Positions 1 through 64,000 of a stretch of DNA of 64,000 nt are shown piece after piece; the first letter of the stretch is position 1; the number at the start of each line of letters is the position of its first letter. A program made the position numbers and the translations under genes. This stretch comes from a bacterium (GTDB lineage: Bacteria > Patescibacteriota > Minisyncoccia > Phycocordibacterales > UBA9973). The DNA lies in assembly GCA_037143195.1 (NCBI GenBank), contig JBAWZD010000002.1, positions 207,157-271,156 on the forward strand, written 5' to 3'. The notes under the pieces are model-generated. The model worked only from the letters and a program-made list of their open reading frames with translations. It did not search any database and was not told where the DNA came from.

Positions 1-55
1 TGGCAGCAAAACAGCGAGACAGACCGAGAGGCTTATTTCTCAAGGTTGTTTAGAA

Positions 56-373
56 ATGTCGGTTCGAGACCGAGTCGGTTCAAATTTTGCAGAAACCGCA
101 AAATATTTTTTGGTAGCAACATATTTTCTCGAATTTCAAAAGTTTGAGTTCAGGGCGGGTCAATACATATTCTTTGGTAACCAGTGGAAGTGCCTAATAA
201 ATGGGATTTATAGTATAATCATTGAACATATGTCAGTTTCTGAAGAAGAGCAGGATAATCTGAATCTCGAAGAATTGCGTCACGATTTTGATCGTGAATT
301 TGCCGAGTTTATTCAGATACTTACAGAGGAAGAGAAAAAGATTAATAACATTTTAGAAAAGATGCTGCCCTAA
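56..373 (+). CDS. small acidic hypothetical protein; real start probably the internal Met at 230 (MSVSEEEQ...), leaving a 2-nt gap to the next gene
   Basis: ORF track; acidic helical C-terminal half; promoter-like tataat around 213-218 argues against the longer form. Confidence 0.3.
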   Translation: MSVRDRVGSNFAETAKYFLVATYFLEFQKFEFRAGQYIFFGNQWKCLINGIYSIIIEHMSVSEEEQDNLNLEELRHDFDREFAEFIQILTEEEKKINNILEKMLP

Positions 374-374
374 T

Positions 375-1463
375 ATGGAAAATTTCTTTAATTCATCTCC
401 AAGTAAAAAGGAAGAAGCGGGACCGAACGAACAGGAGCCTTTCCGTGATTTTGAACTCCATTCTAGAGAAAATCTCATTGTAGCGGACTCTCTCTTGTCT
501 AAATCCGAATTACTTGAACAAAGAAGTATAAACCTTAATGAGCTTAATCAAAAAGAAAAAGATGAAGTTAAAAGCAGTTTTAGAAAAATTAAGAATGCTG
601 GAAGAAAGCTTAGCAGGATCGTTTTGACCCGTGTGCTACCGGCCTATATGCTCTACTATGGGGGAGTGAATGTTACCGAGAAAAAAGATGGTACTTTCGC
701 AGAGAAAGAACGTGCAAAAACTGAGCTTGCAAAAGATGGTGTTACCTCGGAACAGAAATCTAATTATAAGATTGGGCTTAGCGAGATGGTCTACCGTGGG
801 ATTACCCCACTCATGTATTCGGAGGACGATCCGATGACCTATCTCAAAATTTTTCCGCATATGATAGCGGGACGTGAACACGATAGGATTCCTATGGTAC
901 CCGGGGAACCTGACGTGGAAATGCACTCGCCTTCTTCAGAGGATGCCTGGAGGATGTATCTTGGCCTTGCTCAGAAAAATCATACTTTTGGGATTTCGGA
1001 TTACAAGCCGGAGCATGCGAAAGATGACAAATACTACTACAGAGTAGAGAAATTCCAAGTCGCCTTCAAGCATTTCTTGAGAGAGTACTATGATAACACC
1101 GGCCCAATTACTTTCGATACCCCTGAAGGAGTCAAACTTCTGACGTTCGCGAAGAGGTTGAATGCTGAAGGGGGCTCGAAAGTGATGAATGGGGCGTCAG
1201 GATTCATTGAGTGGAAGCAAGAAGGCAATCTGGTCGATCTTTCGACAGAGCAGGATGTAGGTTATATGCTCGGACATTTTACTATTTCATGTGGTCAAGA
1301 CGAAAAAGGGACATATATTTCATACTATGATCTCTGGGATTTGGCGAGCCCGACGGAGGAGAGCAAGCTAACAGCTATCGGTAGGCCATTCGAGATCTAC
1401 GACCGCTTGTACTATGATTCTCAGACTGGGAAGCTGATTGAGCCCCACTCGGACTCGAACTAA
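375..1463 (+). CDS. hypothetical protein (362 aa), no recognisable domain
   Basis: long ORF, non-repetitive composition, tightly follows the small acidic ORF. Confidence 0.55.
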   Translation: MENFFNSSPSKKEEAGPNEQEPFRDFELHSRENLIVADSLLSKSELLEQRSINLNELNQKEKDEVKSSFRKIKNAGRKLSRIVLTRVLPAYMLYYGGVNVTEKKDGTFAEKERAKTELAKDGVTSEQKSNYKIGLSEMVYRGITPLMYSEDDPMTYLKIFPHMIAGREHDRIPMVPGEPDVEMHSPSSEDAWRMYLGLAQKNHTFGISDYKPEHAKDDKYYYRVEKFQVAFKHFLREYYDNTGPITFDTPEGVKLLTFAKRLNAEGGSKVMNGASGFIEWKQEGNLVDLSTEQDVGYMLGHFTISCGQDEKGTYISYYDLWDLASPTEESKLTAIGRPFEIYDRLYYDSQTGKLIEPHSDSN

Positions 1464-1562
1464 GAATTTTAGAGAAATTAAAAACTAAAATCTATATATG
1501 ACAAGACATTTTTAGAAAAAGTTCGAGTCGCAATGCGGCAGCAACTTAGTTTTAAAATGAAA

Positions 1563-1593
1563 AGAACTTACGAATGTTCTTTTCGTAAGTTCT
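1563..1593. terminator. hairpin (11-bp stem gaacttacgaa/ttcgtaagttc) between convergent genes, T-rich on both sides
   Basis: inverted repeat read directly. Confidence 0.5.
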
Positions 1594-1645
1594 GTAACTT
1601 TGTTTTTCTAAATTGAAATAATGAGATACCCCACCACTTTACAAC

Positions 1646-2128
1646 TTAGTAGAAATCAGGAGGGAAAAGAACTCCCATCCTAACAGGAATGATGGAGTCA
1701 TACTCACTGTCAATCTCTGAATTATCTACCAACTGCACATTGGTTACGAGTATTTTATCAATGACCCCTTTCATCGTTTCGGAGGTGAACACTGGAAGGT
1801 GTCCTTTGAGTAAGAAGTTGTATTCATTCCTCTCAATGTCACTGACCAAGGTCTCAATTTTTGGCGCTGTCTGGGTCACGATTTCAATAATTCCGTTCAA
1901 TGTAACGGGAATTTTTTTGTCATCACCTTTAACAATGTAAATTCCGTTTCCAGAAAAAAAGAATGTGTACTTTCTCATAATAAGTCTGTTTGTGCCTACT
2001 CTAAAACGGTTTTCGGCTACCCCTTTTGTTAACCCAACCCAGTACCGCGTACCGAACTCGGTTAACAAAAGGGCAGACACTATTTTGCTTGAAAAAGCAC
2101 GTATCCTACCTTCTATATAGTATAGCAT
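1646..2128 (-). CDS. hypothetical protein; alternative in-frame ATG at 1978 is more compatible with the predicted promoter at 2119-2147
   Basis: ORF track; the -10 of the upstream promoter module would lie inside the long form. Confidence 0.45.
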   Translation of the reverse strand: MLYYIEGRIRAFSSKIVSALLLTEFGTRYWVGLTKGVAENRFRVGTNRLIMRKYTFFFSGNGIYIVKGDDKKIPVTLNGIIEIVTQTAPKIETLVSDIERNEYNFLLKGHLPVFTSETMKGVIDKILVTNVQLVDNSEIDSEYDSIIPVRMGVLFPPDFY

Positions 2129-2225
2129 ATAATATATCTATATGTCAATAGTAGAAATACCTTTAATTCAAAGGGTCTTTTGATCAAAAAACGTTCCAAC
2201 ATCGTCCCAGACGGCCAGCTAGCTT
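2116..2225. repeat. conserved intergenic module copy 1: minus-strand ttgaca-N17-tatact promoter plus conserved flank ...aaaaaacgttccaacatcgtcccagacggccagctagc
   Basis: near-identical blocks at 5669-5769 and 6661-6760. Confidence 0.6.
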
Positions 2226-2267
2226 GAGATAGGTTCGGAGTTCGAGGTACTTCGGACCTTCTTGTGA

Positions 2268-2840
2268 ATGCGTGATATAATAAATATTATGGAATTTAAT
2301 CCCCTTGAGTACCCAAAACCAGATTTAGCTTCTTCGCAGAAGGAAAATTCTGTTCCAGAGAATTGGCGGGAAGTGCTTGAAGATAAGATGTTTTATGCTC
2401 ATGAGAATGCGGTTCCCTTGGTGATATTACAAAAACCGGAAGATCAGCTCACAGAGGCGGAGAAAAAGCTCTGGGAAAAAGCCTCTATTCGCGTTAAGAC
2501 CCTAGCTGAATACCAGGCCTTGCAGGCAATGCTTCTCCGCAAACAGGAGCATATCGATGACGATATCGCTCACGAAAACGCTCATGCGAACAAAGCTGAG
2601 TCGCTCGGAATGAATTTCCATGGATATAAAGTCATAGTCGGTTATCGACGCAATGGACTTAGTAAGGAATATTTCTATCTTAATTCCGTCGAAATTTCTA
2701 CACCGAATGAATGGTCAGCTGAAAACGACGCCGATGCTTTTAAGCAGGTACTCTTAGCTCCAGACGAAAATGGTGCCAGTGTCTCTTCGGGCTTGGATCA
2801 CAAAATGCTGGATAAGTTGAATCGTGGGGAGTCGCTATAA
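2268..2840 (+). CDS. hypothetical protein with an HExxH motif (IAHENAH), possible zinc metallopeptidase-like
   Basis: ORF; HENAH motif seen in translation. Confidence 0.5.
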   Translation: MRDIINIMEFNPLEYPKPDLASSQKENSVPENWREVLEDKMFYAHENAVPLVILQKPEDQLTEAEKKLWEKASIRVKTLAEYQALQAMLLRKQEHIDDDIAHENAHANKAESLGMNFHGYKVIVGYRRNGLSKEYFYLNSVEISTPNEWSAENDADAFKQVLLAPDENGASVSSGLDHKMLDKLNRGESL

Positions 2841-3176
2841 AAGTGAGTGTCCGAAGTGTGTGAAAAAACTTAAGAAAAAGACAATTGAAAAAGCTTGTGA
2901 GGTAAGGTATGGAAGTATCCGAGACCAAGTTGGTCAGCAATTTAGTTTTTGGCACCAAGTGACCATCAATCCTTGTTGCAAAACAAAAGCTCGTTTGGAA
3001 AAATGCATTTAGTTTAGAACTTTTACCTAGACGGGTCAAAAGTGCTTTTTGTATATTTCTCGACGTGGAATTGGTTCGAGAACAGGAGGGTTTTTGTAAA
3101 TAGTAAATAAAAAACCCACCGCATTACCGATAGGTTTTTTACGATGGGTTTAAAAATTTCGCACAAAATAAATAAT

Positions 3177-3890
3177 TTACACTTCCACTAATTCTTTCTC
3201 CAAAACCATGTCCGGCAAAGCGCAGAAAATGTAGTCGGTTCTGGAAGGGTTAGTGTGGGGGTACGGCTGATCTTTCTTTTCCCCAATCACCGTCCAAGGC
3301 TCTCCCTTAACATTGAATTTTCCGCTTCTTAGTTCGCTGATTCCAACACCATCAGGCATCTCCGTGCCGTCAAAGTCATTCTGCGGCACCCGGTACGTCA
3401 CATACATGGAATCAACGCCTTCAGACTTCAGCGATTCGCGCAAAATGTAATACAGGTCGTGCCCGAGCTTGTCTATTAATTTTTTAGGCACTTTCACGGG
3501 AACATCGCTCAGCATGTCAGGATAGATACTGAAAAAAAGCTTGCCTCTTTTACTTGCCGGGTCCATAGAAAGCATTGCCAGCATAAGATAGTCGGGGGCA
3601 ATATCTACTATCCGGGAGTAATCCTTGTACTTTTTTGTCACGTCTTCAGGGTCAGTGAAGTACACCGCGTCATTGAGAATACGGACATCCTCACTTATCG
3701 CGGGAACAAACAGTTGCATTGCTTCAAACAAGGAAAGCTTGTAGTAGCCTCCCGGGGTGCCGCATTTTTCCAGTTTTAATTGCGGGTTATCCGCAATGAA
3801 TTCCTCGCCCGCAGGCGTCAACTTGAACCAGACATTCTGGTGGATTGTTATTTTGAACATAGAATTGGTTTTTTTAAAAATTTTGCTCAT
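3177..3890 (-). CDS. hypothetical protein; start placed at ATG 3890 (MSKIFKK), upstream part of the track ORF looks non-coding
   Basis: ORF track 3177..4019 trimmed to in-frame ATG. Confidence 0.5.
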   Translation of the reverse strand: MSKIFKKTNSMFKITIHQNVWFKLTPAGEEFIADNPQLKLEKCGTPGGYYKLSLFEAMQLFVPAISEDVRILNDAVYFTDPEDVTKKYKDYSRIVDIAPDYLMLAMLSMDPASKRGKLFFSIYPDMLSDVPVKVPKKLIDKLGHDLYYILRESLKSEGVDSMYVTYRVPQNDFDGTEMPDGVGISELRSGKFNVKGEPWTVIGEKKDQPYPHTNPSRTDYIFCALPDMVLEKELVEV

Positions 3891-4126
3891 ACTGACAATA
3901 AAATAGGGATATGTCAAACAATTATATGTTGAGAAACCCTCTGAGATTAGAACCAAACAAGAAAACCATATTCTAAAGGATAGGATAGACAGTGACATTC
4001 CGAGACCACCAGCCAACATGAGCGACCAGAGGGAGGCATCGTTGTGCTTAGGTTACTTGTCTTTTTATAAAAATATGTTATAGTTATATCCATAAAACAT
4101 TTCTTTTCATAATTAAAAACAGAAAA

Positions 4127-4861
4127 ATGGGCAAGTTGAAAACTCTAGTATCCGAAGCATTGAATCCCCGCCAGTATGATCATCCAGACATGGCCTGGGA
4201 TAATGAAAGCGCTCCAACATCAGCGCACGTTGCATTCTTTTGGGAGCATTTGTCCCCGCACATACAGTCATGGAAAGGAAAGACTGTATTTGAGATAGGG
4301 TCGGGCACAGGCTGGCTTCTTGACCGTTTGCCCCAGTACGGCGTAGCCAATGCGATGGGATGTGAGCCGTCAAAGAAAAACTGTGAAGAAGCCAAGCGTT
4401 TGTATCCTACCGTCGTCTTGGCGCAAAAAACCTTCGAGTCGTGGAAGGTTCGTGACGGGAAGTTTGACCGCATTTTGGCTGTGATGTCGTTTCATCACAT
4501 ACGGGACTTGTTCCACGCTTTTTACAAAATCAAGACGATGCTTGAGAGAGGTGGTGAAGCTGTAATTGTGGTTCCTGATTACGACTATTCCAGGCAGGAA
4601 AGACACGGGTACGTCATCAATGTATGCGACATAGATGAGCGATCCTACGTTGTTGAAGTTACGCGGGAAACGGGCACTATCGCAGACTATGTTGCGAAGA
4701 CAGAGTTGTATGCCGAAACTGCGAAAGATGCAGGCCTTCAGCTTCTGGAAGATTTTTCTATGATGCCCACTGAAAGGCAGATAGAACTGCGGCCTACCTA
4801 TGAGCAATTCAGGAATGTTCCGATTACTCGGCTGCTCAGGTTCGGCTTAATCGAGAAGTAG
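4127..4861 (+). CDS. class I SAM-dependent methyltransferase
   Basis: motif I FEIGSGTGWLLDRL in translation. Confidence 0.7.
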   Translation: MGKLKTLVSEALNPRQYDHPDMAWDNESAPTSAHVAFFWEHLSPHIQSWKGKTVFEIGSGTGWLLDRLPQYGVANAMGCEPSKKNCEEAKRLYPTVVLAQKTFESWKVRDGKFDRILAVMSFHHIRDLFHAFYKIKTMLERGGEAVIVVPDYDYSRQERHGYVINVCDIDERSYVVEVTRETGTIADYVAKTELYAETAKDAGLQLLEDFSMMPTERQIELRPTYEQFRNVPITRLLRFGLIEK

Positions 4862-4920
4862 GGGAAAAGAATGCGGGTAGACAAAAGATTTTATTACAGA
4901 GTTGCTTTTGTCACATTACA

Positions 4921-4954
4921 AAAGGGCTGATTACGTAAAAGTAATCAGCCCTTT
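4921..4954 (+). terminator. intrinsic terminator (14-bp stem aaagggctgattac/gtaatcagcccttt, then T-rich)
   Basis: perfect inverted repeat downstream of the methyltransferase. Confidence 0.6.
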
Positions 4955-5068
4955 GCTAGTTCTTTTCAGGCTTGTATATTTTTCCGCTCGATACTAAAGT
5001 TCAAACAAATCCACCTATGGAGATTAAGATTCCAACATAGTCCCATACGCTCAGCCCGTAAAAATAAA

Positions 5069-5117
5069 AATCGCCAACTCTGACTTAGCAATTTTTATTG
5101 CTAGGGAGTTGGCGATT
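5069..5117 (-). terminator. hairpin with nested stem, T-rich on minus strand; terminator of the lipoprotein gene
   Basis: aatcgccaactc...gagttggcgatt inverted repeat. Confidence 0.5.
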
Positions 5118-5130
5118 TGGAATGATTCTC

Positions 5131-5556
5131 TTAAACTTTTTTCTTGTAGACATACACGTCTACAAAGTAGGTTATTTTACCTGGATTTGAAGACGGGAGG
5201 GTCCCGTCTTCATTGCCGCACGTGAGAAAGTACCCGTGCGGCGGGTTGAAAATAACATTTTTCACCGACTTTTTTCCTAATGGATATGGCATTGGCCATA
5301 TCGTGCTGTCTATGATATAGCCAGATATCCTGAAGCTATCTGCCTGGGCGACAGCGATAGCTACATCAACGGGAAACTCTCTTTCGAGGAGATAATAACT
5401 CCCCGTCTTAACCCAGTCGGTGGAGTCGGTTGTTAGATTATAACCACCGAATCTCTGCAGATCTTGCAGGTTTTCAGTTGGTTCCGGGGATGCTTGTTTT
5501 GTGCAACCCATGGCAATAAAGGCGGCAAGTAAGCCGTAAGAGATAGTTCTTTTCAT
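5131..5556 (-). CDS. putative lipoprotein (signal peptide with lipobox AMGC)
   Basis: MKRTISYGLLAAFIAMGC N-terminus; start trimmed to ATG 5556. Confidence 0.55.
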   Translation of the reverse strand: MKRTISYGLLAAFIAMGCTKQASPEPTENLQDLQRFGGYNLTTDSTDWVKTGSYYLLEREFPVDVAIAVAQADSFRISGYIIDSTIWPMPYPLGKKSVKNVIFNPPHGYFLTCGNEDGTLPSSNPGKITYFVDVYVYKKKV

Positions 5557-5668
5557 ACTTAGTTTGTTGTTTAAATGTGAGATGTTGTTTAAATCCCGCA
5601 AGAGCCAATGAAGCTCCTCTGGGATTTAAACAATACCAACAACAAATCATTTTCAAGGGCCTGATTTT

Positions 5669-5769
5669 TATATATTATACTCCTTACATCGATTATTGTC
5701 AATAGCTCGGGGTCGCACGTAAAGTTCAGAAAAGAATGTTTCAACATCGTCCTAGACGGTCAGCTAGCG
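5669..5769. repeat. conserved intergenic module copy 2: minus-strand ttgaca-N17-tataat promoter plus conserved flank; followed at 5778-5813 by a 15-bp-stem palindrome ctaaaacagaaattg/caatttctgttttag
   Basis: sequence identity to copies 1 and 3. Confidence 0.6.
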
Positions 5770-5849
5770 TTTTTAGCCTAAAACAGAAATTGCTAAAACA
5801 ATTTCTGTTTTAGCAATTTGAATAAATTTAATTTGGTTACTTTTTCGTG

Positions 5850-6539
5850 TTATAAGAATAACTTACACATAGCGATGGTAACCGATGAAATGCAGACGAT
5901 GTTTATCCCTAGATTGTAAATCTGTGACGACAGACTTTTGCTCTTGATTCTAAAAATCAGGACGTACAAATTTCCAGCAATGAAGGGAATCAGCAACGGG
6001 TGTCCTTTGTGAAGTATCACAATTGCTGCAATCATTATACAGAATGCCGCGATTATAATTAGCCTCACCGTTAGGATTGTATTAAATAAGCTTGTGTGTA
6101 AAGAATCGCTTATTTTCCTTCGGCTCAGTTCCCACCACAGATACGGCCCGGTAATACTGATCATCCCCAATAAGGTGTATCCGGCATACCAGCCGGTGTC
6201 GGTGTGGATGTCTCCCCACCATGTTGTCTTGATCACTTCTTCCCATAAATAACGGGTAGAGTCGAGATACACGTATCGTGCAACTCCCATTCGGCCTGAG
6301 TACATTGTTGCATCAATTGTTGGCAATATGGCCGTAGCGAGCCAGCAAAGTGGTGCCATCAGCATCAGGGTCAGCAGTGTATTTTTTATCGTCGGATATT
6401 TCCATATCCAGTCAATTACACGCTTTTTCTTTCCCAGGGTTTCTGGGTCATTATTCAAGAGGGTGCACCCATACGCGTAGGCGATGCATGCCTGTGTCAT
6501 TACGATCGCAACCAGTGCGATAAAAATTGTCTGATTCAT
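5850..6539 (-). CDS. polytopic membrane protein, function unknown (track ORF starts at TTG 6623; ATG 6539 chosen)
   Basis: multiple hydrophobic segments. Confidence 0.5.
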   Translation of the reverse strand: MNQTIFIALVAIVMTQACIAYAYGCTLLNNDPETLGKKKRVIDWIWKYPTIKNTLLTLMLMAPLCWLATAILPTIDATMYSGRMGVARYVYLDSTRYLWEEVIKTTWWGDIHTDTGWYAGYTLLGMISITGPYLWWELSRRKISDSLHTSLFNTILTVRLIIIAAFCIMIAAIVILHKGHPLLIPFIAGNLYVLIFRIKSKSLSSQIYNLGINIVCISSVTIAMCKLFL

Positions 6540-6660
6540 ATTTGTCGTTTTTGTTTTGTGGCGTAAAGCCGGTTTGAGTTGGTTGCCCCAAGGGCCATAA
6601 AGCCTCTCGGGCAACCAATTCAAACCAAAACGACGTTAATTTCAAAGACTATTAATTTGT

Positions 6661-6760
6661 ATTATATCATATAATATGTCTATATGTCAATAGCTGAAAT
6701 ACCCCTTAAGATATAGCTTTTTAAGCAAAAAAAGTTCCAACATTGTCTTACTGTGGCAGA
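6661..6760. repeat. conserved intergenic module copy 3: minus-strand ttgaca-N18-tataat promoter (-35 6685-6690, -10 6661-6666) plus conserved flank
   Basis: sequence identity to copies 1 and 2. Confidence 0.6.
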
Positions 6761-6908
6761 AAAGCCGATGAATATGTGTGGCGAGATTATGGTTGCCACG
6801 GTAAAAGACCCGTGGAAAAATCTGATTGGCCTCATCTATCCCGTTTGACGAAATGGGAGGTTGCCGTTACTATTGTGCCATGACATATAATCCGATATAC
6901 ATTTTTGT

Positions 6909-8030
6909 ATGATAAACACTATTGGCATTATCGGTGGAGGCCAGCTTGGCAGAATGCTTACAGATGCGGCTCATCGTCTCGGTTTTAAAGTACTTATTCT
7001 TGATCCTGAGCCCAATTCTCCTGCCGGACAAGTCGCAGATGGACAAGTCGTAGGAGATTATAAAGACGAAAAAACAATTCTTGAGTTTTCAAAATCAGTT
7101 GACGTTATTACCTACGATATTGAAGGAGTGAGTGATCACGCTTTAGAATTACTTGAGCAGAGTGGATTTCAGGTTCATCCAACATCGAAAACACTTTCGA
7201 TTATTCGAGATAAGTTCACACAAAAAAAACTTCTGAATTCGGTCGGCATCCCCGTTGCAGATTTTATGGAAGTATCGACACCAGCTGATGCAGAGAGAGC
7301 AGGTGAGACATTCGGCTACCCATATATCCTCAAGGCTCGTACGGGAGGATTTGATGGAAGAGGTAATGCGAAAATACATTCACCGAGCGATATTGAACCT
7401 ATGTTTAGGGTGCTTGGCACAAATCTCTGCGCAGAAAAATTTATTCCTTTTGACAGGGAACTTGCAATTGTTGCGGCGAGAACGGTGCAAGGGGAGATTG
7501 CCGTTTTTCCTCTCGTGGAGACTGTCCACGAAGATCATATTTGTAAAATGACATTCACTCCGGCAAACGCGACGAATACTATTCGTGAAAAGGCGTCGTT
7601 GATTGCACAAAAAGTACTTGCTGCTTTTCTAGGTGCGGGTGTTTTTGCAATAGAATTGTTTTTGGTGGGGGATGATCTTCTTGTGAATGAGATTGCTCCT
7701 CGGGTGCACAACAGCGGACATTTTTCTATCGAGGCGTGTGTGACATCACAGTTTGAGCAGCACATACGAGCCATAACGGGGATGCCACTTGGTCCATCAG
7801 AAATGAAAGTTCCGTGTGCTGTCATGGTGAATATCCTTGGTACGCGTGATGGGATTTCGGAACCACGTGGCGTCGAAGAGGCGGAAAAAATTCCTGGTGT
7901 AACGGTGCATATCTATGGTAAATTACAGGTACAAAAAAAGCGAAAAATGGGACATATCACGGCAGTAGCAAGTACGAGAGAAGAAGCACAGCGGAACACA
8001 GAGAAAGCATTAGCGGCTATTACACTATGA
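6909..8030 (+). CDS. purK: N5-carboxyaminoimidazole ribonucleotide synthase (ATP-grasp)
   Basis: IGIIGGGQLGRM N-terminus, ATP-grasp layout, 4-bp overlap with purE. Confidence 0.9.
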   Translation: MINTIGIIGGGQLGRMLTDAAHRLGFKVLILDPEPNSPAGQVADGQVVGDYKDEKTILEFSKSVDVITYDIEGVSDHALELLEQSGFQVHPTSKTLSIIRDKFTQKKLLNSVGIPVADFMEVSTPADAERAGETFGYPYILKARTGGFDGRGNAKIHSPSDIEPMFRVLGTNLCAEKFIPFDRELAIVAARTVQGEIAVFPLVETVHEDHICKMTFTPANATNTIREKASLIAQKVLAAFLGAGVFAIELFLVGDDLLVNEIAPRVHNSGHFSIEACVTSQFEQHIRAITGMPLGPSEMKVPCAVMVNILGTRDGISEPRGVEEAEKIPGVTVHIYGKLQVQKKRKMGHITAVASTREEAQRNTEKALAAITL

Positions 8031-8485
8031 GTAAAAGCAATCCAATCGTTGGAATTATTATGGGATCAGATTCAGACCTGCCAGTCATGAGTGGGGCAGT
8101 TGCAGTGCTCGAACAATTTGGCATCGAATACGAAGTATTAATCGTATCCGCCCATCGAACACCTGACTACATGTTTACGTATTCCAAAACTGCTTCGGAA
8201 AGAGGATTACAGATAATCATCGCTGGTGCTGGAGGCTCGGCTCACTTGCCTGGCATGTGCGCTTCGCTCACGTCTCTTCCTGTCATCGGTGTTCCTGTTC
8301 AGTCAAAAAATATGGACGGAATTGATTCTCTTCTTTCAATAGTCCAAATGCCACCTGGAGTCCCTGTTGCGACTGTCGGTATTGGTGATGCACAGAGTGC
8401 GGGGATTCTCGCAGTTGAAATGCTCGCACTCTCACGCGACGCGCTTACGACACAACTGAAACAGTATAAAAAATTACCCAATTAG
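8027..8485 (+). CDS. purE: N5-CAIR mutase
   Basis: IVGIIMGSDSDLPVM ... AGGSAHLPGM signature. Confidence 0.9.
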   Translation: MSKSNPIVGIIMGSDSDLPVMSGAVAVLEQFGIEYEVLIVSAHRTPDYMFTYSKTASERGLQIIIAGAGGSAHLPGMCASLTSLPVIGVPVQSKNMDGIDSLLSIVQMPPGVPVATVGIGDAQSAGILAVEMLALSRDALTTQLKQYKKLPN

Positions 8486-9327
8486 GGGTTGCATCTCTCG
8501 CACAAGGCAGGCTCTTCAAAAATCTTGTCTTCGCGGGGGACTTCTTTTTCAAGAGCACATTTTTGACATTTTTTAATATATGCACGTGGAGATTCCGTTT
8601 CTTGTTTACAATGGCGACAAAGGAGCCGCCCCTTTGTACCGACAACCACGAAGCCAGGCGTACCGCAGTCGGGACATTCTGATTGAATATTTTTCACAAG
8701 ATCTTCCGTTGCGTTTTGAATATTTTGCATGCGTGTAGGATTCATATGCGCGCGCATGTCTGTCTCAAGGTAGACTTTTTTCGCAAAGAAACCTCGGAGG
8801 AGCGTGTGCACTCTCTGTTCAAGCTCTTCTTGTGTTCGGATTCCTTTATAGAGGGGACGATTACTTTTTTCAGATTTTCGAACGATGAGACCATGCTCCG
8901 GAAATCCGATTTGTTTCGCGAAGGCCCTCGCTTCATCAATGCTCTTCACATATCGGCCAGAAATATTTGTATCCGAAGATCGGGAATGTCCTCGTATCTC
9001 TAGATTGTTTTTCTCATCAACGAGCAAGATAAGTTCAAGATTGGATGGAACAAATGGTATGTTTGGGTCTGATCCAAAGCTACCTTCGCTTGCGATGCCG
9101 AGGTCTGCTCCCATAGTCTTCATGGCTGTTTTGACTTTCAGTCGAGCTGCCTCGAGCTGAGTACCAGTCCTTTTCTTGTCTCGAGTAAATGTGCCAAATT
9201 GGTCGCTATTGAAGTCTTTCGGGACAATCACTTTTACGCCCAACTGCTTTTCAAGGATTGGTGCAATCACTTTTTCTTTTCCATGCATGGTCGCAAGCAC
9301 CAAGATCCTACCAGTAAACATGTCCAT
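8482..9327 (-). CDS. uncharacterised protein with two C-terminal CxxC-x15/17-CxxC zinc ribbons (track ORF extends to 9417; ATG at 9327 MDMFTGR chosen)
   Basis: ORF; two Cys4 ribbons read in translation. Confidence 0.55.
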   Translation of the reverse strand: MDMFTGRILVLATMHGKEKVIAPILEKQLGVKVIVPKDFNSDQFGTFTRDKKRTGTQLEAARLKVKTAMKTMGADLGIASEGSFGSDPNIPFVPSNLELILLVDEKNNLEIRGHSRSSDTNISGRYVKSIDEARAFAKQIGFPEHGLIVRKSEKSNRPLYKGIRTQEELEQRVHTLLRGFFAKKVYLETDMRAHMNPTRMQNIQNATEDLVKNIQSECPDCGTPGFVVVGTKGRLLCRHCKQETESPRAYIKKCQKCALEKEVPREDKIFEEPALCERCNP

Positions 9328-9385
9328 AGACGCATTGTAGTAAAACACACACAAAAGCTCAATGGTGCTGACGGTCAGTATGTAA

Positions 9386-9577
9386 TTTTTATATAATACA
9401 TTTTTTGTTGTCGTCACCGAGATTCAAAATATAGCTATTGAAATTGCTCTTACGAAACTTCACCCCGAACACGATGAGGCGATTGGCCGAAGCAAAGATT
9501 TAGCTTCGGCCGCTGTGGTGTGGGCATTTGTATTTGGAATTATTAGTCTTGTCTTTGTGCTCTGCCATACATTGTAA
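9386..9577 (+). pseudogene. dgkA: 3-prime remnant of diacylglycerol kinase DgkA, no start codon (stop-to-stop open frame 9386..9577)
   Basis: translation AIEIALTKLHPEHDEAIGRSKDLASAAVVWAFVFGII matches the DgkA C-terminus (E. coli AIEAVVDRIGSEYHELSGRAKDMGSAAVLIAII). Confidence 0.5.
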
Positions 9578-9603
9578 AATATTTTAATTATTGGTATCAA
9601 AAC

Positions 9604-9628
9604 AAAAAGCACCCATTGGGTGCTTTTT
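9604..9628. terminator. bidirectional intrinsic terminator aaaaagcaccc-att-gggtgcttttt; second hairpin at 9642-9658
   Basis: A-tract/stem/T-tract read directly. Confidence 0.65.
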
Positions 9629-9663
9629 GTTTTGTATTTGAGGGTACTACGTACCCTTGGTAC

Positions 9664-9870
9664 TTATTTGCGTGCGAGCTTTGGAAGTGTGAATGCTACG
9701 TAGACTGCTGAGAGTCCAACGAGAACATACACGATGCGAGCGAGTACTGACATGTCGCCAAATACTGCGCTGACAAGGTTGAAGTTGAAGGCTCCAACGA
9801 GACCCCAGTTCAAACCACCGACGACGACGAGCACGAGAGCAACCCAATCAAATGTTGTAAGATTTTTCAT
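9664..9870 (-). CDS. DUF378 family small membrane protein
   Basis: GGLNWGLVGAFNFNLV motif. Confidence 0.8.
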   Translation of the reverse strand: MKNLTTFDWVALVLVVVGGLNWGLVGAFNFNLVSAVFGDMSVLARIVYVLVGLSAVYVAFTLPKLARK

Positions 9871-10006
9871 ATTTACTTTCTACTAATTAATAATGTATAT
9901 ATTGTAGCATTCTTTTGTCGAAATGGGTGATGGATTTGATTTTGAGCTATAAAAAAACCAAAGCGCACTTTTTGAGTACGCCTTGGGTGAATGATGTCTG
10001 CGTATA

Positions 10007-10366
10007 TTACGCGGGCCGTTGATAGAGGATGATGGTCTCTCCGTTAATATCTCCCGCAAAATCGCGGACGATTTGGAGGCGGTTTTCATTTACGTCGTCT
10101 TCCCATCGTTTGACGAATTCTTCTATCATCAGCGGTTTGAATCTATCCTCGTACAGCGTACGAGCCTCATTACTTGTAAATTCAAACATGTGTAGTCTAA
10201 AAATCGCCCCGCTATCATTTGCTGGAACCATTTTGTAGCTCACACTCTGGAAGCAGTCGGTTTTCCACATTTTTGGAAAGTGGTCTTCAGTGAACCACTG
10301 CTGAACATCGTTTTGTTTTTCCTTATCAAACGTAAGTAAAACACTGTAATTGAACCCTGTTAACAC
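10007..10366 (-). CDS. hypothetical protein
   Basis: ORF only. Confidence 0.45.
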   Translation of the reverse strand: MLTGFNYSVLLTFDKEKQNDVQQWFTEDHFPKMWKTDCFQSVSYKMVPANDSGAIFRLHMFEFTSNEARTLYEDRFKPLMIEEFVKRWEDDVNENRLQIVRDFAGDINGETIILYQRPA

Positions 10367-10517
10367 TATGCCCCTCCTCCTTTAGGGTGGCTTTTTGTTT
10401 AATCTTAAATTAACACAGAATAATATATATTCAAATACCACTGTTACGCTTGTGGCAGAGTCTCGGTACTGTATAATGCGGACGCGACAAGTCTTAAAAA
10501 TAACAAGGATAAAAAGT

Positions 10518-10931
10518 ATGAAAAAATATAGTAACGTGCTTTTAAAAATTGTGTTTAGTCTCATACTGCTCATCCCAATATTGGGAGCGGTGCATGTATT
10601 CCCAGCACCAACACAAGAGATGTATAACAACCCGCGATCATTTGCGTTCATTCAGATGCTCATGGATTCTGCTTCATACATAAATTATATTATGGCCTTT
10701 GTATTTGGTCTGTCTCTCGTACTCGTCTGGACCAAGCGCATGGCACTCGCTGCGCTTTTGGTGCTACCAATTACCGTTAATATTGTAGCCTTTCATGCGT
10801 TTCTTGATGGGGGATTGATTACTTCAGGAGCTATTCCTGGTGTCGTGTTTGCTGTACTAAACGGTTACTTTTTGTGGCAACAGCGAGCAGCGTATTCTCA
10901 ACTATTTGCATATTGGAGCGATACGGATTAG
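10518..10931 (+). CDS. membrane protein (start at ATG 10518 with aagga RBS)
   Basis: hydrophobic helices; RBS. Confidence 0.5.
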   Translation: MKKYSNVLLKIVFSLILLIPILGAVHVFPAPTQEMYNNPRSFAFIQMLMDSASYINYIMAFVFGLSLVLVWTKRMALAALLVLPITVNIVAFHAFLDGGLITSGAIPGVVFAVLNGYFLWQQRAAYSQLFAYWSDTD

Positions 10932-10950
10932 ATTGAAGAAAATCGTTTCT

Positions 10951-11382
10951 ATGGCATTTAAACTAAAAAAGCACGATGTGCACATTACTTCACAGCATCC
11001 CCAAGTCATGATGACAGGGAAGAAGACATTGGACCACATCGATCCAGATAGTGGTCTCTCTACGATATATTACGACACCTTGCTCGGTGTCGTGACGATT
11101 GCAAAAAGCTGCAACGTGAAGGATTGTCGTAAGATTATTCGGGTCACGAAATGGAAGCCCGTTACCTATGGTGAAAGGTTCAAAAAATTTGGTAAGGTTG
11201 AGACCGATAAAAATCGTCTCAATATCCAACGGTTGGACCGAGAAGTATTTATTTTTTCGGAGCGACTTATCGGCGATCGGCTACGTAAGCTGACAATGAA
11301 AGAAATAAAATTATTTTTGAATTCGATTCAACAAATAATTGAACCAAACGGCACAAAATTTTTCCCAGAAGAAAGTAGTTGA
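10951..11382 (+). CDS. hypothetical protein
   Basis: ORF; start ATG 10951 placed 20 nt after the upstream stop. Confidence 0.45.
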   Translation: MAFKLKKHDVHITSQHPQVMMTGKKTLDHIDPDSGLSTIYYDTLLGVVTIAKSCNVKDCRKIIRVTKWKPVTYGERFKKFGKVETDKNRLNIQRLDREVFIFSERLIGDRLRKLTMKEIKLFLNSIQQIIEPNGTKFFPEESS

Positions 11383-11434
11383 GTTATAAACTCAACTACT
11401 TTTGCGTTTCCTCGCACTTTGAGTCGGGGGCAAC

Positions 11435-12121
11435 CTAGAGAGTTTCCTTATGGAACGAATACCGCGCCATGATTAGCTTATCAATCACGAGTGACGGCAC
11501 GATGCTGAGTATCTGAGTGAGGATGAGCATAAAGACGCCAATACGAATTGAAAGGAAGGAGACGGCCAATGCAAGGAGGTCACTTCCGATAGAGAAGCTC
11601 ATGCGTGATTTGAAACGAAAGATGATGGCGTCTGTTGCGTTGGTGACCACAAGTGTTTGCTTGTCTGTCGCGTACCACCAATGGAGATATAGAATACTTG
11701 TACATACAATGAGGTTGAGTCCATAGAAAATGACGGCCAAAATGTCCGCTGGATATGTCGCAAGCAAGTCGGTGAAGAAAGGGACTAGAACGATGAACAT
11801 GAAAAAGAAAATGTTTATCCAAAGAAACGTACGGTTCGAACGTTGGATCCAATTGTATTGATTGTGGTGTGCGACCCACAAGACTCCGAGACCGATGAAT
11901 GAGAGGACATAGATAATGAATTGCGGAATGAGTCCGACCAGTACGTGTCCGGCTGTACCGAGGGGTTCAGTCGTCGTCGGTAGACGAAAGTTCAACACGA
12001 GGAGTGTCATCGCAAAGGCGAAAATACTATCACCAAGCGCTTGAATTCGGTCCGTGGTCAATCCTGCCGATTGGATAAGTTGTTGGGTGTCGTCGCTTGT
12101 TTGGGTTTTGTTTTTCCACAT
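11435..12121 (-). CDS. TMEM175/DUF1211 family membrane protein (putative K+ channel-like)
   Basis: RIQALGDSIFAFAMTLLVL matches the RxxxFSDGVFAIAITLLVL signature. Confidence 0.7.
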   Translation of the reverse strand: MWKNKTQTSDDTQQLIQSAGLTTDRIQALGDSIFAFAMTLLVLNFRLPTTTEPLGTAGHVLVGLIPQFIIYVLSFIGLGVLWVAHHNQYNWIQRSNRTFLWINIFFFMFIVLVPFFTDLLATYPADILAVIFYGLNLIVCTSILYLHWWYATDKQTLVVTNATDAIIFRFKSRMSFSIGSDLLALAVSFLSIRIGVFMLILTQILSIVPSLVIDKLIMARYSFHKETL

Positions 12122-12155
12122 TTTTCTAGTATACGGGTGCTATACTTTGATTGCA

Positions 12156-12635
12156 ATGAAAGCAATTGAGGAAAAAAGAATATTTGTTGTCTACGAGCTC
12201 GGACTCGTGTTGAAGGCAGTGCAGGCTTTTTTGGAGATTGTTGCCGGCGTGCTTTTTTATTTCATCAACACAAATTCCATCACGACGTTTGTGCTTACTG
12301 TTGCACACGGTGAGCTCACGGAAACTCCGAGAGACTTTTTGTCGAATTTGCTTGCGAACGGTGTGACTCAGCTCAGTACTGCAAGCAAATTTTTTATTGT
12401 ATTTTATTTACTGTCTCACGGCATCATCAAACTCGGCATCATCATCGGGCTCTATCTCAAGAAAAAATGGGCGTTTCCCGTGGCTCTCATCGGGTTTGGG
12501 GGACTGCTCCTGTATGAAGTATATTGCGTGATTGTGAGCTACTCACTATCACTCTCGCTATTCATCCTGATGGATATCGTCATTTTGTGGCTCGTCGTGC
12601 GTGAGCACTATGTTCCAAAACGATACCTCAATTAA
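12156..12635 (+). CDS. membrane protein (DUF2127-like)
   Basis: ORF track 12054 trimmed to ATG 12156. Confidence 0.5.
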   Translation: MKAIEEKRIFVVYELGLVLKAVQAFLEIVAGVLFYFINTNSITTFVLTVAHGELTETPRDFLSNLLANGVTQLSTASKFFIVFYLLSHGIIKLGIIIGLYLKKKWAFPVALIGFGGLLLYEVYCVIVSYSLSLSLFILMDIVILWLVVREHYVPKRYLN

Positions 12636-12679
12636 AAAGAGTTTTTTATGTTGTTACGTGATTTGGTATACTTATAAGT

Positions 12680-13210
12680 ATGACTAATGAAAATCCTCAG
12701 AAGCTATGGCGAGGGCATAAGTATGTCGCGTCTCCAAGTGAATTGAATGCTGAACATCCTCCGTTCAAAATGGATTCAACTCTGGACGTTGATGAAGGTA
12801 TGCTTGGCGATGTTGAGGCAGAAGACTCCTTACACCGAGAAATAAAAAATATTGAAGCAGAAGTTTCTCCCGAAGAAATCGATTCTATCCATGATGAAAT
12901 TCACAAGGAGCATTTTAAGCGTTTTCAAAAAGACACGACTCTCGGCAAAGATGACGATGGTTATGAAAAAGTCGAATTAGCCAAAAAGAAACGCTGGGCT
13001 GAATTGGTCGAGGCGGACAAGATCAAGCTCGATACTGAAGAAATTTTTAACGACAATCAAAAACCAAAATCGCTTGGGCAGTGGGATTCTCTTGATGAGA
13101 ATGACAAAAAAGGATTTTTTGAGGCAAAAAAAGTACAAGATATCCTCAATGTGCTAAAAGGCAAAACGGTAGTGCAACGATGGTTTCGTGGAGGAAATAA
13201 AAATAAATAG
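12680..13210 (+). CDS. acidic hypothetical protein
   Basis: ORF; Asp/Glu-rich. Confidence 0.5.
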   Translation: MTNENPQKLWRGHKYVASPSELNAEHPPFKMDSTLDVDEGMLGDVEAEDSLHREIKNIEAEVSPEEIDSIHDEIHKEHFKRFQKDTTLGKDDDGYEKVELAKKKRWAELVEADKIKLDTEEIFNDNQKPKSLGQWDSLDENDKKGFFEAKKVQDILNVLKGKTVVQRWFRGGNKNK

Positions 13211-13270
13211 TGCAATAGAGAAAACAGCACGACCGATGGGGCGTGCTGTTTTGTGATAATTCGTTGGTGT

Positions 13271-13741
13271 TCACTGAATGAGAAGAGTGATTTTCTTGTA
13301 CACCATTTCGATTTTTTTTCTAATAGAAATCTCCGGATTGTAGAGGTTGTCTAGAAGCATAACATCAGCAGTTGATGTCGTGGGCGTTAGTCCCGACTGG
13401 AGCAAAACGGATAGCTCAATGTCTACTTGGAAACCTTTTTTTGAGATTTGCGCTGATTGTTTCGTGGCGCATGACGAAGTGATTAATCCAAGGTCGACGA
13501 TGAGTTGAAATACATTTGCGGAAGGGTTTAATTTTACATGGAAAATAATTTCACCTTCCGGAATGATTCGTTGCTTCTCAGCAATGACAGCCTTTCTCAT
13601 CAAAGCTTTCGATTCTTTTGATGAATAATATTGAGACAGTATGCTCACTGCCTTCATTTGTGCGACAACGAGGTCTCGCACTTCAGTTTCGAGAGCTCCA
13701 TTCTGCTCGAGGAGCCCCTTTAGTTTTTCAACGTACTTCAT
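13271..13741 (-). CDS. hypothetical protein
   Basis: ORF. Confidence 0.5.
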   Translation of the reverse strand: MKYVEKLKGLLEQNGALETEVRDLVVAQMKAVSILSQYYSSKESKALMRKAVIAEKQRIIPEGEIIFHVKLNPSANVFQLIVDLGLITSSCATKQSAQISKKGFQVDIELSVLLQSGLTPTTSTADVMLLDNLYNPEISIRKKIEMVYKKITLLIQ

Positions 13742-13928
13742 ATTTTTTTGGTTTTGAAAGAATTAAAAAATCGGCCTCAAGGGCCGATGTTTGAACTTGT
13801 TGTGAAGTGGAACTAAATACAAGCATCGGCCATTGAAGAGTGGTCGTTCTGCTGCTGCATACTAGTAGCGCGTGTGTATTTCATTCCTAACCGACTATAG
13901 CATATAATAGGTCTTCAAATCAAAAAAT

Positions 13929-14789
13929 ATGAAAAAAATTATTGCCAAACTGAAGAATGACCAGAACGTAACGGTATTTCCGGATGCAGAGATCGAGGGA
14001 CTCAAAGATGTCTACAAAATCCCAAAAATAACGCTTGCCATACCATTTGAAGTGGATACCCGAGCGCTCGCAGAAGGTGAGTGGTATTTTGTCGTGCTCA
14101 CCGAAGAAGAAAAAGAAGAGATGCTCGGCGGATATGTATCCGAAAGTAGCGGTGCTTTGCTTGATATGATTAGTCCGGATCATTACACCGAAATCAAAGC
14201 ACTGTACGCCGTCGCTGGAGCTGAAATTTTGTTTACCAAAGTCACATCGCGTCAGGTTGCGCGCGCCCAAAAATATATTGCGTTCAACGAGAAGCCTGAG
14301 CTTGTTCAGCAAGGTAATACGCTCGTGCTCACGGGCCAAGTCGATGCGTATTGGAATGGATCACTGCTCTATTTCAAAAAATTCACATTCATTCGTTCGC
14401 TCTTCCCAGGGATTCACAAAATGTACAAACAAATCACAGAAGAAGGTACGAATGCATTTCTCTCAAGTCCAATGTTCGAATTGCAGTCTGAAATGAGTAG
14501 CGATGTCATTGGACTCGGGAACAGGCGCAAGATTGTGTCGATTGTTTTGGACAAGACGATCGATCTCAATGATCCAATGACCTATGGCAAATATCTCACT
14601 TACGCGATGCAGTATGATTTGGGTCTTGAGATTGAGAGCGGGAAGATTGCGCTCGTCAACAACACTGATATCGGCAAAGTCATCAGTCTTCTCAGTGAGA
14701 AATTCTATACTACAGAAGTCACCGGTGAAAAACGTGAAATCCGTACGAGTCGCAAATTGGCCCCAGTTAAGAAAAAACAAGGAAAATAG
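13929..14789 (+). CDS. hypothetical protein (286 aa), no recognisable motif
   Basis: ORF. Confidence 0.55.
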   Translation: MKKIIAKLKNDQNVTVFPDAEIEGLKDVYKIPKITLAIPFEVDTRALAEGEWYFVVLTEEEKEEMLGGYVSESSGALLDMISPDHYTEIKALYAVAGAEILFTKVTSRQVARAQKYIAFNEKPELVQQGNTLVLTGQVDAYWNGSLLYFKKFTFIRSLFPGIHKMYKQITEEGTNAFLSSPMFELQSEMSSDVIGLGNRRKIVSIVLDKTIDLNDPMTYGKYLTYAMQYDLGLEIESGKIALVNNTDIGKVISLLSEKFYTTEVTGEKREIRTSRKLAPVKKKQGK

Positions 14790-14804
14790 TATACTTACAA
14801 TCAT

Positions 14805-15224
14805 ATGATTTCAATCAATATTGTTGCAGTGGTGGTGTCTGCGGTTGTCGCCTTTGTGCTCGGATTTTTGTTTCATGGTCCGCTTCTTGGAAAATTGTGG
14901 ATGAAGCTTGCGAACATTCACCCAACGGGAAACGAAAAATTGTCAGACATGGTCCCGCAAATGGTGGGGAATATAGTTTCAAATATTGTTACTGCTTTTG
15001 TTCTCGCAATTATGTATCGATTTGTTGCGACATCGCCACTTTCTGGTGGACCAGGTGCATGGACGGGGGTAGTGTCTGCGCTTTGGGTTTGGATTGGCTT
15101 CTTGGTGACATCAAGTTCGATCGAGGTGCTTTGGATGGGTCGTAGCGTCAAGTTGTGGCTCTTTGAGGTTGGTTGTTCTCTTGTGGTCATGGTTACCATG
15201 GGAGCAATTATCGGTAGTTGGTAG
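14805..15224 (+). CDS. small four-helix membrane protein (DUF1761-like)
   Basis: hydrophobic profile. Confidence 0.5.
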   Translation: MISINIVAVVVSAVVAFVLGFLFHGPLLGKLWMKLANIHPTGNEKLSDMVPQMVGNIVSNIVTAFVLAIMYRFVATSPLSGGPGAWTGVVSALWVWIGFLVTSSSIEVLWMGRSVKLWLFEVGCSLVVMVTMGAIIGSW

Positions 15225-15237
15225 TAGAATACCAAGT

Positions 15238-15879
15238 ATGGAGAAAGCACTCGACCCGAATATCTACTGTACGCTCTATCTCATTCGTCACGGTGAGACT
15301 GAGTGGAATGTGAAGCAGTTGATACAAGGTCACGCAGATTCTCCGCTGACAGCGCTCGGAATCGAACAGGTGACAGAGAGGGCGAATGCGCTTGCCGATG
15401 TTCATTTTGATGCTATTTTTTCGTCTGATTCTGCACGAGCAGTTCAGACAGCTCAGATTATAAAATTGGATAGAGAGATTGTCGTGCAAGCGTCACACCT
15501 TTTGCGTGAGCGAAGTCATGGTCAATACGAGGGACTTCATTATGATGAGTATCGCGAACGACTCAAAGACAAACTTGCCGAACGTGATCGACTGCCACTT
15601 GATGAACAAGAAACATGCAAGATCGACGACATAGAAAGTGACGATGAGCTCATGTCGCGTGTCATTCTACAACTTCGTGAGATTGCGCTTGCGTATCCTT
15701 CGAAAACTGTGGCTGTCGTGACGCACGGCGGATGCCTGTATGCGCTCCTCGTTCGTCTTGGCTACGCAAAACGTAACGAGCTTACGTGGTCGTCGATCAA
15801 AAACGCTGCGTGTGTCACCGTCCGTTCTGACGGAGTAAATTTTTTTGTAGGGGATATGTGGGGCGTGCACAAAATATAA
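15238..15879 (+). CDS. histidine phosphatase family protein (phosphoglycerate mutase-like)
   Basis: LYLIRHGETEWN catalytic motif. Confidence 0.75.
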   Translation: MEKALDPNIYCTLYLIRHGETEWNVKQLIQGHADSPLTALGIEQVTERANALADVHFDAIFSSDSARAVQTAQIIKLDREIVVQASHLLRERSHGQYEGLHYDEYRERLKDKLAERDRLPLDEQETCKIDDIESDDELMSRVILQLREIALAYPSKTVAVVTHGGCLYALLVRLGYAKRNELTWSSIKNAACVTVRSDGVNFFVGDMWGVHKI

Positions 15880-15936
15880 TCACATGATGACATTTATAAA
15901 AAAAGAAATTGTTTTTTTATTGTCGAATCAGTATTG

Positions 15937-16869
15937 ATGCTCGGTATGATGATTAAAACACCTAAGCAGGTACTTATTATAGGAGGTTCAGGATTCATCG
16001 GCACAAAGCTTGCCGATGCGTTGCTTGAGCGTGGCAGTCACGTCGTGATTGCTGATTTGGTTCCGCCGCGCGTGATTGACCCGCGTGTTATTTTTCATAA
16101 GGTAAACTTCATTGAAGACACGATTGATCCGAGTATTTTTGAAGGATGCGATGCCGTCATCAATCTTGCCGGAGCTCCAATCAGCAAGCGCTGGACTCGC
16201 GAGTACAAAAAGGTGATGTACGCGAGCCGCATCATGACGACGCGAAAGATTGTTGCGTTGCTAGGCCAACTTGAAACGAAACCACACGTCCTCGTGAATG
16301 CATCAGCGTCTGGATTCTACGGCGATTGCAAAGAAGTGTTGCTTAGCGAAGACCATGTATGCGGAGCGGATTTTTTGGCGGAACTGTGTCGCGATTGGGA
16401 AGCGGAAGCTCTGAAAGCGGAATCTTTTGGGGTGCGTGTCGTCTGCGTGAGAACGGCCAACGTGCTTGGTCCAGGTGGACTCCTCACGACACTCACACCG
16501 CTCTTCAAAAAAGGACTGGGTGGATATTTTGGTAGTGGCGCACAGCGCATGCCGTGGATACATTGGAGAGATATTGTTCGTGTGTATTTGTTTGCACTCG
16601 ATAGGGAGATTGCGGGTCCAGTGAATGTTGGCGCAGGAAATACGCCCACGCAAAAAGAATTGTTTCGGGCATTACAAAAATCAATCCACGCACCATTTCT
16701 GTGGCGGATTCCATATTTCGTTGCACGTATCGTGATTGGAGAATTTGCAGAGGCGCTCGTCGGAAGTCAGAATACTGATTCACAAAAATTGCGCGATGCT
16801 GGATTCGTCCATGAATTTTCAAATAGCGATCAAGCACTAGATGATATTGTTCGTGCATCGAGCTCATAG
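15937..16869 (+). CDS. TIGR01777/YfcH-like NAD-dependent epimerase family protein
   Basis: VLIIGGSGFIG Rossmann motif, DUF1731-like C-terminus. Confidence 0.75.
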   Translation: MLGMMIKTPKQVLIIGGSGFIGTKLADALLERGSHVVIADLVPPRVIDPRVIFHKVNFIEDTIDPSIFEGCDAVINLAGAPISKRWTREYKKVMYASRIMTTRKIVALLGQLETKPHVLVNASASGFYGDCKEVLLSEDHVCGADFLAELCRDWEAEALKAESFGVRVVCVRTANVLGPGGLLTTLTPLFKKGLGGYFGSGAQRMPWIHWRDIVRVYLFALDREIAGPVNVGAGNTPTQKELFRALQKSIHAPFLWRIPYFVARIVIGEFAEALVGSQNTDSQKLRDAGFVHEFSNSDQALDDIVRASSS

Positions 16870-16952
16870 CTCGGGGAAGTGATACTCCTTATTCAGATCA
16901 CAATCTTTGATTCTGATCTAGATAAGGAGGGTGATAAATCACCCTCAACTTC

Positions 16953-17240
16953 TTAAACTTTTTGTGCTAGCCATGAAGTGATGTCAATATGAAACGTATT
17001 GACGTGTTTGGTCGCCTTCAAACTGCCCTTAGGACAATTGAAAGTCTTCACGAACACTTCCTCAGCCTCTTGAGAAAGTGTTTCATAGTTACTCCCAACC
17101 TTGAGAGTCACTTTGAACGTTCCTGGCTTTGATTGTGAATGTGTAGCACATATACAATCTTTGGCTGAAAATGCCTGTTCAACCTTTTCTTTGGCGATTC
17201 TGAGACGATACCGCTGATCTACTTCTAACGTATATTGCAT
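16953..17240 (-). CDS. hypothetical small protein
   Basis: ORF; hairpin 16928-16947 between convergent genes. Confidence 0.4.
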   Translation of the reverse strand: MQYTLEVDQRYRLRIAKEKVEQAFSAKDCICATHSQSKPGTFKVTLKVGSNYETLSQEAEEVFVKTFNCPKGSLKATKHVNTFHIDITSWLAQKV

Positions 17241-17337
17241 TGTGTCCCCTTTTTTGGTTTTAAATTTTCGGGTTAATTATATTAAAGCATTTTAATTCAA
17301 TATTGTCAAATTCTGTATATCGTGTATACTCGTATGT

Positions 17338-17574
17338 ATGATATATATCGACGTGCGAACGAAGGGGGAGCATGATATGGGTTCAGTTGCCGGAGCGATC
17401 CACCATGACATTATGGAAATGATGCAAGGGGTATTTCCTGACGTCCCGAAGGACACGGAGATAACGCTTTTTTGTGAGTCAGGCAATCGTTCGATGATGG
17501 CGTGCTCACTCATGGAACAGGCCGGATTCACTCACGTGACAGACGGAGGAAGTATTGAAAACTTCCGCGCATAA
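17338..17574 (+). CDS. single-domain rhodanese-like sulfurtransferase
   Basis: IDVRTKGEH and CESGNRS active-site loop; ttgtca-N17-tatact promoter upstream. Confidence 0.65.
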   Translation: MIYIDVRTKGEHDMGSVAGAIHHDIMEMMQGVFPDVPKDTEITLFCESGNRSMMACSLMEQAGFTHVTDGGSIENFRA

Positions 17575-17659
17575 GACACAAAACCCTTCTCGCTATTGCT
17601 TTTTGGACGATAAACCACTAAGCTCGAGGGACACTACTAATATAACCTATTGAAGTTTT

Positions 17660-18271
17660 ATGAAAGATTTTCGAAGACCAAGCGGACAAGGACGTGATCG
17701 TGACGGAGGACAAGGATTTGGTGGCGGATACAACAAGTATTCGAGCAATCGCGATAGTGGCGAACGTGGCGAGCGCCGTGAGGTGCTTCATCGTGCCGTG
17801 TGTTCAGAATGTAACAATACCTGTGAAGTGCCATTCCGTCCAAACGGATCGAAGCCGGTGTATTGTAAGGATTGTTTCGGAAAGAAAAAGGGAGCATATC
17901 CAAGTAACAATGAAAAACCTGCGTTTGCTCCACGCGCTGAACACACACAAGCACCGCGTCCACAAACTCAGGCTCCAGACGGCCGTATCGACAAGCTCGT
18001 CTCAGAGATGAACGCAGTACACGCGAAACTTGAGCGCATCATCAAAATGATTGAGAATAATTCTTCAGTACGTTCTGTCGAATCTGTTGTTGTTCCTGCT
18101 ATGAAAAAGGCATACGACGCAGTCGAGAAAATTGTTGAGAAAGCTCCAGTAAAAAGTATCGAAAAAAACGCAGTCAAAGCTCCAGCAAAAAAGAAAGCTG
18201 TCGTTGTTGTAAAAAAGCCAGTTGCAAAAAGTGCTCCAAAGGCAAAACCGATCACAAAGAAAAAGAAATAA
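17660..18271 (+). CDS. zinc-ribbon protein with Gly/Arg-rich N-terminus and Ala/Lys-rich histone H1-like C-terminal tail
   Basis: CSEC-x17-CKDC and AKAPAKKKAVVVVKKPVAKSAPKAKPITKKKK. Confidence 0.6.
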   Translation: MKDFRRPSGQGRDRDGGQGFGGGYNKYSSNRDSGERGERREVLHRAVCSECNNTCEVPFRPNGSKPVYCKDCFGKKKGAYPSNNEKPAFAPRAEHTQAPRPQTQAPDGRIDKLVSEMNAVHAKLERIIKMIENNSSVRSVESVVVPAMKKAYDAVEKIVEKAPVKSIEKNAVKAPAKKKAVVVVKKPVAKSAPKAKPITKKKK

Positions 18272-18281
18272 TAGGTACGAG

Positions 18282-18644
18282 CTACGCTCTGCCGTACGCA
18301 TCACTGATGCGGAAGATATCTCCCTCGTCGAATTCGCCGAGGGAGATTTCTAAAAATTCGACATCGTCAGTGGGTGCACTGATGCGATGTGTTTGTTTGC
18401 GTTGAATAGTAAATTCGTCACCTTTGTGTGCGGTTGTTTTTGTATCCCCAATTTCAACGATCGGGGTGCCACTTACGATATGCCAAAATTCTTCGCGATG
18501 GTTGTGATATTGCAGACTCAGTACGCCACCTTTTTTGACGGAGATTATTTTTATCGTTGCGGGTGTGTTTTGTGTAAACAGGCGAAACATACCCCATGGT
18601 CGTTCAGTATTTTCTGGATGTAGTTGCATATGATTATTCTCCAC
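18282..18644 (-). CDS. cupin domain protein (mannose-6-phosphate isomerase type II-like)
   Basis: GGVLSLQYHNHREEFWHIVSG cupin motif. Confidence 0.65.
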   Translation of the reverse strand: MENNHMQLHPENTERPWGMFRLFTQNTPATIKIISVKKGGVLSLQYHNHREEFWHIVSGTPIVEIGDTKTTAHKGDEFTIQRKQTHRISAPTDDVEFLEISLGEFDEGDIFRISDAYGRA

Positions 18645-19404
18645 TTAAGATATCGTTGATAATTCGTTTTGTTTCTTCGGGTCCGGATGTTTCGCGCGTG
18701 TGTGAACCAAGCCGGTGTACTGATGCGTCATTGCCACCTTCGAAGAGGGCATCGCCGATGTAGAGGAGCTCCTGTGGGAGAATGGTGAGATGATTCATGA
18801 GGCGTTCAAGACCAGAGGCTTTGTCGATGCCTTGCTTGGTGATGTCTATCGAGGTGCTTCCGCCGATGCGAACGGAGAATTCGGGAAGGCGGGCACGAAG
18901 CGCGAGCGCGATGCGCTCGCGCTTCGCATGGTCTGGATCCCAACCTTCCTTGAGTGCAAGCGGTGCCTCGCTCCCAAATGCCGAAAAAGTAATCTGTGAA
19001 TCTCTGTCCTCAATCAAAATTCCGTGTACTGTTTCTGGGTATACAAATCCTGTTTCACTGAGAGCCTCGTCAAATGCCTGAAAGATTTTTTTCTTTTCGT
19101 CGCTCGTGAGTACGCTTGTGTGGAGTGTGTTCCACGTATCGCCATATTCATACAGACTCGCGCCATTGGTCGAGATGATATGGACACGTCCCGCGTGATC
19201 CCTTCGTGGAGTGAATGTCGAGAGAAATTGCTTTTCAAATTGTTGAAATGCTGCACCTGACACTATTGCCACATGCATCTCATCGAGCAGACGAGTCAGT
19301 AAGTCTGCCATTTCCGGAGTCAATCGAGATTTGCTCTCGGCGAGTGTTCCGTCGAGATCAAAGGCGATGAGTTTCAAATTCTTTTTTGATGCAGGGATTT
19401 TCAT
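18634..19404 (-). CDS. HAD-IIB (Cof-like) sugar phosphatase
   Basis: LIAFDLDGTLAESK motif I. Confidence 0.7.
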   Translation of the reverse strand: MKIPASKKNLKLIAFDLDGTLAESKSRLTPEMADLLTRLLDEMHVAIVSGAAFQQFEKQFLSTFTPRRDHAGRVHIISTNGASLYEYGDTWNTLHTSVLTSDEKKKIFQAFDEALSETGFVYPETVHGILIEDRDSQITFSAFGSEAPLALKEGWDPDHAKRERIALALRARLPEFSVRIGGSTSIDITKQGIDKASGLERLMNHLTILPQELLYIGDALFEGGNDASVHRLGSHTRETSGPEETKRIINDILSGE

Positions 19405-19413
19405 ACCGTCTGA

Positions 19414-19845
19414 TTATGCTTTTTCTTCATATGCCTTCAGAAGCTCTGAAGAACTGCGGAGTTTGCCTCCGCCGACATTGAATACCATTTCTACACCGAG
19501 TTCTCGACAGACAGCTGATTCAGGAATGTCTTTCTCATCTTTGCGGTCACCACCGTTGGCGAAGATTGCGGGCTTGTACAATGCAATGGCTTCGCTCACA
19601 TCAGAAAGCTTGCTTTCAAGGACATACACATGGTCGACGCAGGAGAACCCACGAATGATTTCAGCGCGGTCAGCTGAGGACATGAATTTGCGACCTTTCT
19701 TGCGCATCAACCAATCATCACAATTGATGACGACGAGCAATTCGTCGCCGAGCGCCTTGGCTTCTTGAAACATGCGCAAATGTCCGACATGGATTGGGTC
19801 GAATCCACCGCTTACCATGACGAGTTTTTTCGAGTTTGGTTTCAT
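19414..19845 (-). CDS. cytidylyltransferase-like nucleotidyltransferase (TagD/RfaE domain II-like)
   Basis: GGFDPIHVGH HxGH motif. Confidence 0.7.
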   Translation of the reverse strand: MKPNSKKLVMVSGGFDPIHVGHLRMFQEAKALGDELLVVINCDDWLMRKKGRKFMSSADRAEIIRGFSCVDHVYVLESKLSDVSEAIALYKPAIFANGGDRKDEKDIPESAVCRELGVEMVFNVGGGKLRSSSELLKAYEEKA

Positions 19846-20528
19846 AGTTGTTGTAAAAATCGTTCAATATATCCGAGGACTACTTCGGGATTGTCATCCA
19901 TTACGTGCGTGCCGTTTTCAGAGAGGATAATGTCAGTGTGTGCATTCGTGCATTTGTTTGCGTATTCGGTAAGGACGCGATAATCGGCAACGCTGTCTTG
20001 CTTGCTCTGAACAAAGAGAACATGCGTGGTGATTTTCTCAAGTCCCTGCAAGAAACGATTCTGCATATAGTCGACAGCCATGCGAAGTGCTCCAATTGGG
20101 AACATACGACGACTTTTCTTTTTTTCGAGTGGACGATAGAGCGGGTAGATGATTGGCGCAATGTACGAACCAAGACGAATGAGTCGAGGATAGCGGAGTC
20201 GAAATGGTGTTCCAATGCTCACGATACCGTCGAGATCGTGGTGGGTCTTTTCATGCTCGAGGAGCATCGCTCCGCCAAGACTAATACCGACGCCGACGAC
20301 TTTTTGGTGTGTTGTTTTTGCATCGCGGATTATTGCTTCGATCGATGTAAGTGCATTGGGAATGGTGATCTTTGAAAAATCGTCCGAAGGAACAGCTCCA
20401 AAGAAATTCGTGCTCACAGCCTGATAGCCACGTTCGGTGAGGAGCGTCTTTAGTTTTTGTACTGGTACATCATCAGGCGCAAACCCGGGGAGTAGTACGA
20501 AGCAGATATTTTTGGGAGGAATATGCAT
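19842..20528 (-). CDS. alpha/beta hydrolase
   Basis: GVGISLGGAM nucleophile elbow. Confidence 0.6.
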   Translation of the reverse strand: MHIPPKNICFVLLPGFAPDDVPVQKLKTLLTERGYQAVSTNFFGAVPSDDFSKITIPNALTSIEAIIRDAKTTHQKVVGVGISLGGAMLLEHEKTHHDLDGIVSIGTPFRLRYPRLIRLGSYIAPIIYPLYRPLEKKKSRRMFPIGALRMAVDYMQNRFLQGLEKITTHVLFVQSKQDSVADYRVLTEYANKCTNAHTDIILSENGTHVMDDNPEVVLGYIERFLQQL

Positions 20529-20539
20529 ACGTTTGAATA

Positions 20540-21193
20540 TTAGGGTAATGCTTCTTGGGTTCCTGTGTGAAAGATTGAGAGGTCTTTTGCAAAGAAGATT
20601 GTCGCAAGGCGGAAGATCGTGTAGGTGATATAGAATGCACCAAGAACATCAATGGAATAATGGTAGTGTCCAAGGAGAACGACGATTCCAAAGAAGATAG
20701 AGCAAAAGATAAAGAAGTAACGAAGCCATGGACGGTCCCAACAGATAAGAGCCATGAGAAAGGGGAAGCCGGTATGAGCTGAGAAGAATAAATCAGCGGC
20801 AAATGTGTATTGTTGGATGAGCCACGGAATGTTTTGGTTGACGGGAACGAATGGTCCAAGATGTGTCAGCGAAATAAATACTGCACGAGTTACAATGAAG
20901 AGTGAGATTGCTTTCAGTGTAAACGGGAGACGCTTTGGTTCGTAGATTGAGAGATACGAAAAGAAGAGCCACATGAGTACCGGTGCGTAGGTGAAGATGA
21001 TTGCAACATTGAATACCGGCACGTTACTGAGTACGATATCCGTGACCGTGCTACTTGCGTGCGTCGTAGCATAACGACTCGCGTAGAAATTGATGACGAG
21101 GCTCACGATGAGCATAACGATCCCAAGTGCGAGCGATGTTTGGAAATATCTACTTCGAATGTCGTTTTTGTTTTTATGAATCCAATTTTTCAT
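20540..21193 (-). CDS. PAP2-superfamily membrane phosphatase/phosphotransferase
   Basis: FFSAHTG and GHYHYSIDV motifs, six helices. Confidence 0.6.
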   Translation of the reverse strand: MKNWIHKNKNDIRSRYFQTSLALGIVMLIVSLVINFYASRYATTHASSTVTDIVLSNVPVFNVAIIFTYAPVLMWLFFSYLSIYEPKRLPFTLKAISLFIVTRAVFISLTHLGPFVPVNQNIPWLIQQYTFAADLFFSAHTGFPFLMALICWDRPWLRYFFIFCSIFFGIVVLLGHYHYSIDVLGAFYITYTIFRLATIFFAKDLSIFHTGTQEALP

Positions 21194-21194
21194 A

Positions 21195-22364
21195 CTACTT
21201 TTGTGTCACACGTGTATAGATTGTTTCAAACGCACCGATTGTCGATTTGATTCCGTGAGGATTGATGATCTCAAGACTTTTTGCACCCATCTGTGCACGG
21301 AGTTTTTCATTCGTGAAGAGGAGCGTAATTTTTTCTGCGATCGTCGTGTAGTCTGCAGGTTCAAAGAGAAAACCATTTTCTCCGTCGTGCACGAGTTCGG
21401 GAAGGGCGAGTGCGTTGACTGCAATGATCGGGAGGCCTGAAGCCATTGCTTCCATCACGACGATACATTGGAGCTCTACCATGCAGGCAATCGTGAAGCA
21501 CGTACTTGTTGCATAGAGTGCTGGTAGATCTTCGTCAGGGACAAATCCGAGGAACGTGACGCGGTCGAGGATCTCGAGTTTTGCGGCAAGCTTTTGCAGA
21601 CGAACTTGTTCTTGGCCCTTGCCGGCGATTGCAAAGTGAAGGCTTACGTTTTTGGGAACGAGTTTGATTGCGTGCAAAATATGGTCAACATTTTTTTCTT
21701 TGTCGAGACGGCCAACATACAGGAGGAGAGGTTTGTTTGGTAAACCATATTTTGCGCGAATCGATTCGTCTTTGTTGCTTGGGTTGAATCGAGTGAGGTC
21801 GATACCACAGGAGATAGCATGGACTTCTTGTGAAAATCCGTTTTTGCGAACAAGATTCGCGGCGCTTTCAGTTGGTGTTGTGACTGCGCTGAGTGGGTCA
21901 AAGACTTTGCGGAAATCACCCCATGCAAAATCCATCACCATTTTTTCGAGCTTTTTAGGGAGGTGGAGATAGTGAACAAGATTCTCTGGCATGAAATGGT
22001 TTGTGCCAACAATCGGAGTATTCTTATTGTGTGTTTTTACCCCTTTGATGACTTTTTTTGAAACGGCGAAATGTCCTTGGAGGTGCACAACATCAGGATT
22101 GAATTCTTTGATCGTTTGCGTGATACGGCCTTGGATGAGGACGGGAATGACAACACGGAATCCAAACGACATGACAGGGATTGAAGGTACGCCGAACATT
22201 CTGACTCCATTAAAATTTGCGTTTTCAAATCCAAACTTTGTTGCTGGTGCAATCACGAGTACGTCATGACCTTGTTCTTTGAGATAGTAGGCGAGACGCT
22301 GAGTGAAGTATGATGCGCCGTTGACGTGCGGGTAATAGGTGTCTGAAGAAATAAGTATTTTCAT
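21195..22364 (-). CDS. GT4-family glycosyltransferase
   Basis: EAMASGLPIIA...ELVHDGENGFLF. Confidence 0.85.
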   Translation of the reverse strand: MKILISSDTYYPHVNGASYFTQRLAYYLKEQGHDVLVIAPATKFGFENANFNGVRMFGVPSIPVMSFGFRVVIPVLIQGRITQTIKEFNPDVVHLQGHFAVSKKVIKGVKTHNKNTPIVGTNHFMPENLVHYLHLPKKLEKMVMDFAWGDFRKVFDPLSAVTTPTESAANLVRKNGFSQEVHAISCGIDLTRFNPSNKDESIRAKYGLPNKPLLLYVGRLDKEKNVDHILHAIKLVPKNVSLHFAIAGKGQEQVRLQKLAAKLEILDRVTFLGFVPDEDLPALYATSTCFTIACMVELQCIVVMEAMASGLPIIAVNALALPELVHDGENGFLFEPADYTTIAEKITLLFTNEKLRAQMGAKSLEIINPHGIKSTIGAFETIYTRVTQK

Positions 22365-22993
22365 CGAATTCGAGTTTTAAATTTGATAATAAGAAAAACG
22401 ATAAGCGTGATACCGACGACGGCAGTTATGATTCCAAAATAGCCGAGGTATGTGTTGAGTTGTTGATATGCATGACCGAACAGTATGCCAAGGAGGAGGA
22501 ATACTGCAGATTGAATGAGGGAAATGCCAAGACAAGTGAAAAAGAATTTTTTGTATGAGATGTGCAGGCTTCCAGCTGCGACGAGTCCCGAGATGCCAAC
22601 ACCATGTACAATCTTCGACATCACAAGCGCTTTGTGATGATGGGTAGTGAAATATTCACGCGCTTCATCGAGCTTTTGCTGGTTGATTGATTTTCCAAAG
22701 AAGCGATGCACGACACTTCGACTGCCTCGTCCAAACCAATAGAGGAATGAATCACCGATCGCATCGCCTGCGACAACGAGACCGTACACTATAAATGGGT
22801 TAAAGATATGTGTGGTAACAAAGAAACCGGCAATAATAGTAATGATAGGTCCTTCGATAATCGCAAGTGGAAATATGAAGACATACCTATACGAGAGAAG
22901 TAACGAAAGTATTTTCGACATGGTAAACATGGCTACCAGTATGCCCGAATGAATATGAAAATAAGATGAAGAATACGATATGGACGTCGTCAT
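22361..22993 (-). CDS. DedA/VTT family membrane protein (start at ATG 22993; track ORF extends into the RR gene)
   Basis: FPLAIIEGPIITIIAGFF DedA motif. Confidence 0.6.
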   Translation of the reverse strand: MTTSISYSSSYFHIHSGILVAMFTMSKILSLLLSYRYVFIFPLAIIEGPIITIIAGFFVTTHIFNPFIVYGLVVAGDAIGDSFLYWFGRGSRSVVHRFFGKSINQQKLDEAREYFTTHHHKALVMSKIVHGVGISGLVAAGSLHISYKKFFFTCLGISLIQSAVFLLLGILFGHAYQQLNTYLGYFGIITAVVGITLIVFLIIKFKTRIR

Positions 22994-23014
22994 GTTCCGT
23001 GGTAGTATCGAGGA

Positions 23015-23683
23015 ATGAAGATCTTGGTCGTCGAAGATGAGCCGAAACTCGCACTGTCGATACAAAAAGGCCTTATGCAAGAAGGGTATGTTGTCGATGT
23101 GCTTGGAGATGGTCTTCACGCACTCCATCGAATCAAAGAGAACTCTCACGGATATGATCTTGTGATTCTTGACTTGATGCTTCCAAACAAAGATGGGCTC
23201 GCGGTATGTCGAGAGGTGCGAGCAGCACGTATTTTTATACCACTATTGATGCTCACGGCACGAGATACGAAGAGTGATGTTGTAGTTGGGCTTGATGCTG
23301 GTGCGGATGATTATCTGATTAAACCGTTTTCTTTTGAAGAGTTGCTCGCGCGCATACGCTCGCTCGCTCGTCGCCCAATCCAATTTGAGTCCGAACAATT
23401 AGAATCTCGAGGGCTCGTGATGAACACAAAGACTCGTGTGGTGCTACAAAATGGAGAAGAAATTGCACTCACATTTAAAGAATTCGCACTCCTTGAATTC
23501 TTGATGAAGCACAGAGGGCAGGTTGTCACACGCGAAGAACTACTCGAACATGTCTGGGACTTTGCATTTGATTCGTTTAGTAACGTGGTCGATGTTCATA
23601 TTAAAAACCTTCGAAAAAAAATAAACACACATGAAGAAATTTTGGAAACAGTGCGTGGGGTGGGGTACCGCTTATTGGCGTAA
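23015..23683 (+). CDS. OmpR-family response regulator
   Basis: receiver plus winged-helix domains. Confidence 0.9.
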   Translation: MKILVVEDEPKLALSIQKGLMQEGYVVDVLGDGLHALHRIKENSHGYDLVILDLMLPNKDGLAVCREVRAARIFIPLLMLTARDTKSDVVVGLDAGADDYLIKPFSFEELLARIRSLARRPIQFESEQLESRGLVMNTKTRVVLQNGEEIALTFKEFALLEFLMKHRGQVVTREELLEHVWDFAFDSFSNVVDVHIKNLRKKINTHEEILETVRGVGYRLLA

Positions 23684-23714
23684 TATTTTTCTCCGTACTC
23701 GAATCGTCCTTACG

Positions 23715-24644
23715 ATGTATTACGTGCTCGTGGTGACCGTCATCATGTCGGTGTTTAGTACATTTTTGTATCTTGCACTCGAAAAAAATTTGCAGGATTC
23801 GATGGGTGAACTGCCTATTGTTGCGGTCTCAACACGACACTTGCTCCACATGGCACGCGAACATTTGGCGCATACTATTATTACGGTCGACGGGCTGACT
23901 CTTATCATTGTCGCGGTGTTGTGTTATCTGCTCGCGGGGTGGACACTTCGTCCAATCAAACGAGCACTTGATGACCAGCGTGCCTTTAGTGCCGATGCTT
24001 CACATGAATTGCGCACGCCACTCGCAGTCATCCAAAGCGAATCTGAAGTTTTGCTTCGGACCGCTTCACCAACGATTGATGAGTATCGTCACGTTGTAAA
24101 GAGTGCGCTCGAGGAAGTCATGCGAATGAAGAAGATCGTTGATGGTCTGCTTGTTCTCGCTCGTTCCGAACAAATCACGAGCGGACGATTCCAGCCTGTC
24201 GATCTTGGTCGTTTGCTCGATGATATTGTTGGTACCTTCGCTCCAATCGCGATTGCGCGCACTGTCATACTCTCAAGTCACAATATACAAGAGACCGTGA
24301 TGGTGAAGGGGCATGAGACAAAATTGAGGCATGCGTTTGGAAATGTTCTCAAAAACGCGCTTGATTTTACTCCTTCCGGAAAATCAGTGATTGTCCGTCT
24401 TCTGACACAAGGGAATCGCGCCGTCGTAGAGATTGTTGATACAGGGTCAGGGATTACAAACGAGGATCTGCCTCATGTATTTGAGCGATTCTATAAATCA
24501 AACGGACCACGCGAAGAACGGAATGGGACAGGGCTCGGGCTTGCGATCACAAAAGAAATTGTTGAAAACCATAACGGCACTGTGTCTATCACGAGTACAC
24601 TTGGTGAAGGCACGTGCGTTGTGTTTGATTTTCCGCTCATGTAA
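23715..24644 (+). CDS. sensor histidine kinase (alternative start ATG 23631 overlapping the RR)
   Basis: SHELRTPL H-box, HATPase_c motifs. Confidence 0.85.
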   Translation: MYYVLVVTVIMSVFSTFLYLALEKNLQDSMGELPIVAVSTRHLLHMAREHLAHTIITVDGLTLIIVAVLCYLLAGWTLRPIKRALDDQRAFSADASHELRTPLAVIQSESEVLLRTASPTIDEYRHVVKSALEEVMRMKKIVDGLLVLARSEQITSGRFQPVDLGRLLDDIVGTFAPIAIARTVILSSHNIQETVMVKGHETKLRHAFGNVLKNALDFTPSGKSVIVRLLTQGNRAVVEIVDTGSGITNEDLPHVFERFYKSNGPREERNGTGLGLAITKEIVENHNGTVSITSTLGEGTCVVFDFPLM

Positions 24645-24649
24645 CATAA

Positions 24650-25348
24650 ATGTATATGGATACTTCATCTACGATAATTGATTTAACACATACGATCTCG
24701 TCCAAGACACCGACGTTCGATGGCGGATGTGGATTCTATCTTTCGACTACGGTCGATTATCACGAGTGTACAGAACCGAATTTGTTTCGAGTGCAAAAGA
24801 TTGATATGCGTGCAGGTATTGGTACGCATATTGATGCGCCAGCGCATTGTATCGAAGGTGGTGAGACAATTGAATCACTCAAGCTTGAGAATCTCGTGAC
24901 TGCATGTGTGATGATCGCTGTTGATACGGGTGGCGAAGAAACATTTCGAATCCTTCCTGAGATCGTAGAAGCATTTGAAAAAACGCACGGACAAATTGCA
25001 TCAAATTCATTTGTTATTTTTTATACAGGGTGGGACAAGTACTGGGACACCGCAGAAAAATATTTGAATGATCACAAATCACCGAGTATCGATGTTCGCA
25101 CGGCCGAGCTTTTACTTGCTCGAAATGTCTCAGGAATTGGCATTGATACATTGTCCGCGGATAGCGGAGCAGAAGATTTTCCCGTGCACCGTGCAGTGCT
25201 TGGTGCAGGGAAGTATCTCGTAGAAAATATTGCGAATGCATCAAAACTTCCGTCGGTTGGTGCGCAGAGTATCGTGCTTCCGATGAAAATACAGGATGCA
25301 ACAGAATCACCAGTGCGTCTGATTGCGCTCGTTCCGTCAAAAATCTAG
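24650..25348 (+). CDS. cyclase family protein (kynurenine formamidase-like)
   Basis: GTHIDAPAHCIEGG motif. Confidence 0.7.
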   Translation: MYMDTSSTIIDLTHTISSKTPTFDGGCGFYLSTTVDYHECTEPNLFRVQKIDMRAGIGTHIDAPAHCIEGGETIESLKLENLVTACVMIAVDTGGEETFRILPEIVEAFEKTHGQIASNSFVIFYTGWDKYWDTAEKYLNDHKSPSIDVRTAELLLARNVSGIGIDTLSADSGAEDFPVHRAVLGAGKYLVENIANASKLPSVGAQSIVLPMKIQDATESPVRLIALVPSKI

Positions 25349-25378
25349 TCGAGCATCGTGTGGTATACTAGGTGAATT

Positions 25379-26101
25379 ATGACAACACAACGCGACCCAA
25401 TCGTACACACAGAAATTCACGCGACGACTATCAACTCAAAGCTGAATTGGTTGCGCGCTGCGGTTCTCGGAGCGAATGACGGAATCGTTTCTGTCTCATC
25501 TGTTGTTGTGGGTGTTGCGGGTGCGACAAACACGACCGGATTTATTTTGACTGCAGGTGTGGCGAGTCTCGTTGCCGGAGCACTTTCGATGGCTGTTGGT
25601 GAATATGTGTCCGTCAGTACACAGCGCGATACCGAACGTGCACTTCTTGAAAAAGAGCGTTGGGAATTGGTGAATGAACCAGAAGCTGAACAACAAGAAC
25701 TTGCGACGATTTACCAGCAAAAGGGTTTGTCAGAAAAGACAGCTCAGCTCGTAGCGCAAGAATTGACTGATCACGATGCGTTTGCTGCACACGTCGACGC
25801 AGAACTCGGACTCGACCCAGATGATCTCACGAACCCATGGCATGCAGCGTATGCTTCTGGTGCGGCGTTTTTCTGTGGAGCGATTATTCCACTTCTTGCA
25901 ATTGTATTACCACCCGCATCAATTCGTATTCCGGTCACATTCGGCGCAGTCATTATTGCCCTTATAATCACGGGAGGATTGAGTGCTCATGCAGGAGGTG
26001 CAAGCAAGCGCAAAGCGACACTTCGCGTTGTTGGAGGAGGATTGATTGCGATGCTTGTAACATTCGGAATCGGAAAATTGTTCGGCGTTGCGGGAATATA
26101 A
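25379..26101 (+). CDS. VIT1/CCC1 family iron/manganese transporter
   Basis: LRAAVLGANDGIVSVSSVVVGVAGA. Confidence 0.8.
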   Translation: MTTQRDPIVHTEIHATTINSKLNWLRAAVLGANDGIVSVSSVVVGVAGATNTTGFILTAGVASLVAGALSMAVGEYVSVSTQRDTERALLEKERWELVNEPEAEQQELATIYQQKGLSEKTAQLVAQELTDHDAFAAHVDAELGLDPDDLTNPWHAAYASGAAFFCGAIIPLLAIVLPPASIRIPVTFGAVIIALIITGGLSAHAGGASKRKATLRVVGGGLIAMLVTFGIGKLFGVAGI

Positions 26102-26104
26102 TCG

Positions 26105-26761
26105 CTAGTGAGTGATTCCAGGAATAATAAAGAAACCGTACAATACGGCGCAGAAATTGAGTGCTGCGTGTGAGAGGATAATGAGTGGCAAACTTGGGTA
26201 ACGAAGATACATCACGGCAAACCCAATACCACCAACGAACGCGACTGGCAACCCGACCATCGGGTTTGGAAATATTGTATGCAAGAAAACGAAGATGAGT
26301 GTATTGGTAATGACAATCATCGGTACATTGCGTGAGAGTTTGCCGAGTGCCGGAATGAGATACCCACGATACGCAACTTCTTGAAAGAACGATACGACAA
26401 AAAAGAGATAGAGGAAATGACTGTGCGTCCACCAACGTTTGATCTCTTCATTTTTAATAATATATTCACCGAATCCAATCAGGAGGAGCATCATGATGAT
26501 GGTGAATGCGAGATAGGGGAGGAAGTATTTTTTTAGAGTGCTTCTTTCCAAGAAAAACATACTTGGCGTCCATTTTTCATACACCAGAATCCCCGTGAAG
26601 AGTGTCACCATACCGACAAGTACAAATACTCGATCAGTAATCGGGATAATCTTTGCGTAAATGAGAGCGACTGGGATGATAAAAACAAGCACGATTTGAA
26701 TGAAAATTTCTATTCGGCTTGTTTCGATGCGACGAATCGCATGACTGACGCTTCTATGCAT
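26105..26761 (-). CDS. CPBP (CAAX) family intramembrane metalloprotease
   Basis: EEVAYRGY and FLH motifs. Confidence 0.7.
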   Translation of the reverse strand: MHRSVSHAIRRIETSRIEIFIQIVLVFIIPVALIYAKIIPITDRVFVLVGMVTLFTGILVYEKWTPSMFFLERSTLKKYFLPYLAFTIIMMLLLIGFGEYIIKNEEIKRWWTHSHFLYLFFVVSFFQEVAYRGYLIPALGKLSRNVPMIVITNTLIFVFLHTIFPNPMVGLPVAFVGGIGFAVMYLRYPSLPLIILSHAALNFCAVLYGFFIIPGITH

Positions 26762-26794
26762 ATCGATTTTAGTATATCATGGTGCGTATTCAAT

Positions 26795-28135
26795 ATGACA
26801 GAGTCACCAAAGCTTAAAACATATGTATTTCACGTTCACGGAATGCACTGCCATTCATGTGTTCTTTTGACAGAAAGGGAGCTTGGTTCTCTCTCATCAG
26901 TTTCAAACATTAAGACAAGCCTGAAGGAACGGACCATCACGGTACACGCTGTGTCTTCTCTGGACGTAGAATCTATTTTGGAAGAATGTAATGAAAAACT
27001 TCGTTCGTATGGATACTCACTTTCGCTTCAGAAGGAACGTATCAAACAAAAGTTTTCAGAATTCATCGTGGCCATTCCCGTTGCAATTGGTTTTATTGCC
27101 TTGTTTCTTTTTTTACAAAAGATTGGATTGTTTCATTTTGGCACGACTGGAACAGTGACTTATGGTAGTGCTTTTATTATTGGACTCGTTGCCTCTGTTT
27201 CGACGTGCATGGCAATTGTCGGTGGTTTGGTGCTTTCACTTGGAGCGACGGTTGCAAAAGAAGGAAGGTCAATGCGTCCGCAAATACTTTTCCATAGTGG
27301 ACGCATCCTCTCGTTTTTTGTTTTCGGAGGTCTGATTGGAATGCTTGGTGAAATTTTTAGCATTGGAACGACTGCAACACTGTTTTTGAGTTTTCTTACT
27401 GGGTTTGTCATGCTCATTCTGGGCATCAATTTGCTCCATGTCTTTCATTGGTCCAAACGATTACAGTTTGTCATGCCAAAAGCATTATCTAAGCATGCAT
27501 TCGGAATGACACAATTGAATCACACCTTTACACCGTTTCTTATTGGTGTCGCGACGTTCTTCTTGCCATGTGGTTTTACTCAGGCAATGCAAGTATATAC
27601 TTTGACGGCCGGAGGATTTCTCCATGGCGGACTCATTATGGGTGCGTTTGCGCTCGGAACACTTCCCGTACTTGCAGGTATCTCCCTGAGTTCGTTTTCG
27701 ATTACGAATAGCCGGCACTCGGGAATGTTTTTTAAAACGGTTGGAATTGTTGTTATCTTTTTTGCATTGTTCACGTTGAGCAGTAGTCTTGCACTTACTG
27801 GTATTTCTGTGCCAACACTATCGTATTCTCGAGGGGCAAGTCTTGTGAAAAAAAATGTATATATTGTAGATGGAGTACAGGTAATTGCAATAAAAGCGGG
27901 TGAGGGGTATTCTCCAAGTACGACTATTGCAAAGGCTGGTATTCCAACTATTGTTCGATTTACTACGAATGGGTCACTTGATTGTTCGTCGTCTGTTCGG
28001 ATTCCGAGTTTGAATATGTCTCGTTTTTTGAATCTCAATGGCACGACAGATGTTGATCTTGGAATACCGAAAGTTGGGTTACTTGGAGGAATGTGTGGTA
28101 TGGGAATGTTTCCGTTCTCGATTGATTTTAAATAA
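26795..28135 (+). CDS. HMA-domain fused TauE/SafE-like membrane protein with C-terminal cupredoxin-like domain
   Basis: HGMHCHSCV metal-binding motif; polytopic core; start ATG 26795. Confidence 0.6.
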   Translation: MTESPKLKTYVFHVHGMHCHSCVLLTERELGSLSSVSNIKTSLKERTITVHAVSSLDVESILEECNEKLRSYGYSLSLQKERIKQKFSEFIVAIPVAIGFIALFLFLQKIGLFHFGTTGTVTYGSAFIIGLVASVSTCMAIVGGLVLSLGATVAKEGRSMRPQILFHSGRILSFFVFGGLIGMLGEIFSIGTTATLFLSFLTGFVMLILGINLLHVFHWSKRLQFVMPKALSKHAFGMTQLNHTFTPFLIGVATFFLPCGFTQAMQVYTLTAGGFLHGGLIMGAFALGTLPVLAGISLSSFSITNSRHSGMFFKTVGIVVIFFALFTLSSSLALTGISVPTLSYSRGASLVKKNVYIVDGVQVIAIKAGEGYSPSTTIAKAGIPTIVRFTTNGSLDCSSSVRIPSLNMSRFLNLNGTTDVDLGIPKVGLLGGMCGMGMFPFSIDFK

Positions 28136-28157
28136 GGTGTAGAATGATAAACAGTAT

Positions 28158-29240
28158 ATGTATACAAAAATAATTAAGCCGATTTTGTTCCGTTTTGATC
28201 CTGAGCATGTGCATGATTTCTTTGTCGCGACGGGGCGAGTGCTTGGGGCGACCGCGCTCACGCGCGGTCTTGTCAGCATGTTTTGTCGCTACGAAAATCC
28301 AATGCTCGAGACAACGGTCTCGGGGATTCACTTCAAAAACCCCATCGGCCTCGCGGCTGGATTCGACAAGGACGTGCAGCTCACGAGTGTCATGCCCGCA
28401 GTTGGCTTCGGATATATGGAAGTCGGTGCGGTGACGCGCCACCCGTATGAAGGCAACAAAGGTCTTCGTCTCGCACGGTTACCCGCGGATCAATCACTCA
28501 TTGTGTACTACGGACTCAAAAATATTGGTGCCGTTGAGATCGAAAAGAAACTCAAGAAACTTTCGTTTTCATTTCCCGTTGGACTCAATATCGCCAAGAC
28601 AAATCGCGCAGACATTATGGGAGAGAAGTCCGTCGAAGATTATGTCGAGACATATCGTATGCTTGGCAAGTATTTCGCGTATGTGACGATCAACGTCTCA
28701 TGCCCGAATGCGCAAGACGGATGTACGTTTCAAGATCCTGCCATGCTCGACGACTTGCTCGGCGCATATGCCAAAGAGGAAAAAGTGTGTCCAATCTTTC
28801 TCAAAATTTCGAGTCATTTGAGTGAGCAAGAGATCGATGCCATTCTCGCCGTCGTAGAAAAGTATTCATTCATCGATGGATTCATCACCGGCAATCTTTC
28901 AAAGCGTCGCGATATTCTTGATTTGAAATCAGACAAGGCGCGTTTGGATTTGATTCCTGCGGGTGGAATTTCTGGCAAGCCAGTGCAAGAACTCACCACA
29001 AACGAGATTCGATATATCTACCAGAAGACAAAAGGGAAGTATGTCATCATCGGTCTTGGTGGCGTCTTCACCGCCGAAGATGCATATGAAAAGATAAAAG
29101 CTGGAGCATCGCTCGTGCAAATCATCACTGGCCTCATTTACGGCGGTCCAACAACAGTAAAAGACATCAACAAAGGTCTCGTCGCGCTCTTGAAACGCGA
29201 TGGCTACAAAAATATCGCTGAAGCTGTAGGGAAAGAATAA
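28158..29240 (+). CDS. pyrD: dihydroorotate dehydrogenase (quinone), class 2
   Basis: N-terminal membrane-association extension, NVSCPN and GLGGV motifs. Confidence 0.9.
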   Translation: MYTKIIKPILFRFDPEHVHDFFVATGRVLGATALTRGLVSMFCRYENPMLETTVSGIHFKNPIGLAAGFDKDVQLTSVMPAVGFGYMEVGAVTRHPYEGNKGLRLARLPADQSLIVYYGLKNIGAVEIEKKLKKLSFSFPVGLNIAKTNRADIMGEKSVEDYVETYRMLGKYFAYVTINVSCPNAQDGCTFQDPAMLDDLLGAYAKEEKVCPIFLKISSHLSEQEIDAILAVVEKYSFIDGFITGNLSKRRDILDLKSDKARLDLIPAGGISGKPVQELTTNEIRYIYQKTKGKYVIIGLGGVFTAEDAYEKIKAGASLVQIITGLIYGGPTTVKDINKGLVALLKRDGYKNIAEAVGKE

Positions 29241-29379
29241 GCTTGGGTTCGCAAAAAACAAAAAAGCACTTTTGAAAGTACCGGCGTAAATTTCTGAAGA
29301 AATTTCGCCTCACGCTCGCGCCGTCGCGCTCCGCGAGTACTTTCAAAAGTGCTTTTTTGTTTTTTGCGAACCCAAGCTT
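29239..29379. repeat. 141-bp palindromic terminator element A: perfect 43-bp outer arms spanning stop codon to stop codon of convergent genes, with GC-rich core homologous to the element at 58974-59096
   Basis: inverted repeat and core identity read directly. Confidence 0.7.
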
Positions 29380-29935
29380 ACTGCGTCTTCGCTGTCAGCG
29401 TACCTTTGTGCCACGGCGTGCCAAGAGCGGGAAGTGCCCAGTAATCAAGTCCGAGATATCCCACGACGCGCCACGCAAGGATGAGTCCAAGCGAAAGGAT
29501 AAGGAGCACGGGGTTTACGCTCACCGTTCCCGCGAGGAGATAGTTGAGATTCATAAAGAATCCAAAGAATGCGGCGATGCCAGCAAACAATCCAATGATG
29601 AGCGCAACACCGACGAGCACTTCGCCGTATGCAACGACGTGTGACCACAATGCTGCATGAGGAAGAATGGCGTGAGAGAGGAACCATCCATACCAACTTT
29701 GGACATCAGGATGGTCGCCAACAGTTTTGGCGAGGGCTGCTCGCAAAAATCCTGTAAGTGCGCCACCTGCTTGTCCACCAACCCACGCAGGTGAGTGGAC
29801 TTTGTCCAAGCCTGCTTCCAGCCATTGCCATCCGACATACACGCGGACGATGAGCCAGAACCAGGCGAACTTGGGACTTTGTAAAATAAACTGCGCGAAC
29901 TTTGGTTCTTCAATTACCTGTGAAGAAGTATTCAT
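29378..29935 (-). CDS. DoxX family membrane protein
   Basis: hydrophobic profile, DoxX-like N-terminus. Confidence 0.6.
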   Translation of the reverse strand: MNTSSQVIEEPKFAQFILQSPKFAWFWLIVRVYVGWQWLEAGLDKVHSPAWVGGQAGGALTGFLRAALAKTVGDHPDVQSWYGWFLSHAILPHAALWSHVVAYGEVLVGVALIIGLFAGIAAFFGFFMNLNYLLAGTVSVNPVLLILSLGLILAWRVVGYLGLDYWALPALGTPWHKGTLTAKTQ

Positions 29936-30139
29936 ACTTTTTACTGTTATAAATTCACCTAATAATAAAAACGAACTTTACCTATCATACAACTTTGTGT
30001 CGTTTTAGTTATCCACCATTGCTCTGGTTTTGTGCGAGGGCGTATAATGGCAGTCCACTAGTTTCGATATATCGCAACTATTTGATTATTTACTCCTCAT
30101 CCGTCAGTCGCGGAAGGGAATACTAGAACAACAACACAC

Positions 30140-30688
30140 ATGGATACGAGAAAAAAATGGGCTCGCACACTTGGTGCATTTATGATTTGTTTGATTGTTC
30201 GATTGATTCCTGTTCGCGCTCCAAATGTTGAGCCTATACTCGCCGTACAGATGCCATTTGCGAAGCGATACGGCCCGCTCCTTGCGTTTTTGTTTGGGTT
30301 CGCGAGTATTCTCCTCTATGACATCATAACGAGCCGTGTGGGCATCTGGACGCTTATTACAGCCATTGCCTACGGAGCACTTGGAATTGCAAGTTCGCTC
30401 TATTTCAAACACCGTTCTGGTACCCGAAAACAGTTTGTGGCGTTCGCGATTGGTGCAACGATCCTCTATGACGCGATTACGGGGCTCACGATTGGACCAT
30501 TGTTCTTCCATCAGAGTTTTGTGACTTCGTTTGTCGGTCAAATTCCATTTACTGCATTCCACTTGCTCGGAAATATCCTCTTCGCTCTTGTACTCAGTCC
30601 TGCAATCAATCGTTACCTTACGTTTGATGATGCTCGAAGTCGTTCATTCGTCGAAAATCCAATTACAAATCCATCATTCATCTCATAA
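30140..30688 (+). CDS. membrane protein, possibly an ECF-transporter S component (CbrT-like), first gene of the nrdJ operon
   Basis: about 180 aa with 5-6 helices; context with B12-dependent RNR; 3-nt gap to nrdJ. Confidence 0.4.
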   Translation: MDTRKKWARTLGAFMICLIVRLIPVRAPNVEPILAVQMPFAKRYGPLLAFLFGFASILLYDIITSRVGIWTLITAIAYGALGIASSLYFKHRSGTRKQFVAFAIGATILYDAITGLTIGPLFFHQSFVTSFVGQIPFTAFHLLGNILFALVLSPAINRYLTFDDARSRSFVENPITNPSFIS

Positions 30689-30691
30689 CCT

Positions 30692-32968
30692 ATGAAAAAT
30701 CTCAAAAAATACTCTGCACTCAAAAGTATCCAGAAGCGCGACACTTCAATCGTTCCCTTTGATCCAAAGCGTATCGAACGCGCGCTCGCGCGCGCTATGG
30801 AAGTAGCGAACGAGGGAGGAAGTAAAGAGGCAGAGCATGTCATGTTCAAAGTGCTCGACACATTGCTTGCACTCAAAGCGGAAAAGAAGAACAAGAATTT
30901 CATTCCATTCGTTGAGACGATTCAAGACGTCGTTGAAAACGAACTCATTGCAGCAAATTTTTCACAGACAGCCAAGGCATACATTTTGTACCGTAAGGAG
31001 CGCTCGCTCGTGCGTGAGAAAGTTGGATTTGTTCCAGAGAAAGTCAAAGAGCTTGCAACTGAGAGTAAAAAATATTTCCGCAATCCGCTTGCAGAGTTTG
31101 TGTACTACCGCACCTACTCACGTTGGATCCCAGAAGAGGGACGTCGAGAGACATGGGTGGAGACCGTTGATCGTTACATGAGCTTCATGCGCGAGAACCT
31201 CGGTTCAGGTCTCACCGAAAAAGAATATGCAGAAGTCCGCGAGGCGATTCTTCGCCAAGAAGCAATGCCATCGATGCGCCTTTTGCAGTTTGCAGGCAAG
31301 CCCGCACGCCGCTCAAACGTGTGTGCGTACAACTGTTCATTCATTGCGCCTCGATCATTCCAAGATTTCGCTGAGATAATGTACATCTCCATGTGTGGTA
31401 CTGGAGTCGGCTGGAGTGCTGAAAGTGAAAATATTCAAGCGCTTCCACAAATCAAACGCCAGACAGGAAAGAAGCTTCCAACATATCTCGTGCCAGACAG
31501 CAAGGAAGGATGGGCAGATGCATTTAGCTTTGCGATGAAGACATGGTTTGATGGTAATGATGTTTCGTTCGACTACTCACTCATTCGTCCAGCAGGTTCA
31601 CGTCTCAAGACAATGGGAGGCAAGAGTTCTGGTCCAGAGCCACTTCGTTCATTGCTCGATTTCACTCGTGAGCGTATTCTTCGTCGCCAAGGACGTCACC
31701 TCACAAACCTCGATGCACACGACATCATGTGTAAGATTGGAGAATGTGTCGTTGCCGGTGGTGTTCGACGCAGTGCGATGATCTCGCTCTCTGATCTTGA
31801 TGACGAAGCAATTCGTGATTCAAAGAAAGGTCAGTTCTATCTCGCCGAAGCTCAGCGTATGCTCGCAAACAACTCTGCGGTCTACCTCGAGAAACCATCT
31901 GCATCAGAATTCCTCGATGAATGGGTCGCACTCATGAAGAGTGGATCAGGAGAGCGTGGTATTTTCAATCGCGGATCACTCGCAAAGACATTGCCAAAGC
32001 GTCGTCTTGATCAATGGAAAGATGGTATCTATCCATCATGGGGCACAAACCCATGTGGAGAAATCATTCTTCAGTCAAAACAATTCTGTAACTTGTCAGA
32101 AGTTGTTGCGCGCGCAGAAGACACACTCGAAGATCTCGAACGTAAGATTCGCGTTGCCACGATTCTCGGTACGTACCAATCAACACTCACATACTTCCCA
32201 TACCTTTCAAATGAATGGAAGCGCAATTGTGAGAAGGAACGTTTGCTCGGAGTTTCAATCACTGGTCAGTGGGATTCTTCAGTTGCACGTAAGCCAGAAG
32301 TACTTGAACGTCTCAAAACAGTTGCAGTTGATCTCAACAAGAAACTCGCAAAGCGTCTCGGTATCAATCAGTCACTCACTGTTACGTGTGTGAAGCCATC
32401 AGGCACAGTGTCACAGACAGTGGACTGCGCAAGTGGCATGCACCCACGTCATGCTCCATATTACATTCGTCGTGTTCGCATCTCTGCGAGTGATGCACTC
32501 TTCAAGATGCTCCGTGATCAGGGCGTGCCATATCTTCCAGAAGTTGGACAAACAATGGAAGGCGCATCAACATTCGTATTTGAATTCCCAATGAAGGCTC
32601 CAAATGGCGCAATTTGTCGCGATGATATCGACGCAATCAGACAGCTCGAACATTGGAAAGTCGTTAAAGTGAATTACACAGAACACAATCCATCCGTAAC
32701 TATTTCTGTCGGTGAAGATGAATGGATCAAGGTGGGCAACTGGGTCTATGAAAACTGGGATATCGTTGGAGGACTTTCATTCTTGCCACGCTCAAACCAT
32801 GTCTACCAGCTCGCACCATATGAATCCATCACCAAGGAGCAGTACGAAGCAATGCTCGGCAAGGTCTCGCATTTGGATTTCTCAAAGATTGTGACGTACG
32901 AGGTCGAGGACGAGACAGAAGTGAAGCGTGAGCTCGCCTGTGTCGCCGGAGTGTGTGATACCGCATAG
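30692..32968 (+). CDS. nrdJ: class II adenosylcobalamin-dependent ribonucleotide reductase
   Basis: ATP-cone N-terminus, NPCGEI active-site motif, size. Confidence 0.9.
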   Translation: MKNLKKYSALKSIQKRDTSIVPFDPKRIERALARAMEVANEGGSKEAEHVMFKVLDTLLALKAEKKNKNFIPFVETIQDVVENELIAANFSQTAKAYILYRKERSLVREKVGFVPEKVKELATESKKYFRNPLAEFVYYRTYSRWIPEEGRRETWVETVDRYMSFMRENLGSGLTEKEYAEVREAILRQEAMPSMRLLQFAGKPARRSNVCAYNCSFIAPRSFQDFAEIMYISMCGTGVGWSAESENIQALPQIKRQTGKKLPTYLVPDSKEGWADAFSFAMKTWFDGNDVSFDYSLIRPAGSRLKTMGGKSSGPEPLRSLLDFTRERILRRQGRHLTNLDAHDIMCKIGECVVAGGVRRSAMISLSDLDDEAIRDSKKGQFYLAEAQRMLANNSAVYLEKPSASEFLDEWVALMKSGSGERGIFNRGSLAKTLPKRRLDQWKDGIYPSWGTNPCGEIILQSKQFCNLSEVVARAEDTLEDLERKIRVATILGTYQSTLTYFPYLSNEWKRNCEKERLLGVSITGQWDSSVARKPEVLERLKTVAVDLNKKLAKRLGINQSLTVTCVKPSGTVSQTVDCASGMHPRHAPYYIRRVRISASDALFKMLRDQGVPYLPEVGQTMEGASTFVFEFPMKAPNGAICRDDIDAIRQLEHWKVVKVNYTEHNPSVTISVGEDEWIKVGNWVYENWDIVGGLSFLPRSNHVYQLAPYESITKEQYEAMLGKVSHLDFSKIVTYEVEDETEVKRELACVAGVCDTA

Positions 32969-32971
32969 TCT

Positions 32972-33541
32972 ATGCTGTATACCAGAAAAGGAGATAAAGG
33001 AACGACGAAACTCTTCGACTGTCCGCAAGGAACGCGGATGTCGAAGAGCGCCGTGACCTTTGAAGCGCTCGGAACACTCGACGAGTTGAATTCTTCGCTT
33101 GGATATGCCAAAGTGTTGGCTGCTCGTAGTGAGGCCCACCTCATGATGGCAGGAGAGAAGCATTTGTATACGTCGCTCATTGGGCGAATACAGAACATGC
33201 TTTTTACGACGCAGGCAGAGCTTGCGGGAGCGCAGAAACAAGTCACTGAAGCAGATGTGTTGTTTGAAGAACAGGTCATCGCCGAGGTTGAAAAAGATTT
33301 GCCACCGATTACGTCGTTTATCGTCGCAGGTGGTGGCGAGACGGGTGCGTATCTTGATGTCTGTCGTACGATTGCTCGACGTGCAGAACGCGGAGTGATC
33401 GACGCGATGGAGACAGACAAGCGTGCGGTGTCTGATGAGACATTAAAATTCTTGAATCGTCTCTCGAGTGTGCTCTACGCACTCGCTCGATATGCGAATC
33501 ATCAAGAAGGATTTGCGGAGCGTGCGCCAGAGTATAGTTGA
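32972..33541 (+). CDS. PduO-type ATP:cob(I)alamin adenosyltransferase
   Basis: TRKGDKGTT hallmark. Confidence 0.85.
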   Translation: MLYTRKGDKGTTKLFDCPQGTRMSKSAVTFEALGTLDELNSSLGYAKVLAARSEAHLMMAGEKHLYTSLIGRIQNMLFTTQAELAGAQKQVTEADVLFEEQVIAEVEKDLPPITSFIVAGGGETGAYLDVCRTIARRAERGVIDAMETDKRAVSDETLKFLNRLSSVLYALARYANHQEGFAERAPEYS

Positions 33542-33569
33542 GGGTGATGTGCGGTGCGATTACAAATGA

Positions 33570-33735
33570 ATAATCATGATTGGGGAAGTGAGGTGAAAAT
33601 CCTCCACAGTGCCGCTACGGTTATAGTCCGACTACCAATCATTGATGTAGTAATGAAACTTTTTGTTTCATCCCGAGCAGGAAATGGTCGCGCGTACGCG
33701 CGACCCCGGTACTCCTCTCCTCGGGGGAGTTTTTT
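33570..33735 (+). promoter_or_regulatory. candidate cobalamin riboswitch with terminator-type expression platform (hairpin plus TTTTTT at 33709-33734)
   Basis: GGGGAAg-tga-GGTGAAAATCC-tcca-CaGtgCCGCtACgGTtA matches the AdoCbl core GGGAA..GGUGnAAnUCC..CnGnCCCGCnACnGUnA; AGCAGGAAA resembles a degenerate B12 box. Confidence 0.6.
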
Positions 33736-33740
33736 AGTAT

Positions 33741-34160
33741 ATGAAAAAAAATAAGCAATGGTTCGTGGCGGGAGGAGTGCTGATTGTTTTGGTTCTTGTG
33801 ACGACGAGTATGTTTGCAGAGGTGCATCGATTTCAAAAAACGGTTCCGCAATCTGGAGCACCGATTTCATCGACGAATGATCCTCTCGTTTCGTTTGAAG
33901 CAGGGACTGTTCACCTCTCGCTTCCTTTCCGCGCGGGAGAGACGCTGTATGATGCGATGACTGACGCGAAGAACGCGGGCACACTTACATTTTCAGGCAA
34001 AGAATATTCTGGTCTCGGATATTTTGTCACAAGTGTTGGTTCTCTCTCTGAAGGAAACGGGAAGCACCTCATGTATTTTATTAATGACAAGGAAGCATCG
34101 GTTGGTGTTTCAACGTACGCTCCCAAAAACGGCGATACTATTATGTGGAAATTGAAGTAG
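33741..34160 (+). CDS. DUF4430-like secreted/anchored protein (transcobalamin beta-domain-like)
   Basis: signal anchor; riboswitch immediately upstream. Confidence 0.6.
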   Translation: MKKNKQWFVAGGVLIVLVLVTTSMFAEVHRFQKTVPQSGAPISSTNDPLVSFEAGTVHLSLPFRAGETLYDAMTDAKNAGTLTFSGKEYSGLGYFVTSVGSLSEGNGKHLMYFINDKEASVGVSTYAPKNGDTIMWKLK

Positions 34161-34163
34161 TCT

Positions 34164-36323
34164 ATGAAAATCATTCAAAAAATCTCACTCTGCGTGCTCA
34201 GTGTTCTCGTCGCATTTTCAGTTGTTTCATCAGTTCGCGCAGATGATGCAACTCCGCCAGCTGATACGACACCTCCAGTCATTACACTCGTGGGTGACGC
34301 CTCGGTTTCCATTTCACAAGGCGCGACATATACCGATAGCGGAGCGACCGCAAGCGATGATGTCGATGGTAATATCACTGCAAACATTCATGTTGCAGGC
34401 ACTGTTGATACAACGACCGCAGGTTCCTATACACTGACATATTCGGTGAGTGATGCTGCGGGGAATCCTGCCACTCCGGTCACGCGCACGGTCACAGTTA
34501 CACCTGTCGTGGTGGTTCATCCTCTGACAGAAACAGTGTTGATTCGTAATGGAAGTACGATTATCGATCAAGAAACAGTTTCGCTTCCAGCTTCTGGCAC
34601 GGTCACAATCACCGATGATGCTGGTGCGACGCATTCAGTGAATGCAGATAGTGTGCTCGGACTATTGTTTGCAATGAGTCAGGGCGGAACATTTTCGTTG
34701 TCTGATCTTACGTATTACAGCTCGTTTAGTTCACTCTACCTAAAGTGTCTTACTCCAAATGGTGGAAGTGCGCTCTGTGACAATTGGCAATTCGTCGTCG
34801 GTGGTACATCGCCATGGACGAGTATTGATCAGACAATTCTTTCAGGAGGGGAGACAGTTGGTCTGTATTTTGGATCATCACACAGAGTGCGTTTTGATAC
34901 GACACAGGTAACGACTGGCGGATCCGTACATGCAACAGCAGAACAATACAACTATCTCGACAATTCATGGAGTCCACTCACCGGTGTCTCTGTTGGGGTG
35001 ACTGTACCAAATCCAAACGATCCATACAATCCGACAGTCGTGAGTTCTGTTCCTGTCGATGCACAGGGAAATGCAACTCTCTCGTTTCCAAACAGTGGCA
35101 CATTTTCTGTCGGTGTTGTCGAAGACTATTATTTCCCATCATATACCGTGACAGCAACTGCAGCTGTACAAACGAGTGGTGGTGGAGGTGGTTCGGGTGG
35201 TGGGGTGCTGCTTGAAACAACTTCGCCCCAAAAAACTGCGCTCGTGTTGAACACACAAAATGCTTTTACGTTTTTGAAACAAAATCAGAATACTGACGGC
35301 TCTTTCTCTGGCGGTGATATGTATACCGATTGGGCAGGCGTTGCATTTGGCGCGATTGATAAGAATCAAACGGATCCTGCAACACAGAAATTGATTCAGT
35401 ACTTGAGTACACACGCACTCGTTAAACCACGCTTGACTGACTATGAACGTCGCGCGATTGCAGAACTTGCACTTGGACAAAATCCATACACATTCGGCGG
35501 TGTTGATGTCGTTACGCCTGTCGTACAATCGTTTGACGGAACACAATTTGGCGATGCCAATTTGATCAACGATGATGTGTTTGCGCTCATCGCGCTTGAA
35601 AGTGCTGGCTACACGAGTAGTGATGCACTCATCGCAAAAGATGTTGCATATATTCTTTCGAAACAAGGCACCGATGGATCATGGGAGGCAGGTGTCGATA
35701 TGACTTCAGCTACCGTGCAGGCACTCAGCCCGCTCGCAAGTGTGAATGGTGTTTCGGACGCACTCAAAAATGCGTCGACATATCTGGCGCAGAGTGAGGC
35801 GAGTGATGGAGGATTCGGTTCTGCATATACGACGAGTTGGGTTGCACAAGCGATGAATGTTTTGAAAGCATCATGGACAAAGAACGGACATGATGCGCTT
35901 GGATTCCTCGCAGGTTCCCAACAAACTGACGGAGGACTTTTGCTCGCAAGTGACACGATGCCAAATCGTATTTGGGCAACGAGTTATGCTATCCCTGCAG
36001 GTCTCGGACTTTCATGGAATGCGGTTTTGCACTCAGTCGCGCGACCTGTTGTTGCGCCGAAACTTGATCAGACTGTTGCACCTGTTTCAAAAACAGTTTC
36101 GTCAGTCGGCGAGAATGATGGAGCGAAACCAAAACAAAGTGCGCGACACAATCTTGGGGCACTATCCACCGCTCTTGCCGTCCAAGCCCTCGAAAATCCG
36201 ACCCAAACATCGACGCAAAACGCACCGCAAACACCGGCCGAACAGTCACATCCAAAAAAGACATTCAAACAATCAGTAATTGCAATTTGGCATACCTTGG
36301 TACATACTCTTACATCATGGTAA
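34164..36323 (+). CDS. large secreted protein: signal peptide, DUF5011-like Ig domain, Gly linker, alpha/alpha-toroid (prenyltransferase/transcobalamin alpha-domain-like) repeats
   Basis: repeated TDGSF/TDGSW/SDGGF/TDGGL motifs; GGGGGSGGG linker. Confidence 0.6.
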   Translation: MKIIQKISLCVLSVLVAFSVVSSVRADDATPPADTTPPVITLVGDASVSISQGATYTDSGATASDDVDGNITANIHVAGTVDTTTAGSYTLTYSVSDAAGNPATPVTRTVTVTPVVVVHPLTETVLIRNGSTIIDQETVSLPASGTVTITDDAGATHSVNADSVLGLLFAMSQGGTFSLSDLTYYSSFSSLYLKCLTPNGGSALCDNWQFVVGGTSPWTSIDQTILSGGETVGLYFGSSHRVRFDTTQVTTGGSVHATAEQYNYLDNSWSPLTGVSVGVTVPNPNDPYNPTVVSSVPVDAQGNATLSFPNSGTFSVGVVEDYYFPSYTVTATAAVQTSGGGGGSGGGVLLETTSPQKTALVLNTQNAFTFLKQNQNTDGSFSGGDMYTDWAGVAFGAIDKNQTDPATQKLIQYLSTHALVKPRLTDYERRAIAELALGQNPYTFGGVDVVTPVVQSFDGTQFGDANLINDDVFALIALESAGYTSSDALIAKDVAYILSKQGTDGSWEAGVDMTSATVQALSPLASVNGVSDALKNASTYLAQSEASDGGFGSAYTTSWVAQAMNVLKASWTKNGHDALGFLAGSQQTDGGLLLASDTMPNRIWATSYAIPAGLGLSWNAVLHSVARPVVAPKLDQTVAPVSKTVSSVGENDGAKPKQSARHNLGALSTALAVQALENPTQTSTQNAPQTPAEQSHPKKTFKQSVIAIWHTLVHTLTSW

Positions 36324-36649
36324 GGATCTTAAACAAGATCATCAAAAAGATTAAACAACCGCTCCCACGCACGGCCTACCGTCGCAATGCCGAAATCTAC
36401 AAAGTCCTTGCAAATCCAAAGCGATTAGAGATTCTTGACCTGCTCCGCGAACAAGAAATGTGCTGTGACGAGCTCGTCCGAATTCTTGGAGTTTCAAAAG
36501 CAAACATCTCCCAACATCTCGCACTTTTGCGAAATGCCAATCTCGTCTCCGTGCGTCGCGAGGGAGTCAACGGCTATTATCGCATCATCGACCCCGCCGT
36601 CATCGAGCCGTGTCGCGTTTTGTATCGACTTGCTCAAGAGGGGAAATAG
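36317..36649 (+). CDS. ArsR/SmtB family transcriptional regulator
   Basis: HTH CDELVRILGVSKANISQHLALL. Confidence 0.8.
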   Translation: MVRILNKIIKKIKQPLPRTAYRRNAEIYKVLANPKRLEILDLLREQEMCCDELVRILGVSKANISQHLALLRNANLVSVRREGVNGYYRIIDPAVIEPCRVLYRLAQEGK

Positions 36650-36665
36650 ATACGCCTCTTGCACA

Positions 36666-36698
36666 AAGAACCTTATAACATAAGGTTTTTTGTGCCTG
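36666..36698 (+). terminator. intrinsic terminator (15-bp stem, T-tract)
   Basis: cacaaagaaccttat/ataaggttttttgtg. Confidence 0.6.
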
Positions 36699-36749
36699 CA
36701 CCACCGGAAGATTTTGTGAAAATAGTTACGGCGAGATATAATTGTTTAC

Positions 36750-37886
36750 ATGGAAACGAACCAACCGAATGGGTTGTCAGATAGCGGACCTCAAGAATCA
36801 TCCGAGGAAAAGGGTGATTCAACCGTAATCGAAAACATAGATTCTTGGAAAATCAAGAACTATTATCAAGTGCTCGGGGTTACGAACAAGGCAACACCCG
36901 AAGAAATAAAGAAATCATACCGTAAGCTTGTAACCAAATATCACCCTGACAAAGTTGCTTCCTCGGGTTTAGAAGCAGTCAAGAAAAATTACGAAGAAAT
37001 AATCAAAATAATTAATCAGGCGAATGATGTTATTTCTGACAGTCGTCTTCGAGTAGCCTACGATGAAAAAATTCTTGCAAAGGAGCAGGCTGGTTTTTCG
37101 AGCTCTACTCAAGAAGCAACATTCGAAGGTTCTTCTGGTTCAGTTCAGTTTAATCAGGAAATATACGAGCGGATGTTAAAAGATATTGATGCCTTATTTG
37201 AAAATCGCCAGTCATTCCCTGGTAGATATGAAAGAAAAGTACGCCCAGTTTTTCAGCAGTACGAATCGATGGTCAATGCGAAGAAAAAAGAAGCTTCAAT
37301 AATCGCAGATGATGATATAAAAAAGTTTGAGTTAAATGTAACAACAAAGAATGGAGCCAAAAGAGTCAGCTTGATGAAAGAGCAAATTACAAATAAGCTG
37401 AAGAGCAGTTATTTGTTCGGTGCCTTTAAGAGGTATGAGCAACAGAAAAATATGGTCAATCTATCAAAAGAGTATGCAAAAATTCAGATAGAGAATGGAA
37501 TACTCATTGCTACTGATGCCTACGTGCAACCCCCGATGTCCTTTAGTGGCGCTATCGATGGCAAAATGGATAATTATGTATATGGGAAAGATTCGAATGC
37601 TGATGCAGAAGCGAGTTATTACAAAATATTAGATCCTGATAGTGGGAAGGAGCTTACGTCAGCCGCATATAAAAAAATTGAATTTAGTAAAAAAGGGAAA
37701 GATGATAAGGAGATAGAATTAATTATTGGACATCAGCCATACAAAGTAAAAAACGAAAATCTCATCACTCAGAGTAATAATTCAAATTATAGCTACGGAA
37801 TTTTGAATAATAATATTTCCCGAATTCTAGGTTATAAGGAGAATGGCAAACTCTATTTTCTTTTGGAAGATGTGTCTCCCTACTAA
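36750..37886 (+). CDS. J-domain (DnaJ-like) protein with uncharacterised C-terminal region
   Basis: YYQVLGV...KKSYRKLVTKYHPDK J-domain. Confidence 0.7.
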   Translation: METNQPNGLSDSGPQESSEEKGDSTVIENIDSWKIKNYYQVLGVTNKATPEEIKKSYRKLVTKYHPDKVASSGLEAVKKNYEEIIKIINQANDVISDSRLRVAYDEKILAKEQAGFSSSTQEATFEGSSGSVQFNQEIYERMLKDIDALFENRQSFPGRYERKVRPVFQQYESMVNAKKKEASIIADDDIKKFELNVTTKNGAKRVSLMKEQITNKLKSSYLFGAFKRYEQQKNMVNLSKEYAKIQIENGILIATDAYVQPPMSFSGAIDGKMDNYVYGKDSNADAEASYYKILDPDSGKELTSAAYKKIEFSKKGKDDKEIELIIGHQPYKVKNENLITQSNNSNYSYGILNNNISRILGYKENGKLYFLLEDVSPY

Positions 37887-37908
37887 TTAAAAAAAGTGGG
37901 GCGGTTTG

Positions 37909-38493
37909 TTACTCAAGCGGAGCATCTCCAGTCGGCACACGCTTTCGCTTGATTAAAACTGTCATGAGCGAATTCGTCGTGATCATTGCGATCGAGTGCA
38001 GTGTTGTCGCGAGGTTGTAGGCTTGGAGTGAGAAGAGCATCAAGATGTGACGAAGCACGTTCATGCTGTAGAGCATCGGTGTTTCGGTTTCTGGGTGGCT
38101 CCACGTCTTACGAATTGTCGGCACGAAGGCAATCAAATCAATACTGACGGCGATGATGACAGACACGGTTGGATCTTTTGTCAGAATCCATGGAATGATA
38201 CCGAGGAGCGCAATGACGAGGAAGAGTGTGTCGACTTTGCGAATACTTTTAAATCCATATTGGAGTGAAAAAAAGAAAATGATGACAGTAAAAATTTCGC
38301 TTGCTGCGGTCGGGATTGCGCCGATGCCTGCGCCCTTGGCGAGCTGACCAAAAAAGATGATACACGAGACGATGGTCCACACGAGCCATGTGTATGGATG
38401 TGGTTGCACACGTTTGCGGATAATATCACGGAGATAGGGGACATTTCCGACGACGGCAAGGAGCGAGGCGACGAGCGCAATGTAAAATTTCAT
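37909..38493 (-). CDS. polytopic membrane protein, unknown function
   Basis: hydrophobic profile. Confidence 0.5.
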   Translation of the reverse strand: MKFYIALVASLLAVVGNVPYLRDIIRKRVQPHPYTWLVWTIVSCIIFFGQLAKGAGIGAIPTAASEIFTVIIFFFSLQYGFKSIRKVDTLFLVIALLGIIPWILTKDPTVSVIIAVSIDLIAFVPTIRKTWSHPETETPMLYSMNVLRHILMLFSLQAYNLATTLHSIAMITTNSLMTVLIKRKRVPTGDAPLE

Positions 38494-38554
38494 GATTCTA
38501 GCATACCACCGCGCACGCTTTATTTATAGGGGAAAATTGGTATACTAGCCGTAT

Positions 38555-39070
38555 ATGCAATACAATCTTCATCCGCTGTTTGTGCACTTCCCAGTTGCCA
38601 TGTTGTTCGTCTATTCGATTATCAAAATCCTCCCAACAGAGCGTTGGTTTCCGACGGTCGCGTGGAAACACATTGAGCGTGCGCTTCTTGTGTTTGGAGT
38701 AGCTGGTGCATTTCTTGCGCTCGCGACTGGTGATACTGCAGAACACCTCTCGACTGCGAGTCGACCACTGATTGAAATGCACTCGACATTCGCCGGACTT
38801 GCGACAGCACTCTACGGAGCACTCCTTGCTGGAGAATTTTTGAATGTTGTAAATCCGATGCTTGTTCCAAAAATCAAAAACACCACACTCGTGTCACTTC
38901 TCACATGGCTTGAAAAAATCCTCACCAACAAAATCTTTTCAATCGTGCTCGCTACGCTCGCACTCATCGCGATTACCGTGACTGGTTTGCTCGGAGGAGT
39001 CATCGTCTATGGAGTTTCGGCTGACCCAATGGCAGGTATCGTCGTCAAAATGCTCGGCTTGAGTCTCTAG
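38555..39070 (+). CDS. membrane protein (DUF2231-like)
   Basis: hydrophobic profile. Confidence 0.45.
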   Translation: MQYNLHPLFVHFPVAMLFVYSIIKILPTERWFPTVAWKHIERALLVFGVAGAFLALATGDTAEHLSTASRPLIEMHSTFAGLATALYGALLAGEFLNVVNPMLVPKIKNTTLVSLLTWLEKILTNKIFSIVLATLALIAITVTGLLGGVIVYGVSADPMAGIVVKMLGLSL

Positions 39071-39075
39071 TCCCC

Positions 39076-39645
39076 GTGAAAATTCATTCAGCACAATTCG
39101 TCAAAGGCATCATCGGTGATGATGAAATCTTGCACAAGAAAAAACCGGAGATTGCTTTCATTGGGCGATCAAACGTTGGCAAGTCGAGTGTGATTAATTC
39201 ATTCTTGAATGCACGTGAGCTTGCACGCACGGGCAAGAAGCAAGGCAAGACGACGGAAATCAATCTCTTTCTCGTGAATGAGAAATATTATTTCGTCGAT
39301 CTCCCCGGGTATGGATTTGCTGAGGGTGGCCACGAGGCGCGTGAAAACATTCGCGCGATGATCATCAATTATTTCACCCGCAAGACTGATTCGATTCGAT
39401 GCGTCGTTGTGATTCTCGATGCCAAAGTCGGTATCACGGATTACGATCGCGATATGCTTGAAATCTTGTTTGATAACGGACGAAATGCTATTGTCGTGTT
39501 GAACAAGACGGACAAGCTCACGCAAAAGGAAGTCTCGCAAGCAGTGAAGACAATCGCAAACGAATTTCCCGAGCTTGAAGTGTTTCCGTATTCGGCAAAA
39601 TTGAGCAAAGGCGCAGGACGAATTTTAGAAAGAGTAATACAATAG
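39076..39645 (+). CDS. engB: ribosome biogenesis GTPase YsxC/EngB
   Basis: GRSNVGKSS P-loop, DLPGYG. Confidence 0.85.
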   Translation: MKIHSAQFVKGIIGDDEILHKKKPEIAFIGRSNVGKSSVINSFLNARELARTGKKQGKTTEINLFLVNEKYYFVDLPGYGFAEGGHEARENIRAMIINYFTRKTDSIRCVVVILDAKVGITDYDRDMLEILFDNGRNAIVVLNKTDKLTQKEVSQAVKTIANEFPELEVFPYSAKLSKGAGRILERVIQ

Positions 39646-39651
39646 ATATAT

Positions 39652-40128
39652 ATGAATGCAACATTCCACACAAACAAGGGTGAGTTTACGATTGAGCTTT
39701 TTGACAAAGAGGTGCCAAACACCGTCGCCAATTTTGTGAAGCTCGCGAAGTCTGATTTTTATAACGGAGTGAAATTCCACCGCGTGATTGCGGGATTCAT
39801 GATTCAAGGTGGCGATCCGCTCACCAAAGATGATGCTATGAAGCCACGCTGGGGGACAGGTGGTCCAGGCTACAGTTTCAATGATGAGATTAGCGACGTG
39901 AACAAAAACGTAATGGGCACGATTTCAATGGCAAACGCTGGTCCAAACACCAACGGCAGTCAGTTTTTCATCAACTGTAACGACAACAATTTCCTTGATC
40001 GCAAGCACACCGTCTTCGGTCATGTCACCGACGGCATGGAAGTCGTGCAAGATATCGAAGCAACGCCTGTCGATGGACGTGATTGTCCAATCGAGAGTGT
40101 AGTGATTGAATCAATCATCATTAGTTAA
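39652..40128 (+). CDS. peptidyl-prolyl cis-trans isomerase (cyclophilin type)
   Basis: FHRVIAGFMIQGGDP. Confidence 0.9.
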   Translation: MNATFHTNKGEFTIELFDKEVPNTVANFVKLAKSDFYNGVKFHRVIAGFMIQGGDPLTKDDAMKPRWGTGGPGYSFNDEISDVNKNVMGTISMANAGPNTNGSQFFINCNDNNFLDRKHTVFGHVTDGMEVVQDIEATPVDGRDCPIESVVIESIIIS

Positions 40129-40235
40129 TCGATTAGGAGTCATTATACGTGGGGCACATTCTGGTTATTAAAATAGTATAGAATATAAAAATGGTCGCCA
40201 AGAAAATAAATTCAAGACGACCATACTCTGATTGA

Positions 40236-40475
40236 CTAATTCCACTCTTTAAAAGAAATAACAATTTTTTTCCAATTTTCTCGAAGGCTTTTTTGGGGGT
40301 CGTACAGACTGTCGTTCCATGCAACAAAACCTGATATACCGCCTATGAGAGCATAAAAAAAAGGATTGACATGTGTTAATAGTGTCAACAAAGGGAATAT
40401 AATAATTCCCAAAAACGTTGATATCATTCGTTGTTTAGTTATTCGAGGTACATTCATCTTGATTACAATTTCCAA
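40236..40475 (-). CDS. small membrane protein
   Basis: ORF; diverged copy of the promoter module (ttgaca-N18-tataat on minus strand) upstream at about 40470-40510. Confidence 0.4.
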   Translation of the reverse strand: MEIVIKMNVPRITKQRMISTFLGIIIFPLLTLLTHVNPFFYALIGGISGFVAWNDSLYDPQKSLRENWKKIVISFKEWN

Positions 40476-40538
40476 TATTATATAATATATTTACATAATT
40501 TGTCAAGTCTTTAGGAAAAAACGGTTATCCACACTTGC

Positions 40539-40558
40539 ATGTGAACGAACGTTCACAT
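40539..40558. promoter_or_regulatory. candidate LexA (Cheo-type) operator ATGTGAACG-AA-CGTTCACAT
   Basis: perfect 9-bp inverted repeat containing GAAC-N4-GTTC, upstream of the small ORF and lexA. Confidence 0.5.
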
Positions 40559-40607
40559 ATACTTCTTACAGAGGTCGCAAGTAGAAATAATCAAAAAGAA
40601 ATCATTT

Positions 40608-40805
40608 ATGTCTCGTCAAGAATATCTCAAATTGCTCGAAAAAGAGCTCCAGCGTGTGAACAAAATTATCGACTACAAGATCCTGCATGGTATGGAATAT
40701 CGTAGTGAGGCGCGTGATCACAAATTGCTTCTCCGCAAAGTCCGTCAGAATAATCACCGCAGTTTCTTGAACAAAATGTTTCCAACGCTTTCGTTTTTTT
40801 CTTAG
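40608..40805 (+). CDS. small basic protein upstream of lexA
   Basis: ORF only. Confidence 0.35.
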   Translation: MSRQEYLKLLEKELQRVNKIIDYKILHGMEYRSEARDHKLLLRKVRQNNHRSFLNKMFPTLSFFS

Positions 40806-40826
40806 TGTTCACCCCACGAATCTTTT

Positions 40827-41393
40827 ATGGAAACTGATTACAAAAAAATTCTCCTCAATTTCTACAGTAGGGAAAAGCGCATGCCGACATATTCGGAAAT
40901 GCTCAGTCTCTTTGGCTTCAAGTCAAAGAATGCAGTCAATCGCATTGTCGAGAAATTGCTCGATGCAGGCATCGTAGCCAAAGACCGCCTTGGTCGCCTG
41001 ATACCAACTGCGAGCTTCACCGAAGTGCCACTTCTTGGACTCGTGAAGGCTGGATTTCCCGCCGAAGCAGACACACTCGTCGAGACGACTATTAACCTTG
41101 ATAGTTTTCTCATACAAAAAAAGGAATCGACATTCATTCTTGAAGTTGATGGCGACTCAATGATTGAAGCACATATTGCTGACGGAGATATGGTGATAGC
41201 TGAACGCACCGAACACGCACGAGACGGACAGATTGTGATTGCCGAAGTCGATGGTGAATTTACGATGAAATATTTTCGCAAGGAAGGTGATACAATATGG
41301 CTCGAGCCCGCCAACAAGCACTTTAAACCGATTTACCCTGAGCGTTCACTCAACATCAAGGCGATCGTCAAAGGCGTGGTTCGAAAATATTAA
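40827..41393 (+). CDS. lexA: LexA repressor (S24 peptidase)
   Basis: N-terminal HTH, GDSMIEAHIADGD serine-protease motif. Confidence 0.85.
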   Translation: METDYKKILLNFYSREKRMPTYSEMLSLFGFKSKNAVNRIVEKLLDAGIVAKDRLGRLIPTASFTEVPLLGLVKAGFPAEADTLVETTINLDSFLIQKKESTFILEVDGDSMIEAHIADGDMVIAERTEHARDGQIVIAEVDGEFTMKYFRKEGDTIWLEPANKHFKPIYPERSLNIKAIVKGVVRKY

Positions 41394-41644
41394 TGAAAGA
41401 GCGAATTACTTTTAATACTGTCGCGCAAATTTGTTTGGTGCTCTTTACGAGTCTTGGTTTCCTTTTGACCGCACTCAAGCTCCCTGCATATGGTCTCGTT
41501 TCAAACTTGCTCGCGCAAGTTTTTTGGATTTACAGCACATATCGTTCGTGGAAGCAGGCCAACCAAGTTGGCGCCTTTATCAATACGATCATCACAACGG
41601 TCATTATCGTTGCCGGAGTCATCAATTACTGGTTTTTGAAATAG
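41393..41644 (+). CDS. small membrane protein
   Basis: ORF, two helices, start overlaps lexA stop. Confidence 0.45.
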   Translation: MKERITFNTVAQICLVLFTSLGFLLTALKLPAYGLVSNLLAQVFWIYSTYRSWKQANQVGAFINTIITTVIIVAGVINYWFLK

Positions 41645-41709
41645 GCATGATTGCTTGATACGGCGAGCTAATTAAGTTACTATCGTGTCTGGGAACCGAA
41701 TCGATTCAT

Positions 41710-42261
41710 ATGGAACACAAAAAATACATCATTGCCTTCGTTGGACACGCCTGCACCGGCAAGTCTGCTGCTGCACGTGCCCTCGCTGAAAAAGCCTCTG
41801 ATATCTATCTCGTTTCGACAGACAAACAAAAGTGGCTCCTTTCAGGATACGATCGTAATACGCATCCGGTACCTATCAAGGAGATTACGTTTGGATTGTT
41901 TAAAGCTGTATGCAAAACGGGACTTCCGATTCAGCTTGAATACATTCGAACAAAGGAAGACTATTTTGCATGTCGACGCGTGGCGAAAAAATTTGGGTAT
42001 GAATTGTTTGTGTTCGAGTTTCTCGCTCCGCTCCCCGTACTCCTCGAACGATTCCATGCACGTGTTGCAGATGCGAAGGCGACTGGCAAGAAAATTTCCA
42101 TCACTACTGAAGAAGTATTTTTACAAAATATTCAAAAAGGATACTATGCTCCGTCGAACGCAATGCGATTTGATACGACACAAGTATCGACTGAGGAAAT
42201 TGTCGCGAAGGTTATCGATCGGCTCGGATCAGATTTTACTCATATTGAATTACAACCATAA
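41710..42261 (+). CDS. P-loop NTPase/kinase-like protein
   Basis: Walker A GHACTGKS. Confidence 0.6.
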   Translation: MEHKKYIIAFVGHACTGKSAAARALAEKASDIYLVSTDKQKWLLSGYDRNTHPVPIKEITFGLFKAVCKTGLPIQLEYIRTKEDYFACRRVAKKFGYELFVFEFLAPLPVLLERFHARVADAKATGKKISITTEEVFLQNIQKGYYAPSNAMRFDTTQVSTEEIVAKVIDRLGSDFTHIELQP

Positions 42262-43121
42262 TGGAACAAGAATATATCGTTTTACTTTTTTATAAATTCG
42301 TCGATATCGCAGATCCAAAAGGATTTGCGGATGTGCATCGCGCGAAAGCTACAGAACTTGGACTCAAAGGCCGATTGCTCGTGGGTGAAGAGGGTATCAA
42401 TGGCACACTCGAGGGCACACGTACTTCGACGGATGCGTACAAGGAATTCATGAAGCAGGACCCTCTGTTTCGCGATATGAAAATCAAGGAAAGCGTCGGT
42501 ACTGGAAAGTCATTTCCAAAATTGAAGGTCAAAGTGCGTGATGAGATTGTGACGCTCGGTGCAGGACGTTTTAACGTTGCAGAAGAAACAGCGACTGAAC
42601 TTTCACCACGCGAACTCGAAGAATGGTATGAAAACGACAAAGACTTCGTCGTGCTTGATTTGCGCAACGACTTTGAAATCAAAAGTGGAAAGTTTGACCG
42701 CACGATCGATCCAGGGCTCGTACATTTCCGCGACTTGCCACAAAAGATGGAATCGATGAAAGATTTGAAAAACAAAAAAGTGGTGACTGTCTGTACCGGA
42801 GGGATTCGTTGTGAAAAGGCGACATGTCTCTTGAAACGTGAAGGATTCACCGATGTGTATCAACTCAAAGATGGTATCCATACATATATGGAGCAGTACC
42901 CAGGCAAGCATTTCAAGGGAACACTCTTCGTGTTCGACGATCGTATGACCACAGACGTCGTTCCAACTCCAGAAAAAGAAGTCATCGGCACCTGTTTTTT
43001 CTGCGGAACACAAACTGAAAACTATTGTTCTGACGACAGCGTCCGCCCATCACGTAAGATTCTAGTGTGTGCTAGTTGTTACGAAGTAGAAAAACATCGA
43101 CTTCGCGCAAACGTAAAGTAA
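42261..43121 (+). CDS. trhO: rhodanese-domain tRNA uridine(34) hydroxylase (UPF0176/YceA)
   Basis: LLFYKF...GRLLVGEEGINGT N-terminus, rhodanese Cys loop. Confidence 0.8.
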   Translation: MEQEYIVLLFYKFVDIADPKGFADVHRAKATELGLKGRLLVGEEGINGTLEGTRTSTDAYKEFMKQDPLFRDMKIKESVGTGKSFPKLKVKVRDEIVTLGAGRFNVAEETATELSPRELEEWYENDKDFVVLDLRNDFEIKSGKFDRTIDPGLVHFRDLPQKMESMKDLKNKKVVTVCTGGIRCEKATCLLKREGFTDVYQLKDGIHTYMEQYPGKHFKGTLFVFDDRMTTDVVPTPEKEVIGTCFFCGTQTENYCSDDSVRPSRKILVCASCYEVEKHRLRANVK

Positions 43122-43135
43122 GGTTCATTGTACAA

Positions 43136-43253
43136 CCGGACAAATAAAAAACTCTTTTGAAGAAGGCCTTTCGCAGGCGCTTGGCGCCGAGAAGCTCGCG
43201 CGCGAGCACGCGTGACGAGTTGCCTTTTCAAAAGAGTTTTTTAATTTGTCCGG
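43136..43253. terminator. 118-bp palindromic bidirectional terminator between convergent genes
   Basis: ccggacaaataaaaaactcttttgaa / ttcaaaagagttttttaatttgtccgg arms with GC-rich core. Confidence 0.65.
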
Positions 43254-43257
43254 CTAT

Positions 43258-43404
43258 TTAGCGAACCGGATTTTTGGACATTCGTATGAGAGTTAATATA
43301 ACTGCTACTACGAGGAGAAGGTGAATGTACATACCTCCGACATGGAATACGAACGCTCCGAGAATCCATGCGACGCCGAGAACAAATGCGATTGTTGCAG
43401 ACAT
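43258..43404 (-). CDS. lmo0937-family small membrane protein (48 aa; below the ORF-track cutoff)
   Basis: MSATIAFVLGVAWILGAFVFHVGGMYIHLLLVVAVILTLIRMSKNPVR resembles the family consensus. Confidence 0.65.
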   Translation of the reverse strand: MSATIAFVLGVAWILGAFVFHVGGMYIHLLLVVAVILTLIRMSKNPVR

Positions 43405-43413
43405 AGAGATTGA

Positions 43414-43776
43414 TTATGTGCGAGCTTTTTTGGCTGCAGGCATCTTAGCTTTGAGATCTTTGACCATTCCACGGAAATTCTTTTTGAGCATCGTGACTTC
43501 AGCTTCGAGGTCGCTTGGGTCAACATTTTTCATATCCTTGTATTTCATTGCAAGAGCGTCAACCATCTCTTCATATGCAGGTGTTGTAAGCTCTTCGATT
43601 TTTTCCATCTTGTCGAGTGCGTCAGCTTTCATCTTGAGCATCCAACTCTTCAAATTCTTCTGATGCTTTTTGCCCTCAGGTCCAAAGAGGAGATATGCTG
43701 CACCTGCGAGACCTATCACTCCTGCACCAATTGCAATCTTGAGTCCTGTTGTATTCGTTGCTGTTTTCTTTGCCAT
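43414..43776 (-). CDS. YtxH-like membrane-anchored protein
   Basis: N-terminal helix then charged coiled region. Confidence 0.55.
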   Translation of the reverse strand: MAKKTATNTTGLKIAIGAGVIGLAGAAYLLFGPEGKKHQKNLKSWMLKMKADALDKMEKIEELTTPAYEEMVDALAMKYKDMKNVDPSDLEAEVTMLKKNFRGMVKDLKAKMPAAKKART

Positions 43777-43859
43777 AATAGTATGTGTTTGTTACGGATA
43801 ATAATGCACGTATTGTACGCTTATGCTGGAGCACACGCAATAAACCAAATAGGTGGGGA

Positions 43860-44123
43860 TTATTCTGCCTTTTGTTTCGTTTGACGTTTTGCCTTTCGTC
43901 CAAAAAGAAGATTGAACAAAAAGCTTTCCTTGATTGATTGCGAGAGGGCGTCAGCATGGTCGAAGGTAGATTCGATGCTCTGCTCGAGTCTGTCGCTTGC
44001 TCGCTTGATATTCTTGAGGATTTTGATGAGATAAACAGCAATAATAACACCCAGAATCGTAAAAATACCTACGGCAATAGTGGTAATAAAGAAAAATATG
44101 TCGGCTTTCATGAATGTATCCAT
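43860..44123 (-). CDS. DUF948-like small membrane protein
   Basis: single N-terminal TM plus coiled region. Confidence 0.55.
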   Translation of the reverse strand: MDTFMKADIFFFITTIAVGIFTILGVIIAVYLIKILKNIKRASDRLEQSIESTFDHADALSQSIKESFLFNLLFGRKAKRQTKQKAE

Positions 44124-44200
44124 ACTTGTATTCTACCATTTTTAGCGAAATGCAGTATACTGATAGGTGTCGACTTATGTGCGCCTATTGTAAAATTTTT

Positions 44201-44497
44201 ATGGAACATACATCATCAAAAAAGACTATCGGTATCATTGTTATTCTCGTTATTATCATCGTCGGTATTTTGCTCATGATGAAGAAATCAGCACCGATTA
44301 CCGTGCCAACTTCAACAGCAAATACTCCTTCGACGAGCCAGCCAGCACCAGCTCCTGTCGTAGACACAAGCCCAGCAGGACTTATCAAATCAAGTGGCAC
44401 AGCAACAGCAAGTTTGGAGCAAGACTCTGCGTCAGTTGATGCAGCATTAAAAGGTTTGAGTACTGACACAACTTCAGCAAACCAAGCAGTACAGTAA
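44201..44497 (+). CDS. membrane-anchored Pro/Thr/Ser-rich protein
   Basis: ORF trimmed to ATG 44201. Confidence 0.4.
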   Translation: MEHTSSKKTIGIIVILVIIIVGILLMMKKSAPITVPTSTANTPSTSQPAPAPVVDTSPAGLIKSSGTATASLEQDSASVDAALKGLSTDTTSANQAVQ

Positions 44498-44525
44498 CCA
44501 TTATTCATTCATCATATTTTATTCT

Positions 44526-45332
44526 ATGAATACACATACAACCCGAAAAATTGCGACCGCCGTGCTCCCGATTATCTGCGCACTTGCATTTGCAACGCCA
44601 ACGTTTGCGACAACAACTCCAAAGGTAGTTCATCCTACTGCACAAACTGCAGCAAAGAACACTGCCAAGACAACGACTCCTTCAGCCGCGAAAGTATCAA
44701 AGACTGAAACAGAAATCGATTCACGCGTGAGCGCACTCACCGCACTTGAGAATCGTATTACTACGATGACTCGCGTCAGTCAGGATGTAAAAAATCAGTT
44801 GACGACAACTATTCAGTCAACAATCGCCTCACTCGGTGCATTGAAGACCAAGCTTTCGACTGACACTGCAGCTGAACTCAAGGCAGACACACTTACTATG
44901 ACTGCTGGTACTCGCGTGTACGCACTCGTCGTTCCACAGGTTCGCATTCTTGCAGCAGCTGATCGTGCAAATACTGTTGCCGACATGCTTACCAATGTTG
45001 ATGCGAAACTCAAGACACGTCTCTCTGATGCAACGACTGCAGGCAAAGACGTAACAGCACTCGCCACAGCTGAGACTGACATGGAAGCAAAGATCAGTGA
45101 TGCGAATACACAGATTCAGGCCGTACTTTCTGGTGTTTCAAACCTTACTCCAGATGGTGGGGACAAGACCAAGCTTGCATCAAACACACTCGCACTCAAG
45201 ACTGCTCGCACAGCACTCAAGACCGCTGAACAGGACCTTACTGCAGCTCAAAAGGACTCAAAGACCATCGTAAATGGTCTCAAGGCAATGGAGGGAGCAA
45301 AGACACAGACAGAGACCACAACGACTCACTAA
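44526..45332 (+). CDS. secreted Ala/Thr-rich coiled-coil protein
   Basis: signal peptide; low-complexity helical. Confidence 0.5.
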   Translation: MNTHTTRKIATAVLPIICALAFATPTFATTTPKVVHPTAQTAAKNTAKTTTPSAAKVSKTETEIDSRVSALTALENRITTMTRVSQDVKNQLTTTIQSTIASLGALKTKLSTDTAAELKADTLTMTAGTRVYALVVPQVRILAAADRANTVADMLTNVDAKLKTRLSDATTAGKDVTALATAETDMEAKISDANTQIQAVLSGVSNLTPDGGDKTKLASNTLALKTARTALKTAEQDLTAAQKDSKTIVNGLKAMEGAKTQTETTTTH

Positions 45333-45368
45333 GGAGACAATACGCTGATACTGTGCTAGCCTAAGAGT

Positions 45369-46145
45369 ATGAGCCAAGAAAAAATATATATGTACGGAAA
45401 GCATGCGCTCATCGAAGCGCTTCTTTCCGCTCCAGAGATGCTTGAACACGTGTATCTCATGGAAAAACCAGACGGTGAACTCGCCGGATTGATTGAGTCG
45501 ACAGGACTCGCGTATTCACGTTTTGATTCAAAGACGATTCCACGTGGTGTTGAGCGCGATGCGAACCACCAGGGATATATTGGATCAATTCGCATGGGGC
45601 GTTTGGTCAAAGATTATGGGACGTTCATCTCAGGACTTGAGGTGACGAACGACACAGCTCTCGTTGTGATGGGTGAATTGCAAGACCCCCAAAACGTTGG
45701 AGCGGTGATCCGCACGGCAGCAGCGTTTGGTATCAAAGGAGTGCTCATTCCAGAACACAACCAAGCACAAGTCACTGGCACTGTCGTCAAAGTATCTGCT
45801 GGAATGGCATTTCGAGTTCCACTCGTTTCAATCGGCAATGTGAACGACACGCTTCGTGATTTGAAAGAACGCGGTTTTTGGATGTACGGTCTCGATGGGG
45901 AAGCAAAGCAATCAATCGTCGACGAAGCATTCGAAGCACCATCAGTATTCGTTTTTGGAAATGAACAAAACGGTATCCGTGAGAAGACACTTGAACTGTG
46001 CGATATTCCGCTTTCGATTCCGATGAGTCCAGATTGTGAATCACTCAACGTCGCAGCAAGTGCTGCTATTGCGCTCTACGCGTGGAGTACAAAGCATGAA
46101 AACGCACTCGGTCGCCCATGGAAAGGAGGTCGCTCTAAAAAATAA
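45369..46145 (+). CDS. TrmH/SpoU family RNA 2-prime-O-methyltransferase (RlmB-like)
   Basis: SPOUT motifs VFVFGNEQNGI, LNVAASAAIALY. Confidence 0.8.
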   Translation: MSQEKIYMYGKHALIEALLSAPEMLEHVYLMEKPDGELAGLIESTGLAYSRFDSKTIPRGVERDANHQGYIGSIRMGRLVKDYGTFISGLEVTNDTALVVMGELQDPQNVGAVIRTAAAFGIKGVLIPEHNQAQVTGTVVKVSAGMAFRVPLVSIGNVNDTLRDLKERGFWMYGLDGEAKQSIVDEAFEAPSVFVFGNEQNGIREKTLELCDIPLSIPMSPDCESLNVAASAAIALYAWSTKHENALGRPWKGGRSKK

Positions 46146-46160
46146 TCATCAATCAATTCT

Positions 46161-47021
46161 ATGCACTGGTTTCTCTATGCAATAACTGGTTCGATACTCG
46201 TTGGAGTGTTCGTTGCGTTGTTTAAAATTCCTGCACATAAAGGATACAAAAGTTTACCCGTATTACTTTTCTCGTTCTTAACATCAGGCATCGTTGCAAT
46301 CGGACTCTTTCACAACGCCTTTGCACTTACGAGCGTGGGTGTTCTCGTGTGTGCATTTTTATGGGGACTGAGTTTTGCTGTTGCTTCTGCGGTACAGATG
46401 CACGCGCTCCGTCATGTTGACGTTGCTGTGCTCTCGCCACTCACTGCGTCGCTCGGGCTTTCTGTGAGCGTCGTGCTCGGAATCTTTTTCTTTCACGATC
46501 CAATTTCATATTCCGCATGGAGTGGAATTACGCTCGTTATTTTGACGATTCTATTTTTGTCTGAGAAAAAGGAAAAGGATGAAGGCTCATTTTTTGGCGC
46601 GGGATTTTGGTTTGTACTTGTTATTGTTGCGCTCGGAGTATTTGGAACATTTTTGGTCAAATACGAAACAGTGCACTATTCAATTCAGGCGATTCAGCTC
46701 TACCAATATTTCTTTGCGATGCTTATGACCGGATTACTCATTCCAATCACCAAACAACATCGTGAAGGAAAGATTACGAAAAAGGATTGCATGGATGCTG
46801 CACCGTGGGGAATCGCGCTCGGACTTTTGTCTGTTGTCGGTGGCTACTTGATGTACCTCTCGTTCCAGACTGGTCCATTCGCAATCGTGAACGCGATCAA
46901 CTCGCTCTATATTATTGTCACAGTCATTGTGGCGGCAGTTTTGTTTAAAGAAAAACTCACCAAAAAGCGTGCCTTGCTCGTATTGTTTGCAGTTGTTGCG
47001 CTCATCCTCATGAATTTTTAA
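46161..47021 (+). CDS. EamA/DMT family transporter
   Basis: 10-TM duplicated EamA profile. Confidence 0.7.
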   Translation: MHWFLYAITGSILVGVFVALFKIPAHKGYKSLPVLLFSFLTSGIVAIGLFHNAFALTSVGVLVCAFLWGLSFAVASAVQMHALRHVDVAVLSPLTASLGLSVSVVLGIFFFHDPISYSAWSGITLVILTILFLSEKKEKDEGSFFGAGFWFVLVIVALGVFGTFLVKYETVHYSIQAIQLYQYFFAMLMTGLLIPITKQHREGKITKKDCMDAAPWGIALGLLSVVGGYLMYLSFQTGPFAIVNAINSLYIIVTVIVAAVLFKEKLTKKRALLVLFAVVALILMNF

Positions 47022-47798
47022 GTGAGTGTCTCCCGCGTTGCAAATGCTCACTCTTTGAGCTACGATTGCGGTATGACACCAGTCATTCTCTCGCTCCTCA
47101 CATTTTTCTCCACATTTTTTGGAGGGCTTTTTTCGCTCAAGAACAAGAATCGTCTGCACCTTATTATGGGCTTCACTGCGGGCGTATTGCTCGGCGTTGT
47201 TGCCTTTGATATTTTTCCAGAAATTATTTCACTCGTGAATGATGGGGGACGCAACCCTCTGTATCCGATGATCGCACTCGTGGCGGGATTTTTGATTTTT
47301 CATATTCTTGAGAAATCGATTCTCATTCACCATTCGCATGAAGATGAATACGAAGACCACAAACATCCCGATGTTGGAGTATTTTCTGCGCTCGCACTTG
47401 CGGGGCATAGCTTCATGGACGGCGTGGGTATTGGGCTCGGATTTCAAGTTTCAAACTCTGTTGGGATTCTTGTTGCGATCGCAGTGATTGCTCACGATTT
47501 CACTGACGGCATGAATACAATTACACTCATGCTGACAAACAAGAACAGCGTTAGCCGTGCGCGCTGGTTTCTCCTGATTGATGCGCTCGCTCCAGTACTT
47601 GGAGCTATATCGACACTTTTCTTTCATGTTTCAAATGGCTTTTTGGTGCTGTACCTCGGATTTTTTGCGGGATTCCTTTTGTATATCGGCGCGTCAGATA
47701 TTTTGCCTGAGGCACACAGTAAACACAGCTCATGGAAAACGATCGCCCTTACCGTGCTCGGCGTCGTGCTTACCTTTTGCGTGACACGCGTCGTCTAG
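47022..47798 (+). CDS. ZIP family metal cation transporter (alternative start ATG 47073)
   Basis: HSHEDEYEDHKH loop; GHSFMDGVGIG. Confidence 0.8.
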   Translation: MSVSRVANAHSLSYDCGMTPVILSLLTFFSTFFGGLFSLKNKNRLHLIMGFTAGVLLGVVAFDIFPEIISLVNDGGRNPLYPMIALVAGFLIFHILEKSILIHHSHEDEYEDHKHPDVGVFSALALAGHSFMDGVGIGLGFQVSNSVGILVAIAVIAHDFTDGMNTITLMLTNKNSVSRARWFLLIDALAPVLGAISTLFFHVSNGFLVLYLGFFAGFLLYIGASDILPEAHSKHSSWKTIALTVLGVVLTFCVTRVV

Positions 47799-47835
47799 TT
47801 TGAGAATACCGGCGAAGTTGCTAGAATAGCGGGAT

Positions 47836-48756
47836 ATGGAATCAAAATCAAAAAGCCTGTTTTCTGGGCCTCTACTCATTGTTATCGCCGCACTCCTTTG
47901 GGGTATCGACGGTATTTTGCGTCGTTCACTCTATACGCTTCCACCAATCACGATTGTGTTCTTTGAGCATTTGATTGGCTTTGTAATTTTGTTCCCATTC
48001 ATTTGGAAGAGTTTTAAGACAGAAACATTGTCAAAGAAAGAATGGTCTGCGATCGTGTTTGTCGCGCTTCTCTCGGGTCTTCTCGGTACGCTTTGGTTTA
48101 CGACTGCATTGCTCGATACGATGTTCATTTCTTTTTCTGTTGTATTTTTGCTCCAGAAATTACAACCAATTTTTGCCATCACAACTGCACGTATTTTTCT
48201 CAAAGAACGAGTCGGCAAAGGATATCGTCTCTGGGCACTCCTTGCGCTCGTCGCCGCGTATTTTGTCACGTTTCCAAACGGTGTCGTGAATTTTAAAACA
48301 GGCGCAGGTACGATCATCGCCGCACTCTTTGCTATTGGTGCGGCCTTCGCATGGGGCACATCGACGACATTTTCCAAGATTGCACTTCGTGATCGCTCGA
48401 GCAATTACATTACTGCACTGCGATTTTTGCTCACACTCGTGATGGCATTCGTCGGAGTGCTTCTCCTCGGCAAAGCGCCAAGTCTCTCGACTATCAATCA
48501 CACACAGATTCTCACGCTCGTCGTCATCGCGCTCTCAAGTGGTATGGTCTCACTCCTGATTTATTACCGCGGACTCAAGACGACGCCGGTGTCTGTCTCG
48601 ACTATTCTTGAATTATTTTATCCACTCGTTGCCGTCGTGATCGACGTAGTCTTGTATCACAACGTGCTCGCATGGTCACAATATCTCGCCGCAGCAATCT
48701 TGCTCTACGCAATGTACCGCGTCGGCAAACTCGCACACGATCCAGTTTCGGCGTAG
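47836..48756 (+). CDS. EamA/DMT family transporter
   Basis: EamA duplication. Confidence 0.7.
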   Translation: MESKSKSLFSGPLLIVIAALLWGIDGILRRSLYTLPPITIVFFEHLIGFVILFPFIWKSFKTETLSKKEWSAIVFVALLSGLLGTLWFTTALLDTMFISFSVVFLLQKLQPIFAITTARIFLKERVGKGYRLWALLALVAAYFVTFPNGVVNFKTGAGTIIAALFAIGAAFAWGTSTTFSKIALRDRSSNYITALRFLLTLVMAFVGVLLLGKAPSLSTINHTQILTLVVIALSSGMVSLLIYYRGLKTTPVSVSTILELFYPLVAVVIDVVLYHNVLAWSQYLAAAILLYAMYRVGKLAHDPVSA

Positions 48757-48764
48757 AAATATGT

Positions 48765-49142
48765 ATGATGCATTTTGAGTCCACAACAGTTCATGGTTAC
48801 GGGAGAGGCAAAGGACTTGGTTTCCCGACTATTAACATGGTTGTACCTCTGCACGGATTTTCTGACATGCGCCACGGTGTGTACGCAGCACGCGCGAATG
48901 TGGACGGCGTGGAGTACGGTGGAGCCCTCTACTATGGTCCCGCACCAACATTCGACCAAAACGAAATCGCACTTGAGATTTATTTGCTCGACGCACCACA
49001 TTTTTCGATCGAAAAAGGCGCTCCTGTCGCAGTCGATATCGTTCAATTCATTCGACCCGTCATGAAATTTGATACGCCAGAACTTCTCGTGCAACAAATG
49101 CAGAGAGATGAGCAGGCGATACGGCAGGTTCTCAAAATTTAG
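48765..49142 (+). CDS. monofunctional riboflavin kinase domain protein
   Basis: GYGRGKGLGFPTIN motif. Confidence 0.7.
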   Translation: MMHFESTTVHGYGRGKGLGFPTINMVVPLHGFSDMRHGVYAARANVDGVEYGGALYYGPAPTFDQNEIALEIYLLDAPHFSIEKGAPVAVDIVQFIRPVMKFDTPELLVQQMQRDEQAIRQVLKI

Positions 49143-49170
49143 TTGATTGATATCATAAAATTAGCGTCTA

Positions 49171-49198
49171 AAACAGCCCCAGAACATCGGGGCTGTTT
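49171..49198 (+). terminator. intrinsic terminator aaacagcccc-agaacatc-ggggctgtttttt
   Basis: stem plus T-tract. Confidence 0.7.
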
Positions 49199-49235
49199 TT
49201 TATCTGAAATATCAATTTTGTGCTATAACTACACT

Positions 49236-51809
49236 ATGAAATCAAAGAAATTAGCGACCCAATCTGTGCGACTTTCGGGAGCGGTTGTGCCGACCAATTA
49301 CCGTGTGTTTTTGCACCCAGACCTTGAGGCTCATACCTTTTCGGGCGAGGAGACTATTTCGCTTTTGGTGGTGAAGCCGGCGAAGGAAATTACGCTTCAT
49401 TCGAGCGAGCTCGCGATAGCGAGCGTGAGTGTGCAGTTCGGCAAAGAAACACATTCGGTTGCAAAGATTTCGTACGATACAAAATCCGAAACAGCAACGT
49501 TTCATTTCACAAAACCAATTCCAAAGGGCAAAGCAAAACTCACCATCGCATGGACCGGAATTCTCAAAGACAACATGCGTGGATTTTACAAGAGTCGCTA
49601 CGTTGTCGATGGTGCTGAGCGATTCATGGCAACAACGCAATTTGAGGCGACTGATGCGCGTCGTTGTTTGCCGTGTTTTGACGAGCCAGCAATCAAAGCA
49701 ACATTTGAAGTATCACTCGCCGTCGCGGGAGACAGAACTGCGATTTCAAATACGCTTCCTGAGGCAGTGCGTGAACACGAAGCAGGATACAAAATCATTT
49801 CATTTGCTCCGACACCTAAAATGTCGACCTATTTGCTTGCGTTCATCGTCGGAGATTTTGAAGCAATCGAGCAGAAGACGAAGTCGGGCGTACTCGTTCG
49901 TGTACTGACTGTGCCGGGCAAAAGTCATCAAGCACAATTTGCACTTGACGTGACTGTGCGCTGTTTGGAATTTTACGAATCATATTTCCAGATTCGCTAT
50001 CCGCTCAATACGCTCGACATGATTGCGATTCCGGATTTTGCGTCACTTGCGATGGAAAACTGGGGAGCGATTACGTTTCGAGAAATAGGGTTACTCGTTG
50101 ATGAAGCAAACACTTCGACCTCGACCAAAGAGCTCGTCGCCGAAGTTATTGCTCACGAACTCGCACACCAATGGTTTGGCAATCTTGTCACCATGGAATG
50201 GTGGACGCATTTGTGGCTCAACGAAGGATTTGCGTCATATATTCCATATCTCGCGCTCACCGAACTTTTCCCGGAATGGAATGTGTGGGACAAATTTGCG
50301 ACCGACACACTTGCCACCGCACTCAAACTCGACGCACTCGAACACACGCATCCAATCGAAGTCGACGTGCATCACCCAAATGAAATTGGTGAGATTTTTG
50401 ACGCGGTTTCATATTCAAAAGGCGCATCAGTCATTCGCATGCTCGCCGAATATCTCGGCGCGAAGATGTTCCAGAAGGGTCTCACGTACTACCTCAAGAA
50501 GCACAGCTACGCGAATGCAAGTACGATCGACTTGTGGGATGCATTTGAGAAGGTATCAAAGAAGCCTGTCAAAAAGATGATGGCAGTCTGGACCAAGCAA
50601 AGTGGCTATCCGCTTGTTTCGATTGAAGACATGGGCACGAAATGTGTCGTGAGCCAAAAGCGATTTTTCTCAAGTTCGGCAAGTGCCAAAAAATCAAAAG
50701 AGAGTACGACATGGCCAATTCCTCTTTCGTATGTCACCGAAAAAGGGGAGAAGCAACTCGATCTCATGACCAAGAAAAAATTGGTTATGCCAAAGCCGAA
50801 TGCGCTTTGGCATAAATGGAACGCACACGAAGGCTCACTGTATCGCGTGCGTTACAGTGAATCTCTCCTCTTTGCGCTCGGCGACGGTATCGTCAAAAAA
50901 CAATTGTCACCGAGTGATCGTCTTGGAATTATTCGTGATTTGTTTGCACTCGCTGAAGCAGGTGAAGTACCGACGACGACCGTGCTCCAATTCGCCAAGC
51001 TCTACAAAGATGAGACAGAATATATCGTGTGGGTAGAGATTGTGTCTGGTATGCGATATATTGCAAACCTTCTGTATGGATCACCTTCGTACAAACCATT
51101 TCGTGCATATGCTCGAGAAATGTTCCACGCTGTGGCGACACGAATTGGATTTGATGCGAAACCAAACGAATCACATGACACGACATTGCTTCGACCGCTC
51201 GTGCTCGGATCGGCATCGTTCTTCGGCGACGAGATTGTCATCACCGAAGCATTGAAACGATTTACTGAACACGCAAAGCGACCAATCAATCCTGATATTC
51301 GCGGAGTCATTTATGCAACAGTTGCGCGTACAGGAGGAGAAAAAGAATATGCACAATTGCTCGCTATGTATCGCGCCGAGACATTGCATGAGGAAAAGAA
51401 TCGTTTGCTTGGAGCGCTCGGTATTTTTCAAGACAAGAAATTGCTCGCAAAGACGCTCGCATTCACAATGACAGACGAAGTCCGCATGCAAGATCGCAAT
51501 GGCGCATTTGCAAGTGTGCTTGTAAATCCGGCAGGCCGCGCGCTTGGCTGGCAGTATCTTAAGAAAAATTGGGACAAAATTGGTGCATCATACGGTGAAG
51601 GCAATCATTTGCTCTCGCGCCTCATCCAAGTACTCAATCGCAACACGACTCGCGACGCATACACCGATATCAAAACATTCTTCAAGACACATTCCGCTCC
51701 CGCAGCAGAACGCACGACACTTCAAACACTTGAGAATATTGATTCAAATATTCGTTGGCTCGCGCGCGATGAGAAAAAAATCGAGCAGTGGTTCAAAGCA
51801 GAGAAATAA
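49236..51809 (+). CDS. pepN: M1-family aminopeptidase N
   Basis: HELAHQWFGN...NEGFASY (HEXXH-x18-E), GAMEN. Confidence 0.9.
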   Translation: MKSKKLATQSVRLSGAVVPTNYRVFLHPDLEAHTFSGEETISLLVVKPAKEITLHSSELAIASVSVQFGKETHSVAKISYDTKSETATFHFTKPIPKGKAKLTIAWTGILKDNMRGFYKSRYVVDGAERFMATTQFEATDARRCLPCFDEPAIKATFEVSLAVAGDRTAISNTLPEAVREHEAGYKIISFAPTPKMSTYLLAFIVGDFEAIEQKTKSGVLVRVLTVPGKSHQAQFALDVTVRCLEFYESYFQIRYPLNTLDMIAIPDFASLAMENWGAITFREIGLLVDEANTSTSTKELVAEVIAHELAHQWFGNLVTMEWWTHLWLNEGFASYIPYLALTELFPEWNVWDKFATDTLATALKLDALEHTHPIEVDVHHPNEIGEIFDAVSYSKGASVIRMLAEYLGAKMFQKGLTYYLKKHSYANASTIDLWDAFEKVSKKPVKKMMAVWTKQSGYPLVSIEDMGTKCVVSQKRFFSSSASAKKSKESTTWPIPLSYVTEKGEKQLDLMTKKKLVMPKPNALWHKWNAHEGSLYRVRYSESLLFALGDGIVKKQLSPSDRLGIIRDLFALAEAGEVPTTTVLQFAKLYKDETEYIVWVEIVSGMRYIANLLYGSPSYKPFRAYAREMFHAVATRIGFDAKPNESHDTTLLRPLVLGSASFFGDEIVITEALKRFTEHAKRPINPDIRGVIYATVARTGGEKEYAQLLAMYRAETLHEEKNRLLGALGIFQDKKLLAKTLAFTMTDEVRMQDRNGAFASVLVNPAGRALGWQYLKKNWDKIGASYGEGNHLLSRLIQVLNRNTTRDAYTDIKTFFKTHSAPAAERTTLQTLENIDSNIRWLARDEKKIEQWFKAEK

Positions 51810-51812
51810 TGT

Positions 51813-52667
51813 ATGTGGATATTGTACGCGAGTATTTCAATGCTGAGTTCGTCGATCAGGCGTGTGTATGACAAACGACTCACGAGTCACTTCGGCAATG
51901 TGTCGATGCCATTGGTGATCAATATTTTTTCGCTGTTTACACTGCTTCCACTCGTGTTTTTCTTCCCAATGCCACACGATATCTGGCATCTCTCGGTACG
52001 ATTTTGGATTCCACTCCTCCTTTCAGCCGTTGTTGTATATCCGCTGCAGGTCTATTTCTATGTGCGCGCTGTACGAGAAGGGGAATTGTCTGCCGTTGCT
52101 CCGCTCATGACGATTACGCCAATTTTTAATATCGTAACGTCGCTTGTGTTGCTTGGAGAAATTCCGTCACGCATCGGAGTGCTTGGTATTGCAAGTATTG
52201 CCGTTGGAGTCTATTTGCTTCTTGAGAAAAAAATTCCGACAAAAGTGAAGTGGAGACCAGAAGTCATTATGGCAGTGTCGATGTTTTTCTACGCACTTGC
52301 GAGTTCGCTCGACAAGATTGCGATCACAGCTTCAACGGCAGTTTTTTACAGTGTCGTGAATATGATCATCTCGATTCTTGTGTTGTTTGTGTATGTATAT
52401 ATGTCAGGCCAGCAAAATGATCTCAAGAAAATGAGACCACTATTCAAAAACATTTTATTGGTTGGCTCACTACTGACTGTATCGTTTGTCGGTGCAGAGC
52501 TTGCCTTCTCATATGGTCCAACAGCCTACGTGCTCGCGATTCGCAACGGCGCATTCGTACTCACGACGATTTGGGCCGTCATCAAACTCAAAGAATCATT
52601 CTCACTTCAAAAGGGTATCGCAATCGCACTCTTTTTTGCCGGTGGACTCATGCTCGCGTTTGCGTAA
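51813..52667 (+). CDS. EamA-like membrane protein
   Basis: hydrophobic duplicated profile. Confidence 0.6.
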   Translation: MWILYASISMLSSSIRRVYDKRLTSHFGNVSMPLVINIFSLFTLLPLVFFFPMPHDIWHLSVRFWIPLLLSAVVVYPLQVYFYVRAVREGELSAVAPLMTITPIFNIVTSLVLLGEIPSRIGVLGIASIAVGVYLLLEKKIPTKVKWRPEVIMAVSMFFYALASSLDKIAITASTAVFYSVVNMIISILVLFVYVYMSGQQNDLKKMRPLFKNILLVGSLLTVSFVGAELAFSYGPTAYVLAIRNGAFVLTTIWAVIKLKESFSLQKGIAIALFFAGGLMLAFA

Positions 52668-52692
52668 TTTTGTCTGTATACTCTGCATATAT

Positions 52693-54474
52693 ATGATGAA
52701 AAAACAGAATCTTATTGGCGCGGGAGTCATTGTGCTCGTGAGTATCGGGAGTTTTTTCTTTTGGAAGTATTGGGATAAGCATGAAGCACTTTTGGCAAAT
52801 CGCGAAGGGGTGACAGACGATTCTGTGCAGAATATACAATTCCCACTACCAACACCACAAATACAATCACCAGATTTGCCATCGGTAATGATGCAAAATG
52901 ACCCTGAAGCCAAACCTTTGTATCTTTCAGTTGTGTGGAGTACTCCAGTAGAAATTTCACAACCTGATATCATCAAGAAAGATCATTTTCTCGCGCAAGA
53001 TGATACCTATTTTTTTGCCGAGGTAGCGAAAAAAACTCATTTTTACAAACTTGGCACGGTAACAGGAGATACCTATGATGGCGCGACTGTTTTGCTCGTC
53101 AAGACCGTTTCAGAGGGTCCCGGAGGAGACAATTATCAGAAAATGCTGCAAACCAAAGATGGCTACGTCGTGTTTGGTGGCTCAGGATTGCAGTACTATT
53201 TTGACGCATCAAAAATCAAGATTGATGTCGGACACACGTTCGCAACGAAAGATACAGAAGTACCACGAACAATTCAAGACAAGCAGACAGGAAAGACATT
53301 TCTGCTTCCATATACTGCTGAGCAACAAGGCCCATTCAAGGGTGCTTTTGGTCAGCAAGACAAAATATTTTTTGATCCAAAAGGACTCACACTCGCATTC
53401 ACTGACCCTGTCGTCGGACCAGTGTATTTTGCTTCAAAAAATCAAAGTTCGATTCCACAGGAATATTCCAATCATGGTTTTTATGTTGGTCTTCCTGATG
53501 GGAGTTTTGTGACATATGGTGAACAATTTTTTGGAAATAAAGAACTCTTTTCTTTCGACACTTTTACTCCTCCTATTACATGGAATGGTGGAATAAAAAA
53601 TACGGCGAAATATGTTCCGTCACAACAAACAGGATGTGGTACTCAGTATTTGGTTGATGTCGTAAACGATGAGGCGGGTATTAATGATTTGGTTTTTGCG
53701 GGGAAGGCCGACACCGGCGAGAAAATCTTCTTACTCAAGGACGAGAATGCGAAATCGCTTAAACAATTTTTTGAGGAAGTGAACAATGCTACGAATGGTC
53801 GCTATGCTATTTATTCTCCGATGAGTTACCGTCAGTTTATTGATGCGCGACCGTTCTTGTTTATGATTGATCCATACGGACGCATCGTTCGTTTTTTTAG
53901 TGACGATGTATTTCAGCCAACTGGTGGTTGTGGCAAACCCGTGATTTATCTTTATCCACAAAATGCGGAAACTGTTTCGGTCAAAATCGCACCTCAGGGC
54001 GGATTCACCAAGACAGAACCAGCGTACGGCACAGGTTGGACGGTATTCGCCAAACCGAATGGTGAACTCAAGAATCTTTCGGATGGAAAATCGTATCCGT
54101 ATCTCTTCTGGGAAGGACACGGAGGTCTCTATCAAACTCCAGACAAAGGTTTCGTTGTTGCCCAAAACGATGTGCACACATTTCTCGTCTCGAAACTCAC
54201 TGAACTCGGCTTGAATACAAAAGAAACGGCAGACTTTATCGAATTTTGGGAGCCTCGCATGACTGGTTCTCCATACTATTTTGTTACGTTCCTCGGAAAT
54301 CAAACCATGGATCAAATTGCACCGCTCTCAATCAGTCCAAAACCAGACACCGTCATTCGTATTTTGATGGACTTCACTCCATTGACTACACCGAAACATT
54401 TCGATCCGATTACGATACACACGCCGATACGAAAAGGATTTACTGTTGTTGAGTGGGGAGGGGTTTTGCGATAA
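52693..54474 (+). CDS. secreted/anchored hypothetical protein (593 aa)
   Basis: N-terminal TM MMKKQNLIGAGVIVLV; start chosen to avoid overlap with upstream gene. Confidence 0.55.
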   Translation: MMKKQNLIGAGVIVLVSIGSFFFWKYWDKHEALLANREGVTDDSVQNIQFPLPTPQIQSPDLPSVMMQNDPEAKPLYLSVVWSTPVEISQPDIIKKDHFLAQDDTYFFAEVAKKTHFYKLGTVTGDTYDGATVLLVKTVSEGPGGDNYQKMLQTKDGYVVFGGSGLQYYFDASKIKIDVGHTFATKDTEVPRTIQDKQTGKTFLLPYTAEQQGPFKGAFGQQDKIFFDPKGLTLAFTDPVVGPVYFASKNQSSIPQEYSNHGFYVGLPDGSFVTYGEQFFGNKELFSFDTFTPPITWNGGIKNTAKYVPSQQTGCGTQYLVDVVNDEAGINDLVFAGKADTGEKIFLLKDENAKSLKQFFEEVNNATNGRYAIYSPMSYRQFIDARPFLFMIDPYGRIVRFFSDDVFQPTGGCGKPVIYLYPQNAETVSVKIAPQGGFTKTEPAYGTGWTVFAKPNGELKNLSDGKSYPYLFWEGHGGLYQTPDKGFVVAQNDVHTFLVSKLTELGLNTKETADFIEFWEPRMTGSPYYFVTFLGNQTMDQIAPLSISPKPDTVIRILMDFTPLTTPKHFDPITIHTPIRKGFTVVEWGGVLR

Positions 54475-54496
54475 ATATTTGTGGTAGAATTGGCGC

Positions 54497-55321
54497 GTGA
54501 AAAAATCGGAAATCCAGAAATTCCAAAAACTCATACTCGATTGGTACGCTCGCGAAGGTCGGCATGATTTGCCATGGAGGAAGACAACGAATCCGTATCG
54601 AATCCTTGTATCTGAGGTCATGCTCCAGCAGACGCAGGTTGAGCGGGTCGTGCCCAAATATCGGGCTTTTTTGAAACGATTCCCGAATATTGTGTCGCTC
54701 GCGAGGGCCCCACTTGCGGACGTTCTAGCCCTTTGGAGCGGGCTTGGCTACAATCGCCGTGCTCTCTATCTCAAACGCGCTGGAGAGGCGATTATAGCCC
54801 TTCATAAGGGGGTCTTTCCGAAGGACGCCGAGACGCTTGAGACTCTCCCGGGGATTGGTCCCTATACGGCCCGTGCCGTTGCAACCTTTTCGCACGATGC
54901 TTCGTATATATTCATTGAGACCAATATTCGTCGGGTCTTTATTCATACCTTTTTCGAAGACAAAAAGAACATACCAGACAGCGAACTTATTCCATGCATC
55001 CGAGCGACCCTTCCCAAGGGTACATCTCCGCGCGAATGGTATTGGGCGCTCATGGATTATGGAAGTCATTTAAAAAAGACCGTCCCGAATCCAAACAAGC
55101 GCAGTGCCCATTACCTCAAGCAGAGCACGTTTCGCGGATCAGTCCGCGAACTCCGTGGCGAGTTTGTTAGAATCTGCACTCAAAAGGCAGTTTCAAAACG
55201 AACCTTACTTGCGCCATATATGAAAACGGATGAAGCGCGTGCCCGAAAGGCGCTTGATGGATTGGTGAGCGACGGTATTCTTGACGTTGATACTCGGGGG
55301 TATGTTAAAATTGCGAAATGA
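54497..55321 (+). CDS. HhH-GPD DNA glycosylase (MutY/endonuclease III-like, no NUDIX domain)
   Basis: LPGIGPYTARAV HhH motif, MutY-like N-terminus. Confidence 0.7.
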   Translation: MKKSEIQKFQKLILDWYAREGRHDLPWRKTTNPYRILVSEVMLQQTQVERVVPKYRAFLKRFPNIVSLARAPLADVLALWSGLGYNRRALYLKRAGEAIIALHKGVFPKDAETLETLPGIGPYTARAVATFSHDASYIFIETNIRRVFIHTFFEDKKNIPDSELIPCIRATLPKGTSPREWYWALMDYGSHLKKTVPNPNKRSAHYLKQSTFRGSVRELRGEFVRICTQKAVSKRTLLAPYMKTDEARARKALDGLVSDGILDVDTRGYVKIAK

Positions 55322-55349
55322 TTATTAAGTTTTAATACAATAAGTAGTT

Positions 55350-56660
55350 ATGGATATCCATTCGTTTAAACAGTTGTGTGAGCGTCCTATCGTCAAGACT
55401 ATTCTTGCGAGTGCCTTGACCGTTATTGTTATTCTTTTGATAACTTCTGCTGTTATTTGGCGCGAGCGTGGACGCATTTTTACGTACTTCGCGCGTGGCT
55501 ATGCGCAGTCAGTTGCATCGGCTGAACACAAAAATGATCCAAAGACAGGACTTCCTGAATTACAGCCAGAATTACCGGCCGTATTTTCTACAGAGTCCAC
55601 TGTCGAAAACGCTGTTCAATCTGCTAACCCAGCTGTCGTCGCTATTACGATTTCAAAGCAAGTGCCACAATACACGACGTCATATCAAAACGTCGATCCA
55701 TTCCAGCAATTTTTCGGTGGTGATGGCAGTAACCCATTCGGCAATTTCCAATTTCAAGTTCCAACTCAAACTCCAAACGGAACGAAAGAGCAAGAAGTCG
55801 GAGCCGGATCAGGTTTCATTGTTTCTTCCGATGGCTTGATCGTGACCAATCGACATGTCGTTGAAGACAAGACGGCGAAATACACAGTCTTCCTTTCAAA
55901 CGGCAAGAAGTACGATGCAAAAGTCCTTGCACGTGACGCTATCCTTGACGTTGCAGTGGTAAAGATCGAAGCGAGTGGTTTGCCATATCTTCCACTCGGC
56001 AATTCTGATGCACTCAAGCTCGGTCAAAGTGTGATTGCGATTGGGAATGCGCTTGGTCAATTCCAAAATACAATTTCAGTTGGAGTTGTGTCGGGACTAT
56101 CTCGCTCAATTACCGCAGGTGATCAGTCTGGTTCGTCTGAATCGCTCGACCATGTTATCCAAACTGATGCCGCGATTAACCCAGGCAACTCAGGCGGACC
56201 ACTCCTCGATCTCGAAGGTCATGTAATTGGTGTTGATACTGCAATCGTTCAAGGTTCACAAAATATTGGCTTCGCACTTCCAATCAACAGTATCAAAACA
56301 GTGATTGATTCGGTTCGCACGACAGGCAAAATCGTTCGTCCATATCTCGGCATTCGTTACCAAGTCATTACACCCGAGATGAAAGACAAGAATAATCTCA
56401 CGGTTGATTCCGGAGTCATTGTTCAAAAAGGGTCAGACAAGAGCGAGCTTGCTGTTATCCCAGGATCACCTGCAGACAAAGCTGGTATTGTCGAGAACGA
56501 TATCATCACTGAAGTCGACGGTACGAAGCTCGATAGCGATCATGATTTGGCTCAAATGATTCGTGCGAAAAAAGTCGGGGACAGTGTTGTGCTCACCGTG
56601 CTCGGAAAAGGCACACAGAAAAAAGTCACGGTCGTTCTTCAGGCCGCTCCGCAGGAATAA
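55350..56660 (+). CDS. HtrA/DegP-family serine protease with PDZ domain
   Basis: GNSGGPLLDLEGHVIGV. Confidence 0.85.
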   Translation: MDIHSFKQLCERPIVKTILASALTVIVILLITSAVIWRERGRIFTYFARGYAQSVASAEHKNDPKTGLPELQPELPAVFSTESTVENAVQSANPAVVAITISKQVPQYTTSYQNVDPFQQFFGGDGSNPFGNFQFQVPTQTPNGTKEQEVGAGSGFIVSSDGLIVTNRHVVEDKTAKYTVFLSNGKKYDAKVLARDAILDVAVVKIEASGLPYLPLGNSDALKLGQSVIAIGNALGQFQNTISVGVVSGLSRSITAGDQSGSSESLDHVIQTDAAINPGNSGGPLLDLEGHVIGVDTAIVQGSQNIGFALPINSIKTVIDSVRTTGKIVRPYLGIRYQVITPEMKDKNNLTVDSGVIVQKGSDKSELAVIPGSPADKAGIVENDIITEVDGTKLDSDHDLAQMIRAKKVGDSVVLTVLGKGTQKKVTVVLQAAPQE

Positions 56661-56686
56661 AAAGTGCGTAAAAAAAATAAGCATCA

Positions 56687-56711
56687 CTCGGTTATCTGAG
56701 CGATGCTTATT
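56687..56711 (+). terminator. intrinsic terminator after the HtrA-family protease gene
   Basis: aataagcatc...gatgcttatt then T-rich. Confidence 0.55.
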
Positions 56712-57119
56712 TTATTGTTCATGCAAGTTGAGCTAAATTTGTTGTCAAATGATTTTCAATTAGGACGAGGTCCTCACTGCTGAATGATTGTACCTCAAGT
56801 ACCATATCTGTGACATAAAAAGTAATCGTCACTTTTGTTTCTGTTGTGACTTCTGTGGCATTGTTTTGAATCAGATATGCAATGCTTCCTGCTGTAGGAT
56901 TTTTTACTTTTTTAATCTTAAAGCAATACTCATCATTGTTTTCGAGTTCTTGAAAAGCCTGATGTATCTCTTTTTCTAGCCTGTTTTTTTGCTTGGTAAG
57001 CCAAACCGAATTGTTGAGTTGTGAGACATGAAAGTAATTTTTGGTTTGTTTTCACATTACTGATTGAAGTCATTTTTGTCAAATTTCGGCTCATGACGTC
57101 ACTTGGGTATACTATCCTT

Positions 57120-57761
57120 ATGCATATCAAAAAAATTGGCCATTGTTGTCTTGTTATAAACACCGGCTCCGTCACTATCATGACTGATCCAGGTGGCTTT
57201 AGTACGGCGCAGAACGACGTGCGGGGTATCGATATCGTACTCGTTACCCATGAGCATCACGATCATTTTCACATTGATTCAGTGAAGCAAATCATTGCGA
57301 ATAATCCGAACGTAAAAATCATCACCAATGCTACTGTTGGCGCTCTTTTGACCGCAGAGAATATTCCATTTGAATGTGTCGCACAAGGAGGAGAAAACAA
57401 AGCTCACGGGGCTCATATCGAAGGCTACGGATGTACGCACGCGACGATATATCAAGACATGGGTCAGACAGAGAATACTGGATACTTTATCGATGGCAAA
57501 CTTTTCTATCCAGGAGATGCATTTACGAATCCAAATCGTCCTATTGATATTCTCGCGCTTCCATCAGCTGGTCCGTGGATGAAGGTAAGTGATGCAATTA
57601 CCTATGCATGTATGCTTAAACCACGTGTGGCCTTTCCGGTACACGATGCGATCATGAGTCAGCACTTCGTTGGATTCTTACATGGAATGCTTGAGAAAAT
57701 ACTCAGTCAAAATTCGGTGACCTTTATCGGATTGAAAGAGGGAGAAGAAAAAGATTTTTAG
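57120..57761 (+). CDS. MBL-fold metallo-hydrolase (alternative start 57093)
   Basis: HEHHDH motif; tatact -10 at 57107-57112 suggests near-leaderless start. Confidence 0.65.
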   Translation: MHIKKIGHCCLVINTGSVTIMTDPGGFSTAQNDVRGIDIVLVTHEHHDHFHIDSVKQIIANNPNVKIITNATVGALLTAENIPFECVAQGGENKAHGAHIEGYGCTHATIYQDMGQTENTGYFIDGKLFYPGDAFTNPNRPIDILALPSAGPWMKVSDAITYACMLKPRVAFPVHDAIMSQHFVGFLHGMLEKILSQNSVTFIGLKEGEEKDF

Positions 57762-58945
57762 TCTCGGTGTGAAGGTACCCACCATGTCTCGTTTTTTTCG
57801 AGATAGAATGATACAACGAAACCAATCATGAGGATGATGCCGAGGACGGCGAAAATCATTTGAAAGGGAAGGACGGCGAGCGCAAGCGCTCCAAGGAGTG
57901 GTGCGAGGACATACGAGAGTGGTCGCACATCTGCGAAGAGGGCGATAACACCAGGGTCGTCTTCTTTTGCGACTTTGAAGAAATGAATCTCTGTCATTGC
58001 TTCGACTGTTGCTGCTCCGATACGTGAGATGAAAAGGAGTGCTCCAACAGTCAGTGCTGTAGGTGTATTGAGGAGTGCGAGTGAAAAGACGCTTCCTGCC
58101 ATGAGCAAGAATCCAAGAGCGGAGAGTTCTTTTTCACTGCCAAGCCAATCAGCAATCTTGCCGAGTGGGTAGTCGAGTATCACAAAGGTTGCGAGCATGA
58201 CGGAGAAAATTATTCCGATCGTATCCCATGAGAATCCGAGATATTTCGAGAGATAGATTGGCGTATAGACGACCATCCATGCGTAAAAGAATTGCAGAAT
58301 GAAGTTTGCCGAAATTACATTGCGGAGTGTACGCGTGCGGAGCGTGTGACGAAAGGCACTTTCGAATTTTCCAAAGTCATAGGTCGTATCTTTGTACTCA
58401 CCGAGACCGATATATGTCGCGATTGCGAGCACTGCAAAAATAGCGAGACCAAGTACATATGTTCCCGCGTATCCACCGAGGTCGATGACTTTGCCTGCGC
58501 AAAACGGCCCGAGCATGATACCGACGTTTCCAAGCAGAAGGAAGAAGCCACGTGCAAGACCGCGCCCTTTTTTGGGTTCAAGATGATGAAAGAAAATATT
58601 GAGTGAGAACAAAAGCATGTTCATCGTGACGAGATACACGATGAGTGCAACGACATGCAAAATAGTGTTTACTGGTGCTGACAATACGAGAAGAGAGAGT
58701 GCGTAGCATGTTCCGCTCGCAAAGAAGTACATTTTGTTTCCGTATCGTTTGAGCGTTGGTCCTGCTTTCGTCAATATGAGAATACTTACGATTGCACTGA
58801 GCGCATACAGCAATCCAACCTTTTCAGGACCAATACTATTTTCAATATAACTTGAGTTTGTGTAGAGCGTTACTGCTCCGGCAAACGAAAAAAGAAAATT
58901 AATGAGATACACTACTCCGCGCATGCGGATCGTCTTTTTGTGCAT
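57758..58945 (-). CDS. MFS transporter
   Basis: 12-TM profile. Confidence 0.8.
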   Translation of the reverse strand: MHKKTIRMRGVVYLINFLFSFAGAVTLYTNSSYIENSIGPEKVGLLYALSAIVSILILTKAGPTLKRYGNKMYFFASGTCYALSLLVLSAPVNTILHVVALIVYLVTMNMLLFSLNIFFHHLEPKKGRGLARGFFLLLGNVGIMLGPFCAGKVIDLGGYAGTYVLGLAIFAVLAIATYIGLGEYKDTTYDFGKFESAFRHTLRTRTLRNVISANFILQFFYAWMVVYTPIYLSKYLGFSWDTIGIIFSVMLATFVILDYPLGKIADWLGSEKELSALGFLLMAGSVFSLALLNTPTALTVGALLFISRIGAATVEAMTEIHFFKVAKEDDPGVIALFADVRPLSYVLAPLLGALALAVLPFQMIFAVLGIILMIGFVVSFYLEKNETWWVPSHRD

Positions 58946-58973
58946 GTGTATATTTTAGCAGAGTATATGTTAT

Positions 58974-59096
58974 TTGCCGAATTAAAAATACCCACTTTCA
59001 AAAGTACCGGCGTAAAATCCTGAAGGATTTTTGCCTCACTCTCTCGCCGTCGCGCTCCGAGAGTACTTTTGAAAGTGGGTATTTTTAATTCGGCAA
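58974..59096. repeat. 123-bp palindromic terminator element B, abutting the rnj stop codon; core homologous to element A (29239-29379) with compensatory substitutions
   Basis: perfect 34-bp arms; 56-nt core about 84 percent identical to A. Confidence 0.7.
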
Positions 59097-59101
59097 ATTG
59101 C

Positions 59102-61255
59102 CTACACTGCGAGAAGAACTGGAATCACGAGAGGACGCTTCGCTGTTTTTTGGAACAAGAATTTCGAGAGATTGTCTCCGAGTGTTCCACGGAGCATCTC
59201 GAAGTTTACTTGTTGCATGTCATGTGCGCCATCTTCGATGGAATGCTTCACGATTTGGCGTGCCTCATGCAAGAGTTCTTGTGATTCTTTGAGGTACACG
59301 AATCCGCGAGAGATAATATCAGGAGACTTCTTGAGTTTGCCTGTCTTCTGGTCGATTGTCGCAACGATAACGAACATACCGTCTTGAGCGAGCATTTGTC
59401 GGTCACGAATGACGACTTCCTGTTCATCTCCAACAGTAAATCCATCCACCATCATGAGTCCACTTGCTGCCTTTTCCTTGCGGAGAGTCATCTTTTGACC
59501 GTCAGCCGAGATTTCAATAATCGATCCGTTGTCTGGGACAACGATGTGTGATTCTGGAATACCAATCTCTATTCCCAGACGCTTGTGTGACTGAAGCATG
59601 TAGTGACTACCGTGGATTGGAATGAAGAATTTTTCATTCACTTTGCGGTGAAGCCACTTGATGTCTTCTTTGTTTCCGTGACCTGTCGCGTGGACGTAGT
59701 CTTCTCCACTCGTTCGGTAGGTGACGATGTTCACACCTTGGCGAGCGAGACCATCTTTCATTTTTGCGACCTGAACTTCGTTTCCAGGGACAATCGAAGC
59801 TGAAAGAATGATTGTGTCGTTCTTCTTGAGTGAGAATTTCTTGTGTGTCTTTTGTGCGGCACGATTGAGTGCGGCAAATTCTTCGCCTTGGGCACCAGTC
59901 ATGAGAATGATGATGCGATCAGGAGGGAAGTTGTCGATCTCTTCAATCGAGATGAGTGTGTCCTTCTTTGGTTTGAGCAATCCTGCTTCGATAGACACTT
60001 CCATGTTTGTTTTCATGGAGCGACCTTCGAGCACGACTTTCTTTCCGAGTTCTTCGGCGATCTCGATGATCTTGATGAGACGAGTGATGTGTGAGGCGAA
60101 GGCTGCGATGATGAGACGTCCGCCTTTGTTTGCACGGATGAGACGATCGAGACCTTGGTGCACGCGCACTTCAGGCAATGCGAATCCTTCATTCTCAACG
60201 TTGGTTGAGTCTGTCATGAGAAGCAAGGTCTTATTTTTGTCGAAGATAGAGTATTCCTTTTCTTCGTCATCAGAAACGATACCGTCGATCTGGTCGAGCT
60301 TGTAGTCTCCTGGGTTTACGATCCAGCCGTGTGGTGTTTCGAGAATGATACCCATCGAGTCTGGCACCGTGTGTGTCACACCGAAGAATTTCACGCGCAT
60401 TTTGCCGACAGTGATGACTTCGTCACGCTCAACAACAATCGCATTGAGTGGTGGAAGATGTGGGAATTCTGTCTGGCGCTTCTTCATGAGAAGCACTGTA
60501 AGGTTACGAGAATACACTGGTGGATTGCCGATACGTGAAAGTACGAGTGGAAGTCCTCCGATGTGGTCAAGGTGACCGTGGGTGATGAAGACCGCGCGGA
60601 TTTTGTCCTTGCGTTCTTCGAGGTACGTTGTGTTTGGAATAATGTAGTCGATACCAGGGGTACTGTCGCCAGCAAATTGCATTCCCGCATCAATGACGAT
60701 GATGTCATCTTTGGTTTCGATTGCAGTGAGGTTCTTTCCGACTTCTTCGACTCCTCCGAGTGGAATGATACGGTACACACCTTCTTCTGGCGGAGGAATT
60801 TGTGGGCCACGCTTTCGTGGAGCATTTTCTGTACTGCCAGCTTCGGGCATGCGTGGGTGACTTGGAGCCTTACCACGACGCTTGTGTTCTGGATATTGAT
60901 ACGATGGACGTGATGAATGACGCGCGCCACCTTGATGTGCAGGTTTTGCACCTGCGACAGGGGTATGTGCGCCCGCCACTGCTACGCCTGCTTCACGATT
61001 TGGATTGTGAGGCATACGCTGGGGATTGTTTGGATTGTGTGGACGATGATTTGGATTGTGTCCACCTGGTCCGCGATGATGATGTGGGCGACGTGGTCCG
61101 AGTGGGGGAAGCGATGCTCCTCCGACGCCTGCAGTAGCACGTTCGATTGCTCCGTCGATTCCAGAACCTCCACCGATGTTTGATCGGGGGATGTCGTTCT
61201 TGAGTGACTGGAGAATTGCGCCGAGTGGCGACTTTGGTTTTTGATTTCTAGGCAT
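59102..61255 (-). CDS. rnj: ribonuclease J with about 170-aa disordered Gly/Pro/His-rich N-terminal extension
   Basis: ITHGHLDHIGG metallo-beta-lactamase/beta-CASP motifs. Confidence 0.85.
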   Translation of the reverse strand: MPRNQKPKSPLGAILQSLKNDIPRSNIGGGSGIDGAIERATAGVGGASLPPLGPRRPHHHRGPGGHNPNHRPHNPNNPQRMPHNPNREAGVAVAGAHTPVAGAKPAHQGGARHSSRPSYQYPEHKRRGKAPSHPRMPEAGSTENAPRKRGPQIPPPEEGVYRIIPLGGVEEVGKNLTAIETKDDIIVIDAGMQFAGDSTPGIDYIIPNTTYLEERKDKIRAVFITHGHLDHIGGLPLVLSRIGNPPVYSRNLTVLLMKKRQTEFPHLPPLNAIVVERDEVITVGKMRVKFFGVTHTVPDSMGIILETPHGWIVNPGDYKLDQIDGIVSDDEEKEYSIFDKNKTLLLMTDSTNVENEGFALPEVRVHQGLDRLIRANKGGRLIIAAFASHITRLIKIIEIAEELGKKVVLEGRSMKTNMEVSIEAGLLKPKKDTLISIEEIDNFPPDRIIILMTGAQGEEFAALNRAAQKTHKKFSLKKNDTIILSASIVPGNEVQVAKMKDGLARQGVNIVTYRTSGEDYVHATGHGNKEDIKWLHRKVNEKFFIPIHGSHYMLQSHKRLGIEIGIPESHIVVPDNGSIIEISADGQKMTLRKEKAASGLMMVDGFTVGDEQEVVIRDRQMLAQDGMFVIVATIDQKTGKLKKSPDIISRGFVYLKESQELLHEARQIVKHSIEDGAHDMQQVNFEMLRGTLGDNLSKFLFQKTAKRPLVIPVLLAV

Positions 61256-61395
61256 GTGATTTATAATTTTTGATTACGTAATTGGTAGATTAGAAAATAC
61301 AACTCCTTCATTCGGACTTCTATGTTCTAGCGTACCAATTACTCAATCAATAGTGATTGCTAATTGATAACGTGTTGGTAATGATGCACCTGCTC

Positions 61396-63141
61396 TTATT
61401 TCTTTGCGAACAATTTCCACACTTTGCTTGTTGCGAGATACCATGATTCGATGCCACTGAAACGATCTTCTGCTGTTGCTACGTGTCCGAGTGTAATACC
61501 AGTCTTGTCTGTACGGGTTACGTAAATGTACGAAGGGGAATAGACGAAGACTGCAGGAATATCGTTTGCGATTTCTTTTTCAAACGAAGCATAGAGTGTG
61601 TTTTCTTTGCTTTGATCGAGTGTGGCGAGACCCTGTTCAAGAAGCTTGTCTACTTTTGGATTCACATAGCTTGAAATATTGAGTCCTGGATCGTTGCGCT
61701 GTGATGAGTGCCAGAATGCGTATAAGTCTGACTGGTTTGAAACGACTTCACCAAAGAAGAGCGCTTGGAATTTGCGAGGACGAATGATGTCTTGGTTGAG
61801 ACTTCCTGTCTCGTAGACCTTTGGTGTTGCTTCGATACCTATGGTCTTGAGATCTTCACTAATGAGCGTGACTGCTTGGGTGAGTTCTGGTGTGTTGTTT
61901 GTCGCAATCTCAAACGAAAGACGTTGTGGATCTTTTTTGGCGACGGGCTTCATGTAGATTCCGTCTGAACCAAGTTTCCATCCGTCTTTCTCAAGAATCT
62001 TTTTTGCCTGATCGACATCAATCGTACTTGGACCTTCTGCATCACCTTGAGCCATTTCAGAACTTGCGGGGATAGCACCATTTGTTGGTGTTCCATATCC
62101 TTTCAAGACACTTTTCACAATGCCTGATTTGTCGATGGCGAGTGAGATTGCCTGGCGAACATTTTTGTCTGCAAAAATCTTGGCCTGTGTTTGATTGAAG
62201 AAAAGTCCAAACACTCGTGGAAGCGGGGAAGTCATGACGCGACTTCCTTCGTTTGCAAGCATCTCTGCATTCTCTGGATCAATACCACCGAATGTATCGA
62301 TGTCTCCCGCCTTGTATGCTGCAACGAGCGTACTTTCTGATGCGTAAAAATGGATACGAACCGTATCGATGAGTGGTTTCAAACCACCTTTCGCCTTTGA
62401 TCGTTCGAGTTCGTAGTACGCAGGAATACCTGATGCCCCAGCGACGACAGACTTTACTTGATATGCACCTTCGCCAACGGCGTTCTTGCCATTGTAATCA
62501 GTGTAGGCCCAATTTTCATAGGAAATTTTGCCCCAAATATGTTTTGGCACAATTCCGAGCGTCGTGTTTTCGAGGAATGGAGCGTATGGCTGTTTGAGTG
62601 TAAATGTTACGGTGTTTGCGTCTGGAGCATTTGCGATGACACCTTCCCATGCGACACGTTGTGCACTCTTCAAGAGTGGGTCTTGTGCGCTCTTGATTGT
62701 GTAGACGACATCGTCACTCGTTACTTTTTCACCATCTTGGAAATATGCTTCGCGGAGTGTGAATGTGTAGGTGAGTCCATCATCTGAAACAGTGTATTTT
62801 TCTGCGAGATCCGGAACAAGTTCGCCTTCGCTGTTTACTTTCATCAATCCACGATATACGAGACTCGTGAGATCGCGATCTGCGTCGGTCACTGCGAGGA
62901 GCGGGTTGACGAAGCGGGGAGTCCCGATGATGCCTTCTTCGAGTGTGCCACCAGTCGAGGGTACGGCCACCATGAAGTGTTCGTTGACTTGATAGACGAG
63001 CGAGAGTGCGCAGACTGTTCCAACGAGGACGGCGAGAATGAATCCCCCACGTTCGATTGGATTAAATGCACCAAGTGCACGTTTCATCTCAGCATGCATT
63101 CCTGCGAGGCGAGTGGTTTTTTTGTTTGATTGTTCGTCCAT
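61396..63141 (-). CDS. ABC transporter substrate-binding protein, family 5 (peptide/nickel type), membrane-anchored
   Basis: size and SBP_bac_5-like composition; N-terminal TM. Confidence 0.8.
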   Translation of the reverse strand: MDEQSNKKTTRLAGMHAEMKRALGAFNPIERGGFILAVLVGTVCALSLVYQVNEHFMVAVPSTGGTLEEGIIGTPRFVNPLLAVTDADRDLTSLVYRGLMKVNSEGELVPDLAEKYTVSDDGLTYTFTLREAYFQDGEKVTSDDVVYTIKSAQDPLLKSAQRVAWEGVIANAPDANTVTFTLKQPYAPFLENTTLGIVPKHIWGKISYENWAYTDYNGKNAVGEGAYQVKSVVAGASGIPAYYELERSKAKGGLKPLIDTVRIHFYASESTLVAAYKAGDIDTFGGIDPENAEMLANEGSRVMTSPLPRVFGLFFNQTQAKIFADKNVRQAISLAIDKSGIVKSVLKGYGTPTNGAIPASSEMAQGDAEGPSTIDVDQAKKILEKDGWKLGSDGIYMKPVAKKDPQRLSFEIATNNTPELTQAVTLISEDLKTIGIEATPKVYETGSLNQDIIRPRKFQALFFGEVVSNQSDLYAFWHSSQRNDPGLNISSYVNPKVDKLLEQGLATLDQSKENTLYASFEKEIANDIPAVFVYSPSYIYVTRTDKTGITLGHVATAEDRFSGIESWYLATSKVWKLFAKK

Positions 63142-63231
63142 ATGAGTGAGTTAAGAGTAGTAAGCAAAATCGAAAGACACTTCTTCCTTTTGAAGGCTCA
63201 ATATACTAGATACAATCGCTTGAAAGTGCGA

Positions 63232-63468
63232 TTAGAAGATCACTGCGAGAACGCAAAGTGTAGCGAACAAAACGCCGAGGACGATAGTCGCGATGAAGAG
63301 AAATTTCTCGAAGCCACGCTTCGTGCGGAAATTTTGCATGCCGTCAGAACCGCCAAAAGTACCTCCGATTCCTGCGGTGGAAGGTTGAAAGAGGACAGCG
63401 GCTATGAGGAGCGCGCCGACGAGTATTTGAGCGGCCGGCAAGATGCTCGGCAGAAGTGAACGTAACAT
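63232..63468 (-). CDS. secG: preprotein translocase subunit SecG
   Basis: two TM segments with Gly-rich loop GIGGTFGGSDG. Confidence 0.8.
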   Translation of the reverse strand: MLRSLLPSILPAAQILVGALLIAAVLFQPSTAGIGGTFGGSDGMQNFRTKRGFEKFLFIATIVLGVLFATLCVLAVIF

Positions 63469-63567
63469 TGCAAGAGGATTCTATCATATGAGACGAAAAA
63501 AGCAACTTCTCAGGTCAATAGATAGGCTCAACTATAGAGTGTGTTTGGATCGCACCAGATAACATAA

Positions 63568-63599
63568 AATCCGCTTAGACAATGGTGTCTAAGCGGATT
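63568..63599 (-). terminator. intrinsic terminator (14-bp stem aatccgcttagaca/tgtctaagcggatt)
   Basis: inverted repeat, T-rich on minus strand. Confidence 0.6.
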
Positions 63600-63621
63600 C
63601 TAATTAATTCTGCAATTTTTT

Positions 63622-63987
63622 TTACTGCTTACCCTGTGGGGTAGCAGCTGCTGCTGGTGCAACTGGCGCAGCCCCTGCACCAGTTGTGGGGTCGGCTTCT
63701 AATACTAGAAGCTCATCCCCGTTTTGGTAAATCATTCTACCTGAACGATTCCCATTCTTAATCTCAATAAACATACTATTGATGTTTGCTGTCGTATAGG
63801 ATGGGACATTCGGCACGGTGCGGGGAGCAGCCGCATAGTAATTATGATTTACCACCGGTGGCTGCACCGGAGCAACTGGCTGTGGTAACGGCGCCCTGAG
63901 CCGGCGCACTATTTCAACAGTAAACAATACGATTACGCCTAAGCCTAGAATCGTACACAAGCTATACCATAGCCATTCCCATGGCAT
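63622..63987 (-). CDS. hypothetical membrane protein with Pro/Ala-rich segments
   Basis: ORF. Confidence 0.45.
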   Translation of the reverse strand: MPWEWLWYSLCTILGLGVIVLFTVEIVRRLRAPLPQPVAPVQPPVVNHNYYAAAPRTVPNVPSYTTANINSMFIEIKNGNRSGRMIYQNGDELLVLEADPTTGAGAAPVAPAAAATPQGKQ

Positions 63988-64000
63988 GGTATAGCCTGGG

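Follow-up and report, generated by a model that had tools for sequence, protein, structure and literature searches.

The interval 33572–33735 of the window (by which we mean the whole 64,000-nucleotide stretch of DNA analysed here, on whose forward strand the features described below lie unless noted) contains a class II cobalamin (B12) riboswitch, a member of the already catalogued Rfam family AdoCbl-II. Very probably it acts as a transcriptional OFF switch, through a kissing-loop/antiterminator mechanism, on a two-gene operon for putative extracellular B12-binding proteins. The observations that carry this reading are the family membership of the element, the covariation of its aptamer, the invariance of a motif downstream, the alternative pairings open to that motif, and the genes that surround it.

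A scan of both strands of the 64 kb with Rfam 15 gave a single match at gathering thresholds, RF01689 (AdoCbl-II, the former AdoCbl-variant family), at 33563–33645; it scores 55.4 bits against a gathering score of 36.5 (E = 8.1e-11) and covers model positions 1–81 of 81. A permissive scan of 33400–33900 returned RF01689 again, together with two other members of the cobalamin clan that overlap it, score lower and were suppressed. An earlier sequence-only reading of this DNA had proposed a cobalamin riboswitch of a variant class with a terminator platform and had named an Infernal search with the models for RF00174 and AdoCbl-variant as the check; the full-length match above threshold, with the other clan members scoring lower, bears this out. 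Its thought that a variant class might be at hand was right in that the AdoCbl-variant model is the one matched, and wrong in that this is an existing Rfam family and not a new class. The strings that it had quoted, GGGGAAG-TGA-GGTGAAAATCC-TCCA-CAGTGCCGCTACGGTTA, do lie at 33582–33623. The Rfam alignment starts the element at 33563, slightly 5' of where that reading had it begin, and the start is 33572 when P1–P3 is drawn as a single contiguous helix. Two other hits over the platform, Termite-flg (18 bits, E = 0.95) and Plastid-petD (14.8 bits, E = 3.2), were below threshold and were dismissed.

Through the DUF4430 protein encoded immediately downstream we recovered two close syntenic relatives, L001 and L004, which score 55.0 and 50.5 bits against RF01689, and from these two and the window (three sequences) a covariance model of our own, R1, was built. 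The ribonucleotide reductase (RNR) encoded upstream has relatives at 68–85% identity, and almost all of these belong to MAGs of the Patescibacteria (CPR) radiation that bear the labels Nomurabacteria, Paceibacterota, Saccharibacteria, Giovannonibacteria and Parcubacteria. Searched with R1, 80 Patescibacteria RNR loci yielded 20 that carry the aptamer, many of them with it about 570–700 nt 3' of the RNR gene; the spacing in the window is equal, the gap there being occupied by a PduO gene. A pattern scan of metagenomes with AGTCCGA N20-50 CCCGAGCAGGA matched at least 120 stretches, among which the aptamer is present at E<=1 in 13 of the 80 metagenome loci searched; the remaining matches to this pattern, which has 18 specified bases, are by a rough estimate mostly due to chance. 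Related loci share ancestry, and all statistics over loci given here therefore overstate their independence.

The aptamer, as delimited by R1 and by an alignment of 30 homologues (A3), spans 33572–33646 and is a 75-nt four-way junction with neither a P2 arm nor a large P6 extension. Comparative data place a contiguous P1–P3 helix at 33573–33583 paired with 33635–33642 and 33644–33646, the J3/4 strand GGAAG at 33584–88, P4/L4 with its GUGAAAAUC T-loop at 33590–33604, P5/L5 at 33608–33616, P6/L6 at 33618–33630, and the B12-box equivalent AGUCCGA...CCA at 33625–33637. The L4 T-loop normally docks with L6. The P3–P6 four-way junction and the conserved core (GGGAA, GGUG.AAAUCC, CCGC.ACGGU and AGUCCGA) are all present and are supported by covariation: 96% of the cells of A3 are paired, versus 24–46% in a control in which the pairing partners were slid, and 15 of the 21 base pairs show compensatory changes on both sides. 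All 11 pairs of the single continuous P1–P3 helix covary, as does P5 (cAGU..GCUa to cUGU..GCAa). At P6 the window has only a 7-nt loop (UUAUAGU), and the relatives have at most one short hairpin there; the window, L001, L004, L022 and L049 lack it, whereas most of the remaining relatives carry it. Inserts of about 30–40 nt occur in L4 of two relatives (L044, 5487–5592, and L024, 3405–3485); the window has none. The window aptamer contains neither a P2 loop-stem-loop nor a large P7–P11 extension, and it is the lack of these two that defines class II against class I (PMC7367189).

That this region is a chance resemblance, a decayed relic or a stretch of coding sequence is scarcely credible. Two mechanically called ORFs do span it (33554–33754, and 33574–33984 on the reverse strand), but the length differences among the relatives are confined to loops and are not multiples of three, and all three readings have against them the full-length structured match (E 8e-11), the compensatory base-pair changes across 30 homologues and the conserved placement 5' of DUF4430 genes. 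The B12-box region itself reads AGUCCGA and then ACUA-CCAAU (33625–33639), which align to AGUCcGAGcGCCaC of the model; in the Rfam alignments the window has an A, and L001 a G, at G70 of the model's GCCAC. The sequence-only reading had found the canonical GCCACUG element not obvious, a description that is incomplete, as its equivalent is ACUACCAAUC at 33631–33640 (ACUGCCAAUC in the closest relative, L001). The 'AGCAGGAAA' that had been taken for a degenerate B12 box is something else: it lies outside the aptamer, in the 11-nt regulatory motif downstream.

This motif, CCCGAGCAGGA, is found 25–48 nt 3' of the B12 box in every homologue. The 20 RNR-retrieved Patescibacteria loci were not selected for it, and it is exact in 18 of them and present as one-base variants in two. 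In the window it occupies 33672–33682, and we read it both as a P13/L13 regulatory hairpin (U-CCCGAGCAGGA, 33671–33682) and as an antiterminator strand. The proposed P13 is a 3-bp stem, UCC/GGA, with a 6-nt loop, CGAGCA (33674–79); the UCC/GGA hairpin is predicted outright by RNAfold in L022, L049 and L123. Between P1 and P13 comparison with relatives picks out an optional linker hairpin, AUGAAAC UUUUU GUUUCAU (33653–33671), which is kept with compensatory changes in L001 (AUGGAAC/GUUCCAU), L004, L010 and L035 and is missing in most others.

The proposed partner of this hairpin is the L5 loop UGCCG (33610–33614), which is complementary to its loop (U33610–A33679, G33611–C33678, C33612–G33677, C33613–G33675 and G33614–C33674, with A33676 bulged). 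From this complementarity, and by analogy, we infer an L5–L13 kissing loop of 5 bp with a bulge, both partners of which are invariant (GUGCCGC of L5 in 30 of 30 tabulated loci) and hence offer no covariation in its support. In the published class the L5 consensus is UCCCG and L5 functions in a kissing loop (PMC10327014); such a loop always has at least one unpaired nucleotide, and L13 must sit in a stem-loop (PMC5028336, PMC10327014). As far as complementarity goes, the bulged A33676 and the closable UCC/GGA loop of the window would fit both rules. A different kissing partner for GUGCCG, CGGUAC at 33706–11, was tried and rejected, the hexamer being missing there in L004 and other relatives.

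Downstream of the motif the sequence is unconserved and only the form is conserved, an arbitrary hairpin being followed by a hairpin with a tract of U5–U9. In the window the first of these is a central GC hairpin, GGUCGCGC GUAC GCGCGACC, at 33686–33705, located by folding and claimed earlier, correctly, as ggtcgcgcgtacgcgcgacc; a hairpin of unrelated sequence stands at this position in most relatives. The second, ACUCCUCU CCUC GGGGGAGU (33711–33730) with U6 (33730–33735), is judged from its sequence to be an intrinsic terminator (33711–33735), with a predicted 8-bp stem followed by T6, and is found both by a pattern scan and in the minimum free energy (MFE) fold with the motif blocked. The hairpin plus TTTTTT ending 5 nt 5' of the ATG at 33741 that had been described before is thus where it was said to be and is terminator-like in the scan. 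A hairpin and then a U-tract are present in 34 of the 36 related loci examined.

Folded without constraint, the window platform has an MFE of −29.7 kcal/mol, with the motif paired to the terminator (UCCCGAG, 33671–77, with CUCGGGG, 33720–26, and AGGA, 33679–82, with UCCU, 33713–16); when the 11 motif nucleotides are blocked, the GC hairpin and the terminator ACUCCUCU/GGGGGAGU are predicted instead, at −26.1 kcal/mol. For the window alone the gap of 3.6 kcal/mol is modest, and 30% of shuffled motifs equal or exceed it, though no more than 15% of them disrupt the terminator. Among 22 loci not selected for the motif, the flip from antiterminator to terminator is predicted in 19, versus 4.9 expected from composition-matched shuffled motifs, and in three of the 22 the terminator is already in the unconstrained MFE; the energy gain exceeds that of shuffled motifs (Wilcoxon p = 2e-4 over the 22 related loci, a value that overstates their independence). 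The terminators are of two types, one with a CUCC... 5' arm and a CUCGG loop (the window type) and one with a CCUGCU or UUCUGC 5' arm. Both types are complementary to the invariant motif, each by a pairing of its own; it is thus the terminators that adapt to the motif and not the reverse, and the motif must then be fixed for another reason.

The best explanation that we can give of these observations, in which the kissing loop, the direction of switching and the form of the ligand (below) are inferred, is the following. In the absence of cobalamin the motif would pair with the 5' arm and loop of the terminator (UCCCGAG/CUCGGGG and AGGA/UCCU) to form an antiterminator that encloses the GC hairpin, and RNA polymerase would read into the operon. 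With cobalamin bound, the L5–L13 kissing loop would be stabilised and the motif held on the aptamer; the terminator hairpin with its U6 would then form, transcription would stop 5 nt before the start codon, and plentiful B12 would in this way shut off the DUF4430 operon. It is this topology, in which sequestering the motif frees the terminator, that points to an OFF switch. Repressing B12 capture when B12 is available is the usual logic, which the OFF direction fits and which an ON switch, leaving a B12-capture protein unrepressed under plentiful B12, would not. Activating corrinoid riboswitches do exist (PMC10327014), and B12 binding might be imagined to prevent termination here as in the A. 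halodurans cobT activating riboswitch, but in cobT P13 shares sequence with the 5' arm of the terminator, so that the two are mutually exclusive, whereas here the motif is complementary to that arm; we consider an ON switch very improbable. In Priestia megaterium metE it has been shown genetically that the kissing loop stabilises P13 and that the 3' side of P13 pairs with the 5' arm of the terminator (PMC10327014).

Mainly translational control, in which GGGGGAG (33723–29) would be a Shine-Dalgarno (SD) sequence sequestered in the hairpin in the presence of B12 and the U-tract would be incidental, is also improbable, if less so. GGGGGAG does lie 11 nt before the ATG, which is an SD distance, the U-tract is 5–14 nt from the ATG in several relatives, and characterised class II members such as env8 act on translation (PMC5028336). 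In other relatives, however, the terminator lies 26–106 nt from the start codon, and in some its 3' arm is AGCAGG, which is not SD-like; hairpin and U7 are kept in both cases. When GGAG, GAGG, AGGA and GGGG were sought in the 17 nt ending 4 nt before the ATG, moreover, such a tetramer preceded none of the 41 window ORFs of at least 200 aa, versus 11.6% of random 17-mers. Many of these 41 ORFs have a −10-like box (TAGAAT, TATACT, TATAAT) 7–12 nt before the ATG, and the counts together suggest a genome that is SD-less and largely leaderless or short-leader. The host thus seems to do without SD sites, which makes transcription termination the probable output and control of translation unlikely; sequestration of an SD as a second layer of control was largely rejected on the same grounds (0/41 long ORFs).

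Three relatives (L149, L154 and L108) have no terminator, and in these the motif stands 5–8 nt before the AUG, where its AGGA(G) is likely the RBS, a placement that resembles that of L13 in the translational env8 (PMC5028336). In five metagenome loci (L149, L154, L135, L136 and L159) a riboswitch with the same L5 and CCCGAGCAGGA precedes proteins of >350 to 590 aa, which may be the products of unrecognised B12-related genes; the proteins of L149 and L135, the only two of the five that were submitted, have no Pfam match. In L149 and L154, both terminator-less, the distance from motif to AUG is 5 nt.

A possible promoter for the leader is TTTGCG (33512–17), a 15-nt spacer and TATAGT (33533–38), which together (33512–33538) overlap the final codons of the gene for the PduO-type adenosyltransferase (stop codon 33539–41). 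It was not called by a consensus scan of the window and is weaker than the boxes of relatives with longer intergenic regions, in which TTGCAT/TTGACA - N16-17 - (TG)TATAAT lies about 25 nt upstream of P1; only 30 nt separate the PduO stop codon from P1 in the window. Because the window promoter is weak or atypical, with its short spacer and its position inside the upstream gene, transcription of the element could also originate in the upstream operon: the leader may start near 33545, or read-through from the RNR–PduO genes may reach the riboswitch as well. An A/U-rich leader resembling (U)AACAAUUAAAUA is present in the 15–20 nt before P1 in L029, L034, L044, L021, L123, L020 and others; the corresponding window sequence, 33561–33571, is ACAAAUGAAUA, to which the outer P1 strand of the Rfam model aligns. 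A search for a pairing partner or a function of this pre-P1 leader found none. In L001 (4001–4513) the public call of the DUF4430 homologue, P0002 (170 aa), starts inside the platform, upstream of the terminator U-tract; its start is probably over-extended, the conserved start being the MKKNK... ATG after the U-tract. P0003 (169 aa) is of similar length.

The genes around the switch are much concerned with B12, and the location in the 5' leader of B12-related genes is kept in relatives. Upstream lie, in order, a gene for an ECF S-component-like/DUF6580 membrane protein (30140–30688), directly upstream of the RNR gene, syntenic in L001 and a candidate component of a corrinoid transporter; the B12-dependent class II RNR gene, which includes an ATP-cone (30692–32968); and the gene for the PduO-type cob(I)alamin adenosyltransferase (32972–33541). 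The Rfam scan of the window placed no riboswitch in front of the 30140–30688 gene. The first regulated gene (33741–34160) encodes a 139-aa membrane-anchored DUF4430 protein (Pfam PF14478, E = 3.6e-13). The second gene of the presumed operon (34164–36323) starts 3 nt after the DUF4430 stop and encodes 719 aa with an Ig-like surface domain (PF16403, E = 4.5e-23) and a squalene-cyclase-like alpha/alpha-toroid (PF13243, E = 1.7e-7); a gene for an ArsR regulator follows 3' of it. Judged by sequence, the DUF4430 family is encoded 3' of the riboswitch in most relatives, and all 8 of the 8 such ORFs submitted to Pfam match PF14478.

Transcobalamins have DUF4430 as the domain at their C-terminus (PMC4350170), and the window protein gives weak phmmer matches to the C-terminal domain of transcobalamin-2 (E = 0.006–0.05). 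When 12 DUF4430 proteins were made into a profile and this was run against the PDB sequences, the transcobalamin match was lost, not improved; the proposed link to transcobalamin leans on Pfam PF14478 and the literature (PMC4350170). Against PDB the 719-aa protein matched only Ig-like domains and nothing B12-related. In L148 a DUF4430 domain is fused into an ORF of >420 aa after the riboswitch, the genes being separate and adjacent in the window; this hints that the DUF4430 protein and the 719-aa protein act together.

From its architecture and its AdoCbl-making and AdoCbl-using neighbours, AdoCbl is a plausible, if unproven, ligand of the riboswitch. A paired J1/3 and a short P6 hairpin characterise the AdoCbl-binding subclass Cbl-IIb, and ligand selectivity is not reliably predictable from architecture (PMC7367189). 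The window has the paired J1/3 of Cbl-IIb and lacks the P6 hairpin. There remains a fair-sized minority chance, perhaps the most substantial of the alternatives, that the same riboswitch instead binds a cobalamin whose upper ligand is small (hydroxo-, aquo- or methylcobalamin), as does env8 of subclass Cbl-IIa: the best Rfam model is that of class II, the family in which the crystallised member has HyCbl as its ligand, and a P6 with a loop only, as in the window (UUAUAGU), is what has been described for Cbl-IIa (PMC7367189). The comparative data, on the other hand, favour a fully paired P1–P3, many close relatives have a short P6 hairpin, and the neighbouring genes are for the making and use of AdoCbl. 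The bulged J1/3 T-loop of Cbl-IIa is absent from the 30-homologue alignment, which gives a contiguous 11-bp P1–P3 helix, and the covariation of all 11 of its pairs argues against a bulged J1/3 of the env8 type. The Rfam alignment, for its part, can accommodate a J1/3 of 10 nt in the window only by giving it an outer P1 of 4 bp with 2 mismatches, and deletes J1/3 in L004.

To riboswitch biology as such the element adds little: any routine Rfam scan would pick it up, and its proposed mechanism conforms to a model already in the literature. What modest value it has would lie in the context, which on our model is one in which an uncultured, ultra-small, probably symbiotic bacterium of the Patescibacteria, dependent on a B12-requiring RNR, senses B12 and regulates a transcobalamin-like surface system. 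It is also a compact example of a kissing loop with an antiterminator, made of a 75-nt aptamer, an 11-nt motif and a terminator, and this compactness could serve engineering, or the testing of how a 3-bp P13 transmits ligand binding. Our literature searches turned up nothing relevant on cobalamin riboswitches of Patescibacteria/CPR, and the lineage-specific picture (invariant L5 and L13, an obligatory terminator, and a DUF4430 'split transcobalamin' operon beside a B12-dependent RNR) may be undescribed. A bolder proposal, which we think unlikely but worth stating, is that there is a Patescibacteria sub-lineage of class II (of the Nomurabacteria/Paceibacteria type) with a continuous P1–P3, an invariant UGCCG L5, an 11-nt P13/L13 and an obligatory terminator in SD-less genomes, controlling a 'split transcobalamin' (a DUF4430 beta-domain and an alpha/alpha-toroid surface protein) for the capture of corrinoids from hosts or neighbours. 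Were that the case, all characterised members could differ from it in the ligand that they prefer (for this sub-lineage perhaps a particular host-derived corrinoid) and in P13, which is minimal here.

Among known systems, env8HyCbl (PDB 4FRN) shares with the window the four-way junction, the GGGAA J3/4, the L4 T-loop GUGAAAAUC, the short P5/P6 and AGUCCGA; it likewise has no P2 arm and no large P6 extension, and it too has its L13 element a few nt 3' of P1. Its preference is for hydroxo- and methylcobalamin. It differs from the window in having a bulged J1/3 T-loop where the window has a continuous P1–P3 helix, and in acting on translation, with an RBS inside L13, where the window has the output of an intrinsic terminator; the Rfam consensus has CCU at L5, and the window UGCCG. 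The Cbl-IIb riboswitches (e.g. Enterococcus faecalis eut; PMC7367189, PMC6158498) resemble the window, the likeness being one by description, in a paired or absent J1/3 and in a short P6 hairpin that most members of the window family have and the window copy lacks, and they share the context of genes that use and make AdoCbl. P. megaterium metE (PMC10327014) has the same transcriptional OFF logic of kissing loop, P13 and antiterminator, and its L5–L13 register is the same (UCCCG:CGGGA there, UGCCG:CG(A)GCA in the window); its aptamer, however, belongs to class I and carries a long extension on P6, and its P13 stem is longer, whereas the window has a 3-bp P13, a bulged A in the proposed kissing loop, and a predicted antiterminator that also uses bases of the L13 loop and encloses an extra hairpin. 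These differences from env8 and P. megaterium leave the element within a known kind.

Follow-up and report, generated by a model that had tools for sequence, protein, structure and literature searches.

Several kinds of dispersed palindrome are known from bacterial genomes. MITE-like repeats, such as Correia/NEMIS in Neisseria, ERIC/IRU in enterobacteria, RUP/BOX in pneumococci and the Rickettsia palindromic elements, are non-coding inverted-repeat units of approximately 100-150 nt, and these bacterial repeats can supply terminators, promoters and even codons. The REP, BIME and REPIN sequences of enterobacteria and pseudomonads are extragenic palindromes located in 3' UTRs or between convergent genes. 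Some BIMEs have a protein-binding site between two inverted REPs, and the insertion sequences IS1397 and ISKpn1, which have a transposase and target duplications, target REP hairpin loops. Quasi-palindromes can be corrected at the DNA level by template switching, and a possible role in mRNA stability would apply to any 3' hairpin. It has been reported that REP elements act as 3' UTR terminators and mRNA stabilisers (bioRxiv 10.64898/2026.03.23.713779), that terminator-promoter overlap is common and widespread in bacteria (bioRxiv 10.64898/2026.08.19.745784), and that the stems of Bacillus cereus terminators evolve by compensated changes with G.U as the commonest intermediate (PMC5381666). Knowledge of non-coding regulatory or mobile elements in the small, streamlined genomes of the Patescibacteria (CPR) is scarce, and the literature searched yielded no account of similar elements there.

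The element described here, copy B, lies in a 64-kb stretch of DNA (the window, meaning the whole stretch analysed), which was assigned to an uncultivated member of the Paceibacteria/Parcubacteria (CPR) through its RNase J homologues. By analogy, REP elements can be regarded as the nearest functional analogue of copy B. The two are alike in being dispersed extragenic palindromes in 3' UTRs or between convergent genes, at locations that vary between relatives. However, the stem of REP, an imperfect palindrome of 20-40 nt, is conserved, whereas the present element has variable stems and a conserved tip; REP elements occur in hundreds of copies and the present element in a handful to tens; and there is no sequence similarity between them. 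No RAYT (Y1 transposase) gene was seen among the window ORFs scanned. Bidirectional intrinsic (Rho-independent) terminators are, like the element, found at the 3' ends of genes and frequently between convergent ones; they share with it the succession of A-run, GC stem and T-run, and a possible overlap with the promoter of the next gene (here that of an MFS transporter). In addition, the stems of the element change by compensation as in Bacillus cereus, but its arms, unlike the terminators of that species, lack G.U intermediates (PMC5381666). The arms are 31-44 bp long, which is far beyond what a terminator needs, and the "loop" is a conserved branched module of 55 nt instead of 3-8 nt.

Like the MITE-like repeats, the element is dispersed, lineage-specific and present or absent among relatives, and the arms of one copy (L002) supply codons. 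It differs from them in that there is no target-site duplication, the outer termini are unconserved, the core appears to be under strong purifying selection at orthologous loci, and the arms resemble host terminators. The comparison of loci L005a and L077 suggests an insertion into the apex of an existing extragenic hairpin, as is known for IS1397 and ISKpn1, but the insert is approximately 71 nt and non-coding, and no enzyme was found. An integron attC site was considered and rejected: attC requires a conserved outer RYYYAAC ... GTTRRRY and has a variable centre, whereas the outer TTGCCG...CGGCAA of the element varies and its centre is conserved.

Copy B and its flanking genes

The features of copy B and its surroundings are as follows (window coordinates).

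58972..59007, no strand: left arm of copy B; from outside to inside, clamp TTGCCG, A-rich run, ACCCAC and TTTCAAAAGTAC adjoining the core
59008..59062, plus strand: core of copy B, 55 nt, non-palindromic, sequence CGGCGTAAAATCCTGAAGGATTTTTGCCTCACTCTCTCGCCGTCGCGCTCCGAGA
59009..59035, plus strand: inner hairpin P2, GGCG-T-AAAATCC-TGAA-GGATTTT-TGCC
59041..59063, plus strand: inner hairpin P3, CTCTCG, 11-nt loop CCGTCGCGCTC, CGAGAG
59063..59098, no strand: right arm of copy B, 36 nt, mirrors the left arm and includes the T-run TATTTTTAATT
59102..61255, minus strand: rnj (RNase J), with Pfam Lactamase_B, RNase_J_b_CASP and RNase_J_C; stop 3 nt from copy B
57758..58945, minus strand: MFS transporter gene (PF07690 in the orthologue); ATG 26 nt past copy B
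58952..58980, minus strand: promoter-like site, TCGGCA-17-TGcTAAAAT, a consensus match only

All 36 of the 36 arm pairs are Watson-Crick, with zero G.T, and the arms enclose 55 nt. The sequence-only reading had described a perfect inverted repeat around a conserved core; this was found to be correct, except that the arms are 36 bp and not 34 bp long. The GC content is 56% in the core versus 31% in the arms, and the P3 loop is invariant in 8/8 copies of the family described below. The folding energy of copy B was -67.8 kcal/mol on the plus strand and -68.8 kcal/mol on the minus strand, which corresponds to z = -13.8 and -12.5, respectively, against dinucleotide shuffles. A perfect 36-bp inverted repeat is not expected to arise by chance within 64 kb. 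Short-read assemblers do break at the element, as they might at an assembly artefact. However, z-scores near -13 and the recovery of the element at matching sites from independent assemblies of different projects make an artefact or a chance palindrome scarcely credible.

Both flanking genes are on the minus strand, where the order is the rnj stop, 3 nt, copy B, 26 nt and the MFS ATG; these gaps, measured from the 36-bp arms, refine the earlier placement a few nucleotides from the rnj stop and about 30 nt before the MFS start. The core is antisense to the rnj/MFS transcript if that of copy A is taken as sense to pyrD. The MFS promoter-like site matches the consensus at 9/12 positions with the TG present; its -35-like hexamer lies within the outer arm of copy B and its -10-like hexamer ends 6 nt before the ATG. 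TAAAAT is found at an equal distance from the MFS ATG in the orthologous loci L055 and L068, the latter of which is without the element. The position of the -10-like hexamer suggests that the MFS mRNA may be leaderless or near-leaderless. A promoter within the element itself (TTGAAA ... TAAATT) was rejected, as its spacing is 9-11 nt and promoter scans found none. RNase J of the window has an N-terminal extension of approximately 160 residues (60775-61255, minus strand), which is of low complexity, rich in Pro, His, Asn and Gly, and variable or missing in the gene calls of relatives.

As read from the sequence, copy B has the A-run before the stem and the mirrored T-run after it that characterise a terminator, but in place of a simple hairpin with a loop of about 3-8 nt it has a branched tip of 55 nt. 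A simple consensus terminator scan did not call copy B because loops were limited to 8 nt in that scan. We consider it moderately probable that copy B is a bidirectional hairpin of the intrinsic-terminator type with a small conserved insert at its tip. The outer part of the arms has the plain-terminator design (GC clamp, A-run, short GC stem and T-run mirror), and the inner part is an inverted repeat of about 8 bp (RAAAGKAC / GKMCTTTY) around the GC-rich core of 55 nt with its two short hairpins. The long hairpin followed by the T-run would end rnj transcripts and would also stop polymerase arriving from the opposite side, and the MFS gene would be left to its own promoter-like signal overlapping the nearest arm. 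A 55-nt branched tip is atypical of intrinsic terminators, which speaks against this model.

Family members and conservation of the core

Two further elements are present in the window.

29238..29380, plus strand: copy A, 44-bp perfect arms and a 55-nt core as in copy B
43136..43253, no strand: element C, arm design as in copies A and B, other core; between the convergent trhO (plus) and a 120-aa ORF (minus)

The assignment of copies A and B to one family in the sequence-only reading agrees with their having the same 55-nt core. The two cores show nine differences, including compensated changes in the two small inner hairpins. The arms of copy A include the TAA stops of both convergent genes, pyrD (plus) and a DoxX-family gene (minus). 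The arm motif CTTTYRAAAG, noted earlier, occurs in copies A and B, and a variant, CTCTTTTGAA, occurs in element C. For element C, the same architecture with a different core had been described, and a core-only covariance model (R2), which scored 90.4 bits on copy B, did not detect the core of element C at E <= 10. Element C was therefore treated as a separate family. Homology of the two cores, both of which have a GGCG hairpin and a GCTCGCG stem, was rejected on this result. In the orthologue of element C (L071 10875-11048), both core blocks are kept and the arm changes are compensated; an extra 53 nt between the core blocks is unique to it among the loci compared.

In total, eight distinct copies of the family of copy B (family 1) were found in three related Paceibacteria genomes: copies A and B of the window (winA and winB), L002, L003, L004, L005a and L005b of CAITQP01 bin-1343, and L055 of a relative in GROS21-1. 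When 185,579 species genomes were searched with the core pattern TGAA-N8-GCCTCAC-N7-CCGTCGCGCTCC, only one matched, the lake MAG CAITQP01 bin-1343, at five places, and a close relative in the GROS21-1 assemblies has the element at the rnj site (L055). The copy density is thus 2 in the 64-kb window and 5 pattern matches in bin-1343. Neither the whole-element (R1) nor the core-only (R2) covariance model found copies beyond these eight in approximately 400 kb of related sequence. A looser pattern, GCCTCAC-N7-CCGTCGCGCTCC, gave 49 loci in JGI metagenomes, all of them chance matches, mostly in GC-rich unrelated DNA, and 0 fitted the model. Four patterns had zero matches in viral contigs, and BLAST of the core against plasmids and phages matched nothing. 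At the gathering level, Rfam left the element unmatched in a search of the whole window, where the sole family was an AdoCbl-II riboswitch elsewhere. At E <= 10, copy B, element C and a further family (family 2, see below) gave only long-hairpin artefacts far below threshold, and ARAGORN predicted neither a tRNA nor a tmRNA. The element was found in independent assemblies, namely NCBI CAITQP01, ENA GROS21-1 and the window, and it constitutes a real, lineage-restricted family among the dispersed extragenic palindromes and terminator-associated repeats. Short-read contigs break within elements: L001 breaks off after 31 nt of the arm of copy B, and L063 within a family-2 core. Censuses on fragmented assemblies will therefore undercount the family. 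The arginine decarboxylase orthologue P0241 (94% identity) is on a contig of 4137 nt, approximately the distance from L005b to L005a.

All eight copies adjoin gene 3' ends at 0-27 nt from stop codons, and these include 5/5 copies of bin-1343, in agreement with the gene-end enrichment expected earlier. In copies A, L003 and L002, stop codons lie inside the arms. Half of the copies (4/8) are between convergent genes and the other 4/8 between co-directional genes. Among the co-directional copies, the core is antisense to the flanking genes in winB, its orthologue L055, and L005b, and sense in L004. The orientation of the core relative to transcription is thus not fixed, which argues against a strand-specific RNA role. 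At L002 912-1036, a 171-aa ORF and a convergent inositol-monophosphatase-like gene both terminate with codons for Ala-Lys-Asn and a stop, all of which lie within the arms (GCCAAAAATTAA). The last four codons of each gene, stops included, thus come from the element.

Orthologous copies were compared with their surroundings. L003, which contains the orthologue of copy A, is syntenic with window positions 23712-31712 (81% nucleotide identity), and L055 and L071 are syntenic with the window at 49-63 kb (82-85%). Divergence of orthologues at four-fold degenerate sites in pyrD, DoxX, rnj and MFS was 32-51%, and the arms of orthologous copies were 15-26% divergent. The core of copy A differed from that of L003 at 1/55 positions and the core of copy B from that of L055 at 5/55, and the core blocks of element C differed from those of L071 at 1/65. 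These alignments imply that the core at each locus is either under strong purifying selection or homogenised by conversion. The latter is unlikely, given that orthologues have one P2 variant in common while paralogues keep two. A core that is nearly unchanged amid diverged surroundings is probably functional, since a mere passenger should decay and its conservation thus needs a function. The most conserved part of the element is the core and not the arm motif: the outer arm ends differ among all paralogues, and only the inner 8-13 bp (CTTTYRAAAGKAC) are common. A sequence-specific partner, such as the recognition protein suggested earlier, is plausible in view of a core conservation far above that of neutral sites.

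Gain and loss at orthologous gene ends

There are 15 long hairpins in the window. A large insert (tip of 55-65 nt) was found in 3/15, namely copies A, B and element C, and the loops of the other 12/15 are 0-26 nt. Elements are therefore a minority class of terminator-like hairpins, and the idea of one terminator style used genome-wide had to be abandoned for a low-copy family. Most of the small-loop hairpins inspected in the window and related genomes have an A-run, a GC stem and a T-run, some with an outer clamp. The element arms are built alike, with an outer GC clamp, an A-run, a GC stem and a mirrored T-run. The rnj 3' sites of relatives are given below with the identity of rnj to that of the window.

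L055, 98% aa identity: element
L068, 95% over the catalytic part: no hairpin; flanking DNA approximately 70% identical
L069, 86% aa identity: 7-nt spacer
L058, 82% aa identity: plain GC hairpin
L066, 79% aa identity: plain GC hairpin
L062, 81% aa identity: long palindrome with an unrelated core of approximately 90-105 nt

Elements are thus gained or lost between relatives. Between gatB and dnaJ, GCA_017991895.1 (L077) has a 26-nt spacer with no hairpin, and bin-1343 has copy L005b. Together with L068 and L069 at the rnj-MFS site, this comparison suggests that whole palindromes can appear, arms included, which speaks against insertion at a tip for these two sites. A different situation was seen on the 3' side of the deoxyhypusine synthase gene, where GCA_017991895.1 (L077) has the plain terminator AAAAACCCCC-AAATTT-GGGGGTTTTT and bin-1343 (L005a) has AAAACACCCCC-GAAAGGAC-core-GTCCTTTC-GGGGGTGTTTT. 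This alignment suggests that a unit of approximately 71 nt was inserted at the tip of a pre-existing terminator, although the C5/G5 stem match could be due to chance. Comparing such plain and tip-insert terminators at orthologous sites might reveal the ways in which new terminators and 3' UTR modules originate. No target-site duplication was found at the outer or inner boundary in the copies inspected; the GTAC beside the core is inverted, not direct, as seen from GCAC...GTGC in L002 and GGAC...GTCC in L005a. No partner enzyme for insertion was found among the ORFs and annotated loci scanned.

A CTTTTGA-like motif adjoins three unrelated cores, those of family 1, element C and family 2, which fits either a shared insertion mechanism or a shared backbone. 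More tentatively, and with considerable doubt, these sequences might belong to a kind of tiny non-coding insert that has not been described: one with terminal repeats of the CTTTTGA type (about 8-13 bp), interchangeable cores of 55-120 nt in at least three core families, and homing to the tips of terminator hairpins with no duplication of the target. In that case, the core would have been recruited at many 3' ends as a specific sequence tag for a factor that binds RNA, processes it or binds DNA. Family 2 itself (L062 8906-9045 and 17746-17910) consists of terminator-like palindromes with a multi-copy core and unrelated arms. Its core blocks GCAGCCGAGGACTGTCTGAGTAGAGCGGTTTC and TGTTACGCGAGGCGAGTTCCGCAGGCAAG border a variable middle, and a search for a consistent fold of this core found none.

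The elements could also be purely selfish miniature transposable elements, that is, the whole palindrome of approximately 125-145 nt would be mobile and tolerated only at gene ends, and the core would be needed by the mobilising enzyme. A dispersed non-coding inverted repeat whose orthologous sites are filled or empty among relatives, two of them without any hairpin in outgroups, is compatible with this explanation, as are the single arm layout (clamp, A-run, GC stem and CTTTYRAAAG) and the breaking of short-read contigs there. However, the outer arm ends are the least conserved part, unlike the termini of transposase-driven MITEs, and target-site duplications are absent. Selection for mobility would give an individual old copy no protection, yet orthologous cores are 91-98% identical against a neutral divergence of 32-51%. 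Furthermore, no transposase was found in the first 30 kb of the window, in the syntenic annotated loci or in approximately 400 kb of related sequence, and plasmids, phages and viral contigs gave no match. We therefore regard purely selfish mobility as unlikely. If the element were only a domesticated miniature element, it would be one more lineage-specific repeat of modest interest. In the preferred terminator-type model, the core would have entered the tips of terminator hairpins by insertion, which would give it a mobile origin, and would then have been kept by purifying selection at each locus.

The gene order around two copies also differs between relatives. GCA_017991895.1 (L077 9823-11982) has the gene order deoxyhypusine synthase, IMPase, arginase. 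In bin-1343, the IMPase gene is on another contig beside element L002 (L002 408-1792), and the synthase/arginase junction (L005 5025-7198) has L005a; family-1 copies are thus at both breakpoints.

Candidate roles of the core and other features of the window

A structural alignment of the eight copies was examined for covariation. In this alignment, 96% of the cells were paired and 21/41 pairs had changed on both sides, a level reached by 0/500 shuffles and far from that of slid registers. The outer stem accounts for 18 of the 21 covarying pairs, and its two arms have co-evolved: in the six copies with perfect arms, 224/225 pairs are Watson-Crick with no G.T, and orthologous copies also differ by symmetric indels. 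In the inner hairpins, two pairs of P2 are compensated between the family variants (TTTC/GAAA and ATCC/GGAT) and one pair of P3 in copy B (G-C to T-A).

A structured non-coding RNA, either a stable small RNA or a ribozyme-like three-way junction in which the long stem closes the fold and the core is active, might produce such a pattern. A three-way junction is indeed predicted with a very low folding energy, and conservation of the core reaches that of functional RNAs. On the other hand, the covariation of the outer stem was rejected as evidence for an RNA on account of its perfect Watson-Crick symmetry and symmetric indels, which resemble those of a DNA palindrome; it is not RNA-specific, because two-strand (bidirectional) selection or template-switch correction would be expected to yield it equally. 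The asymmetry of G.U and A.C gave no signal for an RNA strand either: the arms contain neither, and each is found in four cells of the inner helices, so that the strand of a putative RNA cannot be assigned. The orientation relative to flanking transcription varies, scans found no promoter of its own, and no Rfam family was found even at E <= 10. Taken together, a structured non-coding RNA seems quite improbable. A hammerhead core, lambda boxB (which has CTGAAGAA in common) and the tRNA-Phe anticodon loop were also tried, and the pairing register misfits all of them.

In the case of a site acting at the DNA level, a nucleoid protein, a topoisomerase or a recombination protein would bind the core in its duplex or cruciform form, as in some proposals for REP/BIME of E. 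coli. A function independent of orientation suits the mixed orientations of the core, the arms are strictly Watson-Crick symmetric on both strands, half of the copies are between convergent genes, and elements are present at the gene-order breakpoints between bin-1343 and GCA_017991895.1. However, a candidate protein is lacking, the compensated changes in P2 and P3 favour folding of a single strand over recognition of a duplex, and bidirectional termination is another explanation of the two-strand symmetry. A role confined to DNA binding is, in our estimation, doubtful to a similarly high degree. For the terminator-type hairpin with a tip insert, the most likely role of the core would be that of a docking site for a trans-acting factor, presented either by the folded 3' end of the RNA or by extruded DNA. 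At several unrelated gene ends, this stretch of 55 nt has kept 91-98% identity in spite of a synonymous divergence of one third to one half. Such a pattern points to recognition by a trans-acting partner, and it should therefore be possible to find that partner.

Other features were observed in the window. An AdoCbl-II (cobalamin) riboswitch at 33563-33645 (plus strand) scored 55.4 bits against a gathering threshold of 36.5; it is located between ORF 32972-33541, whose syntenic counterpart in L071 is annotated as Cob_adeno_trans, and ORF 33741-34160. Two fragments resembling tRNA 3' halves (GTTCGAGTCCGAGTGGGGCTCA and GCGACTCGAAC) lie at 1442-1539 (minus strand), where no tRNA was predicted. 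In the region 1-6600, the ORFs 375-1463, 1646-2128, 2268-2840, 3177-4019, 5131-5601 and 5850-6623 have no Pfam match, and there are several unusual hairpins; this region may be a remnant of an integrated element. In addition, a perfect 14-bp GC-rich palindrome, CGAAGCGCGAGCGC-GAT-GCGCTCGCGCTTCG, is located at 18896-18926 in a HAD-hydrolase-like ORF (18634-19404, minus strand), and it has the motif GCGCGAGC in common with the element cores.
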